Of a stretch of DNA of 64,000 nt, positions 1-64,000 are shown one piece after another. How positions within the stretch are numbered: position 1 is the stretch's first letter; each line of letters starts with the position of its first letter. Both the position numbers and the translations under genes were made by a program. Source of the stretch: Andalucia godoyi And28 (lineage: Eukaryota > Protista > Jakobida); NCBI GenBank assembly GCA_009859145.1, contig VRVR01000055.1:1-64000 (forward strand). The letters are read 5' to 3'. Under the pieces are notes generated by a model. It had not been told where the DNA came from, did not search any database, and was given only the letters and a program-made list of their open reading frames with translations.

Positions 1-29
1 CGTGTTCAACTCTGGTAAGAAAATGTGGT
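1..29 (+). repeat. Left terminal inverted repeat of Harbinger A (partial)
   Basis: 29/29 inverted match to 3211-3239; TGGTA motifs recur subterminally (13-115). Confidence 0.92.
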
Positions 30-404
30 AAACCACCAAAAAGCCACTCAAGCGAATGCCTCAAGTTTACCAGACCGTATACCCTGCCCCGGACCCTGGT
101 AAATGGTATGGTAACGAGACCGTTTGGGGTTTTTGTTTCCAGAAATGGAATTTTTGGGCTTGAGACTGTGATGCTGGATTCCCGCCTTGGCGGAATTTCC
201 CTTTTTGGCGGCTGACTCCAGATAGAATTTCCATCTGCCAATTCGAATAGAAGCTACGTAAGAACGTAAATTGTGTAACGCTGCTTCTTGTCTGGTATTT
301 CGCAATATTTATCTGTCGCATAAATACAAAAGTCGTTTCTGAATCATAATCATCTCTCGGAGGACTCTGTGGTGGCTTATTCTTTTGCCGGTACGACTGT
401 GAGA

Positions 405-1541
405 ATGGAACCATCAAGTTTTGGAATTTCTCCAACAAATAGCAGCACCTCCAGTCTTTCCCCTGTGGAACGAAAAAGAGGGAGTGCTTGGACGGTAGAG
501 CAGCGATGTACACTGCTAAAACTCATTCGAAACTTCCAGGATCAGTTCGACGTTTTGCAGGAGAGTCCGGGGCGCCCGACTAACGCAGATGTTGTCACCT
601 CTGACGGGAAGACGGTAGTTTCGTCTTGGGTTTCTTTCTTTCGCCAAATCGAGCAGGTCTCTTCCGATATCAACTACATGTTTACCAATTTTCCGGACTG
701 CGTTTCACTCGCCACGCGTAACGCGGATTCTATGCGCCAGCAGTTTATGAAATTCATGCGTCCGCAATACCAGAAATGGATTCTTTTGTGGTGGGACACT
801 GGGAACATAGATCCAGATAATCCATCCCTGACCTTCGGCGACGCAATGATGATCGTACCCGACGACTATCGCCCCCCAGATCCAACTGCGTTTCCCGCAG
901 GACCCGAAAAGGAAGAGAAAGCCCAGGAGAAAGCCAGGTGGTTCAAAGGAAGAATTGCTGCGTATCGTCGGCAGTTTCCAACGTGGCAGTCCGACAGGAA
1001 GTGGTTAATGATAATGAAGCAGGTATGTCATGGTAAATGGACGTCTGGAATCGAGAACGCTTCCACATCTGGAACGCAGGAAGCATCCACTGCGTTGATG
1101 AATCGCATCCAAGCACACCGCAAACGGGTTGTGGGAGAATCATCATCCAGTGATCGCCCGGTGTTAGAGACTGCAGGAACAGTGCTTGCGGCTGCTCGAC
1201 GTGAAGAGAAATCAAAAAGGAAGCGGGAGGATGAAGAAGAAAAGTACAGGGGAGTGTGGGAATCATTCTTCAAGGCCAAAGCTGAGTACTCCAAGGCCGC
1301 CGCGGCCCCTTCGGTAGAAGAATGTCAGCGACAACAACTTCTAGAACTATCTCAAGCCCAAAGCAAACTCCAGGAGACGTTGAAAGAAGATCAGCACAAA
1401 TTCCAGACGGACATGCTGGAAAAGCAAGACAATTTGCAGTCAGCTCTTGCAAGGATTTTGGCCGAGTTAGACACACTCAAACGTGCAGTTCGGATGCAAG
1501 GTCTTTGCAATCCCGAAAATACATCTCCTGCAAGAGAGTAA
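405..1541 (+). CDS. Harbinger A accessory protein (Myb/SANT-like DNA-binding protein with C-terminal coiled coil)
   Basis: ORF 369-1541, first ATG at 405. W-T-x-E-Q motif (AWTVEQRCTLLKLI), charged coiled-coil tail, located inside the TIRs opposite the transposase as expected for PIF/Harbinger ORF1. Confidence 0.75.
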   Translation: MEPSSFGISPTNSSTSSLSPVERKRGSAWTVEQRCTLLKLIRNFQDQFDVLQESPGRPTNADVVTSDGKTVVSSWVSFFRQIEQVSSDINYMFTNFPDCVSLATRNADSMRQQFMKFMRPQYQKWILLWWDTGNIDPDNPSLTFGDAMMIVPDDYRPPDPTAFPAGPEKEEKAQEKARWFKGRIAAYRRQFPTWQSDRKWLMIMKQVCHGKWTSGIENASTSGTQEASTALMNRIQAHRKRVVGESSSSDRPVLETAGTVLAAARREEKSKRKREDEEEKYRGVWESFFKAKAEYSKAAAAPSVEECQRQQLLELSQAQSKLQETLKEDQHKFQTDMLEKQDNLQSALARILAELDTLKRAVRMQGLCNPENTSPARE

Positions 1542-1583
1542 AGAACACTTCTGTTCAATTAGGATCGCAGCAAAACAGAACAA

Positions 1584-2957
1584 TTAGATCCGATTTATCT
1601 CATAACTGCTCACCAAGCGGCGACGTACGTCTCGCATCTGCGATGTTGCACAAAGTTCAGTCAAAAGATTTCGCACTTTGTTTCCGATGGAATACTGCTC
1701 TCTTGCTTCTTGAGTGGTTTCAAACGGAAGTACCGATGGAAGGGTTCCCAGGCGGTTCGGAGAATCCGTGCCAACAGCCATCTCGTCGTGGATCGGAGCA
1801 CTTGGTGCTAAAACCAAACTATCCTGAAGTCGCTTGCAGATATTATGAATCACAATGCTTGCGCAAATGACACCTCGGAAGAGCTGAAGATCCCGAACAT
1901 CGCTTCGTTGCGACAAGATCCTGAATCGCTCCTTTAGTTCCCCTATAACGCGTTCTACAAGGCATCGCCGACTTGATATGAAGTCATTATACTTGATCCT
2001 GCTGTCCACATTTGGACCCTTTAATTCGTCAATGTCGAACGGGCACATGAGATATCCTCGACAAGGATACCCGGAATCCGCGAGGAGGTAAAAGCCATTC
2101 GCTACCATTTCATTCCTGTGAGCGAAAGCCGACATGGCATGATACGCATTTGTGTCATGTATGGCTCCGGGATATCCGTACAACGCTTGAGTGATTGTTC
2201 CGTGAGCATCAATGATCAGTTGCGCTCCAACACACCATTTGTCCTTATGGTGATAATAGCGCTTTGCTTCGGGCTCATATTGCCGCGAAGGCTTGCGAAT
2301 CTTGAACATCGTTCCATCAATGATTCCGACGCATCCGTCAAGGAAATGATACTCAGCGAAATCCATCGACATTTTTTCGTATTCTGTAAGAGTTTTCGGA
2401 AAACGAACGAACTTTTCTTCCAGCGATGATATCGCACATATTGTGCGTAGGTAAAATAACTTGATACTGGCCTTCGGAATCCCCCAGTATCGTTCCATTT
2501 GCCGGTATGTAATGTTATGTCTCATCTTGGATAATGTCAATAGCAGCTGTTTGTCGACTGGAAGCATGCGACTGCGGCCAACAAAATGCGAGAACGCAGA
2601 ATGCGAGGAGATGTGTTCAAGGATGTACATGAATGTCCCATATTCTACGCCAAATTCGTCTTTGAAGAGCACGTCCGCAGCACCGCTGCGTTCCAGATAC
2701 TCGTCCAAGGACAAATGATGGTGCACTCGATATGCTGGCCAGTTCGAGGAGTCCCTTCGCACCTGAATACGTCTCAGTTCAGTGGCATTCAGCGTTGCGA
2801 AGACAATGCACATGTCTTCATCAGAGTCATCCGTTGGAATTAACGTCTCTCCGGGCACCTCTTGTGGCTGAGCGGCGTCATCACCCCGCAACCCGGGGAC
2901 AACATATGCATTGCCAGCTTCGGAAACATCTGTCTCCTCGGGCTGTTGTGTGGTCAT
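1584..2957 (-). CDS. Harbinger/HARBI1-type DDE transposase (DDE_Tnp_4-like)
   Basis: Motifs GIIDGT, YPGAIHD, LLADSGY and RCLVERVIGELKERFRIL, with a preceding HTH-like segment. ORF is uninterrupted; first ATG at 2957 (track ORF to 3011). Confidence 0.95.
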   Translation of the reverse strand: MTTQQPEETDVSEAGNAYVVPGLRGDDAAQPQEVPGETLIPTDDSDEDMCIVFATLNATELRRIQVRRDSSNWPAYRVHHHLSLDEYLERSGAADVLFKDEFGVEYGTFMYILEHISSHSAFSHFVGRSRMLPVDKQLLLTLSKMRHNITYRQMERYWGIPKASIKLFYLRTICAISSLEEKFVRFPKTLTEYEKMSMDFAEYHFLDGCVGIIDGTMFKIRKPSRQYEPEAKRYYHHKDKWCVGAQLIIDAHGTITQALYGYPGAIHDTNAYHAMSAFAHRNEMVANGFYLLADSGYPCRGYLMCPFDIDELKGPNVDSRIKYNDFISSRRCLVERVIGELKERFRILSQRSDVRDLQLFRGVICASIVIHNICKRLQDSLVLAPSAPIHDEMAVGTDSPNRLGTLPSVLPFETTQEAREQYSIGNKVRNLLTELCATSQMRDVRRRLVSSYEINRI

Positions 2958-3210
2958 TACCGATGTTGAATTACACACTGATATGTCCTCTGATCTTGAG
3001 ATTGAAAGCACTTAAAAGCATCCGCCAAAAACTGAATGTCTGGCGGGCAAGCATTGGTCTGAGCTCAAGATCACAAGACGTGCTTCTACTGCGACGACAC
3101 GAAACGTCCAATTCGAAGTTTCTAATCCCAGCTGTCGTACTTCCGTGACCACTCGAATGTCCAAATTTCCAATTCGTGTTCAGCTGTTTTGTCTGGTCGT
3201 AGTGTTACCA

Positions 3211-3242
3211 ACCACATTTTCTTACCAGAGTTGAACACGCCC
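3211..3242 (-). repeat. Right terminal inverted repeat of Harbinger A
   Basis: accacattttcttaccagagttgaacacgccc; reads GGG.. from the outside, like element B. It is followed by aca (candidate TSD, partner outside the window). Confidence 0.88.
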
Positions 3243-3330
3243 ACAGTAAGTGACAATTGCGACAATTCACCGGGCTTGGGGGTACCACTCCTTGGCTCAT
3301 TTGACGCTTGAAAATGTCTCCTTTAACTCA
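3243..3330 (+). pseudogene. 88-bp remnant of the host LRR multi-TM receptor gene between the two Harbinger elements
   Basis: Translates to ...YHSLAHLTLENVSFNS and continues in frame after element B as TFPSFSYARYG. It aligns with the paralog segment YSLTSLKMKDSGLPSLFRSFSF (23.18-23.25 kb). Confidence 0.75.
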
Positions 3331-3374
3331 GGGTGCCCTCAAAAATAGAGTTCCCTAAACTGCAAACCCTAAAA
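3331..3374 (+). repeat. Left TIR of Harbinger B
   Basis: gggtgccctcaaaaatagagttccctaaactgcaaaccctaaaa; exact inverted copy at 6482-6525. Confidence 0.97.
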
Positions 3375-3484
3375 GATTTCCGGAAATGCGAGCAGATGTT
3401 TAGGAGGAAAGTTTTGGAAAAATGAGCGAAAATTTTCGCGTTCGCAATTCCTAAAAGTTTGCTTTCTAACTCGTGTCTCCGAAC

Positions 3485-4906
3485 ATGAATGTCTCTGACG
3501 TCGAAGATGAAGATTCCGATTATCCAGAACGGAGGATCCAACGGTTTTTCGATTTGTGTCGCATGTTTTTAACTTTAGAGTCCGTCATCGCAGAGGCCGC
3601 TAGAGAACGACGATATGTTGGTCCTGCAGGCAAGCTATTGTCCTACGTGGATATTGACGAATTCGTTTTCCGGGCATCTGATAAGCTGTTTCATAAAATG
3701 ATTCGGCTTGATAGAGAGCAGTTCGCGGGCTTGTGTTTGTATTTGCGGAATCACTTCGTTTTCTGTCATAGCACATCTGGTGTAGGTCGGAAGCAGAGGC
3801 CTGTTCATGTTCAACTGTTTGTTGTGCTGTGGCGTTTGGCTCACAATGCATCGTACAGCGAGGTCAGTTTCATTTTTCGCGTTGCGGAAGGCTCCATCAA
3901 AAATTACTCTGACAGAATTTGCAAAGCACTGGCACTCATGCACCAACAAGTGTCCAGGTTTCCACAAACTGTTGAACAAATGAAGTCTTCAGGATTGGCC
4001 TTCTTTGAATCTACTGTTTTGCCTGGCTGCATTGGTGTCATTGACGGAACACATATACCCATTCGTGCTCCACGGGAATGGGCTCCAGATTACTTCTGTT
4101 TCAAAAAGTACCACTCCTTGAACAACGTATGTGTCGTTGATGCGAGTCTTTGCTTTATTTATTCCCGGACTGGATTTCCTGGTGCAGCACATGACCAAGC
4201 AAATTTCGTGAACTCAGAATTATACGGCATGCGTTCCCTCATGAACGAAGCCGGGGTGTATATTCTCGGGGACACTGGCTATGCGTGTCGAGACTACATG
4301 TTATGCGGCTTCAAACAGCCACGAAATGGTAGTCTCACTTCTCGTCAAATACAGTTCAACACCAACCTCTCACGGGTGCGTGTTGTTGTGGAACGAGCTT
4401 TCGGTATTCTCAAAAGCAAGTGGAGGATTCTTCGACAACGTCTAGAAACAGATACCGTTTTTATGGCAATGCAGATCATCCTCGCGTGCTTTTTCTTGCA
4501 CAACTATCAAATTCAATGGGACGATGGTACTGGAAAGTTATTCTGTCCAGAATTGTTCTCATTCTCAGCCGACTCTTTTCAGGCCATTGAGAATTTGATA
4601 CCGCCTCCTGCATCAGGAGCTGCTGATTACGCCGATGATGAAGACGAAGAAGACGACATTGAAGAGTCGGAGGTGTCTTTGCATGTGTATGAAGACGAAA
4701 ATCTTTTGCTTAACGAGGACGAATACAATTTCGTGGCGTCGGTGCGTCAGATGGAGGGCAATGGAGCTGCCAGGGAAGTCTTCCCAGATAGGTTCGCCGA
4801 AACTTTGGAAGACATATCATTCTCTTCTAATGAAAAAGTTGAGAAACAAAAAGGTGAAATGCTCAGAAAATTCGTCGCATCACAAGTTTACAACCTATCC
4901 GTATAG
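3485..4906 (+). CDS. Harbinger/HARBI1-type DDE transposase
   Basis: Motifs GVIDGTH, FPGAAHD, ILGDTGY and RVVVERAFGILKSKWRIL; uninterrupted ORF (track 3473-4906, ATG at 3485). Confidence 0.95.
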   Translation: MNVSDVEDEDSDYPERRIQRFFDLCRMFLTLESVIAEAARERRYVGPAGKLLSYVDIDEFVFRASDKLFHKMIRLDREQFAGLCLYLRNHFVFCHSTSGVGRKQRPVHVQLFVVLWRLAHNASYSEVSFIFRVAEGSIKNYSDRICKALALMHQQVSRFPQTVEQMKSSGLAFFESTVLPGCIGVIDGTHIPIRAPREWAPDYFCFKKYHSLNNVCVVDASLCFIYSRTGFPGAAHDQANFVNSELYGMRSLMNEAGVYILGDTGYACRDYMLCGFKQPRNGSLTSRQIQFNTNLSRVRVVVERAFGILKSKWRILRQRLETDTVFMAMQIILACFFLHNYQIQWDDGTGKLFCPELFSFSADSFQAIENLIPPPASGAADYADDEDEEDDIEESEVSLHVYEDENLLLNEDEYNFVASVRQMEGNGAAREVFPDRFAETLEDISFSSNEKVEKQKGEMLRKFVASQVYNLSV

Positions 4907-4941
4907 CATGGAAGTATGCATATTGGATGAAACTGCGCAGA

Positions 4942-6288
4942 TCAGTGTCTCTTCAGTAATTCCAGAATAGACGACACCCCGTCTTTCAGGAAGGATAAAT
5001 CTCTTTGCATTTCGGAAACGTCTGCTTTCACCTCAGAAAGATCTGACTTCACTCCAGATACGTCCGTCTTCACAGCAGACACTTCGGATTTGAAAGCCCC
5101 CAATTCCGAGAACTCTTCCGACGTTATAACCTCCCCGAAGAGACGGTGCATTGATTGGGGACGACTCCAGCCGTTGGTAAAGGAGTCGAACGCGGCTTTT
5201 GCAGATTGATACATGTCAAGCTGAGACATTCGCAAATCCTTAGAACTGCAGCCAGACCTCGAGTGGGAAACGTTCTCTTTCTCGGAAGACGATCGATCTC
5301 CGTCGGACTGCGGGGAGCGACCGGATGAAACTGAAGCCATCAACGCACCTGGCAAAGATCTGCGACTTGCTTCTTTCACACTGTCAAACTCTCTTGGATT
5401 CATAGTTGACAAGGTATTCGTAGATGATGGTTGACGAGCGAAAATGATTTCAAACACAGAAAACATGGGAGAGACCGTCTGAATCCATTGGCGTGCGAGA
5501 GCGATCTCCTTGGATCTTGACCGTTTGGCCTGGCTGTTTCTCAAAATCAGGCGAAAGAACGACTCCTCCTCCAGGTACCATTCTTCAGGACCGATTTCGA
5601 GACTGTCGCAAACATTCCCGTTGCCGATGAGAACATCATCACCGGACTCATTCCCTGAGTCTTCCAAGATTACGCCGGAACAGTCCTCCGATCGTGGGGT
5701 ATCCTCTTCTAAGGTAAGGGCTCCAGAACCTGTGCGCGGTACCTTCTTGACAACGAAATCAAAGATCTGCTTTGCAAACACCGTCATTTTTTGCAGCACA
5801 GCGGGTGTGCGCTCCGCGGGAGGCTGATCAGAACGAACTTTGATCCAATCCGTCCGTTTGGATTCGAAAGACGGTCCGATCATCACCTCAAACAGATGCG
5901 GGACACTCACAATGTCCACTTGCGCTCCGCCAAACTTCACAAAAATTTTGCGTTTGACACTTCCGTCAGAGTTGCGCGCAGCACCATGGGGACGTTCGGC
6001 GTATACAGAGCGAACAGTTTCAGTATTTTCTTCAAAGACTGAAGCAAGACACTCGTAATCTGCGACAGACCACATTTTCTTCTTCCCGCGATTACCACCA
6101 ACTTGTTTTAGTTCACCCTGTTTCACGCGCTTGCTGGCATTGCTGCTGTTCTCAGAAAGAGGAGGACCTTTGCGTTTGCCAGACACAACAGCGACGGAAG
6201 GGTCTTTTGCACCAACCCCAACCGGAACTCCATTTGGAAGTTGGAACTCTGTAGAGAAACCAGTTCCTGTGTTTGAACCGCTTGCCAT
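4942..6288 (-). CDS. Harbinger B accessory protein (putative Myb/SANT-like, C-terminal heptad coiled coil)
   Basis: Inside the TIRs and convergent with the transposase. Contains MWSVADYECL (Trp-led helix), NLS-like basic patches and heptads (VKTDVSG VKSDLSE VKADVSE). First ATG at 6288. Confidence 0.7.
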   Translation of the reverse strand: MASGSNTGTGFSTEFQLPNGVPVGVGAKDPSVAVVSGKRKGPPLSENSSNASKRVKQGELKQVGGNRGKKKMWSVADYECLASVFEENTETVRSVYAERPHGAARNSDGSVKRKIFVKFGGAQVDIVSVPHLFEVMIGPSFESKRTDWIKVRSDQPPAERTPAVLQKMTVFAKQIFDFVVKKVPRTGSGALTLEEDTPRSEDCSGVILEDSGNESGDDVLIGNGNVCDSLEIGPEEWYLEEESFFRLILRNSQAKRSRSKEIALARQWIQTVSPMFSVFEIIFARQPSSTNTLSTMNPREFDSVKEASRRSLPGALMASVSSGRSPQSDGDRSSSEKENVSHSRSGCSSKDLRMSQLDMYQSAKAAFDSFTNGWSRPQSMHRLFGEVITSEEFSELGAFKSEVSAVKTDVSGVKSDLSEVKADVSEMQRDLSFLKDGVSSILELLKRH

Positions 6289-6481
6289 CCGATGAAGAAA
6301 CACGACCAATCAAGAAAAAGAAGAAAAAATGGAGGGAAAAAGTCAACACGCGCGGGAAAAAAAATTTAGGAAAAGTTTTTGGGGAAGGGGGTTTTTGGCC
6401 TTTTCTAAAGTGACACTCCTAAACGGATGGCTATCACTCACATCACATCAACGTTTCCTTTTATGACAAATTACCCGAAGT

Positions 6482-6525
6482 TTTTAGGGTTTGCAGTTTA
6501 GGGAACTCTATTTTTGAGGGCACCC
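6482..6525 (-). repeat. Right TIR of Harbinger B
   Basis: ttttagggtttgcagtttagggaactctatttttgagggcaccc, followed by TSD tca. Confidence 0.97.
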
Positions 6526-8352
6526 TCAACGTTCCCAAGCTTTTCGTATGCTCGTTATGGGTCCGTCAATGTCTTTTGTCCGGTTCCTCCACTGTCATTC
6601 TTCGATTTCCTTCCTTACCTCCCGGGCCTCGTATCGTTGGATGTGTCGTTGAATGATTTGTCCATTCACTTGGATTTCGTCTTATCGCTTTCTCTCTTGT
6701 CAAATTTCGACCTTCGTAACAATCTTCGTGCTCGGAGACGGTTATTGTCGTCTTCGAATCAACAACGGTTTTCCTTTGATGCTTCAACCACTTATCCATA
6801 TAGTGTCAATATGACGTACGTACAAGCAATTGTGGATGGCCATCTTCATTTCCAAGCAGATCCATCCTTCTTTGACTACGAGAACTGCGTGTGTCGACCG
6901 GGGTTCTATGGCAAACCACCGCATTGCCAGAATTGCATGGCGAATGCAGAATGTTCGTATCAAAATGAGGGGCAAATTCCGTTCGGAAACATGTCAACGG
7001 CGTACGCGCAGAGCGGAAATATCCTGGCGGATCCTGGCTATTATGCATCACCTCCGGTTTCCTGGCTGCAAATGATGAACAACGAATCATATCCAAAGTC
7101 AATTGAAATCTGTGCTCAGGCCGGTACCGATCTGACCCCCTGCCAGGCCACGCAAGACCGACCGTGCAAAGACGGATACGAGGGCAGGCTGTGTGCCGGT
7201 TGCTCCCCAGGAAACTTCCGGGCTGGCGAACGATGCTTTGAATGCCCGAGTTCCGAAGGTCTGGTCATCTTTGCAACCGTCGTTATTCTCATCGCTGTTT
7301 GTTTGTTGCTATGGTCGTTCTTCGTAGGGTCCTCCTCTTCTGGTCTCGTCAAGGTGATTCTGTTCTTTTGGCAGGCTCTGTTCTTCATCCACCCATCGAT
7401 GCCGCAGTCGTTGTATGTGTTCTCCAACAGCGTTTCGACCACCTCGATGCTCAGTCTTGCTGGGCCAGAGTGTTTTTTCAACAACTGGGACTACTACACG
7501 AACTACATTTTCACGGTGACTGCACCCATCTTTGCTGTCTTGATTGTGGGTCTGCTATGCATGGTTGGAATGGCCTGGATCTACCTCCGCAAGTTACCAA
7601 GAACGGTATGGAAGGCTTGGATTGACCGTTGTCGCCGGTCCGCAATTTTCCTGTACGTTTTCCTGTTCATGTCTGCGATCTCCACCGTTCTCGCTCCATT
7701 GGCGTGTGCAACGGATCCCGGGGACGGAAAGAAGTACATGCTGTTCTATCCCGATCAGCAGTGCCTACCGCTGATGCAAGCCGTGTCGTCGGGAGTCTTC
7801 TTGATCTATGCCTTCGCTGTTCCAAGCTGTCTTTCCTTCTTTGTGTGGCGCAGCGGCGTTCTCTCAAAGAGCGTGAAGGCCGACACGAGAAGGATGTATG
7901 TCTATTCGCTTCTCTTTGGATCCTACAAGGATGAACGACGATGGTGGGAGCTGGTGATCACCACTCGTCGAATTCTCTTTGTCGTCGCATATGTGACGAT
8001 CCCGCGACTGTCCGAGCACCGCACGATGCTGGTTGCAGGCGTTCTCGTGCTCGCTGCGATTGTGCAGTCCGTTGCATCACCGTATCGCCGGAATCTCGAA
8101 AATTCCGTCGAGATCACGTCCCTTGGTCTGCTGCTGGTGAATCTGGTCTGCTCGGTTCAATCACAAGTCCTTGGGGTGCAGGATGTTGATGGAGCTGGTA
8201 CAATTGTGTTTCTGTTGAATGTTTCGTTTTCGTTGACCGTTGTCAGCTTGCTCTTGTTCCAGTTTGGCTCCCGATTGCGCCATCAAAATACGCAGATATC
8301 GCTCGATGATCTTCAGGAACGGCTCCTGCAGACGGATGACGCCGAGCTTTGA
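6526..8352 (+). pseudogene. 3' part of an LRR/Cys-rich/multi-TM receptor gene disrupted by Harbinger insertions
   Basis: The ORF starts exactly at the TSD. It has final LRR-like units, a Cys-rich segment (CVCRPGFYG, CKDGYEGRLCAGC) and ~9 hydrophobic helices, and is colinear with paralog 23150-25027. Confidence 0.88.
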
Positions 8353-8913
8353 GACATCAGGATCCGGTTTTCCCCCAGCGTTCCGAGACAACGGAACGAG
8401 TGTAACGGACACCTTCTTTCCCAGAGGAACGGAGGACCAACAAAATTTCACGTGATGTCTTGGTTATGACTTTTGCGCTGTGCGTAGGCGGTATCACTGG
8501 TGACAAAGAAAGTCGTGTTCTCTTCGAAACGGAAACCGATTTGCTTCTCCGATTCAGAACAAACACAGATGTCCGTCAAGTTTGTGGTTCCACCGGGAGT
8601 TTCCCCTTTTATTCTGACGAATGACGTGTATCCCAGCAAAAAGAAACTCTCCCACCTTGTATGCCCTTATTTGGAAAGTAAATTTCCCTATTCTGCACGT
8701 GTTTGAAAGAACTGTTGTTTTTGAATTCGGATCGACGTCACCCGACGTGGATGATCAGTTTGCGGAGCAGATTTTCGCAGGGTTGGAAATGATTTTGGTT
8801 ATTTGATTACTTTTCCAAATTGGCATCTGTTTTCATACAATCCAATGTTTTTCAAGCATTGTTAACGACCGAGGTCAATTGGTGTTCCTTAATTCCGTGT
8901 TTGTTTCCCTCAA

Positions 8914-11900
8914 ATGCCATGGTTGATCAACAAAGCAACAGTTGTATTGACGTTGCTGATTGTTGCCGTTTCCAATTGCAGCCTCGTGGTGTGGACTGAG
9001 GTGTGGTCTCCATCCGGAAATACTGCCTACAATAGTCTGGCGATTGCTCCAGATGGCACTTTGTATGTCGCATTCGAAGATGTTGTTATTAATGGCAAAG
9101 CAACGGTCTTGGCGTATTCTTCGGGAAGCTGGATCATCGTCGGCGTCCGTGGATTCTCTGCTTGGACTGCTTATTATACGAGTCTGGCGATTGCCCCAAA
9201 CGGAACACCCTTTGTTGCGTACCTCGATGGCGGGAACAGTCAGAAGGCGACAGTGTTGCAGTATTCTGCGGGAGCGTGGAGCGTGGTGGGCATAGCTGGC
9301 TTCTCGTCTGGTGCTGCGGAGTTTACGAGCCTGTCGATTTCCTCAACTGGCATTCCCTATGTAGCTTTCCGGGATGTTGCATCCGGCGGCAAGACGACTG
9401 TGATGAAGTTTTCTTCGGGAAGCTGGAGTACTGTTGGTACTGCCGGATTTTCTGCAGGCACAGTTGGATTTGTAAGCCTGGCGATTGCGTCAGATGGTAC
9501 TCCCTATGTTGCCTATGAAGACTTTATTAACGGCTACGCCGCAACTGTGATGAAGCACTCCTTGGGGAGTTGGAGTGTGGTCGGCACTGCTGGATTCTCT
9601 CCTGCTGGTGCACAGTACACAAGCCTCGCCATTGCGTCGGACGGTACTCCTTATGTGGCGTTTCAAGACAATGGACCAATGTATCAATATGCAACGGTGA
9701 TGAGGTATTCTTTGGGATCATGGAGCATCGTTGGCGTCCGAGCTTTCTCTCCTGGAGTGGTTCAATACGTGAGTCTGTCGATTTCCTCGAATGGCACTCC
9801 CTTTGTTGCTTTCACCGATTCAGGTAATGGCAACAAAGCCACCGTCATGAAGTATTCCTCGGGTTCCTGGAGCGTTGTGGGAAATGCTGGTTTTTCTGCT
9901 GGAGCAGTGCTGTATACAAGCCTTGCGATTGCTTCGGATGGCACGCCGTACGTGGCGTTCGCAGATATTACAAATGGAAACAATGGAGTGGTGATGTATA
10001 CTGCCTGTCCTGCTGGATCATATGGGCCGAATTCGATGAATTGCACACTGTGTGCAGTCGGGTCTTATTCTTTGACTCTCGACTCGAAAAACTGTACACG
10101 ATGTCCTGTTCGAATGTGGTCGAATGTTACAGGTGCGTCTTCATACTCGGTTTGCATGTTTTGCCCGCAGGATACAGAGCCAAATGCGAATCAGTCGGCT
10201 TGTGTACAATCGTTTGTGGTTCTTGGCTGGGGTAGAAACAATCATGGTCAACTGGGTGACGGCACTTCGACCTTCAGGCCCACTCCATCCGTGGTCCCGG
10301 GTCTTTCCTCGGTTGTCAAGATAGCTGCTTGCGTTTCTCATTCATGTGCGTTGACAATATCGGGCACAGTAAGGTGTTGGGGCCTCAACAGCAATGGGCA
10401 ACTTGGCGACAATACAACAACAGATCGATCCTCTCCTGTCATTGTTACGGAGCTATCCGATGATTGCAGTGGTTTGCGGCTACTATCACACTTGCGCTCT
10501 GCGATCAGGCGGAGGTGTGAGTTGCTGGGGCCGCAATCTTTCTGGTGAACTTGGAGACGGGACAACAATCGACCGACATTCTCCGGTCGTAGTTTCCGGG
10601 TTGTACGACGTTGTTTCTCTTGTCGCTGGAGCTGTTCACAATTGTGCAGTTCTATTGGGAGGTTCGGTACGGTGCTGGGGTTGGAACGGATACGGTCAGT
10701 TTGGGGATGGTTCTACGACGAACCAGAACGTTCCCACCACCGTTCCGGGACTCTCAGGAGTCGTTGCAATGGCTGCCGGATACGGGCATACCTGTTCGTT
10801 ACTGTTGAACTCTACCGTGAAATGTGCTGGGCGAAATGATGCCGGACAACTTGGAGACGGGACCACGACCGAAAGCCATACAGTAGTCAGTGTAGCAGGC
10901 TTTTTGCCTGTGGCTTCCATATCCGCTGGCGAACTGCACACCTGTGTGTGGAGCAGCAATGGTACTGCTTTTTGCTGGGGTCATAATGGATACGGTCAAT
11001 TGGGTGACGGCACCATGACGGATCGCTACTCTCCTGCCCCCGTCTCCGGGTTATCGGATGCACTTTCGATATCTGCAGGTGGATATGATACATGCGCTCT
11101 GATGCAGTTCGGGACTGTGTCGTGTTGGGGGAATAACGACTACGGCCAGCTTTGCGATGGCACTACCACGCAGCGATCCTTGCCATTTTCCATCTCCAAC
11201 TTCTCAGGCGTTGCGAGTGTCTCTACTGGTTCTTACTTTTCTCTTGGTTTACAGATCTCGTGTTCTCCAGGATCCTTTATTACGCCCAGTGGAGAATGTC
11301 AATTGTGCTCTCCTGGAACCTATTCTAATGCGAGTCAGGCTGTATCGTGCATCGCGTGTCCAGTCGGGATGTGGTCGAATGCCACAGGAGCATCGTCCAA
11401 GACTGTTTGCTCATTCTGCCCATCGCAAATGGAGCCGAATGTAAATCGGTCCTCATGTGTAGTTTGCTCAATGTGCGCTGCGGGCCCGACGTTCTATGTC
11501 AGCTCTTCTGGATCGGATGCGAACAGTGGTCGTTTCATTGATGACCCCTTTCTGACGTTACAGAAAGTGGCTTCTGTGCTCGTCAATGATGCAAACATCA
11601 TTCTCGATTCTGGTACCCACAATGTTTTCACCCCTGTGACAATCACTGTTCAAAATGTTATTTGGCAAGCTGGGGCAAATGGCGCTGTGGTGGCGTGCGC
11701 AATTAGCGGTTTCCCGGCGTTTGACGTGAATGGTGGGTCTGCATCCTTTGTCGGGTTCAACATCACAGGCTGTTCAGCCAGCGCCATTCTTGTGCAGAGT
11801 GCAGGGTCGATTGTTCTCTCTTCGATGAGTCTTTATGGAAATTCTTGGTTGGCTAACGGTGCTTGCGGTGGTGCCGTGTTCGCTGCCTCCCTGACCTCGA

Positions 11901-14900
11901 CTCGATTGCAGAATTGCACATTCTTGAACAATTCTGCCATCTCTGGGGGCGCCGTGTGCTCTTATGGGTCTGTCAACAGCAGTGGTAATTTATTCTCAAT
12001 GAATATGGCGCAAGTATATGGAGGAGCCATTCTAAGTTCTGCTTCAGTACTCGATGAATGGAGCACATTTGTCTCTAATGTGGCTTCCGAAGGCGGCGGG
12101 ATATATACTAGTGGAGCGTTGGTGATGAGGAATTCTCGTTTCGCCAACAATTTTGCAACCAACTATGGTGGAGGGTTCTGCGCACTCGGCTCCTCAACTG
12201 CTGTTGATTGTTCATATTCTGGGAACAGAGCTTCTGCCGGAGGTGCCGTGTATTCTATCGGAGCAATGATCGTCAACAGAACTCTTTTCCTGAACAATTC
12301 TGCTGTCTACAATGGGGGTGCGATTATTGTTCTGAATTCGGCTTCGTTGAACGCTGCAAATAGTTCATTTCGTGCGAACACTGCTGGCGGAACGGGAGGT
12401 GCAATCGATGTGTATTCTGCGACCACCATCGTGAATATTTACTCTTGCGTTTTCTCTGATAACTACTGCCCTATTGGAGGCGCAATTCGTGCTGCTGGAA
12501 ATCTCACTGTGACAGAAACGCAGTTCCTGCATAACAGCGGGACGTCAGCGGGAGCCGTTTTCGTCTACGGTGGAGGGAGAGCAGTCGTACGACATGCCAA
12601 TTTTATTTCCAACATTGCCGTGAATGGAGGAGCAGTGTATGTCGGCGTCGGCGCATACTGTGAGGTACTAGACACTGTGTTTTTGAATAATCTTGCGTCG
12701 TTCCAAGGAGGAACGTTGTGTGGGGATGGTTTGTCCTTTATCATGGTCAGTGCCTGTTCTTTCAAGAATAGTTCTGCCGCGGTCGGTGGATCTTTGATGA
12801 GTTCAGGAACAGTGATCGCCCTCAATTCCACTTGGTCAGTGAATACAGCGCAGACAAATGGAGGCGCATTATTTTTGACAAACGGGGCGCTGTCGAACTG
12901 CACTTTTGTCTCCAACACTGCAATCCTTGGCAGCGTCGTGCATGCTTCTGGAAATGTCTCTCTGTTCGGAACTGCAATTCAAAATGAGCCGCAAGCCCTT
13001 TATTTGACGCAGACAGGGTCATTGATTGTCGCTTCCATGACCGCGTTTCTCTCTTCCGTCCACGTGCCCCTGTTTGCAGGATATGGTTACGGATGGTCTG
13101 TTGGTACCAATCGAATTGATGTATTCCTGTACAATGGCAATTGCACCATTGTGTTTCCAGAGCCCAGGCCGCCGTTGTCATCGTGCCAATGCGCTGCTAA
13201 TTTAACACTCGGCGTCAGGCAGTGTGATCCTGGGATGTGGCTTGATGCTGGAAATACAGACGCGTGTGGGATCTGTAGAGCGTGTCCAACCGGCACGTAC
13301 AGGTCGAACGACTCCTTTGTCGCTGGACAATCGGCGTGTGAGCTCTGTCCGACCGGATCATATTCAAATGCCAGCCAGTCTGTGCAATGCACACGATGTC
13401 CTTTGTCGAAGTGGTCGAACGTTACAGGCGCGTCGTCTGATTCAGTATGCGAATTCTGTCCTCCGGGAATGCAGCCCAGTGTCAACCAGTCGACGTGCGT
13501 GACTTGTAGGGAAGCCGCTTCCGCAACTGGTTTTGTATCATCTTTCAGCACTGGTCATTTGTGCACCTTGTGTCTTTCCGGATCACAGCCGACTGTCGAT
13601 TCGTCATCATGTATCTCTTGTACTGAAGGTTTCTACTCGAATGCGTCCACTGGCATACTGTGTGAACCTTGCATGGATGGATATCAGCCGAGTTTCCAAC
13701 AGGACGGTTGTATCGCTTGCCCATTGAATATGTATTCGAATAGCTCAACGTCTCACCTTTGTCAAGTGTGCCCTTCGGGATCACAACCATCCTTCGATTT
13801 TGCTCACTGCTCAGCCTGTTCGTCGGGTCAATACAGCAATGCGTCAACGTCATTCTTGTGCATCGACTGTGGAGTTGGAACGCAACCCACAACAGACCAC
13901 TCTGTGTGTGTGTCGTGTCATCAGGGAGAATACTCGAATGCTTCTTCTTCTTTTCAATGTACTTCTTGTGGCCTTGGAGACCAACCGTCTCCGTCGTTGT
14001 CGGGTTGTGAAGCATGTGCTGAGGGCCAGTATTCGAATGTTTCTACCAACTTCATTTGCACCGCGTGTCCACCTGGCACACAGCCAGTTGATCGTGCAGT
14101 ATGTGCCACCTGCATCTCTGGCAGATTCTCGAACACAGCGTCCAACAATACGTGCGAGTTCTGTGCTCCTGGTACGGAACCATCTGCGGACCACACATCG
14201 TGTGTTGCTTGCGGAATGAACGCCTTTTCCAATTCTTCTACAGGATTTTCCTGTCAGTATTGCTCTGCAGGCTGGGAACCATCGATGGACCACAGCACTT
14301 GCGCGGTATGCAACTCCATTTCATATTCGAATGCTTCCACGAACTATCTGTGTGTGCAGTGCGAGGCTGGAAGTGAACCTGCAGCAGATCGATCTTCCTG
14401 TGATGCTTGCCCGTTAGGCTTCGCATCTGGAGAGGGAACAGGATTTGTGTGCGTCCCATGTTCGGGCGGTACGCAGGTTTCTGCGAATTCCTCATTCTGT
14501 GAAGTGTGTCCATCCAGCATGTATTCGAATGTGTCCACGAGTCGTGTTTGTTCTTTTTGTCCCAATGGCTCCCAACCAGATGTGAACACACTCACTTCTT
14601 GCGTAACTTGTGAGCAGGCTGCAATGACAACTGGGTTTGTGTCGTCGCAATTAACAGGACACATCTGCAAAAGATGTTCTCCAGGTTCAGAACCAACTTC
14701 CGATTCGTCTTTGTGCGTTACATGTGGCTCAGGCATGTACTCGAATGTGTCGTCTGGTATGCTGTGTGCTTCGTGTCTTGCAGGAACCGCTCCATCTACA
14801 AATCACTCATTCTGCCTTCCATGTGCCACCAACCGTTATTCGAATGCGAGTACCAAATTCACCTGCTTGTCCTGTCCACCAGGATCACAACCATCATTAT

Positions 14901-17488
14901 CTTCAGATTCGTGTGAAGAGTGTCCGCCTGGTAGTTTTTCGAACGTCTCCACAGATTTCATGTGTAGCAGTTGTCCTTCTGGTTCTCAATCCAGCGGTTC
15001 CCACTGCAGTCTCTGCGCTTCCAACGAATATATCAACTCATCCACTGATTTTCGATGCGCAATTTGTCCACCTGGATCAGAGTCGTTTCTTCCTTCCAAA
15101 GCGATGTGTTCAACGTGCTCGATCGGCACTTATTCTAATGGATCCTCTGTGTCTAGATGTTCAGCTTGTCCAGTCGGCACGGTTGCTGCTCCTGACAACA
15201 CGCGTTGTTTGCAATGTCGTCCTGGATCCTTTGCCAATATGTCGGGATCTCCAGCATGCACCTTCTGTCCGACAGGAAAGTGGTCAAACATCAGTGGGTC
15301 CTCCTCCTTGTCATCGTGTCTGCCCTGTCCTGCTGGAATGCAACCCATTGATAACCAATCAGCGTGTGTTGCATGCGAGGCAGGGAAAGTTGCGAATCCC
15401 AGCTTATCCAGCGGGTTATGCACTTCGTGTCCCTCTGGATTCATGCCGAGTTCTGACAAGTCCTTCTGCGTATTGTGTTCGATTCATGAATTTTCGAATT
15501 CCAGTACCAATTTCGATTGTGTGCCTTGCCAACCGGGCTTTGAGCCATCTAGTCCCCGCGATTCGTGCGTTTCATGTCCGGCGGGTTTTTACTCAAACAG
15601 TTCCACAAGTTTTCGTTGTTCTCCATGCGGAGCTGGTACGTTTGCATCCTTCGACAGAGCCAGGTGCTTGAATTGTCCTCTCGATTCATATTCGAATGCC
15701 TCGAGGGCTGCATCAATCTACGATTGTCTGGCATGTCCACCCTCGATGTACTCGAACGATACAGGTGCACCCTCCATCAATTCGTGCCTGCATTGCCAAG
15801 AAGGATCTTACTTCAACTATTCATCGCGATTGTGCAGTGCTTGCGATTCATCCAGACTGTTGTTTGTGAATGCTAACCATTCGAGATGCGACCTATGCTC
15901 CTGTAACGGGCATGGGTCGTGTTTCCACGGCCAATCGGGGTGCACATGTTCGTCTGAGTTTTTTGGGCCAAATTGCGAATTCGCTGCCGTGGTACAAACT
16001 GAACTGCCGCCGAGTGCCTTTCCTGTTGCCGGTAGTGAAGGCACTGGGTTTGCTGCCGTCACCACTGCTTCTGTTTCAGGTTTTGCGGTAGCAGGTTCCG
16101 GTACCGCAATCCAGCTCTTGTCAACCATGCAGATGATCACGCGGCTTGCACTTCTTCCGATTGATTATCCGATATGGTACGTGCGTTTCGCGGAGAGCTT
16201 TCAGTATGTACAGTTCAGTTTCTGCATCCCTTTTCTCCGAGGACTTTTTTATGGACCCCCTGATTCTGCATCCGATGCCGACACCAATCTGCGCATTTTT
16301 ACTGTGGATACAACAACCGTTTATCGTCAATATCTGATTGCGGTACTCGTAGCGTTCGCACTAGTAGAAATCCTCTTATTGTTCGCCGTATTTCTCGTCT
16401 TCATTGTATTTCAGTCCGTTTTGTTGTTGATGCGCAGTGGAAAGCGTAGAGGGATGCATCGCAAGAACGTCAGCCGCGCATTTTTACGCTGCTCTCACTC
16501 CTTGGTGATGACTACATTTTTAGCTTCTAGCTTTCCTGTAGGTCTTGCCGCTTGCATCAGCATTTCCAATGGCGATGCTTTGTTCGGAATACCTGTCACC
16601 TTCATTTGGCTCGGTGGAGGCATTTTGTTTCTGCTGGTGGCTGGAAAACGTTCTGCGGCCCATTTAGGTTCTTCCTCACAACATGTCGGTTCCCCTTCTT
16701 TCTTCGGAAATGTGAAACGGACTTGCTGGTGGATTTCCTTTATATCCTTCCTCCATCAATGGGTGGATGCAGTGTTCGTTGTGCTTGCTGCGGAGCAGCT
16801 TGTCACCAGCGAAGCTACAGTTCTGTCTGTTTTCCTCCTCAGTGTTTTCAGATGTGTGGTGCTTTTGTGGAAACGACCTTATCTGGAAACGATGACAATG
16901 ATATTAGAAACGCTCGGTGCGCTGCTTGATGTTGTGTGCTTGGGGCTCGTGTGGAGCGCTCGCTCGTCGGGGAGAGATGATATCGACCGTGCAAAGTATA
17001 TGACAGGAATTGCATGGGCGCAGATCGCATTCATCATTCTAAGCCTGGGAGTGTCCATGTGGAACTTTATAGTCTCTGTAGTTGCCGCTTTGACTCGTCT
17101 CTGCGGGATTCGAAAAAAGACCTTGCGAACGCAAACACGCGGAAGAAGCGATGCCATTACGAGAGAACCGTTGTTTCCCTCAACTTCGTATTTGGATTCG
17201 ATTAGAATGTTCCCCGGAACTCGTTTCGGTTCACCATCTGCAACCACACCGGGAAATTCTTTGCAAACTACGCCGTCTCTGAATTCTGGTCTTGGACTCG
17301 GTAATTGCTTCGCGCGCTTCCGGAAGGAATCGAGCCATAGGAGGGCTGTGTTGCCTGTGGAAGATTGCTCCAGCCCCCCGATTGTGAATTTGACCTCTAT
17401 TCACACCTTTCCTCCGAATCCTCTATTACGTGCTTTCTTGCCGATTGTTGTGCGACCTGGAACTGTTTCGGAGCCGATCAGAAGATGA
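8914..17488 (+). CDS. Giant mosaic surface/receptor protein (~2,860 aa), frameshifted at ~10462
   Basis: ORFs 8914-10548 and 10394-17488 join inside an RCC1 repeat (IVTELSD|g|[11 protein letters not shown]). Order: signal peptide, 7 beta-propeller repeats, Cys-rich repeat, RCC1 repeats, beta-helix (GGA/FxxN) repeats, many CxxC..G.YSN repeats, EGF-like domain, multi-TM domain, cytoplasmic tail. Confidence 0.88.
9028..10002 (+). repeat. Seven ~49-aa coding repeats (putative 7-bladed beta-propeller)
   Basis: Consensus [39 protein letters not shown] seen 7 times. Confidence 0.85.
10210..11250 (+). repeat. RCC1-like repeats
   Basis: Repeated [14 protein letters not shown]....P..V.GLS.V..I.AG..HTC units. 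Confidence 0.9.
11490..12990 (+). repeat. Right-handed beta-helix (pectin-lyase fold, polymorphic membrane protein-type GGA/FxxN repeats)
   Basis: Repeated F..N.A..GGA(I/V) motifs preceded by [13 protein letters not shown]. Confidence 0.82.
13230..15985 (+). repeat. Cys-rich (GCC2/GCC3, ephrin-receptor-like) repeat array ending in an EGF-like domain
   Basis: Dozens of C..C..G.YSNAS....C..C..G.QP units; [27 protein letters not shown]. Confidence 0.85.
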
Positions 17489-18178
17489 CACGCCTCCCTG
17501 TTGAGTAAATTAGACAAGGTGAATTGATTTCTATGTTGACAATCCAGGATTTTGACAAGGAGAGATGTTTTCAGAATTAATTAAATGAAGTATTAATTTG
17601 AGAACGTCGGAATCTTCTTCGAATTCCTCATTTTGTATCGATCTCTTCAATGCTTGGGTAGCGAATTGAAATGTGCCTTTTCACTTTCTCGTTTATTTCA
17701 AAAATCGATGCCTTTCGTTTTGCAGTGGTTCGGACGCTGTTTTGACGTGAGATGTTGAAGAAACCATGATTTGGGAATGGTTGTATAGTCGCGGATACAG
17801 ACCAGTGTTCAAAACGCACGTGTTTGAGCAAATTTAGTGAAAATATTTATTGGGCGGCTCACCGCAAATGACCAATCAGTCTTGCATGAGATGAAATTCA
17901 TATGACAATATCGTTGTACATATTTTGCTTCTGTTGTATGTTGCATTTCGAAAGCGCACAAGGTTCAGTGCACCTCAGCCTTCTTATGACAAACAGAAGA
18001 CCTTGAAATGTCGATTCGCTTCTCCAAAATCTCGATTTCTTCTTTATTGATGCGATTCTCTGCGTTAGAAAGACACCAGAACATGAGATTGAGGAGGATC
18101 CATTCGTTTTACACGATTGAGTAATGACAAGATGAAAACAAGACAAGATTTGATCCGTGAAGAACGCAACCGCAAACT

Positions 18179-18607
18179 TTAATTCAGATGGACTATCCCT
18201 GTGAACTGCATGGACGCGTACGCGGGTTGGTTGCATGTAATTGAACCCTTGGTGGTGAGGCTGATCACGAGACTGTCGCTGAACAGTGCCGGGGACATTG
18301 TGCCGTTGTAATGGCACACGAGGCCAACGTTTCCAACACGAAAGTTGTCCGCAACTGCAGTGAAATTGGCTCCGTCCGTCCACGTGAACGTCCAGTCGAA
18401 GTTATTGAAGCGACCGTCGGTCATGCCAATCCCCAAAAACAATATTGGCTGGGCAAGTGGGATGGAGATTTGCGCAAAAACCGCGCGCGTAGGAAGCTGC
18501 GAAGGATCATTCAAGATGTCCAATTCCCAGGTAGTCGCAAACACGCAGCTCACACCGCACAGAAAGAGAGCTCCCAGAAGCAGAGAAAGAATATTCTTGG
18601 CGGTCAT
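18179..18607 (-). CDS. Small putative secreted protein (142 aa), unknown function
   Basis: ATG start, N-terminal signal-peptide-like stretch (LSLLLGALFLCGVSC), pyrimidine-rich sequence further upstream like other genes here. Confidence 0.55.
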   Translation of the reverse strand: MTAKNILSLLLGALFLCGVSCVFATTWELDILNDPSQLPTRAVFAQISIPLAQPILFLGIGMTDGRFNNFDWTFTWTDGANFTAVADNFRVGNVGLVCHYNGTMSPALFSDSLVISLTTKGSITCNQPAYASMQFTGIVHLN

Positions 18608-19078
18608 GAACGAATTGTTGCAGTACAGGCGAAGAAAAAAGAACTTTTCTGTACTGAGGCTGAACAGCAGTGATGAACCAATATACTCCTGATTCCTCTG
18701 AAAACTCCTAATTGTCCAAAAGTCTTTCCCAATTGCCCGCTTTGATCGGGTTTTTTAAATAAAGACACACCTGAACATTTTATTATAAAACAAAAAGAAA
18801 GAAACAAAGAGAGAAAGAGAGAAAAATCACTTCCCCAACTGTCACCTACCGTTGATGGGGAATGACATGTATTCTGATGTCAAACGACATCACACTGCTG
18901 GTTTGTCCTTGATGCTAGCAAACTCCACTTTACAGTCTTTTTTGTTTGGATTCCGATTTTCAAAAAACCACTGACGCTTTTCTTCCTGTTCTGTTTTCTT
19001 TGATGTTTGCATTCTGCAGCTCTTCTGTGGCGTCATCCACGTCGTATTATGTGAAATCCTGCTCAATCTTTGAAGTTA

Positions 19079-20400
19079 TTAAGGGCATCTTTCTTTTTCC
19101 TGCAGCGACACACCGCTCGGACCAGCGACGTCCGATTTGCTGACGTACTCCATTCCCCACTGTTTGAATGTTTCTATTGCCGTCAGCTCGGCCTCGTCTC
19201 CAGTATGAACATGGTCCAGAATCCGACCTGTTGTGACGCCCTGGCGATTGATGCACTCCTGGAAAAACTGCCGAGAGTTCTCCCAAGCATGCTCGAAGTG
19301 TTCCTGCCAGAGACGTTGTGCTGCTTGGACGATCAGTGCAGCGACATTTTCTGGTCTGTGCACGACCTTCGCCGGATCAGTTCCGTGAAGTAGAATTTCA
19401 AGATTCCGAAGACCTCTTAGAGAGGATCAAGAAACGGAGAATACGGCGGAAGAAACGCCACACGTACATCTCCTGGGATCGTCGCCAGAACCGTATCACG
19501 CGCCTTGTGAATTGGACTGTTATCTTGAATCAGCAGTTGTTGGGCATCATCGCGACGCGGAAGTTGGAGACGCTGTCTCAAGGCCGCGAGCATTTTCGAG
19601 AGAAACTGTGCATAGACCGCGCCATTCACTGGCCCCGTTACACATTCGAAGTGGACGAATCCTGTCCTGTTCATCGCAGCGATCAGAGTGACATTTGGAA
19701 TATTGGAAATAGATTCGACTGGCAGCAGTGGCCGACAGCCACGCAGGGAAATTCCTCTCGATGGCAACACACAGACGTTGAACGGACTTTCATCTGCAAA
19801 AATGCTGTTGTCGCACTCGGTATGGTAGTCCATCAGCATGTTGTTGGCGTAAGCAAACCTCGCTTCAATGACGGATGGGAGATTTCCCATTGTGGGCACA
19901 GCATAGAAATCTGCTGCTCGAAAACCAAGCTGGTTGTGAAGGTTTCGCTGAAGAATCGTTGCGAGCAGCCTTGGAGTTTGGTGTCTCAATTCAGCAGGAA
20001 AGACTGTCTGTACTTTTCTAGCCAATTCGGTATAGTGTAGGGTGTTGTTGACTGCCTGTTCTCCTGTAGCCTAAAGGATATGCTCATCTGTCAAGATCTT
20101 TGGTCTCCTGCATTTAGGATTCGCGGCACCCTGTGGAACAGGCTTCAAAGCATCTTCGCCGCGGTCCCTTGTCTTTCTCATTCGCGCGTAGCACTTTCGG
20201 ATGGTCTCAGGTTTGTAACCTAGCATTGCGACAAGATGACGAACATTCATTTCCTCGGATGTGATTCCAAACCATACCACTTCTTTGTGCGCCTGGCTTA
20301 TGCAATCTTTGATGTTCTCCGTATTTTGGTTCGACAATTCTCCATCATCATCTTGTTTTCCCAGGATATCAGTCGCAGCAATCATTGCGAGTTCTCGGAT
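19079..20400 (-). pseudogene. Decayed IS630/Tc1-mariner (DDE_3-like) transposase
   Basis: Motifs IFADESPF, IQDNSPIH and LPPYSPFLDPL*E. In-frame stops at 20071-20073 (TAG, Trp in the paralog) and 19417-19419 (TAA, catalytic Glu position), plus a frameshift near 19365. Colinear with 56879-58108; 5' limit uncertain. Confidence 0.88.
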
Positions 20401-21208
20401 CCCTGCGCGAGCAATGGACCGTCGAGCAATGAGCGTTCCGTTCCGCTTCCTTTCTTTCTTCTCATTGTCAGCCTCCCGGTGACGATTCTTCCTTTGGTTC
20501 TTGGAGCGAAAATCTTGCAACTGCAAATTTTGGATTTCTGGAATATCAGATTGGGTGGGTTGTTGGATGTTTTCGATTCCTTCCGTATTGGACTCCAGAA
20601 CGCGAGTCTGGAGTGCCGGGTTTTGTAACTGACGAGCTTTTGTCACATTCGACCGCTTCAATACAGGGCCTTGTCGTTTACAACGTTTGCCGCCGATGCT
20701 GATGGTTGCAGCGGTGTGAATGGACCAGTGATTATGGATGGAGACGGGGAGAAGTTGTTGAAGGTGCTGCGGGCTGCAACTGGGAGGTGTTTTGGGATAA
20801 ATATTGTGGCAATGGTATGTAAATCCTTGTAACTGGATTAAATACATACAGAGCAGGCGATCCTGGCGTGCCGGCAGAAGATTGCGTGTTGAATGTTTAT
20901 TGTGGTTGATATTAAAGTAAACATAGAAAGAATTTTCAGAATCAAAAATAAGCTTTGGCGCCATCAGGGAGCTTTTGAAATTTACGTGGGTAGCATCAAG
21001 CCGGACAAACCAGCGAACGATTGGGAAGGACTTTTGGGCAATTGGGAATTCTCAGAGGAACCAGGGAGGACTTGTGTTTGTTCTTGTTCTACATGCGTCA
21101 ACCAACATTCAGCTGCTGGACAAATTTCTTTTCCGTCATTTGCTCGAATTATACTTCTCTTGCGTAATTTCCAATCTATTTCTTCGACTTCCAAACCTTG
21201 TTGTGTCC

Positions 21209-24200
21209 ATGCAGTTCATTGTCTTTCTCGTGCTTTCATTTCTGCTTCTAGTGTCCTCGATATGTTGCATTGTCCGTGGCGCTCCCACACAAATCCCATT
21301 TGATGGAAAAATCGGCTTTCTTCCTCAAAACGTTGCGCGGCGGCTCAAGCAACAACTGTTGCGGGGTGGCGTTGGAAACCATTCGCGTTCATCCCCTGAT
21401 TCCACACGATGGATGCTGCACGCAACTGTCAGAAACGGCAGTTGGTGGGCGGGGCTGGAACGACAATTCGATTCAGTGATTCTTGAATTGGTGGAAGACA
21501 GCATCTTTGGCTTTGCGACTGGATTGGTCAGTCAACTTCAACGATGGAAAGAGGATGGTGCAGCATTGGTTGCTGAAGGTAGTCAACCGCATGAACATCG
21601 TGCAGGAGTTTCTGGTAAGATTCTCCAGAAATCGAAAGGTGTTCGATTGCCATCTCGGACGTCAGTTGTGACACTGATAGGTGAAACACTTCCTGTTAAG
21701 AAGCTCGATCGACAAGTGCATTTTCTTCCCGCGAAATTCAAAAATGCTGCCAATCTACTGTCTATGAATAGAATGAATGTCGCGACGCATGCCGAAGCGA
21801 ATCGGACTTTCAGGTCTGTTTCGTATGCCCCCCGGATTGTGTTGTACTTGTTGATTTGTACATGAACACTAATGGGCCAAACTGGTCCCCGATCAACTGG
21901 GGACAGTCCTTGCCGCTGAATTTCTCGACTGCTTGCTGTTCTCCGCCGCTTGGTGGATATCAATGCGATTCGTTTGGAAGAATTTTGAAAATTGGTTTGC
22001 TTAGAAATCGCTTAAATGGTTCGATTCCAGAATCATTGGGTAATTTGTCAGATTTGGTGGACCTTCGCTTAAATTCCAACTCTCTCTCTGGGAGTATTCC
22101 TGATTCTGTGTGGAATTTGGAGCAATTGATCCACCTAGATCTGAGCGATAACGCACTGACCAGCGGAATTTCTGCAAATGCGGGGACGTTGGTGCACTTG
22201 CAGTACCTTGATTTGGACACGAATATGCTTACTGGATCGATTCCGTCGTCACTGAGCAATCTGATGCAGCTTCAGCACTTGGTGCTGTATTCCAACCTTC
22301 TTACTGGACCAATTCCAGAATCTCTTGGACAACTGACGCAGCTTCAATATTTGTATTTGGATTCCAATCAACTCTCCGGTTCAATTCCAGAGTCTCTGGG
22401 TGATTTGCTACTGCTTCAGGACCTGGATTTGGATTCCAATCAGCTGACAGGATCGATCCCTGAATCGCTTGGCAATCTATCTCAGCTTCAGTTTCTGATA
22501 CTGAGTTCCAACCAGTTGAATGGTTCGATTCCATTCTCGCTGGGGGACTTGTTTCAACTTCAAATGATGGATTTGGCTTTCAACAAACTAACTGGACCAA
22601 TTCCTGCTTCACTCGGTAATTTATTCTTGCTCGAGACGCTTTTCCTGAATGATAACGACCTATCGGATGAGTTGAACTGCATATCATTCGGTCAGAGGAT
22701 GAAGACGGTGAATTTGCAGGGAAATTCTCTCGTTGGTCCAATACCCTCGTGTTTTTGCGATCAAAATAGATTGACATTTGCATATTTAGGAAACAACTTA
22801 TTTACGTCATTTCCGAATTGTTCACTGTCAACTTTAATCCACTTAGATTTAGCCAATAATCGCCTTTCCTCGTTCCCTTTCGCCATCATTTCGAAGTTTT
22901 CATCTCTTTTATCCCTTGATGTAAGTTTCAACCATTTTTCTGGAAGATTTCCGTTAGATCTATTCGTAGCAAACTCTCCATTGCGATCTCTCTCGCTTGC
23001 TTACAATGATTTCAACGATGCATTCCCCTTGTATGTTTGTAATTATGCCATATCATTTGGAGAAGTCGTTGTGTCCGCAACAAATTTGGAGAGTTTAGAT
23101 ATTTCTGGCAACACAATCACGGGGGATTCGGGGAATAATTGACTACACTTTGTGTTCTTACTGCAACGAATCCAAAGTTTATTCGCTTACATCACTCAAA
23201 ATGAAGGACTCTGGTCTTCCGTCTCTGTTTCGATCATTTTCATTCGAACACGTTGGCGGTGCATGTTCTCTGCTACCGCTTTCATTCTTTCATATTCTTC
23301 CATTTCTCAATGGCCTTTCATCTTTAGATGTTTCTCCGAACGATCTTTCTATAGGTCTCGACGCAGTGCTGTCAATTCCATTACTTTCGTCGTTTGACAT
23401 TCGAAACAATTCTAACGCGCGGAAATCGACGCTCTCATTTGTCAATCAACAACTATTCTCATACGACCCTACAACCAACTATCCATTCAGCACAAGCATG
23501 TCATGTGTGCAGGCAAAGGTCGGTCGACTTGCATTCCAGGCGGATCCGGTGTTTTTTGACTATGAAAACTGTGTTTGTCGACCTGGATTCTATGGCAAGC
23601 CGCCAAATTGCACGCGATGTTTGTCCAATGCGGATTGTTCTTTCAGCAATGAAGCGGACATTCCGTATGGAAACATATCCATTGCTTTCCGAGAGATTGG
23701 GAATATCATTGCACAAAAGGGATACTACGCATCTCCTCCTGTGACGTACACAGAGATGATGGACAACCAATCCTATCCTACGTCCATGGAGATTTGTTCG
23801 TTGGCTGGAACCGATTTGACTCCCTGTGCTGCAACTCCAGCAGGTCCTTGCAAGACTGGGTATGAAGGAAGACTGTGTTCTGCCTGTTCGTCAGGGTATT
23901 TTCGCACTGGAGACCGATGCGCAGTATGCCCGAACTCGGTTGGCCTAACGTTTTTCGCCATGTTTGCAGTCCTCACAGTGATCGGATTAGTGGCGTGGTC
24001 CTTCTTGTCCGGCTCTTCTTCTTCCGGACTTGTCAAGATGGTGCTGTTCTTTTGGCAAGCGCTGTTCTTCATCCGCGCCCCAATGCCAAATGGAATGTAC
24101 CTCTTCACACACGGAGCGTCATCCATGACGACGATGACAATCGCTGGACCAGAATGCTTCTTCGATTCCTGGGATTACATGTCGAATTTCATCTTGTCGG

Positions 24201-25027
24201 TGATAGCTCCTGTGATTGCAGTCTGGCTTGTTGCGTTCATTTGGCTTGTTGGAGCGCTTCGTTTGCGGCGATCTTCTCTTTCGTCGAAAATCGCATGGTT
24301 CGACCGATGCCGCCGTTCTGCCATTTTCTTGTTCCTCTTTCTTTTCATGTCTGCTGTCTCCGCTATTCTTGCGTCATTGTCGTGCACCGCAGATGTCGGC
24401 GACGGCAAGTCGTACCTCATCTTCTATCCAAATGAGGGATGTTCGAAAGTTCTGCAAGGGAAATCTTCCGTCCTTCTTGTTGTGTACGTATTCGCAATTC
24501 CAGGTGGCCTGTCTTATCTTGTCTGGCGTAGTGGTGTCTTTTCCAAGAATGCAAAATCGGATACACGCAGCATGTACGTCTACTCGTTGCTTTTTGGTTC
24601 GTACCGACATGATAGACGATGGTGGGAGTTTGTTGTAGTCCTGCGTCGAGTGCTGTTTGTGGCTGCATATGTTACAATCTCTCCTCTCTCTGAGTACCGC
24701 ACTATGTTGGTTGCATCTGTTTTAGTTGCAGCTGTGGGTGCTCAAGCCATCGCTACGCCGTACCATCGTTCTGCCGAGAATTCTTTCGAAATCATCTCAC
24801 TTGGAATCTTGCTTGTCAATCTCGTATGTTCCGTGCAATCGCAAGTTCTTGCCGTACAGGACATTGATGAAGCGGGTACGCTCGTGTTTCTCATGAACGT
24901 CGGGTTTTCAATTGTTGTTATTGCGATGTTGGCCGTGCACTTTCAACAACGATTGCTGAAGAAGAAAAGATTGAATGGAGATGCGTCGCTTACCGAAAGC
25001 TTTCTCGAGCAGAATGGAACACTATAG
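21209..25027 (+). CDS. LRR receptor-like protein with Cys-rich segment and multi-TM domain (~1,250 aa; putative intron 21716-21771; frameshift at 23130-23133)
   Basis: Signal peptide MQFIVFLVLSFLLL at ATG 21209. A GT..AG 56-nt phase-0 intron would join it in frame to the LRR N-cap (VDLYMNTNGPNW). Plant-RLK-type LRRs (L..L.L..N.L.G.IP.SLG.L). Removing one G from the gggg run fuses ORFs 21856-23142 and 23150-25027. The exon-1 join is inferred. Confidence 0.8.
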
Positions 25028-25211
25028 ATAGCAGAAACGCAATTCTTGATCACAAACTGCATGCTGATCTCGGTTCTTATGTAGGTTGGACTTCTTTGCA
25101 CTGCATTGAATTTGAAGTTGAGATGATGTGAAAACGTCGCGCTTCCAAATTCTGTATTCAGCAGGACCATGAACTGTATCGGACATAAATCATGTTACAC
25201 CCAAGCCCCCG

Positions 25212-26372
25212 TTATGTAAACATCCGCAATTGAACAGAAAGCGTCAATTCGACGAATGCTAAATCATAATGACGGTGTCGCCGTTGCCACAGGAAAAGCT
25301 TTCCGTTTTCCGGATTCGCTGACGGAGACCCGTACACTCCCATGTTGCCACTGAGACTCTGATCCGAGAGAGGCTGATCCAAGTGAGAGAAAACGTCGCT
25401 TCCACGGAAAGCAAATTCTGTTAGAGCATTCTGGGGGGCTGAAACAACAGATTCCCAGTTCGTCCTGCTGCTTTTTGATTTCGTCAACGGAGCGGGATTC
25501 ACCAGGATGACAACTCCGTCGTTGTGGGACGCAGTATCGACAACAGGTGCTGGTGTCGGTTGTGATCGCTGATGACGACGGCGGTTTGACTTTTTCCCGC
25601 TATGCACTTCGTATTCGGACAACTCTTCTTCCAAATTGCGTTCGGAGTCGAAAGCATCACTCTCCACAAATTCGTCCCAGTACCGGCACATTTCATCGTT
25701 TTCAAAGAATCGAGGAGCTTCAAACTTGATTTCGTACAAATCTCGGTCATACGAGATGCGATCGATCACTTGAGTAAACGCCAAATGCTTCCATTCCGAC
25801 GTTCCTTCAACAATCGTCTTCCAAAACAGCGTAGCATTCTCGCCTTTGTGTTCACTTGTTGTTTTCGAATACAACTCGTCCATTGCACGGGCAAGGGAGA
25901 TGTTGACAGCCGTTCCGAACGGCGAGTCCAGTAACGGCTCATTCCAGAGAAATCGATACTTGATTTGGACTGGATTGGATTGCAGTAGACGTCCTGCAAT
26001 TGAGTGAGTATTCCCATTCTGGTGCTCTTTGGATCTTCTCGGATTGGACACACTGGAGAACATCGATTCAACCACGCTATGAGAGAACATGGATGATATC
26101 CCATTTTGCCCAGGATTGACAGGTGAATGGTGGATCAGAATCCTTTCCAAATTCCTTGTGACATGCCGGGATACGACATTCGACAAGAATTGGCAAAGAA
26201 CTGACTGGTCATTTGGACGTTGCATTCTGTCCAAGAAAAGTCCCGGTGGTTTCGGTAGCTGAAGGTGGAACGGGTCTTCGTTCTCGACACTTCCTGAGGC
26301 CAGAGAATCATGCGAACCGAGAAGGACGCAAACGAGCAAGACGATCGGAGTCCATGGAAATGAGAATCGCAT
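25212..26372 (-). CDS. Putative secreted protein of an unknown family (386 aa)
   Basis: Signal-peptide-like N-terminus; a degraded paralog at 49119-49920 supports that it is a real gene family. Confidence 0.75.
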   Translation of the reverse strand: MRFSFPWTPIVLLVCVLLGSHDSLASGSVENEDPFHLQLPKPPGLFLDRMQRPNDQSVLCQFLSNVVSRHVTRNLERILIHHSPVNPGQNGISSMFSHSVVESMFSSVSNPRRSKEHQNGNTHSIAGRLLQSNPVQIKYRFLWNEPLLDSPFGTAVNISLARAMDELYSKTTSEHKGENATLFWKTIVEGTSEWKHLAFTQVIDRISYDRDLYEIKFEAPRFFENDEMCRYWDEFVESDAFDSERNLEEELSEYEVHSGKKSNRRRHQRSQPTPAPVVDTASHNDGVVILVNPAPLTKSKSSRTNWESVVSAPQNALTEFAFRGSDVFSHLDQPLSDQSLSGNMGVYGSPSANPENGKLFLWQRRHRHYDLAFVELTLSVQLRMFT

Positions 26373-26599
26373 CTCTGCGTTATGGTGCGTGCTCCGTTGA
26401 CCACTCGTTGCGGAATGAAGATGTCACAAGTCGCAGTTAAAAGAAAAGTTGCTGCAATCTTGGGGCAGTGAGACGGAACGGAAAAGTGAGTCGTCATCCT
26501 TGCTATCCCGAGACACGTACTCAAGTGCGACCAAATCCACAAAACTCGGAAATCATGTTCGAGAAGTCAAGTTTTCTGTTTCCCTCCTGAATTTTCCAA

Positions 26600-27694
26600 A
26601 TGTCCTCCAACGACGATAATGCAGAGCAATCCTCTTTAGACGATGAATCTGAGGATCAGAGATCGTCGGATGAAGAGTTTGCTCCTCCTGTAGCAAAGAT
26701 TGTTCGGAAAGGAGAGTGCCGCGCTTCTTGTCACCCAACTGATCCACACCATGTTTTGTTTTCCCTCTCGAAATCCAGACTTTTGTATCTTCGCGAGCAT
26801 CCGCGATCGTCCTGTTTCACTGTTCTTAAGTATCGAGGATTTGGCCATTTCGAACTCACGCGATTGTCGTGTCTTTACTCGTCGAAGCCCATCGAGAGCG
26901 CAGCGGATTGCATTTCCGCTTCTGGGGAGGGAATTGACAAATCCATTGAACATCTCGAAAGGTGGAATTCTACGGCCCTCATGCGGGGAACTCCGAAAAG
27001 CATTTCGTCGAAACCCATCACTCAGAGATTACGCAGTCTTCTCAAATCCTCTTCATTCGAGCAAAAACCGGCGAAGCGCTGGATGAATCCCCAATTCATC
27101 GCCTCTGTCAAAGACTTTTACGAAGCGCATCTCGTGTTTCCAGAGGTTGCTCGATGTCTCCGTGAACTTTCTCCTGCGTTCTATCGAGGAAAGATGAAGT
27201 TCATGTGCGATATTTCCATTTGGATGGGCGTCATTGAGTATTTTGTCATCAAACACTGTGCTGTCTCGTTTTACTTTACACTGGTCGAGCGATCCGGAAC
27301 CGAGGATGCGACGAAAAAGAATGAACTCACAACGAAATTAGAAGACGAAATGCGCAATACGGACGGAATTTTGAACTCGTTGCGACAGTTTCGGTCCATT
27401 ATCATTGAGGATCTGGAACTTATGATGCGTTCTGTCCAACTTGTCTGCCAAGATCGTCTGTTGAAATTTCAGGATTTTCCTCAAGAAGAGTTGATGCTTG
27501 AATGGTGGCAAATGGAAGAAGTCTGGAAATTGCGCACTCAGGTCACGGGGTTCCTCTGTCGTGTCAGAGAATTGAGACCTTCATCACCTATCCAACCTGG
27601 AGATGTTGCTTCTGAGACAGATGTGATGCACTATCTCCTGCAAAATGGTCGATGCGCGTTTCTCGTTCCATACTTTTGTTGCGATAGATTGTGA
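26600..27694 (+). CDS. Hypothetical protein (364 aa), acidic disordered N-terminus
   Basis: Long ATG-initiated ORF; no motif recognised. Confidence 0.6.
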   Translation: MSSNDDNAEQSSLDDESEDQRSSDEEFAPPVAKIVRKGECRASCHPTDPHHVLFSLSKSRLLYLREHPRSSCFTVLKYRGFGHFELTRLSCLYSSKPIESAADCISASGEGIDKSIEHLERWNSTALMRGTPKSISSKPITQRLRSLLKSSSFEQKPAKRWMNPQFIASVKDFYEAHLVFPEVARCLRELSPAFYRGKMKFMCDISIWMGVIEYFVIKHCAVSFYFTLVERSGTEDATKKNELTTKLEDEMRNTDGILNSLRQFRSIIIEDLELMMRSVQLVCQDRLLKFQDFPQEELMLEWWQMEEVWKLRTQVTGFLCRVRELRPSSPIQPGDVASETDVMHYLLQNGRCAFLVPYFCCDRL

Positions 27695-28184
27695 CGCGTA
27701 TGAGAACAGAATCTTGAATCCGGGAAAACTGATCAGAGGCTTTGAAGTTTCGCTGAATATGAGGGGACGATGGAAGTGGTGCCAGACCCGCACTTGCGCG
27801 TTCAGGTTGGGAATCTCTGAAATGCCACCAATGTTGTGGGGCGTCCTATGCAACAGCTTCGCAAATGGTCGTTTTGTGTATGAGAAACCCAATCCTTGCC
27901 GACTTTTGACTTGTCACTCTTCAGCAGGATGCTGACAATTCGTGATTAAAACCTTGTCCAGCTGTAACCAATTTTCAGAAACTCATCCTTCGGGCGCCAA
28001 AAAATTCCCGACAGCCACAGTTGGTGGCAGCAAGTTTTGCTTCTCCATCAAGGATGCGCTCCAAAATTTGATAGTGATTTTGTAAGTCTCTAACAAACAA
28101 CAAGCATATCTTCGTTTCCATTTCCTTTTGATTTTCAGCAGCGCTCAGAATAATGTTCAAAACACTCACTGTTGCTCAGTTTCT

Positions 28185-28901
28185 ATGACGACAAACAATT
28201 GCCTGACCATCGAAAATGTATTCATCCATCGTGCCATTCCTGTCTGCGATTCGCTCGAAGAGTATCTTGGGAATCCTGGCAACGCTGTAGCCCTCTCAAC
28301 CAACTTTCCGTCCATCCTTGGTCGGTTCGATATACCCTGGAACGTGGATACACCGGATCTTGCGCGTCAAATGATTGATTTGCTTGCGGAACTTCTTGCA
28401 TACGTTGATATTCAAGTTGATCATTACTTTACTCACCACGGCGAATTTATGCCATTTACTTGTGTGTCGATTTCTACCATCTTGGGTCACTTGCATCAGA
28501 GCGTGGGGTCGTCTATGTGTATCCTTGTGAAGAATCTTGTGAAAGAGAATCGAAGTCCCACTTCGATTGTGCAACGATCGTTCAAAGAGTGGCATGCGTT
28601 GGTCCAAGAGTATAACTACGTCATCAAAATGCTGGACTATGCACAAATTTCTAACGCGCACACAACGAAAGAATTGTTGCGCGCCTTGTTGTTAGCGGAC
28701 AGAGTGATCGATGAGTCCAGCATCCGAAAGGCAGTAATTCGGATTCAGCAATCTGATACTCGCGTGGAGCCGCTGTCAACTCCCTTGGGTACTTCTCCCC
28801 GTCGCGCTCTCTGCATTCAAAACGATCATGATTGCTGTCTGTGTTTGAAACCCTTGACAAACGCTGCTAAACTTTTCGAGAAGTTCCGTCCGACGTGGTA
28901 G
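28185..28901 (+). CDS. Hypothetical protein
   Basis: ORF 28128-28901 (first ATG 28185); C-terminal CCLCLKPL could be a truncated Zn-binding motif. Confidence 0.5.
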   Translation: MTTNNCLTIENVFIHRAIPVCDSLEEYLGNPGNAVALSTNFPSILGRFDIPWNVDTPDLARQMIDLLAELLAYVDIQVDHYFTHHGEFMPFTCVSISTILGHLHQSVGSSMCILVKNLVKENRSPTSIVQRSFKEWHALVQEYNYVIKMLDYAQISNAHTTKELLRALLLADRVIDESSIRKAVIRIQQSDTRVEPLSTPLGTSPRRALCIQNDHDCCLCLKPLTNAAKLFEKFRPTW

Positions 28902-29169
28902 TTGCAAACAATGTGCTCAAAGGGGGAATGATAATGAGAAGATTCTGAGTACGGATTGCTGCAGAAGGGACTAGTTTGCATGCAACCGATGACTGCTGTC
29001 AAAACTTCTCTTCAAGTCTTGCCATATACTGAACCAATCTTCGGTGTAAACAGTTATCAGTGGTTTGCGAGTGTGATGCGTCACCCAATATGTTAGACTC
29101 CGGATTGCCATCTTTTTCCATGACCACAGGCATTTACAGTCTCGGAGGAGAGGAAAAACTACCAAAAAA

Positions 29170-30471
29170 CTATTGAGAAAACAGCGAAAATTCTCCAGCA
29201 TCATCAGACTGACGAGTAGAGGCAGAAACTGGGCGTATTGCGTACCTTTCAGAGTACACAGTGTCGTTGTGCATTTCGAAAACCGTTGGGTCTCGAAGAA
29301 TGGGAGGGGAAATGGTAGTGAATCCCTCGGCAGTTAGTATTTTTTGCATCCTCGTCAAATCATTTGTGGGAGTTTCAAAGAAACGAAATCCTTGTTTTTT
29401 CCAGAACTCCAACGTTGCATTTGTTGCAATTGCTTCAATTTCCACTTCTGCTTCGGATGACAGAATCTTCAGAACTCGGAATACGTGCCACACTGCATTT
29501 TTGTACAACTTCTTACCGATTCCCCGTTTCCGATGACACTTGTCAACTAACAAATGATCGATTTTGATGGTAAGTTCTCGCTTCACATTCTTCTCTCCTT
29601 CTGGAATTGGAAGCATCTTCATACTGTAGGAAAATAAGCAAAATCCAACCACATTCTTGCTTTCATCTCGATACACAAGGGTGTCCATCTCATTATCAAC
29701 ATTTCTGTACTGAGTGGGAATGTCGTTCGACACACTTTCGAGAGGCCGTTTGTTTCTTTCGTTTCTTTCATCCAACCACTTCTGAATATTATCACGATAC
29801 TGTTCAAAGTCCGCATCGCTTTTCGACAAGGCTTTGATTTGTCTAATTTCATCCTGAAAAACGTTATCATCAATTGATGGATCGAGATCGTAAAATCCGC
29901 GCTCATCCCGCGTGGTCGGAAGAATCACTGAGCGTTTAAGAAGCTCCCTGTATTCCCAAAAAGAGTGCTGCTGCGACAAAAGTACTTCTATTCCGAAAGT
30001 ACTACAGAAATTTAGGTTCCCGGTGGTCAATGATACTTGCGGGCGATTCGAGGAAACATCAGCAATGTTCATTTCCAATTCAACAGGAGCCGACAGGTCA
30101 ACTTTGTGCAAGTCAGACAACAGGTCTATCCAGTGGTCAAAGAGCGATCCTTGATTCCTGAGCAAGATCTGGTTTGTGTCAATGAACACACGAAAAAGTT
30201 CACAAACTGTGACGACGAAAACACCAGGTAGGCGTCTGCTTTCATCTGGGTAGCCGAATATTGTACGTTTAACTTTCCCGTTCGAAAAGGAGACTGCTAG
30301 ACCAGCGAGCTCAAAATTCAAGGCAAAAAACTGGTCTCCCAAAATTTCGAGCACGAGGCCGAAATGCTGACAGACGTATTTGACGGTGTCGTCAAGGGTT
30401 TCCGGAACACACAATGAAAACCTGCATTTGTCAGAAAACCGGCGAAAGGATTGGAACTTTGACGAAGACAT
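29170..30471 (-). CDS. GNAT-family N-acetyltransferase with unknown N-terminal region
   Basis: Acetyl-CoA-binding motif A (IDHLLVDKCHRKRGIGKKL) and motif B (ATLEFWKKQGF). Confidence 0.82.
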   Translation of the reverse strand: MSSSKFQSFRRFSDKCRFSLCVPETLDDTVKYVCQHFGLVLEILGDQFFALNFELAGLAVSFSNGKVKRTIFGYPDESRRLPGVFVVTVCELFRVFIDTNQILLRNQGSLFDHWIDLLSDLHKVDLSAPVELEMNIADVSSNRPQVSLTTGNLNFCSTFGIEVLLSQQHSFWEYRELLKRSVILPTTRDERGFYDLDPSIDDNVFQDEIRQIKALSKSDADFEQYRDNIQKWLDERNERNKRPLESVSNDIPTQYRNVDNEMDTLVYRDESKNVVGFCLFSYSMKMLPIPEGEKNVKRELTIKIDHLLVDKCHRKRGIGKKLYKNAVWHVFRVLKILSSEAEVEIEAIATNATLEFWKKQGFRFFETPTNDLTRMQKILTAEGFTTISPPILRDPTVFEMHNDTVYSERYAIRPVSASTRQSDDAGEFSLFSQ

Positions 30472-31564
30472 GACGATATCAAATATGCATCAAACACAAT
30501 CAGAAGAAACTGCATCATTGGAAACATAACAGAGCTGACCCTCGAACCATCATTTTCAAAAAGCAGCGCCTTTCGAAAAGATGTGAGTCGGTGCAAGCAG
30601 ACGAATCCTCCCTCCGCTCTCAAGTTTGGGATGCGTGCAACAGAAGAGAGAGAAAAATGTTTCTGAACAGGTCTCTTGTTCCCGCTGTGGTTTCCGTCGC
30701 CTCTTTCTTCATATGATTATTTACGATCCACTTATTCGCGAGGCTTGGGACCCTTAGTTTTTCTCCTCAACTTTGTATCATTGTTTGAAAATATTTGGCC
30801 ACGTAGAGTCTCATCTCCCAACCTTTTGGAATTTGATGACAGCTTGTCTCAAGATCTCAGAACGCAGAATGAGGACCAAAGGCGCGCTCTTTGGCGGATC
30901 CGAAGACACTTTTCTGAGCTTATCATCCATCGCGACTTTCGCACAACCTGGCTGCTTTCATTCTCGGTCCTCGTACCTTAAACTTCATTTCCCGATGGAA
31001 TGATCCAATTTCGGGGCGGGGGTTTAGTTCTGCTTTCGATTTCATCGACTGCAAGATGATGAGGCCGGTGTTCTCTCCCGATCGAAAATTCTGCTGCTTT
31101 CGGATCAAGCTACTCCGTCTGGTCGCTTTTCTTCGTCAATTGCCCTTATTCAATAGTCAATTTCCACTCCAGGGACTTCGGTAGGTTGGCTATGGCGGCG
31201 GTCTTCGCTGAAAGCATTCTGTTTGCAAACTTAGAAACAGCAGATGAAACGCTCTTCATTGTAGAGTATTGGGAGAAAAAGAGAATTTATGATTCGACAC
31301 GAAAAAACAACAAAGGAAATCTGCAACGCCGAGCAAGCGAATGGACACGAGTTCGATCCGATACTTGTCGCACGAAACCTCTTGACTATGAATTTCGAAA
31401 ATCAACTGTGGGCGACGAACCGGTAGTCGATGAATCAGTGGGACATAATCCTTGCTTTGCGGTTGACGACGCTGCTTCTTGGGAGCTTGCGTGGAGACAA
31501 ATTAATTACTTGGAACTGCAAATTTCCATCCAGCATTCCAAGATGAAAGACTCGGACAGCATTT

Positions 31565-32215
31565 TTAAGTGAACTTCTTTGACGTGGTCCCCATATTCCT
31601 GTGACAATTGAATTTTCTACTATACCAGTCATCGTTTGGTACGTAGTGTAGCAATTTCCTGAAGCCAGATTCCACAAAAACAGCGCGTGCGCTATTGTCA
31701 TACACCCCTACTTCACGCAATGCTTCTTCCTTCATTTCGGCTGTGATATTTGCTAGACCAGGTAGAGTCGGCTCATTTAACCGGAACGACTCTTTCCATT
31801 TAGACTCGGCCTTTCTGTAATCTTCCAAGAGGGCCACTGAAAATTTGTCTTTGAAAGATCTTAATACTAGCGTCTGGCCAAGAATACTCACAGGAGTCGC
31901 AGGAGATACGAATTGCTCAGCATTTCCTTTAAGAGCTGTAATGGACAGTCCTGGCCGTGCATTTTCGCAAGCGTATTGCAGAGTCACCTTGAACCTGCCT
32001 TCCGCTTCTGACCTGAGCAGTTTCTGAGCGTACATCAAATACTTGTTGTGAAGTGAATTTCGCACACCAGAAAACTTGTTCAAACGGTCAAGTTCTTCAA
32101 GCAGGATAACGTCCGTGTGGAGACAAAGGGCAAAACCGATACATATGCCTGTTACTCCAGTCAGAGCGCATTGCACAAAAGGAGATGAAAGCTTACCAAG
32201 TATGCTCTGCCACAT
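31565..32215 (-). CDS. Hypothetical protein with one N-terminal hydrophobic helix, divergent from the CD-NTase
   Basis: ORF 31565-32245, first ATG 32215; hydrophobic stretch CALTGVTGICIGFALCL. Confidence 0.55.
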   Translation of the reverse strand: MWQSILGKLSSPFVQCALTGVTGICIGFALCLHTDVILLEELDRLNKFSGVRNSLHNKYLMYAQKLLRSEAEGRFKVTLQYACENARPGLSITALKGNAEQFVSPATPVSILGQTLVLRSFKDKFSVALLEDYRKAESKWKESFRLNEPTLPGLANITAEMKEEALREVGVYDNSARAVFVESGFRKLLHYVPNDDWYSRKFNCHRNMGTTSKKFT

Positions 32216-32439
32216 AATGTTCCATTTGAAAGCAGAGAACAGCACACGCTTTTCGAAAGAACCGCTGAAAAGGTTATCCCAAGACCCAAGTTTTTCACGA
32301 GGAAGCAGGCTGGTCTGGATTCAATTGATGACAAACTCGGGCAGTCTTGCATTCATCAGCCATCGAAAACTCTGCATGAGATCAAATTCCGAATCCCTTT
32401 TCTTTCTTTTTGTTTTATGTTGAAAAGCAGAAGCGCACC

Positions 32440-33423
32440 ATGGGTTCAATCAACGGACGACTGCAAGACCTCATTGCCTCTCTCGAGCTCAGAGAAGACG
32501 AGAGAGCGAAAGCAGTATCTCGTCATACGAAGATTCGCGAGGAAGTTCTTCTTCGTAATGCCGTTTTACCTTGCAAACTTGCATTTCTGACGGGGTCGTA
32601 TGAACGGCGAACGTGTATCCGACCTCTCCACGACATTGATCTTTTTGCAGTTGTTGATACCGATCGTTTCAATCTGAAAAGAGTCACTGCGCGAGAATTG
32701 TTGGAACTGATGAGCCGTGTTATTCGTGACGCATATCCCACGTCTCGTATTCGTATCCAGTGGCATTCTGTGAATATCAAGTTCGCCGACGGCGTTGCCT
32801 TTGACATTCTGCCAGCGTTTGCTAAAGAGGCTCGCACAAAAGATGGTGAAATTGCTGAGTATTATGTCATTCCGGAAGTCATTGACGAGAATCATCCAGG
32901 CAAGTTTATTGCCACCAACCCGAGACTGTTTTCAAATTGGAGCTCGCAAGTTCACGGTGCTTGCAGCGGAATACTGAGTCCTTTATTTAAGTTGATGAAA
33001 CTATGGAGACGCTCCATTAGTCGGCGATACAAAGCTGCAAACCGCATCTTTCCCTTGTATTCCCATTTGCTTGAAGCAACTGTTTACCATTCGGTGGACC
33101 CCGAAGCATTGGTGAATCTACAAATTCCCACCGGTCAGTCATCACTCGGTACTCGTCTCCGATTGTTGTTTTCAAATGTTTTGAGTTTCTTGCAAAGAAA
33201 ACAAAAATGCTTGGACATTTGTTCGTTGACGTTTGCTGGCGGTCCGACATTTCGTCCTTTCGACGAGCATCTCACGGATTCTACTCGTGCAGAGGTAATC
33301 ATGGAGCTTAAGAACGTTTTACATGTACTTGATTCGTGGTTGTTGAAAGAAGCAAAGAAGACTACGCCAACAGACGAGACATGGAATGCTTACTGCGCGC
33401 TGTTTGGTATACAATCCAATTGA
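32440..33423 (+). CDS. cGAS/DncV-like nucleotidyltransferase (SMODS/CD-NTase, OAS-related pol-beta superfamily), 327 aa
   Basis: FLTGSYERRTCIRPLHDIDL (GS + DxD), HSVNIKF, third Asp in FDILPA, IATNP, FKLMKLW, SHLLE and C-terminal W...LFG. This is the motif series of bacterial CBASS cyclases. Intronless; ATG at 32440 within track ORF 32410-33423. Confidence 0.9.
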   Translation: MGSINGRLQDLIASLELREDERAKAVSRHTKIREEVLLRNAVLPCKLAFLTGSYERRTCIRPLHDIDLFAVVDTDRFNLKRVTARELLELMSRVIRDAYPTSRIRIQWHSVNIKFADGVAFDILPAFAKEARTKDGEIAEYYVIPEVIDENHPGKFIATNPRLFSNWSSQVHGACSGILSPLFKLMKLWRRSISRRYKAANRIFPLYSHLLEATVYHSVDPEALVNLQIPTGQSSLGTRLRLLFSNVLSFLQRKQKCLDICSLTFAGGPTFRPFDEHLTDSTRAEVIMELKNVLHVLDSWLLKEAKKTTPTDETWNAYCALFGIQSN

Positions 33424-34151
33424 GCACAAAGCTGGTGATGTTGCTGAATCGCAGGCGCATAGCATATTCAAAATCCCACTCTGTCTTGTAACCGTAAATA
33501 GAGCTGGACCCTTTTCAACCGCTCAGCTCTTCAGGACGGTGAAGTACTCACTCTTTCTATGACATACGTTCAGGTATTCTTTCGCAATTCACGTTCTTCC
33601 TTTCCAAAGTCATCCTCGACGAGAGCCCTTTCGATCCAACGTACCCAAACCAGTTGTTTCACCAGTCGATGAATCTTGGAAAAGCGATCCGCAGAAACGG
33701 GCACTCCTTTGCGTGTGTTTGTTCCTCGAACCAGGTTAAGGATACTTCATGGAATGCAAATGTCAGAGGTGTCCAGATTTTGACGGAAAAGCATCACTGC
33801 AAGAAGATGTGCAACACCATTCGAGTGTATGTGCAGCTGTGCGACAAGGTTGGGAAAGAGACGAAAACATGGGACCCATTGCGAAGCCGATAAACCTAAG
33901 TTTTTCATGGACCGTCTTTTCGGACAGCCAGACATGTTATTGCCAGGATTGGTCGTCACACTGTTTATGCATGCCTTTGGGAAAGAGGGGATGTTAACTT
34001 GCACTGCGGACGACGGATTTTTTGGGATGTCGATCTTCAATGACAGTTGTGACTCGGAATGAACCAAGAGAATGCACTCGATGTTCTGCGACAACCATTT
34101 CATTGTCTGCGAATCAGATATCGCAACATTTTGGGACTCAGCGATTCGCCT

Positions 34152-37100
34152 TTAACTTTTGGTTACACTACCGAAAGCTGTCTTGATAATCACCAGGGTA
34201 TCGCGGTAGAAATTCCGAATTTCGATGACAGTCGGGTCCGTTGCCCCCAGCTGTATCGTGGCCTGGTTTAACAACGTAAGCAGCTCACCAGCTCCTTCAT
34301 GTGGGCGTATCTCCACGAGCTGTCGAATCGCGTTGAATCTTCTTCTAAAAACTCGAAGTTCAGTTGAGTTTGCATCCACAGACGCCAGTCTCTTTTGAAT
34401 TGGAACATAGGAATCTGTATCTTCCCTCTGTAATTTCAAAATACGAGGTGGCGAGGATAGCTGACGACAAAGATCGTAAATTCCATCACTTTGCGTGATT
34501 GTGCCTAATATCTTGAGATCATTGGACAATTCTGTGCACTCTTTCACAGCGTCTGAAAGCCAACCAAGTTTGATCAAACATCCGATCAAAAAAGCACGGC
34601 ATTGGAGGAACTCACTTTTCGATGCATCAGGGCTATCGTGCAGACACAATGACCTACGGATTCCACATACGGACATTGCTTCATGATAATTTCCCTTTTC
34701 TACGAGAACTTGACCAACTCTCCGTCGGTGTGACAATACCACAGAATCATCTACGTCGGACCGACTCTTTTCGAAGTCAAGTATAGAATTGAATTCTCGT
34801 AAGCCACTCTCGAAGGCATTCAACCGGATGAGGCAAAAACAATAATAGAGTCGAGGAGTCACAATTTCCACTTTAGTAAATCCCGATTGGAACTTCTTAT
34901 GTACTTCAGTCAATGACTGGAACACAATGACGGCATCTTCATATTTTCCAAGTTCATACAGCCAAGTCGCCATATTATGGCGAATCCATAGCATGGAACG
35001 ACTCTCCTCTCCCGCAATACGTCCGTAATCTAGTAAGAGTCTCTCATACATTTGGACACATTTAAGAAGTTTGGCGGTGTCTTTGAGCTTGAAGAAACAG
35101 CGTGCCTGTCCGTTGAGAGCAATTAATTTGCCTTCGACATCATTTCTGGCTGTTGCAATCACCATCGCAATTTGATACTGTTCAAGAGCTGCGTCAACGT
35201 AATCGTTGTCGAACAGTTCGGAAGCAAACCAGTGAGAGAGAGACAGTGTAACATGAGAAGTTGCACCAAAAACAGACGACCACTCTCGTGACATCTTACG
35301 TAGCGATTCAAATGCTCTTTCTCGTTCATTTCCCAGTGCTATACTTAGTAGCAAGCGTTCAGTTTGAATAAGCAAATGAAACGCATGATCATCTGAAGGC
35401 CACAGTTTTTCAACATCCGTAACGAGAGCGGTACACCATTTGTCAGCCTCCTTCATTCTATCGTTGTGCACTAGCGAACGAAACATTCGATACCTGAGCA
35501 AAAGTATATAACCAACCACGGTGTCACTCAGTGTTGATAACGTCGAAATCGAAGGCAACACACTCTCGAACAAGCCGTGGAGCAAGTTCAATCTCTCACA
35601 TCGCTTTAATCCATTCGAAATCCGCAAACACAATTGCCAAAATTCCGAAGAGGCCTCTCCCCAACAAGCTGCAGCAATCGCAAGTGACGCTTCACGGAAG
35701 ACTTCTGAACCGCCATAATCCGTTCCATCGTAGATGTGAACTTGCGAAACACCGACGCTTGCTTTGCGAAGATCAGAAACGATATCCAAAATCCACGGTC
35801 GGATATCGGGATCGTTATTGAACATCTTCACCAACAGAGGGTACAAAACGTCCCGTACAAAAGAAGAGAAGACTGGAGGCACACCAGAGTTGCATACCGA
35901 GTCCAGCCAGTCCTTGTCTTGAAGATCCAAGTTACTGTAGACTTCCCTGACTGCCGGAATATTGTTCGGATGAAAAAGAATGCTCATCAAAATGCCAATC
36001 GAAAAAACATCTGATGCTGGCAGCAAATTCCTCACGTCATGCGAAGTTCCATGCACAATTTGCTCGGGACTTCGAAAACCCGGCGTGCCTCCAAATACGG
36101 ATCGATGACTCCGTGAGGTGTTTCCAGACACGGAAACTTGAGATCCAATCCCAAGCTCGTCTTCTTGAAATTTGTATGACATTCCAAAATCTATGAGTGC
36201 AACTACATACGATTTAACCAGTGCTGAACCACTGGTAACATCCGGAAATGAAGGCGCTACCGGGCGACCATCCGCGTCCAGATGACACTCTCGCAAAACC
36301 AAAATATTCGACGGCTTCAAATCTAAATGCAAACACTTCATCTTATGCATATGGTGAATTGCAAAGAGGATTTGCAGCATTATATGTCGACATACTAAGA
36401 GCATTACTTGCGGTTCCCGTTCCCATCTTGATTTCCAATCGGAAGACTCGAGCAAATCATGAAGCGATCCCAAGGAAGAGTACTGTGAGAAAACCGCCCC
36501 ATCTCTGGCAAACAATACGGGTGCAATGTTTGCATGGCCGTCAAGTTCTGCCCAAATGTCTCTCTCTCGCGTGCGTGCATTCACATGAGACGACAATTTG
36601 CAAGCAAAAAACTTCGTAGTAATTTCGGTTGACAAATTTGTCGAATCAATACGAACAAACTCGACCATGTATACTGCACCATATCCACCGACTCCGATCA
36701 GAGCGTGCACTTTGAGAAGCTTGCATTTCGGGTCGTCATGTGCAACCATGCTGTCGCACAGAGAGCGCATTTTTTCATGAGAATAAAGCAGCGGAGGTCT
36801 TCTTCGACAGGAAATCTTCAGAAATCGGTGGGAGTATGCGTGATGCAGCAATAACGCGGTAAAGCAAGCGCCAAGATCTGAAGCATATACACATATCCCA
36901 TCTCCACCGTCTGCTACCGTGGACAACATAAGGCAGTGAACACGTGCGGACTCTTCCATCTCATACGGCGAGTGATGATTCGAGGCTTCAGCATTGCTCC
37001 CGAGATTGGCTCTTGTAATGTGAAAAGGAACTTCTGGTGAATCTTCTCTCATTTCAAACTCACCATTCACGACGAGAGGGACACTGACGTCTTCAACTCC

Positions 37101-37679
37101 TTCATGTCGGTCACGGCACAATTGATTGTACAAGAGAAACCTAATCTTTCCCAATGGATGCATTGCACTCGACGCATCCAATTGCAATTGATCAGTGGAC
37201 ACCGCACTGCTTGTCACGAAGAGTAGCACCGGGTTGTGTATGCTCACCTTGCGTCCAGCAGACAACTGTGCTGTCACAGCTACTGGCAAGTCGGAAAAAT
37301 CATCTGGCGCCAAGAAAACAGTCCTCCAACTAATGCCCCTTCCCCACATCACTTCCGATGCCCAGTTACGTGCCTCACGTTGCAGTATTTCTTCTGAAGG
37401 CGAAGTATACACAATCCACATGCGGACAAGCAGGTTTGCAGTTTGCAGGAATTGGGGGCCTCCACTCCTCTTGGAATAAGAAAGGGAAGCATAGCTGAAA
37501 GGATCGGTGATGTAGAGCGCACATATCACAGGATATACGTCCGTAAATCCTTCGGTACCCCAATCGGAAGGACACGCAACCTGACGGAGACCATGAGAAC
37601 CGCCAACTTCAAGCGAATTATCGCTTCCGGCAGCGGACACAGTTGCTCCCCACGACTCTCCAGATTCAGAGAGAGCCAT
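34152..37679 (-). CDS. Ser/Thr protein kinase with unknown N-terminal domain and C-terminal TPR-like repeats (1175 aa)
   Basis: IGVGGYGAV, FACK, HLDLKPSN, DFG, GTPGFRSPE and SDVFSIG. Later helical repeats such as RHNMATWLYELGKYEDAVIVF resemble kinesin-light-chain-type TPRs. Confidence 0.88.
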   Translation of the reverse strand: MALSESGESWGATVSAAGSDNSLEVGGSHGLRQVACPSDWGTEGFTDVYPVICALYITDPFSYASLSYSKRSGGPQFLQTANLLVRMWIVYTSPSEEILQREARNWASEVMWGRGISWRTVFLAPDDFSDLPVAVTAQLSAGRKVSIHNPVLLFVTSSAVSTDQLQLDASSAMHPLGKIRFLLYNQLCRDRHEGVEDVSVPLVVNGEFEMREDSPEVPFHITRANLGSNAEASNHHSPYEMEESARVHCLMLSTVADGGDGICVYASDLGACFTALLLHHAYSHRFLKISCRRRPPLLYSHEKMRSLCDSMVAHDDPKCKLLKVHALIGVGGYGAVYMVEFVRIDSTNLSTEITTKFFACKLSSHVNARTRERDIWAELDGHANIAPVLFARDGAVFSQYSSLGSLHDLLESSDWKSRWEREPQVMLLVCRHIMLQILFAIHHMHKMKCLHLDLKPSNILVLRECHLDADGRPVAPSFPDVTSGSALVKSYVVALIDFGMSYKFQEDELGIGSQVSVSGNTSRSHRSVFGGTPGFRSPEQIVHGTSHDVRNLLPASDVFSIGILMSILFHPNNIPAVREVYSNLDLQDKDWLDSVCNSGVPPVFSSFVRDVLYPLLVKMFNNDPDIRPWILDIVSDLRKASVGVSQVHIYDGTDYGGSEVFREASLAIAAACWGEASSEFWQLCLRISNGLKRCERLNLLHGLFESVLPSISTLSTLSDTVVGYILLLRYRMFRSLVHNDRMKEADKWCTALVTDVEKLWPSDDHAFHLLIQTERLLLSIALGNERERAFESLRKMSREWSSVFGATSHVTLSLSHWFASELFDNDYVDAALEQYQIAMVIATARNDVEGKLIALNGQARCFFKLKDTAKLLKCVQMYERLLLDYGRIAGEESRSMLWIRHNMATWLYELGKYEDAVIVFQSLTEVHKKFQSGFTKVEIVTPRLYYCFCLIRLNAFESGLREFNSILDFEKSRSDVDDSVVLSHRRRVGQVLVEKGNYHEAMSVCGIRRSLCLHDSPDASKSEFLQCRAFLIGCLIKLGWLSDAVKECTELSNDLKILGTITQSDGIYDLCRQLSSPPRILKLQREDTDSYVPIQKRLASVDANSTELRVFRRRFNAIRQLVEIRPHEGAGELLTLLNQATIQLGATDPTVIEIRNFYRDTLVIIKTAFGSVTKS

Positions 37680-38257
37680 GCCGATTGTTCTCTTTCACAA
37701 ATGCTTATTAATGTCGCAGAAAAATGAAGCAACACAGGTGCAAAAACGAAATAACTACACTATCTGGCACGTGAAGTAGCGTAAAGGCGGGGCCGCGGGG
37801 AAGCAGAGCTGTTGCCCTGTTTTTTGCAGCCTGCTTGGCAGATCCCGCCTCCTACAAATATCCTCCGTTTTGCCATTGCGAAAACTCATTGCCGCAGGCA
37901 AGGTGTGTGAGCTCGCCGATCGGAGCGCACGCTTGAAAAATGAAATGTTTGCTCGTAACGCCGTCATTCCCAATTTTCAAAGATCAGGGCTTTTGTGAAC
38001 CTTCCGTGATCCGTCCGCCGTCGGCACAGTTGAAGGTTGAAGCCACTTTTGTGTAGCCCATCAAACAGAACGGTGCTGTGCTGGCAGAATCGGCTCTTTT
38101 TGCTTCCTTGACTCCGGAAAGCCCTCAGCAACCCAGACCTTCAATCTCCTTCGTCCTTCATCGCCGTTCGTCTCGGTCTAACCACTTTCGTTCTCCTTTA
38201 TTTTTCTCCCTTTCCCTTTTCTTTTTCAGTCTCCGTTCTTAACATCCCATCAGCATC
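37680..38257. promoter_or_regulatory. Putative bidirectional promoter between the two kinases
   Basis: 578-bp head-to-head intergenic region with CACGTG, a GC-box-like aggcggggcc, and a polypyrimidine tract before ATG 38258. Confidence 0.4.
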
Positions 38258-41200
38258 ATGAACGGCTCTGGTAGGCAGGCCACGAACTCCCGTGTTGACT
38301 TCCGAGTGCTAAAGTTTCCCCCTGTCGCTGTTCGCGTTTGCGGTACTTCTATTTCCGAGGGCGATGGGCTCGTTGGTCCGTTGCGGTCGCTGTCAGTCGA
38401 TAGTTCTTCCACTTCGGAAACGTGTCGTCAATCAGTTCGAAAAGACGATGCACATCCAGATGTGGATTCCGATTGGATGTTAGTCGATGTGACAGATGAT
38501 GAGTGGAAACTGCAATGGAAATCCAATTTTGTCGAAGGAGGTCGATCGCTTTCCAGGTTTGCCCAGAAAATTGCGAAGAAGCTCACAGAGGATGAAGAGC
38601 TGTTTTGCGTAACTGTTGTGGGTTCTCCTCAAATGAACACATTTGTCTGTGACAAGGCCCGCTCTTTGGATAGGGCTCAGACATGTATCCAAGAATCCTT
38701 GGAAGCTGTTCTGACAGTCGTTTTGTTGATTGCTGATCCAAACGATCGTGTGTCTGATTTGATACTTGACGAGACATATGCCGATGTTTCGAAGCACGTT
38801 CCTTCTTCGGTACCTGGTAATCCTGCAGATTACCGTGCTGGATGGTCATCGTACATCCATAACCACTCGATTGTAATTGACACTCCGTCCGGGAAGTCAA
38901 TGTCAGCGACCGACAACCGCCCCGTCCTTGTTTCCGCAAGTATTTTGGACGTTCAATGTTTGAGTGACACTGCCGGATCATCTGCGAGATGTTCTTGGGA
39001 ATGGGAAAATGTTGGTGAATCTCGTGTGGATTCTTTATCATTCTCGCGTTCTACCTCCACAGACAGTGATGTCATTGATGAACTGTTTGCAACTGTTCAT
39101 TGTGGGTTGCCAGGATTGTTCGGAACTCATTCGGAACGATTTCCTACGGGATTGTCATTCTTTTTTGGAGGATCTTGTGACACTTCAAGCGACCAGCAGA
39201 AAGCGATGGGTCTGCGTTTCAGTGGCGATGGTTGTTCGTTTGAGGTGGGATCTTTTATGATCATAACCTCTTCATCTTTGAATCGTGTTGTGAATCTGCA
39301 CAATGGTTTTTCCGTGACTGTTGACTGGAATCATCCACCAGGCTCGAAAGGCACGTTTCTGTCATCGACGGAAGCAACAGTGCAAAACTTGCTGCAGACA
39401 TTACCGGTTGTTGAAGAAATTCGAAAGCACTCTTCAAAATTCACCCCTGTCTCTGGATTGAACATTAAGATGAGCGGTTATCAGGTTTTCGCTTCTGGAC
39501 TTGTACAGCTACGATTCAGATTTGGTGATGCACTGCTGCTCATTTTGTCGGTAGGACAAGCTGACACCGTGGTTCGATCCGTCATGCTTGAACTTCGACA
39601 AAAGATGCAGTCGTCGGATAAAGCCGGCAGTTACCGCACCGTGCATGTCCTGGGCTGTCGTTCAATTCAATGGTCTTCGCAGCATGGTTTATTCATTCTT
39701 CCTCCGAAGAGCAATGGCCTGGAACATTCCACGGTTTCTTTCTCGTGTTCTTCTGTTCCACTCCAGAATCCATTCTTCCCGACAGATTCTTATGGCAGAC
39801 TGTGTGTGGGTGCACACACCGAACCCGGTGACAATTTATCCGCTGTATTGGATGGCTTCTGTGATTTTGCAAATGATGACAGCGGAGGTTTGGTTTCCTT
39901 TATCTCCCCCAATGGTGACCAGCTGATGAGCTACAAGGGCAAATTACAGAATGGAAAAGTGCTAGACCATTCACAGGTGCTATGTACGAATTATCAAAAT
40001 GGTCGACTGTTTTCTGGCGTCTTTGTCAACGAGGTTCCACACGGGATAGTGGAAATGCGAGACTTGACGAATCTTTCGTCTGATGGCTTGCGATTCGAGA
40101 ATGGCAGAGATTGCGGTTCTGTGCCTCTTAGAGACCAGTTTCACAGTTTCCTGGAGAACATTAAGCAAAAGTTTAGTACCGACCCGCACATCCATCATTT
40201 GGACAAGCCGTCTTTTGTTCTTCGCAATGGCGAAGCATTCTGCGTCTTTTCGCACGAGTGTCGTGTTTCTTCAACTGCTTCAAATATTTTCCGTGGTTGG
40301 ACGCTTTCAGATGGAGTCGTTGCTGTCAAAATTTTTTCTGAAGCGCAGGGTCATAAGGATGCGACTGTGAATGGGCGCCTCCCCATCAGTTCAGACCCTG
40401 ATAGTGGTATCGTTCGGTACATCCACACAGATTGCGTGCGGTCCTCTGAATGTTCTTTGCGTTCATCGGACGGGAAGCCTGCCTCTGCACTTGTTCTTGA
40501 ATTGTGTGAGCCAGGTGATGCCGAGACTCACATTGTAGCATTGCAGAACGAGATTTCTTCCGAAAAGTTCTTGTCGCATATTTTCGGACTTCTTCGAGGG
40601 TTGCATGGCATCCACAACTTGAGTATCGTCCACCGAGACATCAAGCCGTCTAATGTTTTGTTTTCATCAGGACCTCTTGCTCGTCTTCGACTAGCCGATT
40701 TTGGTATTTCTGCCTTTTTACCGAGTGGCAAGACAAGCAGGCTGCAAACAGCCCTCGATGGTGTCGGTACTGCTGGATGGTGTGCTCCTGAACAAGTATC
40801 CGATACGCTGCTCCACACAACACGGACGGATGTATTCAGTTTTGGATGGACAATGCTCTTTCTGTGCATTGATCATGAACGTTGTTCAAAGTATCCCCGT
40901 CTCTGCAAGAACAGTTCTTTTTTGGCTCTGTCTCCATCCGATCGAATGGAGTTATTCCGAACTTCGCAGGGTCTTGAGGCATACCGAAAGGCTTTATCCG
41001 ACGATATTGAAGGAATCAAGGCTGGTCGGATACCTCTTCACATGGAGTCTGCACATGCTCAAAGCACCATGCAATACTTCTTCGCAGATCTCTTCAGTAG
41101 AATGGTGGATGTTGATCCCAAGAAACGGGATACTTCAGCGTCATTGTTGCGACATCCTCTGTTCTGGTCTTGTACTGAAAGTTTGAATTTGGTGAAAGAT

Positions 41201-41692
41201 GTTGTTGACGTCGTGCATGATTTGGCAATTACCCAACCACGCGCTCCCACGGGTTCAGAAGTCTTGGATGTGCTTTTGCAAAGGAGTTCCGCCGGCAAGA
41301 ATTCCATTCTATCCTCTTCCTCCTTTGATGCCTGGGGTCCAAATTCCAATATGCTTATTCGTGGACAGTTGATAGATTCTGTTTTTGATGTTAGAGCCAA
41401 GAAGTTGCCGTCCACAGCCAACCTGACGATGTATGCGGTCATGAAATTCTACAGAAACATTCTCACCCATTCAGATGCTTCGTCGGCGCTCTTCCTCCTC
41501 GGAACAAACAATGACTCTTTTCTGACGTACCGTTTGCTGTCTGCCGCGAAGAATGGATTGTTGTTTCATGACATTTGGAAGATATGTTTAGAAGCTTTCC
41601 GCAGAACATCGAAAAAGGATCGTACATCTCTGTCCAGAGAAGATGTTAACTCTCTGTGTATCTTAGAAAAATGCTTTGGAACACTAATGTAG
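38258..41692 (+). CDS. Kinase-KEN ribonuclease, RNase L/IRE1-like (1144 aa)
   Basis: Kinase ~40260-41170 (VAVK, HRDIKPSN, DFG, GTAGWCAPE) is followed directly by LLRHPLFWS and a KEN-like region with KFYRNILTH (RNxxxH, 41444-41470). MORN-like Y.G...NG repeats precede the kinase. No signal peptide, TM helix or ankyrin repeats seen. Confidence 0.82.
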   Translation: MNGSGRQATNSRVDFRVLKFPPVAVRVCGTSISEGDGLVGPLRSLSVDSSSTSETCRQSVRKDDAHPDVDSDWMLVDVTDDEWKLQWKSNFVEGGRSLSRFAQKIAKKLTEDEELFCVTVVGSPQMNTFVCDKARSLDRAQTCIQESLEAVLTVVLLIADPNDRVSDLILDETYADVSKHVPSSVPGNPADYRAGWSSYIHNHSIVIDTPSGKSMSATDNRPVLVSASILDVQCLSDTAGSSARCSWEWENVGESRVDSLSFSRSTSTDSDVIDELFATVHCGLPGLFGTHSERFPTGLSFFFGGSCDTSSDQQKAMGLRFSGDGCSFEVGSFMIITSSSLNRVVNLHNGFSVTVDWNHPPGSKGTFLSSTEATVQNLLQTLPVVEEIRKHSSKFTPVSGLNIKMSGYQVFASGLVQLRFRFGDALLLILSVGQADTVVRSVMLELRQKMQSSDKAGSYRTVHVLGCRSIQWSSQHGLFILPPKSNGLEHSTVSFSCSSVPLQNPFFPTDSYGRLCVGAHTEPGDNLSAVLDGFCDFANDDSGGLVSFISPNGDQLMSYKGKLQNGKVLDHSQVLCTNYQNGRLFSGVFVNEVPHGIVEMRDLTNLSSDGLRFENGRDCGSVPLRDQFHSFLENIKQKFSTDPHIHHLDKPSFVLRNGEAFCVFSHECRVSSTASNIFRGWTLSDGVVAVKIFSEAQGHKDATVNGRLPISSDPDSGIVRYIHTDCVRSSECSLRSSDGKPASALVLELCEPGDAETHIVALQNEISSEKFLSHIFGLLRGLHGIHNLSIVHRDIKPSNVLFSSGPLARLRLADFGISAFLPSGKTSRLQTALDGVGTAGWCAPEQVSDTLLHTTRTDVFSFGWTMLFLCIDHERCSKYPRLCKNSSFLALSPSDRMELFRTSQGLEAYRKALSDDIEGIKAGRIPLHMESAHAQSTMQYFFADLFSRMVDVDPKKRDTSASLLRHPLFWSCTESLNLVKDVVDVVHDLAITQPRAPTGSEVLDVLLQRSSAGKNSILSSSSFDAWGPNSNMLIRGQLIDSVFDVRAKKLPSTANLTMYAVMKFYRNILTHSDASSALFLLGTNNDSFLTYRLLSAAKNGLLFHDIWKICLEAFRRTSKKDRTSLSREDVNSLCILEKCFGTLM

Positions 41693-42128
41693 GTCTCTGA
41701 ATATTGTCAAATGAATGGCCATGTTTCCCTTTTCGAAGCGGACTTTTGACCATGATTCAAGCCTTTCCGACTGCGGGTGTCAGTGGACGATTGTGTCAAT
41801 GAATTGTCCATGCGTATCCAGAAGTACAGTGTTGTTGTCGATCCTCATAAATAATATTTACCTTTTTTTCTGCGCATGATCTCTCGCTCAAAAACCACAT
41901 CGACACAAGCAAAAGAAGAAAACAAGCAAATTGGAACGCAAAGTAAGTGACTTGCAAATGCTTGCCAGTGATCCATACTGTCTTCAATGCTACATCAGGC
42001 GTGCACCAACCCCATCCTTGTCGTTTGGGCTGTTCTGAAGAGCAGCACATGACCAACAATCAAGAATTCAAGATGTTCCTCTCGCTTCGACTTTCGAGCA
42101 TCTGGCGCAGTTTTCGCTGTACGATGCA

Positions 42129-42338
42129 GTGAACTGTTCCGACGCATCGAACATCCCACCGTGCAGTCGCAAAGTTTGCTATGGAAATGGCGTGTTCCAG
42201 GTGATCGACGCACTTCTCGACATGTCCTGCGTATGCTATGCCTTCGATGCCAAGGGATGCTGGGCAGGAGAGTACTGCGAGCTGGCTGCGACCCCGCGTC
42301 CAACTGCAGACAGTGTGTCCGGTGTGAAGACTGGGTAA
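42129..42338 (+). pseudogene. EGF-like coding fragment, probably a decayed surface-protein gene
   Basis: CSRKVCYGNG...CVC...GCWAGEYC pattern; flanking frames are interrupted by stops. Confidence 0.35.
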
Positions 42339-43467
42339 GCATCAAGGGTGTAGTCCAGCAGCTGGTTGACTCTGTACAGATGCCTTCGTCGAACGCTTGA
42401 GCGGCAACCACCGGAGAATCCAAGCAACTGGGCGCAGTCCGCTCCAAGTTCTGCATCTTGTCGGCATCCCGCATGGCCGCGTACCAAGGTTCCGGATTCG
42501 ACTTCACCTGTCGACTGACTACAGTCCACTGCCAGTGGACCTTGCAATCCTCGAGCAGCGGCTCTAATCTGACGATTGTCTGCGAGTCTCTTTGCTGGAT
42601 CCTGCCGTAGTTCTAGCACAATTTGTCCGAAATGCTGTTGGCGGGGGTGTCTGCTTTCGTTGACTTCATGTCATTGAAGAAGGTGAAGGGAAACCCCGTT
42701 CCCCATTTCATTCACTTCAGCATCATTCCAAATGCGTATCCGAGGCATTATAGCTGATTTCATCAGCCCTTTTCTGTTGTGATCGTTTGATGGGAGCGAG
42801 AGATCGTCCCGTTGGGATGGGTTCATCGTAAAATCCATTATTCAATGGAGATTCGTCCGCAAGGAGCTTGTAAATGTTGTCAACATTTCATCCATGATGC
42901 AATGAAGGCAACAGAGGGCCTTTGTTGCGTTCTGATGTCTGACGACCATGCATCCATATTGAGAAGTTTTATTGCTGCAAGTTTGTTCTTGGATTTGTCA
43001 CTGTGAACATCACGCTAAACAAGAAGCTAGCCATCCGATTGTTAGTGCGAATTTGAATTATGATGCCGGAGGTCGTGAACTTCGACGAAACGGGGGTTCA
43101 GGGAGACCAAGAATCGAAGATCCGCTTTCTGGCGCCCTCGAAGGACTAGGAGGAGCGTCCACCGAAAGGTCATTCCTCAACGCAAACACGCCACTATGAT
43201 CAACTCTCTATCAGCAGGAAGAGCAAAGACGCCAACAGGAAAAGGCGAAAAGCGAGAGGACAGCAAAGTGAATGAAGACGAGCGTTGCAACTGATGTCCG
43301 AAGCTCCATTCCTGGCATCCAGCAAACTTAAGAATGACCGGTAAGGTTAAGTATGGTTACAATAAGCGAAGATGCACACAAATGGGTTCTTTAATCATGA
43401 CTGAGCGAAACGTGCTCAGACCTGGAGAACACACGTTCGTGGAATACTTGGAAGATCTTCAAAATGC

Positions 43468-45531
43468 TCAAACCGGGTTGTTTTGATCACCAGCAGTTTC
43501 AAAGAACTCTCGCACGCGTCTAACCAGCCGATCACTCGCGCTGCTCCGGTTCTCCAGCTCAAACAGACTGGGGAACTCGTGATGCAGTCGTTGCAAAAAG
43601 GAACGCAGAGGTCGCCGCTCCTCCGTGTCCAGCGCAGGAATCGGAAGAGAAGGATTCAGCACATCGTTCAAAATGCCTGATCGAATTTCAAACAGTTCAT
43701 CTTTGTTGTGCAGCCGAGTATGTGATTCTAGAGTTGATTCCTTCAAATAGATGGCCACCGGCGGCAGCCACGAGAGAATATCACCGATTGCCAGGTACAC
43801 CGTCGTGAGCACAGCTTGCTGCAGACACACTTGGAGCCGTTGTCCATCGGACAGAACTACCAACGACGCCACTGCATCCAGCCAATCGGGAGAGAAGGCC
43901 GCGTGGTAGTGAAACTCTTTTTTGTCACGCTTCTGGATAAAGGACGCACCGCCCCAGTCAATCAAGCATATGGGAAACTGAAAGTCGCTTTGCATCTCCT
44001 CTAACAGCACCACATTTTGCGGACAAATGTCCATGTGGTAGATGCCACGGTCATCGCACTGCAAGACAATGCTCATCAATTGTTGAAGAAGTTCCGTGCA
44101 AAAAGCGAGGGAGCGGTTCGGATAGCACGATGCAAGCGGCAACGGCACTCCTACAGGCGCAGTGCACAGAATAGCTCCTTGATCGGACTGTTCAGAATGC
44201 AAGAGAGTGGGGACCCAGAAGCGATGACGGCCCCAGTCGATTCTGGAAAGCTCCTGCAGTGCCCCAAGTTCGGTTGTCCACTCCGCGAGCCTCGATACCG
44301 GAAAACACTTCGCAACAATAGAGTTCGTCGCATCAAGAGTCCCAGTTGCTAGTTCCACAGCATTCATCTTCCCGATGCCATGGACCGGGGCACGCTGCAG
44401 CATTCCAGTCAGCTCCAGTCTCGGTGAAACAGAGAGTGAGCGCACGATTCCAGAGGACAAGGCAGAAATAACTGGAGGCGGCGTGCCATTCCACCCACAC
44501 AAGGCATGTGGATCGCTGGACAACAAGAAGCAAAGCCCCTTCATACCGTCCTCGTGAAGTGCAATGGGTTCAGTTTCCAGCAGTTCATAGTCCCATCCAA
44601 ACTCGGAATCGAAAATGCGCAAGCACAGAAACACAATAAATTTCCGGTTGCACGCAAAGCCCCAACACACACGTCGAGAAATACCGGATTCCTGAACAAT
44701 GTGCGCAAACCGCTGATACACTTGCTGGGTAGCCTCGGAGAGCTTTGACTTTTTGGTACCGTCGAGTCGATCGGATCCTTTGAGTTCCCCGGCAATGCTT
44801 GCTCCCGAGTACATGGGACACCGAAGAGCGAGACGACCGATGCAAAGCAGCAAATCCACCCTTTGGTTCTGTCCGTAGAGGCCACTCCGCGAGAAATCCA
44901 CGAGATGCATGTCGCCGTGCTTGGAGAGGAATCGTGTGATGAACAACCGGAACTGGACTTGCAGGAGCGGCTCAGGACAAGAGTCCAAAGGAAGCGTTCC
45001 CACCGTCTCGTTCCACATTGCCTGGAAATCCTCCCAGAACGGGAGATTGGAAGAAATGGAGGGGAAAAGATCGTCAAACGAAGATCTCGTGGCATACAAA
45101 TTGGTGGTGCCGCTGCGCGACGACGACCCCAACGCCAGCAAATCCTGCGACAGCTTGGAGAGGAAATACTTGATATCGGATACCTTCGCCACCTCTTCGG
45201 CAGCAAGTCTTCCTTGATGCTCCGCCTCTTTCTCTTGTCTCTCACGATCAAGGGCTATTTGTGTCGACTCTTTCTCCTGTCTTTCTCTCTCTTTCTCAAG
45301 GCGTTCATGTTCAGCGGCTGCTTCAACAATTTCCTTCGCTTTCCTTTCATGTTCAGCGACTGCTTCAGCAATTTCCTTCGCCTTCCTTTCATGTTCAGCG
45401 GATGCTTCAGCAATTTCCTTCGCCTTCAAAGCGTGTTCAGCGACTGCTTCAGCAGCCTCCTTTGCCTGCTTCAACTGCTCGAATTGCTTCAGCAGCTCCT
45501 GAATCTTGTCATTTGGATCGGACGAACTCAT
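43468..45531 (-). CDS. Crinkler-like effector copy 1: coiled coil + PD-(D/E)XK endonuclease fold + atypical (FunK1-like) kinase
   Basis: RVDLLLC...IAGELKG (D...ExK), then IVAKCFP, YHMDICPQNVVLL and CLIDWGGA; intact 687-aa ORF. Confidence 0.8.
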   Translation of the reverse strand: MSSSDPNDKIQELLKQFEQLKQAKEAAEAVAEHALKAKEIAEASAEHERKAKEIAEAVAEHERKAKEIVEAAAEHERLEKERERQEKESTQIALDRERQEKEAEHQGRLAAEEVAKVSDIKYFLSKLSQDLLALGSSSRSGTTNLYATRSSFDDLFPSISSNLPFWEDFQAMWNETVGTLPLDSCPEPLLQVQFRLFITRFLSKHGDMHLVDFSRSGLYGQNQRVDLLLCIGRLALRCPMYSGASIAGELKGSDRLDGTKKSKLSEATQQVYQRFAHIVQESGISRRVCWGFACNRKFIVFLCLRIFDSEFGWDYELLETEPIALHEDGMKGLCFLLSSDPHALCGWNGTPPPVISALSSGIVRSLSVSPRLELTGMLQRAPVHGIGKMNAVELATGTLDATNSIVAKCFPVSRLAEWTTELGALQELSRIDWGRHRFWVPTLLHSEQSDQGAILCTAPVGVPLPLASCYPNRSLAFCTELLQQLMSIVLQCDDRGIYHMDICPQNVVLLEEMQSDFQFPICLIDWGGASFIQKRDKKEFHYHAAFSPDWLDAVASLVVLSDGQRLQVCLQQAVLTTVYLAIGDILSWLPPVAIYLKESTLESHTRLHNKDELFEIRSGILNDVLNPSLPIPALDTEERRPLRSFLQRLHHEFPSLFELENRSSASDRLVRRVREFFETAGDQNNPV
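45304..45471 (-). repeat. 42-bp coding tandem repeat (4 units) in the coiled coil
   Basis: (t/g)(t/c)(c/g)atgttcagc-type anchors at 45304, 45346, 45388 and 45430; encodes AEA(V/S/A)AEHERKAKEI units. Confidence 0.85.
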
Positions 45532-45723
45532 GGGTCAATACAGAAGTGAAGTGAAATGAAAATAAAAATAAAATAAAGAATGTGAATACACATAGAAAGA
45601 AAGAAAGAAAGAAGAGGAAGAGAAGGGGAGAAAATGTAAACGGGAAAAAACAGCTCAAGCGCAGGGTTTTTCTGACTGCTCAAATGGTACGAGTACCGAA
45701 ATATCTATACTCGTGGTGGTGAA
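45532..45723 (-). repeat. 5' flank duplicated with 54538-54718
   Basis: On the minus strand it reads ttcaccaccacgagt...atatttcggtactcgtaccatttgagcagtcagaaaaaccctgcg...ctatgtgtattcacattctttatttt...gtattgacccATG, closely matching the leader of the 54719 gene. Confidence 0.88.
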
Positions 45724-45752
45724 TAGCTATTCACTGATTCGAATCAGTGAAT
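45719..45752. promoter_or_regulatory. Two overlapping perfect palindromes between head-to-head effector genes
   Basis: gtgaatagctattcac (16 bp, 45719-45734) and attcactgattcgaatcagtgaat (24 bp, 45729-45752). The sequence is certain; the regulatory role is not. Confidence 0.6.
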
Positions 45753-45909
45753 TCCAGTACTCATGGGAAAATCACGAGTTCGGGGATTTTCGATCTTACC
45801 AGATTTTTCTCCGAATTCCCTCCTTTCCCGTCTGAATTCTCTTTTTCCCGTTTCTTCTTCTTTCTTCTTTTTCTTATTCCAATTCCTTCTTTCATTCATC
45901 ACCCCAGCC

Positions 45910-47811
45910 ATGAGTTCGTCCGGTTCAGATGATGTGGTTCAGAAGCTGCTCAGGCAAATCGAGCAGTTAAATCGTGAAAATGAGAGAGAGCGGCAAGAAA
46001 AGGAAATCGCGCAGGCTGCCGTTGAACACGAGCGCCTGGAAAAAGAGAAGGAACGACAAGAGAAAGAAGCGGAACATCAAAAAAGACTTGTTGCCGAAGA
46101 ACATGCGAAGAAATCAGATGTGCAACTCTTTCTCTCCAAATTGTCGCAGGATTTACTGGCTATTGCGTCATCGTCGCGCAGCTACACCACAAACTTGTCT
46201 GCCACAGACGCCTCGTTTGAAGATTTGTTTCCGTCTCTCAACGACTGTCCGAACTGGAACGATTTTCAGGCGCTTTGGCAAGCAACAGTGGAGAAGCTGC
46301 CTTCCGAGTCATGTCCCGAGCCACTGTTGCAGGAGCAATTCCGTGTGCTCATTACGCGATTCCTTTCGCAGCACGGCGACATGCACCTGGTGGATTTCTC
46401 GCGCAGTGGATTGTATGGATTGAACCAAAAGGTGGACTTGCTATTCTGCCGGGGCCGACAAGCCCAGCGCCTGCCCACGTACTTTGAATCGTGCCTCGTC
46501 GGCGAACTCAAAGCGTCCGGCCAGGTCGAGGATGCCGACGATTCGAAACTTTCCGACGCCGTCCTGCAGGTGTACCAACGATTCGCACACATTGTTCAAG
46601 AATCGGGTGTTCGTCGGCGCGAATGCTGGGGGTTTGCGTGCAACCGCACGACAATCGTGTTTCTGTCGTTGCGCATTTCTGATTTAGAGTCTGAGTGGGA
46701 CTACCAGTTGCTACAGACCCCGCCGATGGCGCTTAAAGATGACGGGTTGAAGGGACTATGCTTCTTGTTGTCCAGTGAATCGCATGCCTTGTGTGCGTGG
46801 AATGGCGCAGCGCCACCTGTTGTGTCCACCTTGTCTTCTGAAATTGTGAGTTCACTGTCCGTTTCACCGAGACTGGAATTGACCGGGATGCTGCAGCGTG
46901 CACCCGTTCATGGCATCGGCCAGATGGATGCCGTGGAACTGGCAACTGCGACTCTTGATGCGACGACCTCTGCTGTTGTCAAGTGCTTTCCGGCATCGAA
47001 GAAAGCAGAATGGACGACCGAACGTGGAGCACTGCAGGAACTCTCGAAAATTGACTGGAGTGATCACCGTTTCTGGGTGCCCACTCTTTTGCGTTCCGAA
47101 CAGTCTGAGCGTGGCGCCATTCTGTGCACAGCTCCAGTAGGAGTGCCGTTGCCGCTTGCGTCGTGTTATCTGGGCCGTGCTCTCATTTTCTGTTCAGAAC
47201 TTCTGCAGCAATTGATGAGCATTGTATTGCAATGTCATGACCATGGCGTGCATCACATGGACATCTGTCCGCAGAATGTAGTGTTGCTGGAGGAGGTGCA
47301 AACTTCCTTTCTGTTTCCAGTATGTCTGATTGACTGGGGTGGCGCATCGTTTATGCAAAAGCGTGACAAAAAAGATTTTCACTACCATGCCGCTTTCTCG
47401 CCGGATTGGTTGGACCCCATGCGTTCGCTGGCGAATCTGACGGATGGACAACGGCTCCAAGTGTGTTTGCAGCAGACTGTGCTCACAGTGTTGTACCTGG
47501 CAATTGGTGACGTCCTCTCGTGGCTGCCGCCGGTGGCCATTTTCCTGGATGAATCAACCCATCGAGAAAAGCATACTCGGATGCACAACAAATCCGCCTT
47601 GTTTCGAATCCGAGCGCGTATTCTGAACGATGTGCTGAACCCATCCCTTTCGATCCCTGCGCTGGACACGGATGATCGACGGCCTGTGCGTTCCTTTTTG
47701 CAAAGACTGCACCATGAGTTCCCGAGTCTATTTGAGTTGAAGAAACGAAGCAGCGCGAATGCTTTGCTCGTTGGACGCATTCCAGAGATTTGTGCGACGT
47801 TTCGAGGATGA
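45910..47811 (+). CDS. Crinkler-like effector copy 2 (coiled coil + REase fold + atypical kinase)
   Basis: Start MSSSGSDD at 45910 matches paralog starts; KVDLLFC...LVGELKA, HHMDICPQN and DWGGA; intact. Confidence 0.8.
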   Translation: MSSSGSDDVVQKLLRQIEQLNRENERERQEKEIAQAAVEHERLEKEKERQEKEAEHQKRLVAEEHAKKSDVQLFLSKLSQDLLAIASSSRSYTTNLSATDASFEDLFPSLNDCPNWNDFQALWQATVEKLPSESCPEPLLQEQFRVLITRFLSQHGDMHLVDFSRSGLYGLNQKVDLLFCRGRQAQRLPTYFESCLVGELKASGQVEDADDSKLSDAVLQVYQRFAHIVQESGVRRRECWGFACNRTTIVFLSLRISDLESEWDYQLLQTPPMALKDDGLKGLCFLLSSESHALCAWNGAAPPVVSTLSSEIVSSLSVSPRLELTGMLQRAPVHGIGQMDAVELATATLDATTSAVVKCFPASKKAEWTTERGALQELSKIDWSDHRFWVPTLLRSEQSERGAILCTAPVGVPLPLASCYLGRALIFCSELLQQLMSIVLQCHDHGVHHMDICPQNVVLLEEVQTSFLFPVCLIDWGGASFMQKRDKKDFHYHAAFSPDWLDPMRSLANLTDGQRLQVCLQQTVLTVLYLAIGDVLSWLPPVAIFLDESTHREKHTRMHNKSALFRIRARILNDVLNPSLSIPALDTDDRRPVRSFLQRLHHEFPSLFELKKRSSANALLVGRIPEICATFRG

Positions 47812-48049
47812 AGCACTTGGATCTGGAAATTCGGCAAACGCAGCGTGGGACACCGATGAGAACGAAGATCGTGAATCCATTTCAACCGGGTTCTCGAATT
47901 GTTGATGATTGCTTTCATTGTTTCTTTGAACTGATGATCTTTCTCCAGCACGGGTGTGTCTCAGGGAACAAGACCTTGCAGTCAGAAATGCTTGGAGGTC
48001 CTGCAATTCAACACCTCGAAGACCGCGAAAGTCAATGTAGGTACCATCG

Positions 48050-48898
48050 TCATGACGGAGATGTTTTTGATTTTGACTCGAGCTCGTCTGCTGGTTCTAG
48101 GAACGGTGTGTCCAAGGCACTCGGAGCAAGATCATGTGGAAACGGATGCATCTTCCACACACGATTCACGTCTCGTACATCCAGAGAGACGGAGAATCGC
48201 TCAGGATGGATGATTTTTCGAATGAATGCTTGAAACAAAATGGGATAAACCTTCAATCTCAGAATGATTGCAAACAAGAACAAGATGCGATCGGCAAGCG
48301 TAGAACCCTGGCTCTCCGCAAAGTTGGAAAACTCAAAAAGTAAATTCAACAGGGTCCACAGCCCAAGAAAATAACACAGGCAGCCATAGGTGAGTCGAAG
48401 TTGGAACAATGAGAGTCGATTCTTCGACAGCGAAACGAACCAGAGAACATCGATGTAGAGCAAGGAAACAAACAGCAAAGGATAGAATGCAGCAGTCGCG
48501 AAAGTGATCGAGATTTGCACAGCCAAACTCGATTGGAGCAATGGCACAGTTTGCGCAAAGATAATGTCTACTACCAGCAGCAAACCAATTAAGATCAAAT
48601 AGTATTCCTTCAACCAGGAGCGTTCTTCCGCGATACGGTATTTCAAAAAAGCTTCCTTTCCCCAGAGAGCAAACAGAAATGCCCATGAAAAGCACGTGAT
48701 TGTGAAATGAAAGGCTACAATAGAAAGCACGACCTTGACGACCAGAAAATTCAGAAGACTGGGTACGGTAAGAATAATAGAAAAAAATGTGACGCCAATT
48801 ACACAGATCCACCAAGGCCAGTCAAAAAGCACGCGTCCCCACGTCGATGACTGAAAGGAGACGTTGCATAACGAGTCGTACGCGCGAGAAGTAAGCAT
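48050..48898 (-). CDS. Multi-pass membrane protein (~7 hydrophobic helices), unknown
   Basis: Alternating hydrophobic segments across 282 aa; true start uncertain. Confidence 0.6.
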   Translation of the reverse strand: MLTSRAYDSLCNVSFQSSTWGRVLFDWPWWICVIGVTFFSIILTVPSLLNFLVVKVVLSIVAFHFTITCFSWAFLFALWGKEAFLKYRIAEERSWLKEYYLILIGLLLVVDIIFAQTVPLLQSSLAVQISITFATAAFYPLLFVSLLYIDVLWFVSLSKNRLSLFQLRLTYGCLCYFLGLWTLLNLLFEFSNFAESQGSTLADRILFLFAIILRLKVYPILFQAFIRKIIHPERFSVSLDVRDVNRVWKMHPFPHDLAPSALDTPFLEPADELESKSKTSPS

Positions 48899-49118
48899 TT
48901 GGGTCTATGCAATTGAAAAGAATGGTTGATTCTTGGAAATTTCCAAAATTCGGCATCCGGGGGAACAGGATTTTGTTCCTTGAAAACGGTTAAACAAAAC
49001 CAAAGGAATCTGTAGACACTTGTCGAATGGATATTAGACATGCCAGAAAACTGAACAAGACTTCAACGTCTTGCAGTATTTTGCACTCCACGTCCTTCGT
49101 GCAACTCAACGCAAACAA

Positions 49119-49920
49119 ATGCCGTACTTGATTCCGTGGACCTGCATCCGTGTGATCCTGTCGCTCGGCTCCATCGTATTCTGTTCTCATGCTTCGTCGA
49201 ATCACGGGAATCACGAGAATGAGGAACCGTTCCACCTCAAGCTGCCGAAGCAGCCGGCGCTTGTCTTGGACAGATTGCCAACGTCCACATAACCCGTCAG
49301 TGCTTTGTTAGTACTTGTCGAATGTTGTGTCCCGACATGTCATTAGGAATGCGGAACGAATTATCGTCCAGTACCAATCTTTCAATCCCGGACAAAACGC
49401 GGTAGCATCGATGTTCTCCAGCATCCCAATACGAGAAGATCCAACAGAACACGAGAATCCAATGGCCGAGTTGTATTCGATTGCTACAAATGGCCGAGAA
49501 GACGAGGATGCTTCCGTGTTCCGGAAAACGGTTATCGAAGGGGAGGTCGAAAGGGGAAGATTTCAACTTCGTTCCTGTTACGCGTTGCATCATTTACGAC
49601 GAGGATTTGAATGAAATCGAGTTTGAAATTCCTCGATTCTTTGGAAGCACTGAGGCATGCAGCGCTGGGACGATTTTGTGGAGAGTGATGCTTTCAACTC
49701 TGAGCCCACTTTGGAAGAAGAAATTTCCGAATACGAAGTGCACAGCGCAAAAAAGCCAACCGTCGTCGTCATTAGCGCACACAACCGAGATCAGCGCCTG
49801 TCGGCTCTCCGGCTTCTGATTATCACAAAATGGTCATACTGGTGAATATTGATCCTGTGACGAAGTCGAGAAACCGAAAGACAAACTCGGAAACTGTAGT
49901 TTCTGCCCCGCAGAATATAC
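49119..49920 (+). pseudogene. Decayed paralog of the 25212-26372 secreted protein
   Basis: Shared ENE(E/D)PFHL.LPK, SNVVSRHV.RN.ERI, F.KT..EG, WD(D/E)FVESDAF.SE..LEEE.SEYEVHS and VILVN..P.TKS....T..E.VVSAPQN; broken by stops and several frameshifts. Confidence 0.85.
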
Positions 49921-50013
49921 AAGTCGCACGTAACGGAGAGGGAGTAATCGTTCCGAGAATTTCGTCTTTACGAGAATTTTTGAAGACATCGAAGCTGTAT
50001 TGTTTTTTTTATT

Positions 50014-52050
50014 TTAGGTCTGTCCAAAACGACACTTGGAGACTGCGACGTAGCCAAGTATCCGGTAGAACACCAACATCCCGAGAAGGACCATGCAGTC
50101 CCCGGTGATCGACATGACAGAGTATCCCAGCGTATCGAGTGCTTGCTGCCCGGTCGCGATGCATGGGCCGTCCGAACAAGTGAAGGTGGTTCCCTGGAAT
50201 TCGTTGAGCGACAGGGCTTCTTGGGCGTACAAGAAGAAGGAAGTGTACTTGAACGGATAGAACCACCAGCCAATCTGGTCGGACTGCGTCACAAAACCAC
50301 CCACGGAAAGGAAGATTGTGATCACGATACTGGCAAGCACATTTCCGACGTCCACGGTCTTGGAGATCGCGGCAAGTGTCAGCGAAAGCGCCGAGTTCAC
50401 CTGTTCAAACAGCAGCAAAATGCCAAAATACAAGAAAAACTTGCCAGCGTCATGGGAGTCGTATCCAATCATAAAGTAGGAAATGACCGAGTACAGAAAA
50501 ACGTAGAATGCTTCAAACGGAAGCGTCGCTCCCACATATGCAGCATAGTAAGAGAGCGAAGAGTACATCGAGTCCTCGCGCTCCTTCCAGAACACGGCAC
50601 GCTCTGCAGGAAACGATGCAATGATGGAGAGCGACGGAACAAAAGCAAATGTACACAGCGACATGAAAAACGAAGCCACTCGCTTGTATATGGAAGCTTG
50701 GTTGTCTCCAATCTGCAGATACAGCAATCCGACGAACACAGACATGAACAAGTATGCCACAACTTGCGTAGAAAGCAGGATCGGGTCGCGCGTATAGTTT
50801 CGCAGCGTTCGTTTGAACAGGACTGCGAACTGAACCGGTAGCGGGGCAGTGCTGCTTCGAGGTTGCTCCTGGAGAGTGGCTGGGACGCCAGACGGTGCTG
50901 CAGACGTGGGAGATGCAGGGCTGGCCATCGGCTGTGCTCCCATGCACTTCTTGAGAGACATGGAGAAGATCGAATTACCGGACTGCTTCAGCCCGTTTCC
51001 GTGCTCGACCATGAACCCCGTAGGATTCTCCAACGCTGCATCAATGACGCCTTGGCTTTCCCGAGGTGCGGCATTCCAGAATTCCTGCATGATGGCAACG
51101 TACTTTGCATCTGCCACAGACTGCCGCTGTAGCGCCTCTTCGTCCATTTTTGTCTCTTTAGCTGTTAGGCTACCGTCGCCATTCTCATGCACATGCCAAT
51201 GTTCGTGCTCGTGCTCGTGCTCATGCAAAGAATACACACTCATTGGAGACGTGATGCTGAGCATGTAGTCCGCAGGATTTGTCAGCGGCGGGACAGGACG
51301 CCCAATGCTTTCAAAGTGCGGGATCGCTCCATCCACAGTTCCATAGTACGCCATCTGACCCTTCGCCATCAGGATGATCTTGTCGAAAAGCTTCAGAAGC
51401 TCAAACGAAGGCTGATGAACAGTGCAGATACAAGTGCATCCCTTCGTGTCCGCAAGCGTCCGCAACAGCTGGATGACCTTGAGTGCCGAAAACGAATCGA
51501 GACCCGATGTGATTTCGTCCAGCAACAGCACATCAGCGCCTTTAATGAGTGCGATTCCGATACTCAGTCTGCGTCTCTGGCCGCCCGAGAGCCCCCGGAT
51601 CATCGGCCCACCGGCCTTCACCTCTGCACACGAAGAGAGCCCCAGGTCTCTCAGCACCGACGACACGCGCTCCGAGATCTCCGGCTCCTTGAAATTCGAC
51701 AGCTTTGCTGCGTATTCCAGCGTCTCGCGTGTCGACGCAGTTGCCAAAAGCACGTCTTGCTGCTGGATGTACCCGACTCGGGAAGACGGAACCAGGTACT
51801 TTACTTGGCCTGTAACCTGGCCGGTTCGCAGTCTACCTGACAGCGAATCCAGCAATGTGGACTTTCCGGCGCCAGACGAACCCAGGATGCATGCTACTTC
51901 CCCTTTGCACAAAGCCCCGGACACATTCTGCAGAATTCGAGTTTCCTTCACTTGGAACGATACGTTGTTCCACACCAGAACCGGCTGGCGCGCTGCAGCT
52001 AGCTCTGTGCGAGAAGCCACATCCACCCCGGATTCAGAAACCACAGACAT
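50014..52050 (-). CDS. ABCG (White-family) half transporter
   Basis: N-terminal NBD (GSSGAGKST, LSGGQRRR, LLLDEITSGLD) followed by a C-terminal TMD; HEHEHEHEH insert in the linker. Confidence 0.95.
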   Translation of the reverse strand: MSVVSESGVDVASRTELAAARQPVLVWNNVSFQVKETRILQNVSGALCKGEVACILGSSGAGKSTLLDSLSGRLRTGQVTGQVKYLVPSSRVGYIQQQDVLLATASTRETLEYAAKLSNFKEPEISERVSSVLRDLGLSSCAEVKAGGPMIRGLSGGQRRRLSIGIALIKGADVLLLDEITSGLDSFSALKVIQLLRTLADTKGCTCICTVHQPSFELLKLFDKIILMAKGQMAYYGTVDGAIPHFESIGRPVPPLTNPADYMLSITSPMSVYSLHEHEHEHEHWHVHENGDGSLTAKETKMDEEALQRQSVADAKYVAIMQEFWNAAPRESQGVIDAALENPTGFMVEHGNGLKQSGNSIFSMSLKKCMGAQPMASPASPTSAAPSGVPATLQEQPRSSTAPLPVQFAVLFKRTLRNYTRDPILLSTQVVAYLFMSVFVGLLYLQIGDNQASIYKRVASFFMSLCTFAFVPSLSIIASFPAERAVFWKEREDSMYSSLSYYAAYVGATLPFEAFYVFLYSVISYFMIGYDSHDAGKFFLYFGILLLFEQVNSALSLTLAAISKTVDVGNVLASIVITIFLSVGGFVTQSDQIGWWFYPFKYTSFFLYAQEALSLNEFQGTTFTCSDGPCIATGQQALDTLGYSVMSITGDCMVLLGMLVFYRILGYVAVSKCRFGQT

Positions 52051-52429
52051 TTACGCCCGCCGCACCACTCTTCGCGATTTGCCTCCAAAAAAATCTTTTC
52101 TTTCTACGCGGCTATCTAGATGTATCCGCGATCATGTGTGCATTAAAAATGTGAAGCGGAGGTTTTCGAATGTTCCAACAACGCGGTATCTGATAGCGAG
52201 TGTCGACAACGGACGACAGCAAGGAGCTCCAATAGAAAAGTTTTTTTCGTTAATTGTCACTCCTGCAAGCTCCCCTCCGTTCCGTTGTGCTGAGACCGAG
52301 CAAACCACGAAGGTATGATCCTAAATGCGATCTTCATGATCAGAAATCGAGCTGGTTCCGCATTTCACACATATACACTTAGTGACCTTCGGACCTTGCG
52401 AATCCTTGGGAATTTTGTTCAAGAGCATT

Positions 52430-53650
52430 GCGATTCTTGATGTCCAGGAAGGATTATGACATCTCCGTTGGCTAAGCCATGAAAATACCAGCAGAGAAAG
52501 ACACATTCCGTACAGGAAGAGAGGAAACTGGAAATGACAGTGCTATTGGCGCGAAAGTACGGTACTTTTAAACGGTAATGTACTGTAGTATCCGGCATCG
52601 AGCGATATGTTGCATCGGACCGCACCCTTATCGCGCCCCATGGACAATTGGACAATTTGGACATCCATACAGAGACTTTGGAGTTTGGACTTCGCCGTGC
52701 AGCGCTTGTTGTTGCAAAAGCTATTCCCACCGAACAAGCTCTCAGAAATGAAGGCGGAACAAGCAGCTCTTGAGCGATTGGCCCCGATTCAGTGGGGTAA
52801 GTTTTCTCAATGGGTTCCAGCACTGATTCACCATGCGCAGGACGGCTACGGTGTGCTGTGTACATCTCCGATTGGGCAACCCCTGCCGCTGGCTAGTGCA
52901 TTTAAGAAGGGTACAGAGCGACTTCGATGTTGTCAGGAACTCATCGTTCAACTTTGCAGCATCATCATTGTTGCACACACTCGCAGTGTTTGGCACATGG
53001 ATCTATGTCTTCAAAATGTCGTCTTACTATCACCTGGTAGTGTCGACCAATTCAAATTTCCCGTATGTCTCGTAGACTAGGGTGGTTCTTCATTTCACGA
53101 CAAGGAGAATGCGGGATTCCAGTATCACCTTGCGTTCTCCCCATCTTGGCTACAAAGGTATGATCGCGAAAAGAAGAAGTTGAAGGACAATGTCGGATTG
53201 TGTGCTTCTTTGCAGCAAATGGTGTTAACTGCGTTCTTCATTGCCTTTGGGGTTTATTTTTCGTGGCTACCGCCGAAAATTTGCACGCTTCATTACGAAG
53301 ACGACAAGATTGGAAAGTCGCGCCATACATCTCTTTCAAATGTCGATCAATTGCCCACAGAGCGTACGAAGCTGATCGATAAGTTGCTGGATGAAAATTT
53401 CACTGCAACTCATTGCATTGGTTCCATTGCTCAAATGTTGACGGATCGCAAACCCCTTCTGGACATGTTTCGGGCGCTCCGCGAGGACTGTCCGTGGCTA
53501 TTCGTTTTGAATGCTGTTCATCCTCGCGTCAATCAGCGGCTGTTGGTTGAACGCATTGTTCGCGCTTGTCATGTCCATCATGACGTTACTGCTGATTACA
53601 GTCTAGTTGATGGAGTAGACATACCATCGTCTGAAGATGGCCGACAATAA
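52430..53650 (+). pseudogene. Decayed, divergent Crinkler-like kinase half
   Basis: WVPALI, LCTSPIGQPLPLAS, WHMDLCLQN and VCLVD*GG (TAG at 53078-53080 replacing Trp), plus frameshifts. Confidence 0.8.
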
Positions 53651-53810
53651 CATGGTCAGCTAGTCGTGGTGTGACCCTGGAATTCTGAGAGTTGGCTTTG
53701 TGGACGGTTGATTCCATTCATTGACGGCCATCTTTGTTTGAATCATTTCATCCTGCACAGGCAAACTTTGGCAACAGTGTATCCAATTAAGTCCGTGGCA
53801 TCCTTTCCCT

Positions 53811-54395
53811 TCAAGCAGAATGCAAGAGCAAAATTTGGAAAGGGATTTGGGTGTTGCCATGTTGAGACAGGAATTGAGAAATGAGTAGCCGAAATTGTTC
53901 TTGAAGTAGCGGCTCGGAAGATGCATCCGACGGTAGCTTCCCCACCGTTTTGTTCCACAAAACCTGAAAGGCATCCCAATTTGGAGGCACGGAAAGAGAA
54001 GGAAACATGTCTTCAAACGAAACTTCGTCTCGGTAAAGATAGTCCATGAATCCTCTCGACGACGTCTGCGCATCCAACAAATCGTGGGACAGGTTGGAAA
54101 GGAACTTCTGGATTTCAATCTTTTTCAGCCCGTCATTCGACTTCCTTAGTGCCTCATTCGACTTCTTTATTGCCTCATTCGCTTTCTCTATTGCTTCTCG
54201 TGCAATCTCAGTGGCTTGGCGCAGTTGCTCCAGAGTGAGCTTGGTCGAGCTATTCTTGTCTTCCTGTTGGTGCTCGGCGTCATTTTCCCGTCGCAGCTGT
54301 TCCCGATCGGACTAAATCAATTCAATTTCCCTTTTTAACTGCTCCACCTGCAGCTGCAGCTTCTGAGTCTCAATATTTGGATCGGAAGAATTCAT
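53811..54395 (-). pseudogene. Decayed Crinkler-like N-terminal half
   Basis: Starts MNSSDPN at 54395 with TAG at 54312-54314; contains FLSNLSHDLL, SFEDMFPSL and SEPLLQEQFRLLISQFLSQHG, after which homology fades. Confidence 0.8.
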
Positions 54396-54537
54396 CAGTC
54401 AGCAAAAAAATCAAAGAGAACAGAAATTCAAAGAATTGTGAAAGAAAAGAAAAAGGAGAGAAGAAAAAAATCCAACACAGAAAAATACTGCACAAATGCT
54501 GGTGTTCTTCGAATCGCGCGTGAAGGGTGAGACCGGT

Positions 54538-54718
54538 TTCACCACTACGAGTCGGTATATTTCGGTATTCATATCATTTGAGCAGTCAGAAAAACCCCGC
54601 GTTTGTCACATTTTTTCCCGTTTATATTCGACTTCTCCTCCTCCTCGTCTTCTTCTCTTTTTCTTTCTTTCTATGTGTATTCACATTCTTTATTTTCATT
54701 TCATTTTTGTATTGACCG
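54538..54718 (+). repeat. 5' flank duplicated with 45532-45723
   Basis: ttcaccactacgagt...atatttcggtattcatatcatttgagcagtcagaaaaaccccgcg...ctatgtgtattcacattctttatttt. Confidence 0.88.
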
Positions 54719-56608
54719 ATGAGTTCGTCCGATTCAGATGACAAGATTCAGGAGCTGCTGAAGCAATTCGAGCAGTTGAAGCAGGCAAAGGAGGCTGCTG
54801 AAGCAGCGTTTGAACGTGAAAGACAGGAGAAGGAAAAGGAACGCCAGGAGAAAGAAGAGGCACAATCCGCTCTTAGACGAGGAAGACGACGGAATGAGAT
54901 TTTGGAACAGGAACTGCAGAAATCAAGAATCGAAACGTTCCTTACCGGACTCTCACGGGATTTATTGGCCGTTGGGTCGTCGTCGCGCAGTCGTGGAACG
55001 AAATTGTATACTTCGAACGTCTCTCTCCAGCATCTCTTTGCTGACTTTCCTCCTCCTCTGCATTGGGATGACTTCCAAGCTATGTGGAACGAAACGATTG
55101 GCAGTTTACCTCTGGACTGTACGGAGCCACCACTTCAAGAGCAGTTCCGACTGTTTGTCACCCGATTCCTTTCCACCCACGGCGACGTGCACATGGTGGA
55201 CTTCTCCAGAAGTGGCCTGTATGGACTGATTCAGAAAGTGGATTTGCTCTTCTGCCGCGGCCGCACTGCCAAGCGTCTGCCCACATATTTTGAATCCTGT
55301 CTTGTTGGAGAACTCAAAGCATCAGATTCCGCTGAGCATCCGGATGCAAAGTTGAAAGAGGCTGTTTTACAAGTGTATCAGCGCTTCGCGCACATGGTGG
55401 AGGAGTGCGGGATACGCCGACGTTCGTACTGGGGGTTCGCTTGCAACCGAACGTCGATCGTGTTCTTGCATCTGCGCATTCTGCAGACTCGCAAGGGGTG
55501 GGACTATGATCTGTTACGGACAAAACCAGTCGCTCTGGATACGGAAGCCTTGCATGCCTTGTGTGCCTTGTTGTCGTGTGACTCTCATGCGTTGTGCGCA
55601 TGGGACGGCGCATCGCCACCTGTCATTTCCCCAGTATCTTCTGGCATTGTTTCTTCCTTGCGGATTGCAGGACAAGTGCATTTGACAGGAATGCTGCAAC
55701 GCGGACCAGCACACGGAGTTGGAGAGCCAGATGCAGTCGAGGTTGCGACTGGAATGGTAGACGGATCGACGTCCGTAGTTGTGAAGTGCTTTCCGAGATC
55801 AAGACTCGCCGAAATGGAGACCGAACGAAGTGTGCTGCTCGAGATTTGCGGAATCGACTGGGGTAGTCACAAGCACTGGGTACCGTCTCTTCTCCTTTCT
55901 GATCAGTCTGATCGTGGGGGTATTTTGTGCACCACTCCTGTTGGAAATCCGTTACCACTTGCCTCGTGCTTTCCCGAGCATATGGTTCTTCTGTATTGCA
56001 CCGAACTTCTTTTTCAACTGACATCCATCGTGTTGAAATGCCATCGGAAATGCGTTTACCACATGGACATTTGTCCTCAAAATATTGTGCTTCTGAGCGA
56101 ACCCGTGGTCCAATTTCAGTTTCCCGTTTGTTTGATCGATTGGGGAGGCGCCTCTTTCTTGCAGAAACGAAACGACGAGTTTCATTACCACACTGCATTT
56201 TCTCCGGACTGGCTGCACGAAGTGCGTTCACTGGCAGATCTGTCCAATGGCGAGCGACTGCAGGTCTGCTTGCAGCAAGTCGTCCTGACCTCCATGTATC
56301 TCGTGTTTGGCGACATTCTCTCGTGGCTACCGCCGGTGGCCATTGTCCTCTCCGAGAACCAGCAACAGGATTCACACGTTCGCGTACGAACGAAAATGGA
56401 TTTATTTCGGATTCGAGGAGAACTTATCGGCAATTTGCTCGATGCGTCGCTTCAAGCACCAGTGTTGGCAGACCGTGGGCCTCTACGTTTGTTTTTCCAG
56501 CAATTGAAGGCCGCGGTTCCGAAGCTTTTTGATTTAGGAGAGCGAAACAGCGCGGATGACGCGCTCATTACTCGTATGCAAGAATTTTGCCTTTCTATCC
56601 GTGAGTGA
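54719..56608 (+). CDS. Crinkler-like effector copy 3 (coiled coil + REase fold + atypical kinase)
   Basis: KVDLLFC...LVGELKA, YHMDICPQN and DWGGA; intact 629-aa ORF. Confidence 0.8.
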   Translation: MSSSDSDDKIQELLKQFEQLKQAKEAAEAAFERERQEKEKERQEKEEAQSALRRGRRRNEILEQELQKSRIETFLTGLSRDLLAVGSSSRSRGTKLYTSNVSLQHLFADFPPPLHWDDFQAMWNETIGSLPLDCTEPPLQEQFRLFVTRFLSTHGDVHMVDFSRSGLYGLIQKVDLLFCRGRTAKRLPTYFESCLVGELKASDSAEHPDAKLKEAVLQVYQRFAHMVEECGIRRRSYWGFACNRTSIVFLHLRILQTRKGWDYDLLRTKPVALDTEALHALCALLSCDSHALCAWDGASPPVISPVSSGIVSSLRIAGQVHLTGMLQRGPAHGVGEPDAVEVATGMVDGSTSVVVKCFPRSRLAEMETERSVLLEICGIDWGSHKHWVPSLLLSDQSDRGGILCTTPVGNPLPLASCFPEHMVLLYCTELLFQLTSIVLKCHRKCVYHMDICPQNIVLLSEPVVQFQFPVCLIDWGGASFLQKRNDEFHYHTAFSPDWLHEVRSLADLSNGERLQVCLQQVVLTSMYLVFGDILSWLPPVAIVLSENQQQDSHVRVRTKMDLFRIRGELIGNLLDASLQAPVLADRGPLRLFFQQLKAAVPKLFDLGERNSADDALITRMQEFCLSIRE

Positions 56609-56878
56609 AACACTTCCCAACTGCAACGGGGTGGCGACATCTGTCCCAAGAAACTTTCTACTTGGTTTCAAAATCAAAGTGGACCCAAATACCCTTGCAA
56701 AATGGAATTCTTGCAAAGTAAAATGGGTCTCTTCCAATCCGTAAAGTTTAGGTGTGCTCCTTATTTTTGTTTCAGTGAACTGATGGTGCAAGTGGAGAAT
56801 GCGGTCATTCAAGGGCGTTTCCGCCTCCCCCGTGCCCACGGAGCTACTGTGAACTAGGTTGACGGCTTACGCTTTCTT

Positions 56879-58260
56879 TTACTCGTTTTCATCCGTTCCA
56901 ACATCCTCTTCAGCATCATTAATGGCGGTATTACCTCTGATTCGATCTGACGGGCCCGGTCTCGTGTCGTGGAGCGATGCAATAGGAAGCTGCTCCTCTC
57001 CTTCATCATGAACAGCGTCAGACACAACTTCGTCTGCTTCTACTCCCGCTTCCACACCCTCTGTCAAGACCCCGGACCGATGCTCAAGACCCCATTCTTT
57101 GAATTGCGAGATTGCAGCTTTTTCTTCGTCGTCGCCTGCGTGAACTTGGTCGAGAAGTCGCCGTGACGATATTGGCTGTCGAGACAAACATTCCTCAAAA
57201 AAAGACAATGCACGACCCCATGCCGCCTGCACTTGGTCGGTAGTGATCTTGAAGAAAGACTCGCATATAAGATAGACAATGTTTTCCTTGGAATGTGGGA
57301 TGATGGTCGTCAGCAGTCTGGAAAAGTGGTATTTCCAGATGCTGAAGACTTCCTCGCAAGGATCCAAGAAGGGTGAGTACGGAGGCAAGTGACTCAGCTC
57401 CACCTCTTGCGGAATCACAGACTGCACAACATGCGATTTGCGAATTGAACAGCTGTCCAGAATAATCAGCTGCCGAGTTCCATCTTTCCGAGGAAATGCA
57501 TTCTTGCTGGAAAGTTCCTCGAACATATTCTGAAGGAAACCCGCATACGTCTTTCCATTCACATTTCCGGCAAAGCACTCAAAATACACGATCCTTGTCC
57601 GATTCATTGCGGCAATTGTGGTAATGACAGGAAGGAAAACCTTTCCAGCTGGGATAACCGGTCTGCAGCCTTGGAGGCTGATGCCCTTGCGCGGTAGCGC
57701 ATCGTAACTGAAATGTGTTTCGTGTATGAAGATCGCTTCGTTATAATCCCGACTTTTCTCGGCTGACATTAAAGCAGCGTACTCGAATCGTGCCTCGATG
57801 TTCTTCTCCGAGTTCCGGCTCCCGGGAACCGGATAAAAGTCTGCGGTCCGCAATCCGAGGTAGTCATGCACCCACTGCTCCAGAGTTTGTGCGCTCGAGA
57901 CCGGGTCAAGTCGTAGGAGTTCGGGAAACTGCTTTTGCATCATAGTCACCAAGTCGACATATGAAAGTGTGTTGTCCATTGCTATCTGACGAGAAGCCCA
58001 AAGAAGATGATCATCGGAAAACATTCGAGTCCGGCGGGACTTTGGGTTTGTAGAACCGTGCCCGGCTGGTTCAAGCGGATTTTCTCCCCGTTGCTGTCGC
58101 TTCCGCATTGCGTAGTCGTTGCTCCGAAGGGTTGATTCCTTGTACTGCAGGACACTTGCAAGCTCTTTGATATTGGCGTTTCCGAGGATCAGATTAGTAG
58201 CTGCACTCTGAAGATTTGAACTTCCGAGTTCCGACTTTCGAGCCTTTTTGCTTTTCAGAA
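56879..58260 (-). mobile_element. IS630/Tc1-mariner-like transposase, probably inactive
   Basis: IFIHETHF (His where the paralog has the first catalytic Asp), ILDSCSI and LPPYSPFLDPCEE. The frame stays open upstream of the track ATG (58108), through an HTH-like segment, to a TAG near 58275. No convincing TIRs. Confidence 0.8.
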
Positions 58261-59202
58261 GAAAGAAGGAATTCTAAAAATAGCTCTTCCTCAAAATTGA
58301 ATTCAGAAATTCCTGTCATTTCCAGTCTTTGAGGGTTCCTTTTGTTTCCCGCCATCCGTTTTCATTCTCTTTCTGTTCTTTTGGCTGGATTCCTTCATTG
58401 ATTCTGCTGTTGCTTGCTTTCTTCATCTCTGATTGATTTTCGTGGCCTGATGGTGGTGCACGTTGTGAAAGCTGCCATTCCAGGGCGGCTGCGCAACCCC
58501 GATCTGCACCACATCATTCTGGACTGGGTGCACCTCTAATCGCCGGCGCGTGGGCCGCGATGAGCATGCGTCAGTGCTGGCTCAGGCGGCCGCAGTGCTT
58601 GTGCAGGAGTCTACCGGGTATTCCTAGTGCAAGCGAGTGTCCAGTCCCGCGTAGGCACACACTCACTGTTTGTGAAGGCTGCGGAGGTTGAGGACGGAAA
58701 ATGTCTGCTAAGGGGACATTTCGTGAGCGTTTCCCAGATTCTTTGCTTTTATAAAAATGGGGGGTGCGCCCTAAACAGCACCAGCAGAATCGTAGTCGCC
58801 CTTCGATGTTGAGCGTGATGCACAACCCGATCCATCAGGGGGAAATACGAGTAAAAGACAAAAGCAGAACGATGGAAAGGGAAAAAGTGACGGGGGAAAA
58901 TTGAGAAAGAAGCAAAACAAACAAATCTTAACTGTTGTGGGCCTCAAGAACAACGTCTCGCTGACATCAAAAGTGGCTCAGGAATTCAAGTTTGCTGATA
59001 CGAAACTTTAAAATAGAAGCGCAAACTTCCCCAGAGTCTCCTTCCAATTCTGCGAGGCCGAAGAGTCGAGGATGTTTTGCCCTCGATTCATCGTATCGTT
59101 TCATTTTTTAGATTTTGACGACCTGGAAGTGCTTGTTGGGAAACCAGATCTTGCAATCTGAATTACGTACTTCTACCGAGAAGATTTGAATATCACAAAA
59201 GA

Positions 59203-61227
59203 ATGGCGGTGTCGGATGTACAACTCCGATCATCCGTCTCTGTTGAGTGGCAGAACCTCGCATTTTCATTTGGAACAAAGAAGATCTTTTCGAATGTCGA
59301 TGGATGTGCACATGTTGGAGAACTCACATGTATTCTTGGAGGGTCAGGAGTTGGAAAAACAACACTCTTGAATATGCTTGCGGATCGTGTTCCGGCCGAC
59401 AAGAGAGTGGTTACGTCCGGAACGATTGTATTTGGAGGAAAAGAACGACGTCAGATATCCGACTCTGAATTCCGCAGGTTATCTGGCTATGTCATGCAAC
59501 AAGACTGGCTACTGGAGACTCTGACTTGTCGAGAAAACTTGCAATTCGCGGGACTGCTAAGACTTCCCAGCCAAATGACGAAAGCAGAAATGCTCGCAAA
59601 GATCACAGACATCGAAAACCAATTGGTTCTCGGAGAGTGCGCAAATGTGATGACCATGAATTTGTCTGGCGGCCAGAGAAAGAGACTGTCGATCGGAATG
59701 GAGCTCATCACCGATCCATCCGTCCTGTTCCTGGACGAACCAACCAGCGGCCTGGATTCATATTCCGCACGCACGGTCATTCGACACCTGCGAGCCATGG
59801 CAGTCAGGTCCCAACGCACAATTCTGTGTACCATACACCAACCGTCATCCGATGTCTTTGCGCTTTTTGATCGTGTGCTGGTTTTGGGAAAGGGTGGAGT
59901 GGTCTACTGCGGCTCTCGATCCATGATCACCCAATACTTTGCAGATATAGGATTTCCCTTGCCGGCGTTCCTGAACCCAGCCGATGTTTGCCTAACTATT
60001 GTTCAGTCGCTCCATACTTTATCGTCTCCCAGTCCTGCAAGTTCAGAACCCGCAGATATCGTAGAAGGCGGTTCCGAAACGGAAGGACACCATGAAGTTG
60101 TGCAGCTTCCCGCAAACCCCCACGAGGCCGGGTCGGCTGCAGATGTCGCCATGGATGAAATTGATCTTTTGATACGAGACAAGCAGCATCTTGATTTTGT
60201 CGCCACGTTCGCCAAATGGTCCACCGCCCATGCTTGCACCGCTACACCAGTGATGCACAATGCACGTCCCTCGACAATAGACACTGTTCTAGAAACTGCC
60301 ATTGCCGAGGATGGTCAGCGTGAATCTGTTGTCCAGAGGAATACCACTGACAAGGAAGGAACGCACGCTTCTCGTGAACTGGGCCTGATTGCACAGACCG
60401 TACTACTGGTGAAACGAAACATGCTGTCGTCCTCTCGCAATCGGTTTGTGATGAGCTTGCGACTTGCACAGACGCTGTTTCTGTCGATGATTGTGGGTCT
60501 GATCTTCCTCCAACTCGATACGGATCAGAAAGGAGTGCAGAACCGTGAAGGTGCATTGTTTCTCTCCGCAACCGCCATGATCATGAGCGGTATCACAAGC
60601 TGTCTCTTTGTTTTCCCTCGTGAAAAGCGTGTCTTTCTGCGCGAGTATACGTCTGGAAGCTACTCTTCTCTGTCTTTTTTCTTTTCCAAAGCGATCACCG
60701 ATTTGCCTTTTCAAATTATATTCCCTTGTTTGTACGGCGTGATTGTGTACTGGATGGTTGGTTTCCAGGACACCGCGTCCAAATTTTTTACATTTCTCGG
60801 TGGGGTTATTCTGCTGTCAAATGTAGGCTCCTCCGTTGGTTTCCTGCTTGCAGTCAGCGCTCCAGATCCGGATGCAGCGATCTCGCTTCTTCCTTTCGTC
60901 ATGATTTCTGCAATGGTATTCGGAGGTCTCTTCATCAACACCAGCAGTGTTCCCGTCTATTTCTTACCCTTTCAAATGATCAGCTACATCAAATGGGGCT
61001 TTGAGGGTCTGTCCATCAACGAGTTTGAGGGTCTTTCGCTCCACTGCAAATCCTCACAAGTTGTCAATGGGCAGTTCTGTCCGGTAACCAGCGGTAAGCA
61101 AGTCCTCGACAGTCTCGCCTTTGACAGTTCGACAGTCGCACTGGCATTTGGAATTCTTTTGGCCGAATTTTTTGTTTTCCGCTTGTTGTCCTTCCTTGTT
61201 CTTTCCATTATTGTCAAGAAGCAGTAA
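59203..61227 (+). CDS. ABCG (White-family) half transporter
   Basis: GGSGVGKTT, LSGGQRKR, LFLDEPTSGLD, CTIHQP and a C-terminal TMD. Confidence 0.95.
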   Translation: MAVSDVQLRSSVSVEWQNLAFSFGTKKIFSNVDGCAHVGELTCILGGSGVGKTTLLNMLADRVPADKRVVTSGTIVFGGKERRQISDSEFRRLSGYVMQQDWLLETLTCRENLQFAGLLRLPSQMTKAEMLAKITDIENQLVLGECANVMTMNLSGGQRKRLSIGMELITDPSVLFLDEPTSGLDSYSARTVIRHLRAMAVRSQRTILCTIHQPSSDVFALFDRVLVLGKGGVVYCGSRSMITQYFADIGFPLPAFLNPADVCLTIVQSLHTLSSPSPASSEPADIVEGGSETEGHHEVVQLPANPHEAGSAADVAMDEIDLLIRDKQHLDFVATFAKWSTAHACTATPVMHNARPSTIDTVLETAIAEDGQRESVVQRNTTDKEGTHASRELGLIAQTVLLVKRNMLSSSRNRFVMSLRLAQTLFLSMIVGLIFLQLDTDQKGVQNREGALFLSATAMIMSGITSCLFVFPREKRVFLREYTSGSYSSLSFFFSKAITDLPFQIIFPCLYGVIVYWMVGFQDTASKFFTFLGGVILLSNVGSSVGFLLAVSAPDPDAAISLLPFVMISAMVFGGLFINTSSVPVYFLPFQMISYIKWGFEGLSINEFEGLSLHCKSSQVVNGQFCPVTSGKQVLDSLAFDSSTVALAFGILLAEFFVFRLLSFLVLSIIVKKQ

Positions 61228-61558
61228 GCCAAACGCCCGCCTTCGAACGTTCAGCCCCTAGGAAGCAAACACTCTAATGAAAGGTTGTGACGTGTGAGTT
61301 TGTTGGGAAACTACAATTTTCTTCGCCTTTTTGATGCCGATCCTGGGAATGACCCATTGACACATACACATTCGAATTTCCTTCCAAAATCGTCCTGTCA
61401 AAATGTTGAAATATACCCTAGAACAGAGAGAGAGGGTTTGTAGATTAACGAAGATGGAGATGACATGGCCAAAGTAGACAAAATATTGAAAGTCAATCCG
61501 AAGACTGCGTCTGCATGGATTCAAAAGTACCAGCGCGCTGTTTGGATTGATTTAACTT

Positions 61559-62859
61559 GTGCACTTGCTGTTTTGCTCCGAACGCATTGCCAGGCGATTG
61601 GCCACGTATATTGAAGCGTGTCTTGTGGGAGAGCTCAAAGGATCTGGTGGCGAGCATGCCGACGCGAAGTTGGAGAAGGCTATTCGGCAAGTGTACCAAC
61701 GCTTTGCACACATGGTCGAAGAGTGCGGGATACGCGGACGCTCGTACTGGGGATTTGTGTGCAACCGCACGTCGATCGTCTTCCTGCATCTGCGCATTCT
61801 GCAGACTCGCAAAGGGTGGGACTATGACTTTTTCGAAACTAATCCTGTTGCATTGGACACCGAGGGTTTGTACGCGCTGTGCACGTTGTTGTCGTTTGAC
61901 TCTCATGCATTGTGTTCCTGGGACGGAGAGGCTCCGCCCGTGGTGTCCGCTGCATCGTCTGCGATCATCGATTCGCTATCGATTGCACAACAGGTCCAGT
62001 TAGTTGGGATGTGGTCGAGATTGCGGTGGCTGTCGTGGATCAGACGACCTCGGTTGTCGTGAAATGCTTTCCGACGTCGAAACTCGCAGATATGGAGATG
62101 GAGAAAAGTGCACTGACAGAACTTGCTACAATCGACTGGAGCGGTCATAAGTACTGAGTGCCGTCCCTTCTGCTCGCCGAGCAGTCCGAGCGCGGTGGTG
62201 TTATCTGCACGACTCCCGTGGGCAGCCCTTTGCCACTTGCATCGTGCTTTTCCGAGCCTGCGATGCTTTATTGTTCCCGGCTTCTCCACCAGCTGATATC
62301 CATCGTGTCGAGCTGCCACGAGAAGGGCATCTACCACATGGACATTTGTCCGTAGAACATCATCCTTCTGAGCGAGCCAGTCAATGAATTTCTGTTCCCA
62401 GTATGCTTGATTGATTGGGGCGGTGCTTCGTTTATGCAAAAGCGAAATGACGAGTTTCACTACCATTCTGCCTTCTCGCCCGATTGGCTGGATTCAGTGA
62501 CATCGTTGACAGATCTGTCCGATGGCGAGCGGTTGCAGGTCTGTTTGCAGCAGGCAATCTTGACTACCATGTACTTTGCATTTGGCGACGTGCTCTCGGG
62601 GCTGCCTCCAATGGCCTTTATTCTTGATAAGAAGAATCTGCAACAGGATTCGCACTCTCGCGTGCGGACCAAAACAGAGCTGTTTGAGATTCGAAGAGAA
62701 ATCATCGCTCATCTGCCGGATCCCTCGCTTGATACACCAGTGCTGGCCGGCCGCGACTCTCTACGATTGCTTTTCCAGCAGCCGAGGGACGCGGCGCCGA
62801 CGTTTTTTAAATTGGAAGAGCGAAGCACCGCAGGTTGTTTGCTTTTGAGCCGTGTGTGA
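61559..62859 (+). pseudogene. Decayed Crinkler-like copy (REase + kinase, N-terminus missing)
   Basis: Closest to 54719-56608. Stops TGA at 62155-62157 (Trp) and TAG at 62353-62355 (Gln), with a deletion/frameshift near 62010. Confidence 0.88.
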
Positions 62860-64000
62860 GAGTCTTGCACGACCGTCCGCGGATAACTCAATCCGGACTT
62901 GAGCATTCGACAAACGCAACAGACCTTGAAATTTTTCTCGCATTTTGGCATTTCTGGTCAGCATATGTGTCGATCAAGTAGATGACTGAATTCAGTTAAC
63001 GAATCGTACCCCCAGTTACTCTTCTGGAAGTTCGTAGGTTGCACCCTTTCATTCAAATTAGTTCTTCCTTGTTATGCTGACATGGGTTGAAAAACCCCAT
63101 CATGGTTTCTGGAATGAGACAGGTGTACATCACAAGGAGAACCGAGGATAATGCTAGCGGAACAGTCAAGCATACGGTGTTCGGATGTTTGATTTGCCAT
63201 CTCCCCCTCCAGCATCTGTCGGGGAAGCCGAAGAGCGAAGAATGGCAGTTACTGCAGACACGATGCGAAACATAAACAAGAAAATTGCCGGTCGGTGGCA
63301 ATGACCCATCTGAGTCTCGAATTGAAAGCTTTCAACGTGGACTTCCGCTTTTTCGCGCTTTTTTCTGACCATCTGACAGGCTTTCGGAATGCTCGTCCCG
63401 GATGGAACCATCGAAAACTCGAAAATTTTCTCCCCCTCTTATTGCCAACCCTGAATGATCGCAAATCAGATGTCATTCTGGAATCGTCTGTCGATCACAT
63501 GCTCACATCGGAGCTCCGCTAGGTTGTTTGCTCGCATCTCCGGTCATCGTTTTCTGACAGCAATGGAGATGCAAGTTGGCATTTGACACTCGAGTCTCCA
63601 GGTTCCCAATGTGCTAGGACAAGTTTTTTGCAGTAGTCCGCCTGCATGAACAGAGCGGACATGTCTGGTTCCGATTATTACGAGCAGAAGCAGGGTATGT
63701 CACATCAGATACGGCTCGGAGAATGCTCGGATCTTTGCAGAATCCAATTTCGCCTTCATTTTTAGCGTTTGATCGAAAGCGAGAACTCCAGGCGGTTGGA
63801 GGCTTGTGCGAAATTGAATGGACAGCAAACATGAAACGGCACCCTTCTTGTCTTTCTTTGTGATTCTCTTTTTCTTCTTTCTTTCTTGTTATTGTTTCAA
63901 AAGTACAACAAATAACCAACCAAACAAACACGCATGCGAATCTTGATCTGGCTTTTGCTGTGCATTGGAATCAGAGTAGTTACGGCGGACTTCGGTTGGA

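Follow-up and report, generated by a model that had tools for sequence, protein, structure and literature searches.

A putative soluble kinase-KEN protein of IRE1 descent and with a new N-terminal module from the jakobid Andalucia godoyi

The kinase-KEN cassette underlies two major pathways of stress and immunity at the RNA level, the unfolded-protein response through IRE1 and the antiviral response through 2-5A and RNase L, and in IRE1 as well as in RNase L an N-terminal sensor controls the RNase activity via dimerisation. The trypanosomatids, the best-studied Discoba, are not known to have a conventional IRE1 pathway. A long open reading frame in a 64-kb stretch of a contig (hereafter the window) of Andalucia godoyi, a jakobid and thus a deep-branching, free-living protist, raises the question of whether this lineage has a kinase-KEN protein of its own, and of what stands in it at the place of the known sensors. 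A preliminary description of the locus had proposed an RNase L/IRE1-like kinase-KEN protein, a cytosolic RNase carrying an undescribed sensor domain.

The reading frame is complete and uninterrupted (Table 1), an in-frame stop codon lies six codons upstream of its ATG, 579 bp separate it from a divergently transcribed neighbour and its GC3 is similar to that of the neighbouring genes; the open reading frame as first described is thus a real one. The candidate that the gene is a paralog of the neighbouring kinase genes was rejected, the similarity being that of a generic kinase core (E 2e-6).

Table 1. Features of the kinase-KEN candidate gene and its product, with positions in the window
Feature	Residues	Position	Strand	Remarks
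Complete ORF	1-1144 and stop codon	38258..41692	+	uninterrupted reading frame
N-terminal region	1-240	38258..38977	+	Ser-rich leader, then possible small alpha/beta unit
Family-specific region	241-515	38978..39802	+	predicted beta-rich; common to A. godoyi paralogs P0007 and P0008
Conserved pre-kinase module	516-642	39803..40183	+	CxGxH, G-rich beta-hairpin 'MORN-like' stretch, then helix
IRE1-type protein kinase domain	660-965	40235..41152	+	Pfam Pkinase, PDB matches
Degenerate glycine loop VSSTASNIFRG	670-680	40265..40297	+	paralogs carry IGSGAEAIVYRG
Catalytic-loop HRD	792-794	40631..40639	+	HRDIKPSN; invariant within family
DFG-to-APE activation segment	814-845	40697..40792	+	IRE1-like: DFGIS...SGKTS...GTAGWCAPE
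HPLFW junction and diverged KEN-like (HEPN) domain	966-1144	41153..41689	+	KEN HMM, hhalign, MAFFT
R1066-N1067-I-L-T-H1071, putative RNase active-site motif (Rx4H, KEN/HEPN)	1066-1071	41453..41470	+	hhalign, MAFFT

An exhaustive search of 1.84 billion representatives returned only three true relatives (P0007, P0008 and P0009), all of them from Andalucia godoyi, where they are annotated as ordinary kinases (nek3, cst-1 and NTF6); together with the present protein they make up a family of four members, so far seen in this species only. Word-indexed searches with the full protein or the family alignment did not return the family members, and viral contigs, metagenome contigs and exact-product look-ups for the protein and for P0008 gave no matches. 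The present protein is the most degenerate member of the family. P0007 and P0008 have the same N-terminal region, free of transmembrane (TM) segments, and P0008, as modelled, stops just past the kinase.

The kinase domain is supported by its sequence matches as being of the IRE1 (KEN-linked) type. The Pfam model Pkinase (PF00069) matched it with 90.6 bits (cut-off 31.7), and no other Pfam domain was found in the protein. When the protein alone was searched against the PDB, the best matches were to IRE1 (63 bits), with a second matching stretch (932-985) that spans the RHPLFW junction, while for the family profile all the best 16 sequences were IRE1 (80-91 bits), the next kinases following at 66 bits. 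With the kinase core alone, KEN-linked kinases held 11 of the 16 best non-family ranks; in a neighbour-joining tree of the 23 kinase cores that passed the length filter, the family falls on a long, unresolved branch. RNase L was absent from the 60 best PDB matches of the family profile and the family is, therefore, not an RNase L orthologue. Thus, the IRE1 half of the earlier 'RNase L/IRE1-like' label holds, but the RNase L half does not.

The kinase motifs lie where they had been placed, with the degenerate glycine loop at 670-680, VAVK at 688-691, HRD at 792-794 and DFG at 814-816, followed by APE at 843-845 and HPLFW at 966-970. Residues K691, H792-R-D794, N799, D814-F-G and A843-P-E are retained, so that HRD and DFG are intact as described, and T826 of the activation segment is invariant across the family. 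The degeneracy of the glycine loop was likewise confirmed, S-S-T-A-S-N occurring in the protein at the place of G-S-G-A-E-A in the paralogs, and the column of the IRE1 alphaC Glu is occupied by Thr, as against Glu in P0008 and P0009. Both the GxGxxG loop and the alphaC Glu, taken here as the criteria of catalytic competence, are absent. Given the loss of the loop glycines and a Thr in place of the alphaC Glu, the kinase probably serves mainly as a scaffold or a nucleotide-gated switch, like that of RNase L, and not as a robust phosphotransferase.

Residues C-terminal to the kinase were compared with a profile built from 17 Pfam-type KEN domains. The profile matches the protein at 955-988, that is, at the junction and the first KEN helix, and it also matches P0007 and P0009 at the corresponding position (domain E 8e-6 to 7e-5 in the three proteins). 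Alignment of the family C-terminus, junction included, with KEN by hhalign gave a probability of 96% (E 6e-9), and in the extended path the RNxxxH of the family falls on the KEN active-site IRNKxxH. Without the junction, the HH-suite probability is 8% and the score 23.8 (E 0.004), with R1066-N1067-x3-H1071 again on IRNKxxH; none of 200 column shuffles reached this score (12.5 +/- 2.5, maximum 22.1) and the reversed alignment scored 11.6. Single members, the present protein included, aligned in the same register with scores of 18-20 against 12.4 +/- 2.3 for the shuffles, of which 0-1 in 100 reached them. An unguided co-alignment with IRE1s in MAFFT placed the identical RNxxxH columns together. 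The three family members with a C-terminal domain do not vary at the R, N and H, and the identity shared by the paralogs within this domain is 26-29%. When 163 proteins were searched in reverse with an HMM of the family C-terminus without the junction, KEN RNxxxH helices accounted for three of the five best matches and scores were higher in KEN-positive proteins (Mann-Whitney p 0.013); all scores were at or below 2 bits, and this result is suggestive only.

The hallmark of the HEPN superfamily is an all-alpha domain with an Rx4-6H motif on one of its helices (PMC3710099). The spacing is found here in R1066-x4-H1071, invariant in the family, and its helical context is suggested only by DSSP on a low-confidence model. 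The match to KEN is incomplete in other respects. The RNase catalytic residues of yeast Ire1 are Y1043, R1056, N1057 and H1061. At the column of the catalytic Tyr, the gapped alignment shows for the jakobid protein a gap or K1047 and the ungapped one T1052, in neither case a Tyr; the Tyr of the paralogs lies 19 residues ahead of the Arg and not 13. The Asp at the KEN 'DLLR' column is absent from the protein and the stretch between KEN helix 1 and the RN helix is shortened. The Pfam model Ribonuc_2-5A (KEN, PF06479), proposed in the preliminary description as a check, gave no match at E<=10 in the C-terminus of the protein or its paralogs, nor did the C-terminus alone match Pfam, NCBIfam or PADLOC, or the PDB at E<=10 (phmmer with the single sequence, hmmsearch with a three-sequence profile). 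AlphaFold2, given residues 640-1144 and the alignment of the four family members, yielded an unusable model (pLDDT 34), for which a Foldseek search of the PDB returned noise (TM <= 0.12, none at E <= 0.001). IRE1 sequences had been left out of the alignments for both AlphaFold2 runs to avoid a circular KEN prediction, at the cost of too little depth.

The KEN domain of the earlier account is supported in part, by the junction and helix 1 match, the profile-profile alignments and the invariant RNxxxH, but not by the standard Pfam HMM. The most likely identity of the C-terminus is a KEN domain that has diverged strongly and retains the R-N-x3-H catalytic motif, an assignment carried by profile-profile evidence with modest statistics; residues 990-1144 would then adopt a KEN fold. 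Since the protein lacks the glycines of the loop, the alphaC Glu and a Tyr at the KEN position, either enzymatic activity could be impaired, and catalysis may have been lost altogether in one of the two domains or in both. The terms 'RNase' and 'sensor domain' of the preliminary description are inferences.

The N-terminal part had been described as about 560 residues of unknown nature, without signal peptide, luminal, TM or ankyrin regions and with MORN-like repeats. Residues 1-649 found no match in Pfam, NCBIfam, PADLOC, the PDB, 5.8 billion proteins or metagenome contigs, in line with the first of these claims, and a word-indexed protein search with the N-terminal alignment did not find N-terminal homologues. 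Residues 1-240, which had no match in Pfam, NCBIfam or the PDB, align with P0008 only, and for residues 241-515 no homologues were found outside the four-member family. The best conserved N-terminal part is the module of residues 516-642, present in all four members with 23 invariant columns in their alignment. An AlphaFold2 model of residues 1-649 is of low confidence (pLDDT 33) and has beta-hairpins at 574-622 and a helix at 625-640.

The absence of a signal peptide and TM segment agrees with the hydropathy of the protein: the N-terminus is not hydrophobic, and the highest 19-residue Kyte-Doolittle mean is 1.57, in a segment that contains D and R, as against maxima of 2.1-3.1 in canonical IRE1s in the same analysis, the absence of TM segments being thus judged by a hydropathy scan. 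A luminal domain is equally lacking, since hhalign of the family N-terminus with seven IRE1 luminal regions gave E 0.41 and a probability of 0.1%, and the candidate of a degenerate luminal domain was rejected on this ground. Ankyrin repeats were not found by Pfam at E<=1 in the full protein or at E<=10 in residues 1-640. The evidence supports an N-terminus that is neither the luminal/TM part of IRE1 nor an ankyrin region, and a protein predicted from its sequence to be soluble. The MORN-like repeats fared differently. Taking as the criterion several 23-residue YxGxWxxGxxxGxG repeats found by HMM, Pfam PF02493 did not match residues 541-681 or 1-640 at E<=10, MORN was not found in the paralogs by Pfam and the PDB profile search returned no MORN protein. 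What is left of the resemblance is a G-rich pattern seen by eye (YKGKLQNGK..., FSGVFVNEVPHGI), amounting to about two loosely matching units, together with the beta-hairpins of the poor model.

These features leave little room for a canonical ER-membrane IRE1 whose signal peptide, luminal domain or TM segment was missed through a wrong start or an overlooked intron. Such an explanation would account for the IRE1-type kinase and the conserved junction, but it is very improbable in view of the continuous ORF of about 650 residues ahead of the kinase with no hydrophobic segment of TM grade, the in-frame stop just upstream, the closeness of the divergent gene, an N-terminus unrelated to the IRE1 luminal domains and the same TM-less region in P0007 and P0008.

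A more serious alternative, though one we regard as rather doubtful, is a divergent cytosolic Ser/Thr kinase or pseudokinase of IRE1-like ancestry, in which the C-terminus would be a non-catalytic KEN relic, or not KEN at all past helix 1, and which would act in signalling or as a scaffold with no RNA cleavage. It would agree with the failure of the Pfam and PDB sequence methods to match KEN, the missing catalytic Tyr and conserved Asp, the HH probability of 8% once the junction is removed, and a kinase in which HRD, Asn and DFG are kept together with the beta3 Lys and in which the activation loop, with its invariant T826, is IRE1-like; moreover, P0008 terminates just past the kinase as modelled and the family may, therefore, tolerate loss of the C-terminal domain. 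Against it, the Rx4H motif has the same R, N and H in all paralogs with this domain, otherwise so dissimilar there, two independent aligners set them in the register of the KEN active site, the hhalign scores exceed the shuffle controls, and the degenerate glycine loop and alphaC Glu position speak against a purely kinase function. It is less probable still that the gene is a decaying, recently pseudogenising copy with P0007 and P0009 as the working members. The protein is indeed the most degenerate of the four (SSTASN for GSGAEA, Thr for the alphaC Glu), with no Tyr close to the RN helix, ahead of which the sequence is shortened, but the 3.4-kb ORF is intact and stop-free, no loss is seen in the residues of the catalytic loop, the junction, RNxxxH or the IRE1-like activation loop, the pre-kinase module has its 23 invariant columns and GC3 does not set the gene apart from its neighbours.

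The explanation we consider somewhat probable is that of a kinase-KEN protein, soluble and derived from IRE1, whose N-terminal module is new and which belongs to a family of A. godoyi paralogs. Its layout comprises about 650 family-specific residues ending in a conserved G-rich beta-hairpin stretch and a helix, followed by an IRE1-type kinase, the HPLFW junction and a putative, strongly diverged KEN domain. By analogy with the known systems, the N-terminal module would drive self-association, a role that falls to the luminal/TM part in IRE1 and to the ankyrins in RNase L, and it might be triggered by a cytosolic ligand, by a partner protein or by a membrane surface. The kinase domains would thereby come to lie back-to-back and two KEN domains next to each other, which could then form a metal-independent endoribonuclease site that cuts RNA to leave 2',3'-cyclic phosphate ends.

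Compared with the known kinase-KEN systems, the protein is nearest to IRE1, whose kinase domain is the closest by sequence and with which it shares the activation loop G-T-x-G-W-x-A-P-E, a 'SDxxxxxVRY' segment, the conserved RHPLFW junction and first KEN helix, and an R-N-x3-H in register with the RNase active site. It differs from IRE1 in lacking the signal peptide, luminal sensor and TM segment, in about 650 unrelated N-terminal residues, in a KEN domain too diverged for PF06479, in the loss of the catalytic Tyr and alphaC Glu and of a regular glycine loop, and in an insert of 35-40 residues in the C-lobe of the kinase. With RNase L it has in common the soluble sensor-(pseudo)kinase-KEN layout, the degenerate nucleotide-binding elements of the kinase-like domain and, presumably, cytosolic activation by dimerisation; unlike RNase L, it has no ankyrin repeats and its kinase retains HRD and DFG. 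The family would have branched off the IRE1-type module independently, as a cytosolic form.

Plant IRE1C-type proteins are also IRE1-derived kinase-RNases that lack the luminal sensing domain, but they keep a TM anchor and a canonical KEN, neither of which the jakobid protein has, and the latter carries a large new N-terminal region. Other kinase-KEN architectures include ankyrin-kinase-KEN x2 of Exaiptasia (P0020) and a metagenomic LRR-kinase-kinase-KEN protein (P0018), and a survey of HEPN domains lists further non-canonical kinase-KEN fusions (PMC3710099). The cassette is joined in all of these, as in the jakobid protein, to N-terminal modules that differ from lineage to lineage; there, however, the repeats (ankyrin, LRR, CCCH) are recognisable and the KEN is detectable by Pfam, whereas here the N-terminal module has no known homologue and the KEN is cryptic.

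A broader and more tentative reading is that the jakobids possess their own cytosolic 'RNase L-like' system, in which a lineage-specific family of soluble IRE1-derived kinase-KEN endoribonucleases would sense a cytosolic signal, such as a nucleotide messenger, a product of a virus or transposon, or a cue from a membrane or lipid, through the new N-terminal domain, and would respond by dimerisation and RNA cleavage. If this is true, the kinase-KEN switch would have in the Discoba a third sensor solution, independent of the other two. A soluble IRE1-derived family with an unrelated N-terminal module in such a protist would make kinase-KEN a general, re-usable "sensor-gated RNase switch" far beyond animals; a new candidate sensor domain would be supplied and the question of RNA-decay signalling in Discoba would be raised. 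Since the standard Pfam model misses the KEN and the annotations of the paralogs read nek3, cst-1 and NTF6, surveys of IRE1/RNase L-like proteins in protists are probably incomplete.

The other genes in the window include eukaryotic ABCG, RCC1 and ephrin-receptor-like genes; in view of these and of the relatives in A. godoyi, the candidate of a giant-virus or bacterial origin for the window was rejected. Its genome style agrees with that published for A. godoyi (PMC7050145). Scans of the 64-kb window for tRNAs and Rfam families gave no matches.

The candidate soluble kinase-KEN protein of Andalucia godoyi is encoded by an uninterrupted ORF with an in-frame stop six codons upstream of its ATG, and the sequence motifs quoted in the preliminary description were all recovered where it had placed them. 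A kinase and TPR gene (34152-37679 (-)) is transcribed divergently from it, with 579 bp between this neighbour and the start of the ORF. The 1175-aa product of the neighbour opens with an unassigned stretch of about 320 residues, followed by a kinase domain that carries long inserts and, at the C-terminus, TPR repeats; it resembles the target only in the generic kinase core.

Coordinates of the target ORF and its sequence motifs
Feature	Position	Strand
Target ORF, 1144 codons	38258-41692	+
VSSTASNIFRG	aa 670-680	
VAVK	aa 688-691	
HRD	aa 792-794	
DFG	aa 814-816	
APE	aa 843-845	
HPLFW (kinase-KEN junction)	aa 966-970	
RNILTH	aa 1066-1071	

Relatives were sought with HMMER by searching 1.84 billion cluster representatives exhaustively. 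Of the 105,381 kinase-level hits, only P0007 (970 aa), P0008 (909 aa) and P0009 (688 aa) were true relatives, with similarity reaching past the kinase core (27-30% identity). These are the Andalucia godoyi (EukProt) proteins ANDGO_07774, ANDGO_07190 and ANDGO_06880, respectively, annotated as 'nek3', 'cst-1' and 'NTF6' kinases. A fourth high scorer, P0006, was rejected as a tandem-repeat artefact built from kinase fragments. Since all three relatives come from A. godoyi and the eukaryotic, intron-poor window agrees with the compact nuclear genome of this species (about 20 Mb, largely intron-free; PMC7050145), the four proteins appear to constitute a lineage-specific paralog family. P0008 terminates just past the kinase, without the junction or KEN, and P0009 has 'MCLGSH', conserved in the pre-kinase module, as its very first residues; gene-model truncation, instead of a genuine short form, could explain either protein. 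The three paralogs are present in a 15-billion-protein collection, but a word-indexed protein search never returned them, even as query members, and its negatives for this family are therefore weak.

The kinase domain scored 90.6 bits against Pfam Pkinase (cut-off 31.7). Among solved structures, IRE1 was the best match of the target (63 bits), followed by OSR1 (55 bits), and the gap widened with the family profile, for which the best 16 distinct PDB sequences were all IRE1 (80-91 bits) and the following kinases scored 66 bits; RNase L was not found among the best 60 matches. With the kinase core alone, leaving out the junction, proteins with a recognisable KEN (plant IRE1s, Salpingoeca IRE, an Exaiptasia ankyrin-kinase-KEN protein and Styela) made up 11 of the top 16 ranks outside the family, by a small margin (72 against about 67 bits). 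P0010-P0013 score higher as whole proteins because these oomycete proteins contain several kinase domains. IRE1-like features of the target are its activation segment (DFGISAFLPSGKTSRLQTALDGVGTAGWCAPE) and the stretch 'SDPDSGIVRY'; the Gly loop of the paralogs (IGSGAEAIVYRG...VAVKIF) is also IRE1-like, and in its place the target carries SSTASN. The column of the IRE1 alphaC Glu holds Thr in the target and Glu in P0008 and P0009, and K691, HRD, N799 and DFG are all intact in the target, bearing out the earlier reading of a degenerate Gly-loop with intact HRD and DFG. From the IRE1 affinity and these residues, the domain is therefore judged to be IRE1-derived, with nucleotide-handling elements degenerate in the target.

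Whether the C-terminal domain is a KEN, the RNase domain that follows the kinase in IRE1 and RNase L, was examined with several comparisons. The Pfam check proposed in the preliminary description came out negative, as Ribonuc_2-5A (PF06479) matched neither the full target, residues 966-1144 alone nor the paralog C-termini at E<=10, and PDB searches with the C-terminus by phmmer and by a 3-sequence profile also gave nothing at E<=10. AlphaFold2 models from four-sequence alignments had pLDDT 34 for residues 640-1144 and 33 for residues 1-649, too low to weigh for or against a KEN fold, and Foldseek with the former gave TM <= 0.12. The IRE1 alignment of the target extends past the kinase, covers RHPLFW and enters the first helix of KEN. 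An HMM made from 17 Pfam-type KEN domains matches residues 955-988, and it matches P0007 and P0009 at the equivalent position (domain E 8e-6 to 7e-5 across the three proteins). Comparison of the family C-terminus with 18 KEN domains by hhalign gave 96% probability (E 6e-9), driven by the junction; in its extended path, the family F-x-R-N-x3-H lies on the KEN I-R-N-K-x2-H. After removal of the first 25 residues the best path was unchanged, with a score of 23.8, a single-comparison E of 0.004 and an HH probability of only 8%. Shuffling the columns 200 times gave scores of 12.5 +/- 2.5, at most 22.1, and reversing the alignment gave 11.6. The target, P0007 and P0009 each alone gave the same register (scores 18-20, reached by 0-1 of 100 shuffles), and MAFFT, unguided, matched up these columns when the family was aligned to 12 IRE1-type proteins. 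In a reverse search with the junction-free family HMM, three of the five best matches were KEN RNxxxH helices, at scores <=2 bits. The R, N and H fall within 36 invariant columns of a domain in which the paralogs are only 26-29% identical. Descent of this domain from KEN is thus considered likely.

Rx4H is the catalytic signature of HEPN/KEN, and the Arg, the next polar residue and the His are required for RNase L and IRE1 activity (PMC3710099). In IRE1 the catalytic Tyr precedes the Arg by 13 residues. A Tyr precedes it by 19 residues in the paralogs, and the target has none at the two candidate positions, one alignment giving a gap or K1047 and the other T1052; the alignments allow no confident placement of an IRE1-type catalytic Tyr in the family. 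RNase activity would be plausible for the family and uncertain for the target, at somewhat short of an even chance.

The preliminary description was right that the protein lacks a signal peptide, TM region and ankyrins: hydropathy over 19 residues peaks at 1.57, compared with 2.1-3.1 in the canonical IRE1s used as positive control, and Pfam, NCBIfam and PADLOC revealed no ankyrin or other family in the N-terminal 650 residues. A degenerate IRE1 luminal domain was ruled out (hhalign E 0.41). No N-terminal relative was found in the PDB, where the best matches, flavivirus E proteins (E 0.3-1), were treated as noise, nor in a 5.8-billion-protein search, viral contigs or metagenome contigs. Residues 241-515 are common to the target, P0007 and P0008, and residues 516-642, the best-conserved stretch (23 invariant columns), lie directly upstream of the kinase in all four family members. 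The latter form consecutive beta-hairpins, then a helix, in the poor AlphaFold2 model (pLDDT 50-59). The MORN-like repeats claimed earlier reduce to two loose units in this stretch (YKGKLQNGK, FSGVFVNEVPHGI), with no HMM support for MORN membership.

Kinase-KEN cassettes with other N-termini, namely ankyrin and CCCH fusions, are already known (PMC3710099), and further examples are the Exaiptasia protein P0020 and P0018, an LRR protein from a metagenome; the general kind of the target is therefore not new. Its novelty is in the homolog-less N-terminal module, a putative KEN escaping the standard model, the lack of a membrane anchor and the jakobid host. P0018 (1044 aa; LRR, kinase, kinase and Ribonuc_2-5A), on a 246 kb eukaryotic ENA metagenome contig, is another non-canonical sensor-kinase-KEN architecture. 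A literature search found no paper tying jakobids or A. godoyi to IRE1; in trypanosomatids, also Discoba, a conventional UPR is reported lacking (PMC2809764).

If the protein works as IRE1 and RNase L do, its N-terminal module may drive or gate self-association, upon which the kinase domains would pair back-to-back and two KEN domains together would form an RNase site cutting RNA to leave 2',3'-cyclic phosphate ends. The kinase domain of the target would probably work as a scaffold or nucleotide switch. Lineage-specific HEPN/KEN expansions are a typical feature of systems for conflict and stress (PMC3710099), so that defence or stress-induced RNA decay seems the most likely biological role.

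Scans of the window detected no tRNA or Rfam families. Its several kinase-like genes include a local cluster of three very divergent paralogs (43468-45531 (-), 45763-47811 (+) and 54719-56608 (+); 629-687 aa, 55-68% identical), in each of which the Pkinase match is weak and confined to the C-lobe (E 1e-3 to 4e-6); the first, at least, has an Ala/Glu/Lys-rich N-terminal repeat (AEAVAEHERKAKEI...). Two ABCG-type half transporters, 30% identical, have a DDE_3 transposase ORF between them (50014-52050 (-), 56879-58108 (-), 59203-61227 (+)). The paralogs at 6514-8352 (+) and 23150-25027 (+) are 58% identical, a weak DUF7630 in the second being their sole match. In a 2364-aa ORF (10394-17488 (+)), an RCC1-like propeller is combined with NCD3G and many Cys-rich repeats of the ephrin-receptor-like type, and the 544-aa ORF upstream of and overlapping it (8914-10548 (+)) has identical domain types; the two are probably parts of one giant gene, with an intron or a frameshift dividing it.
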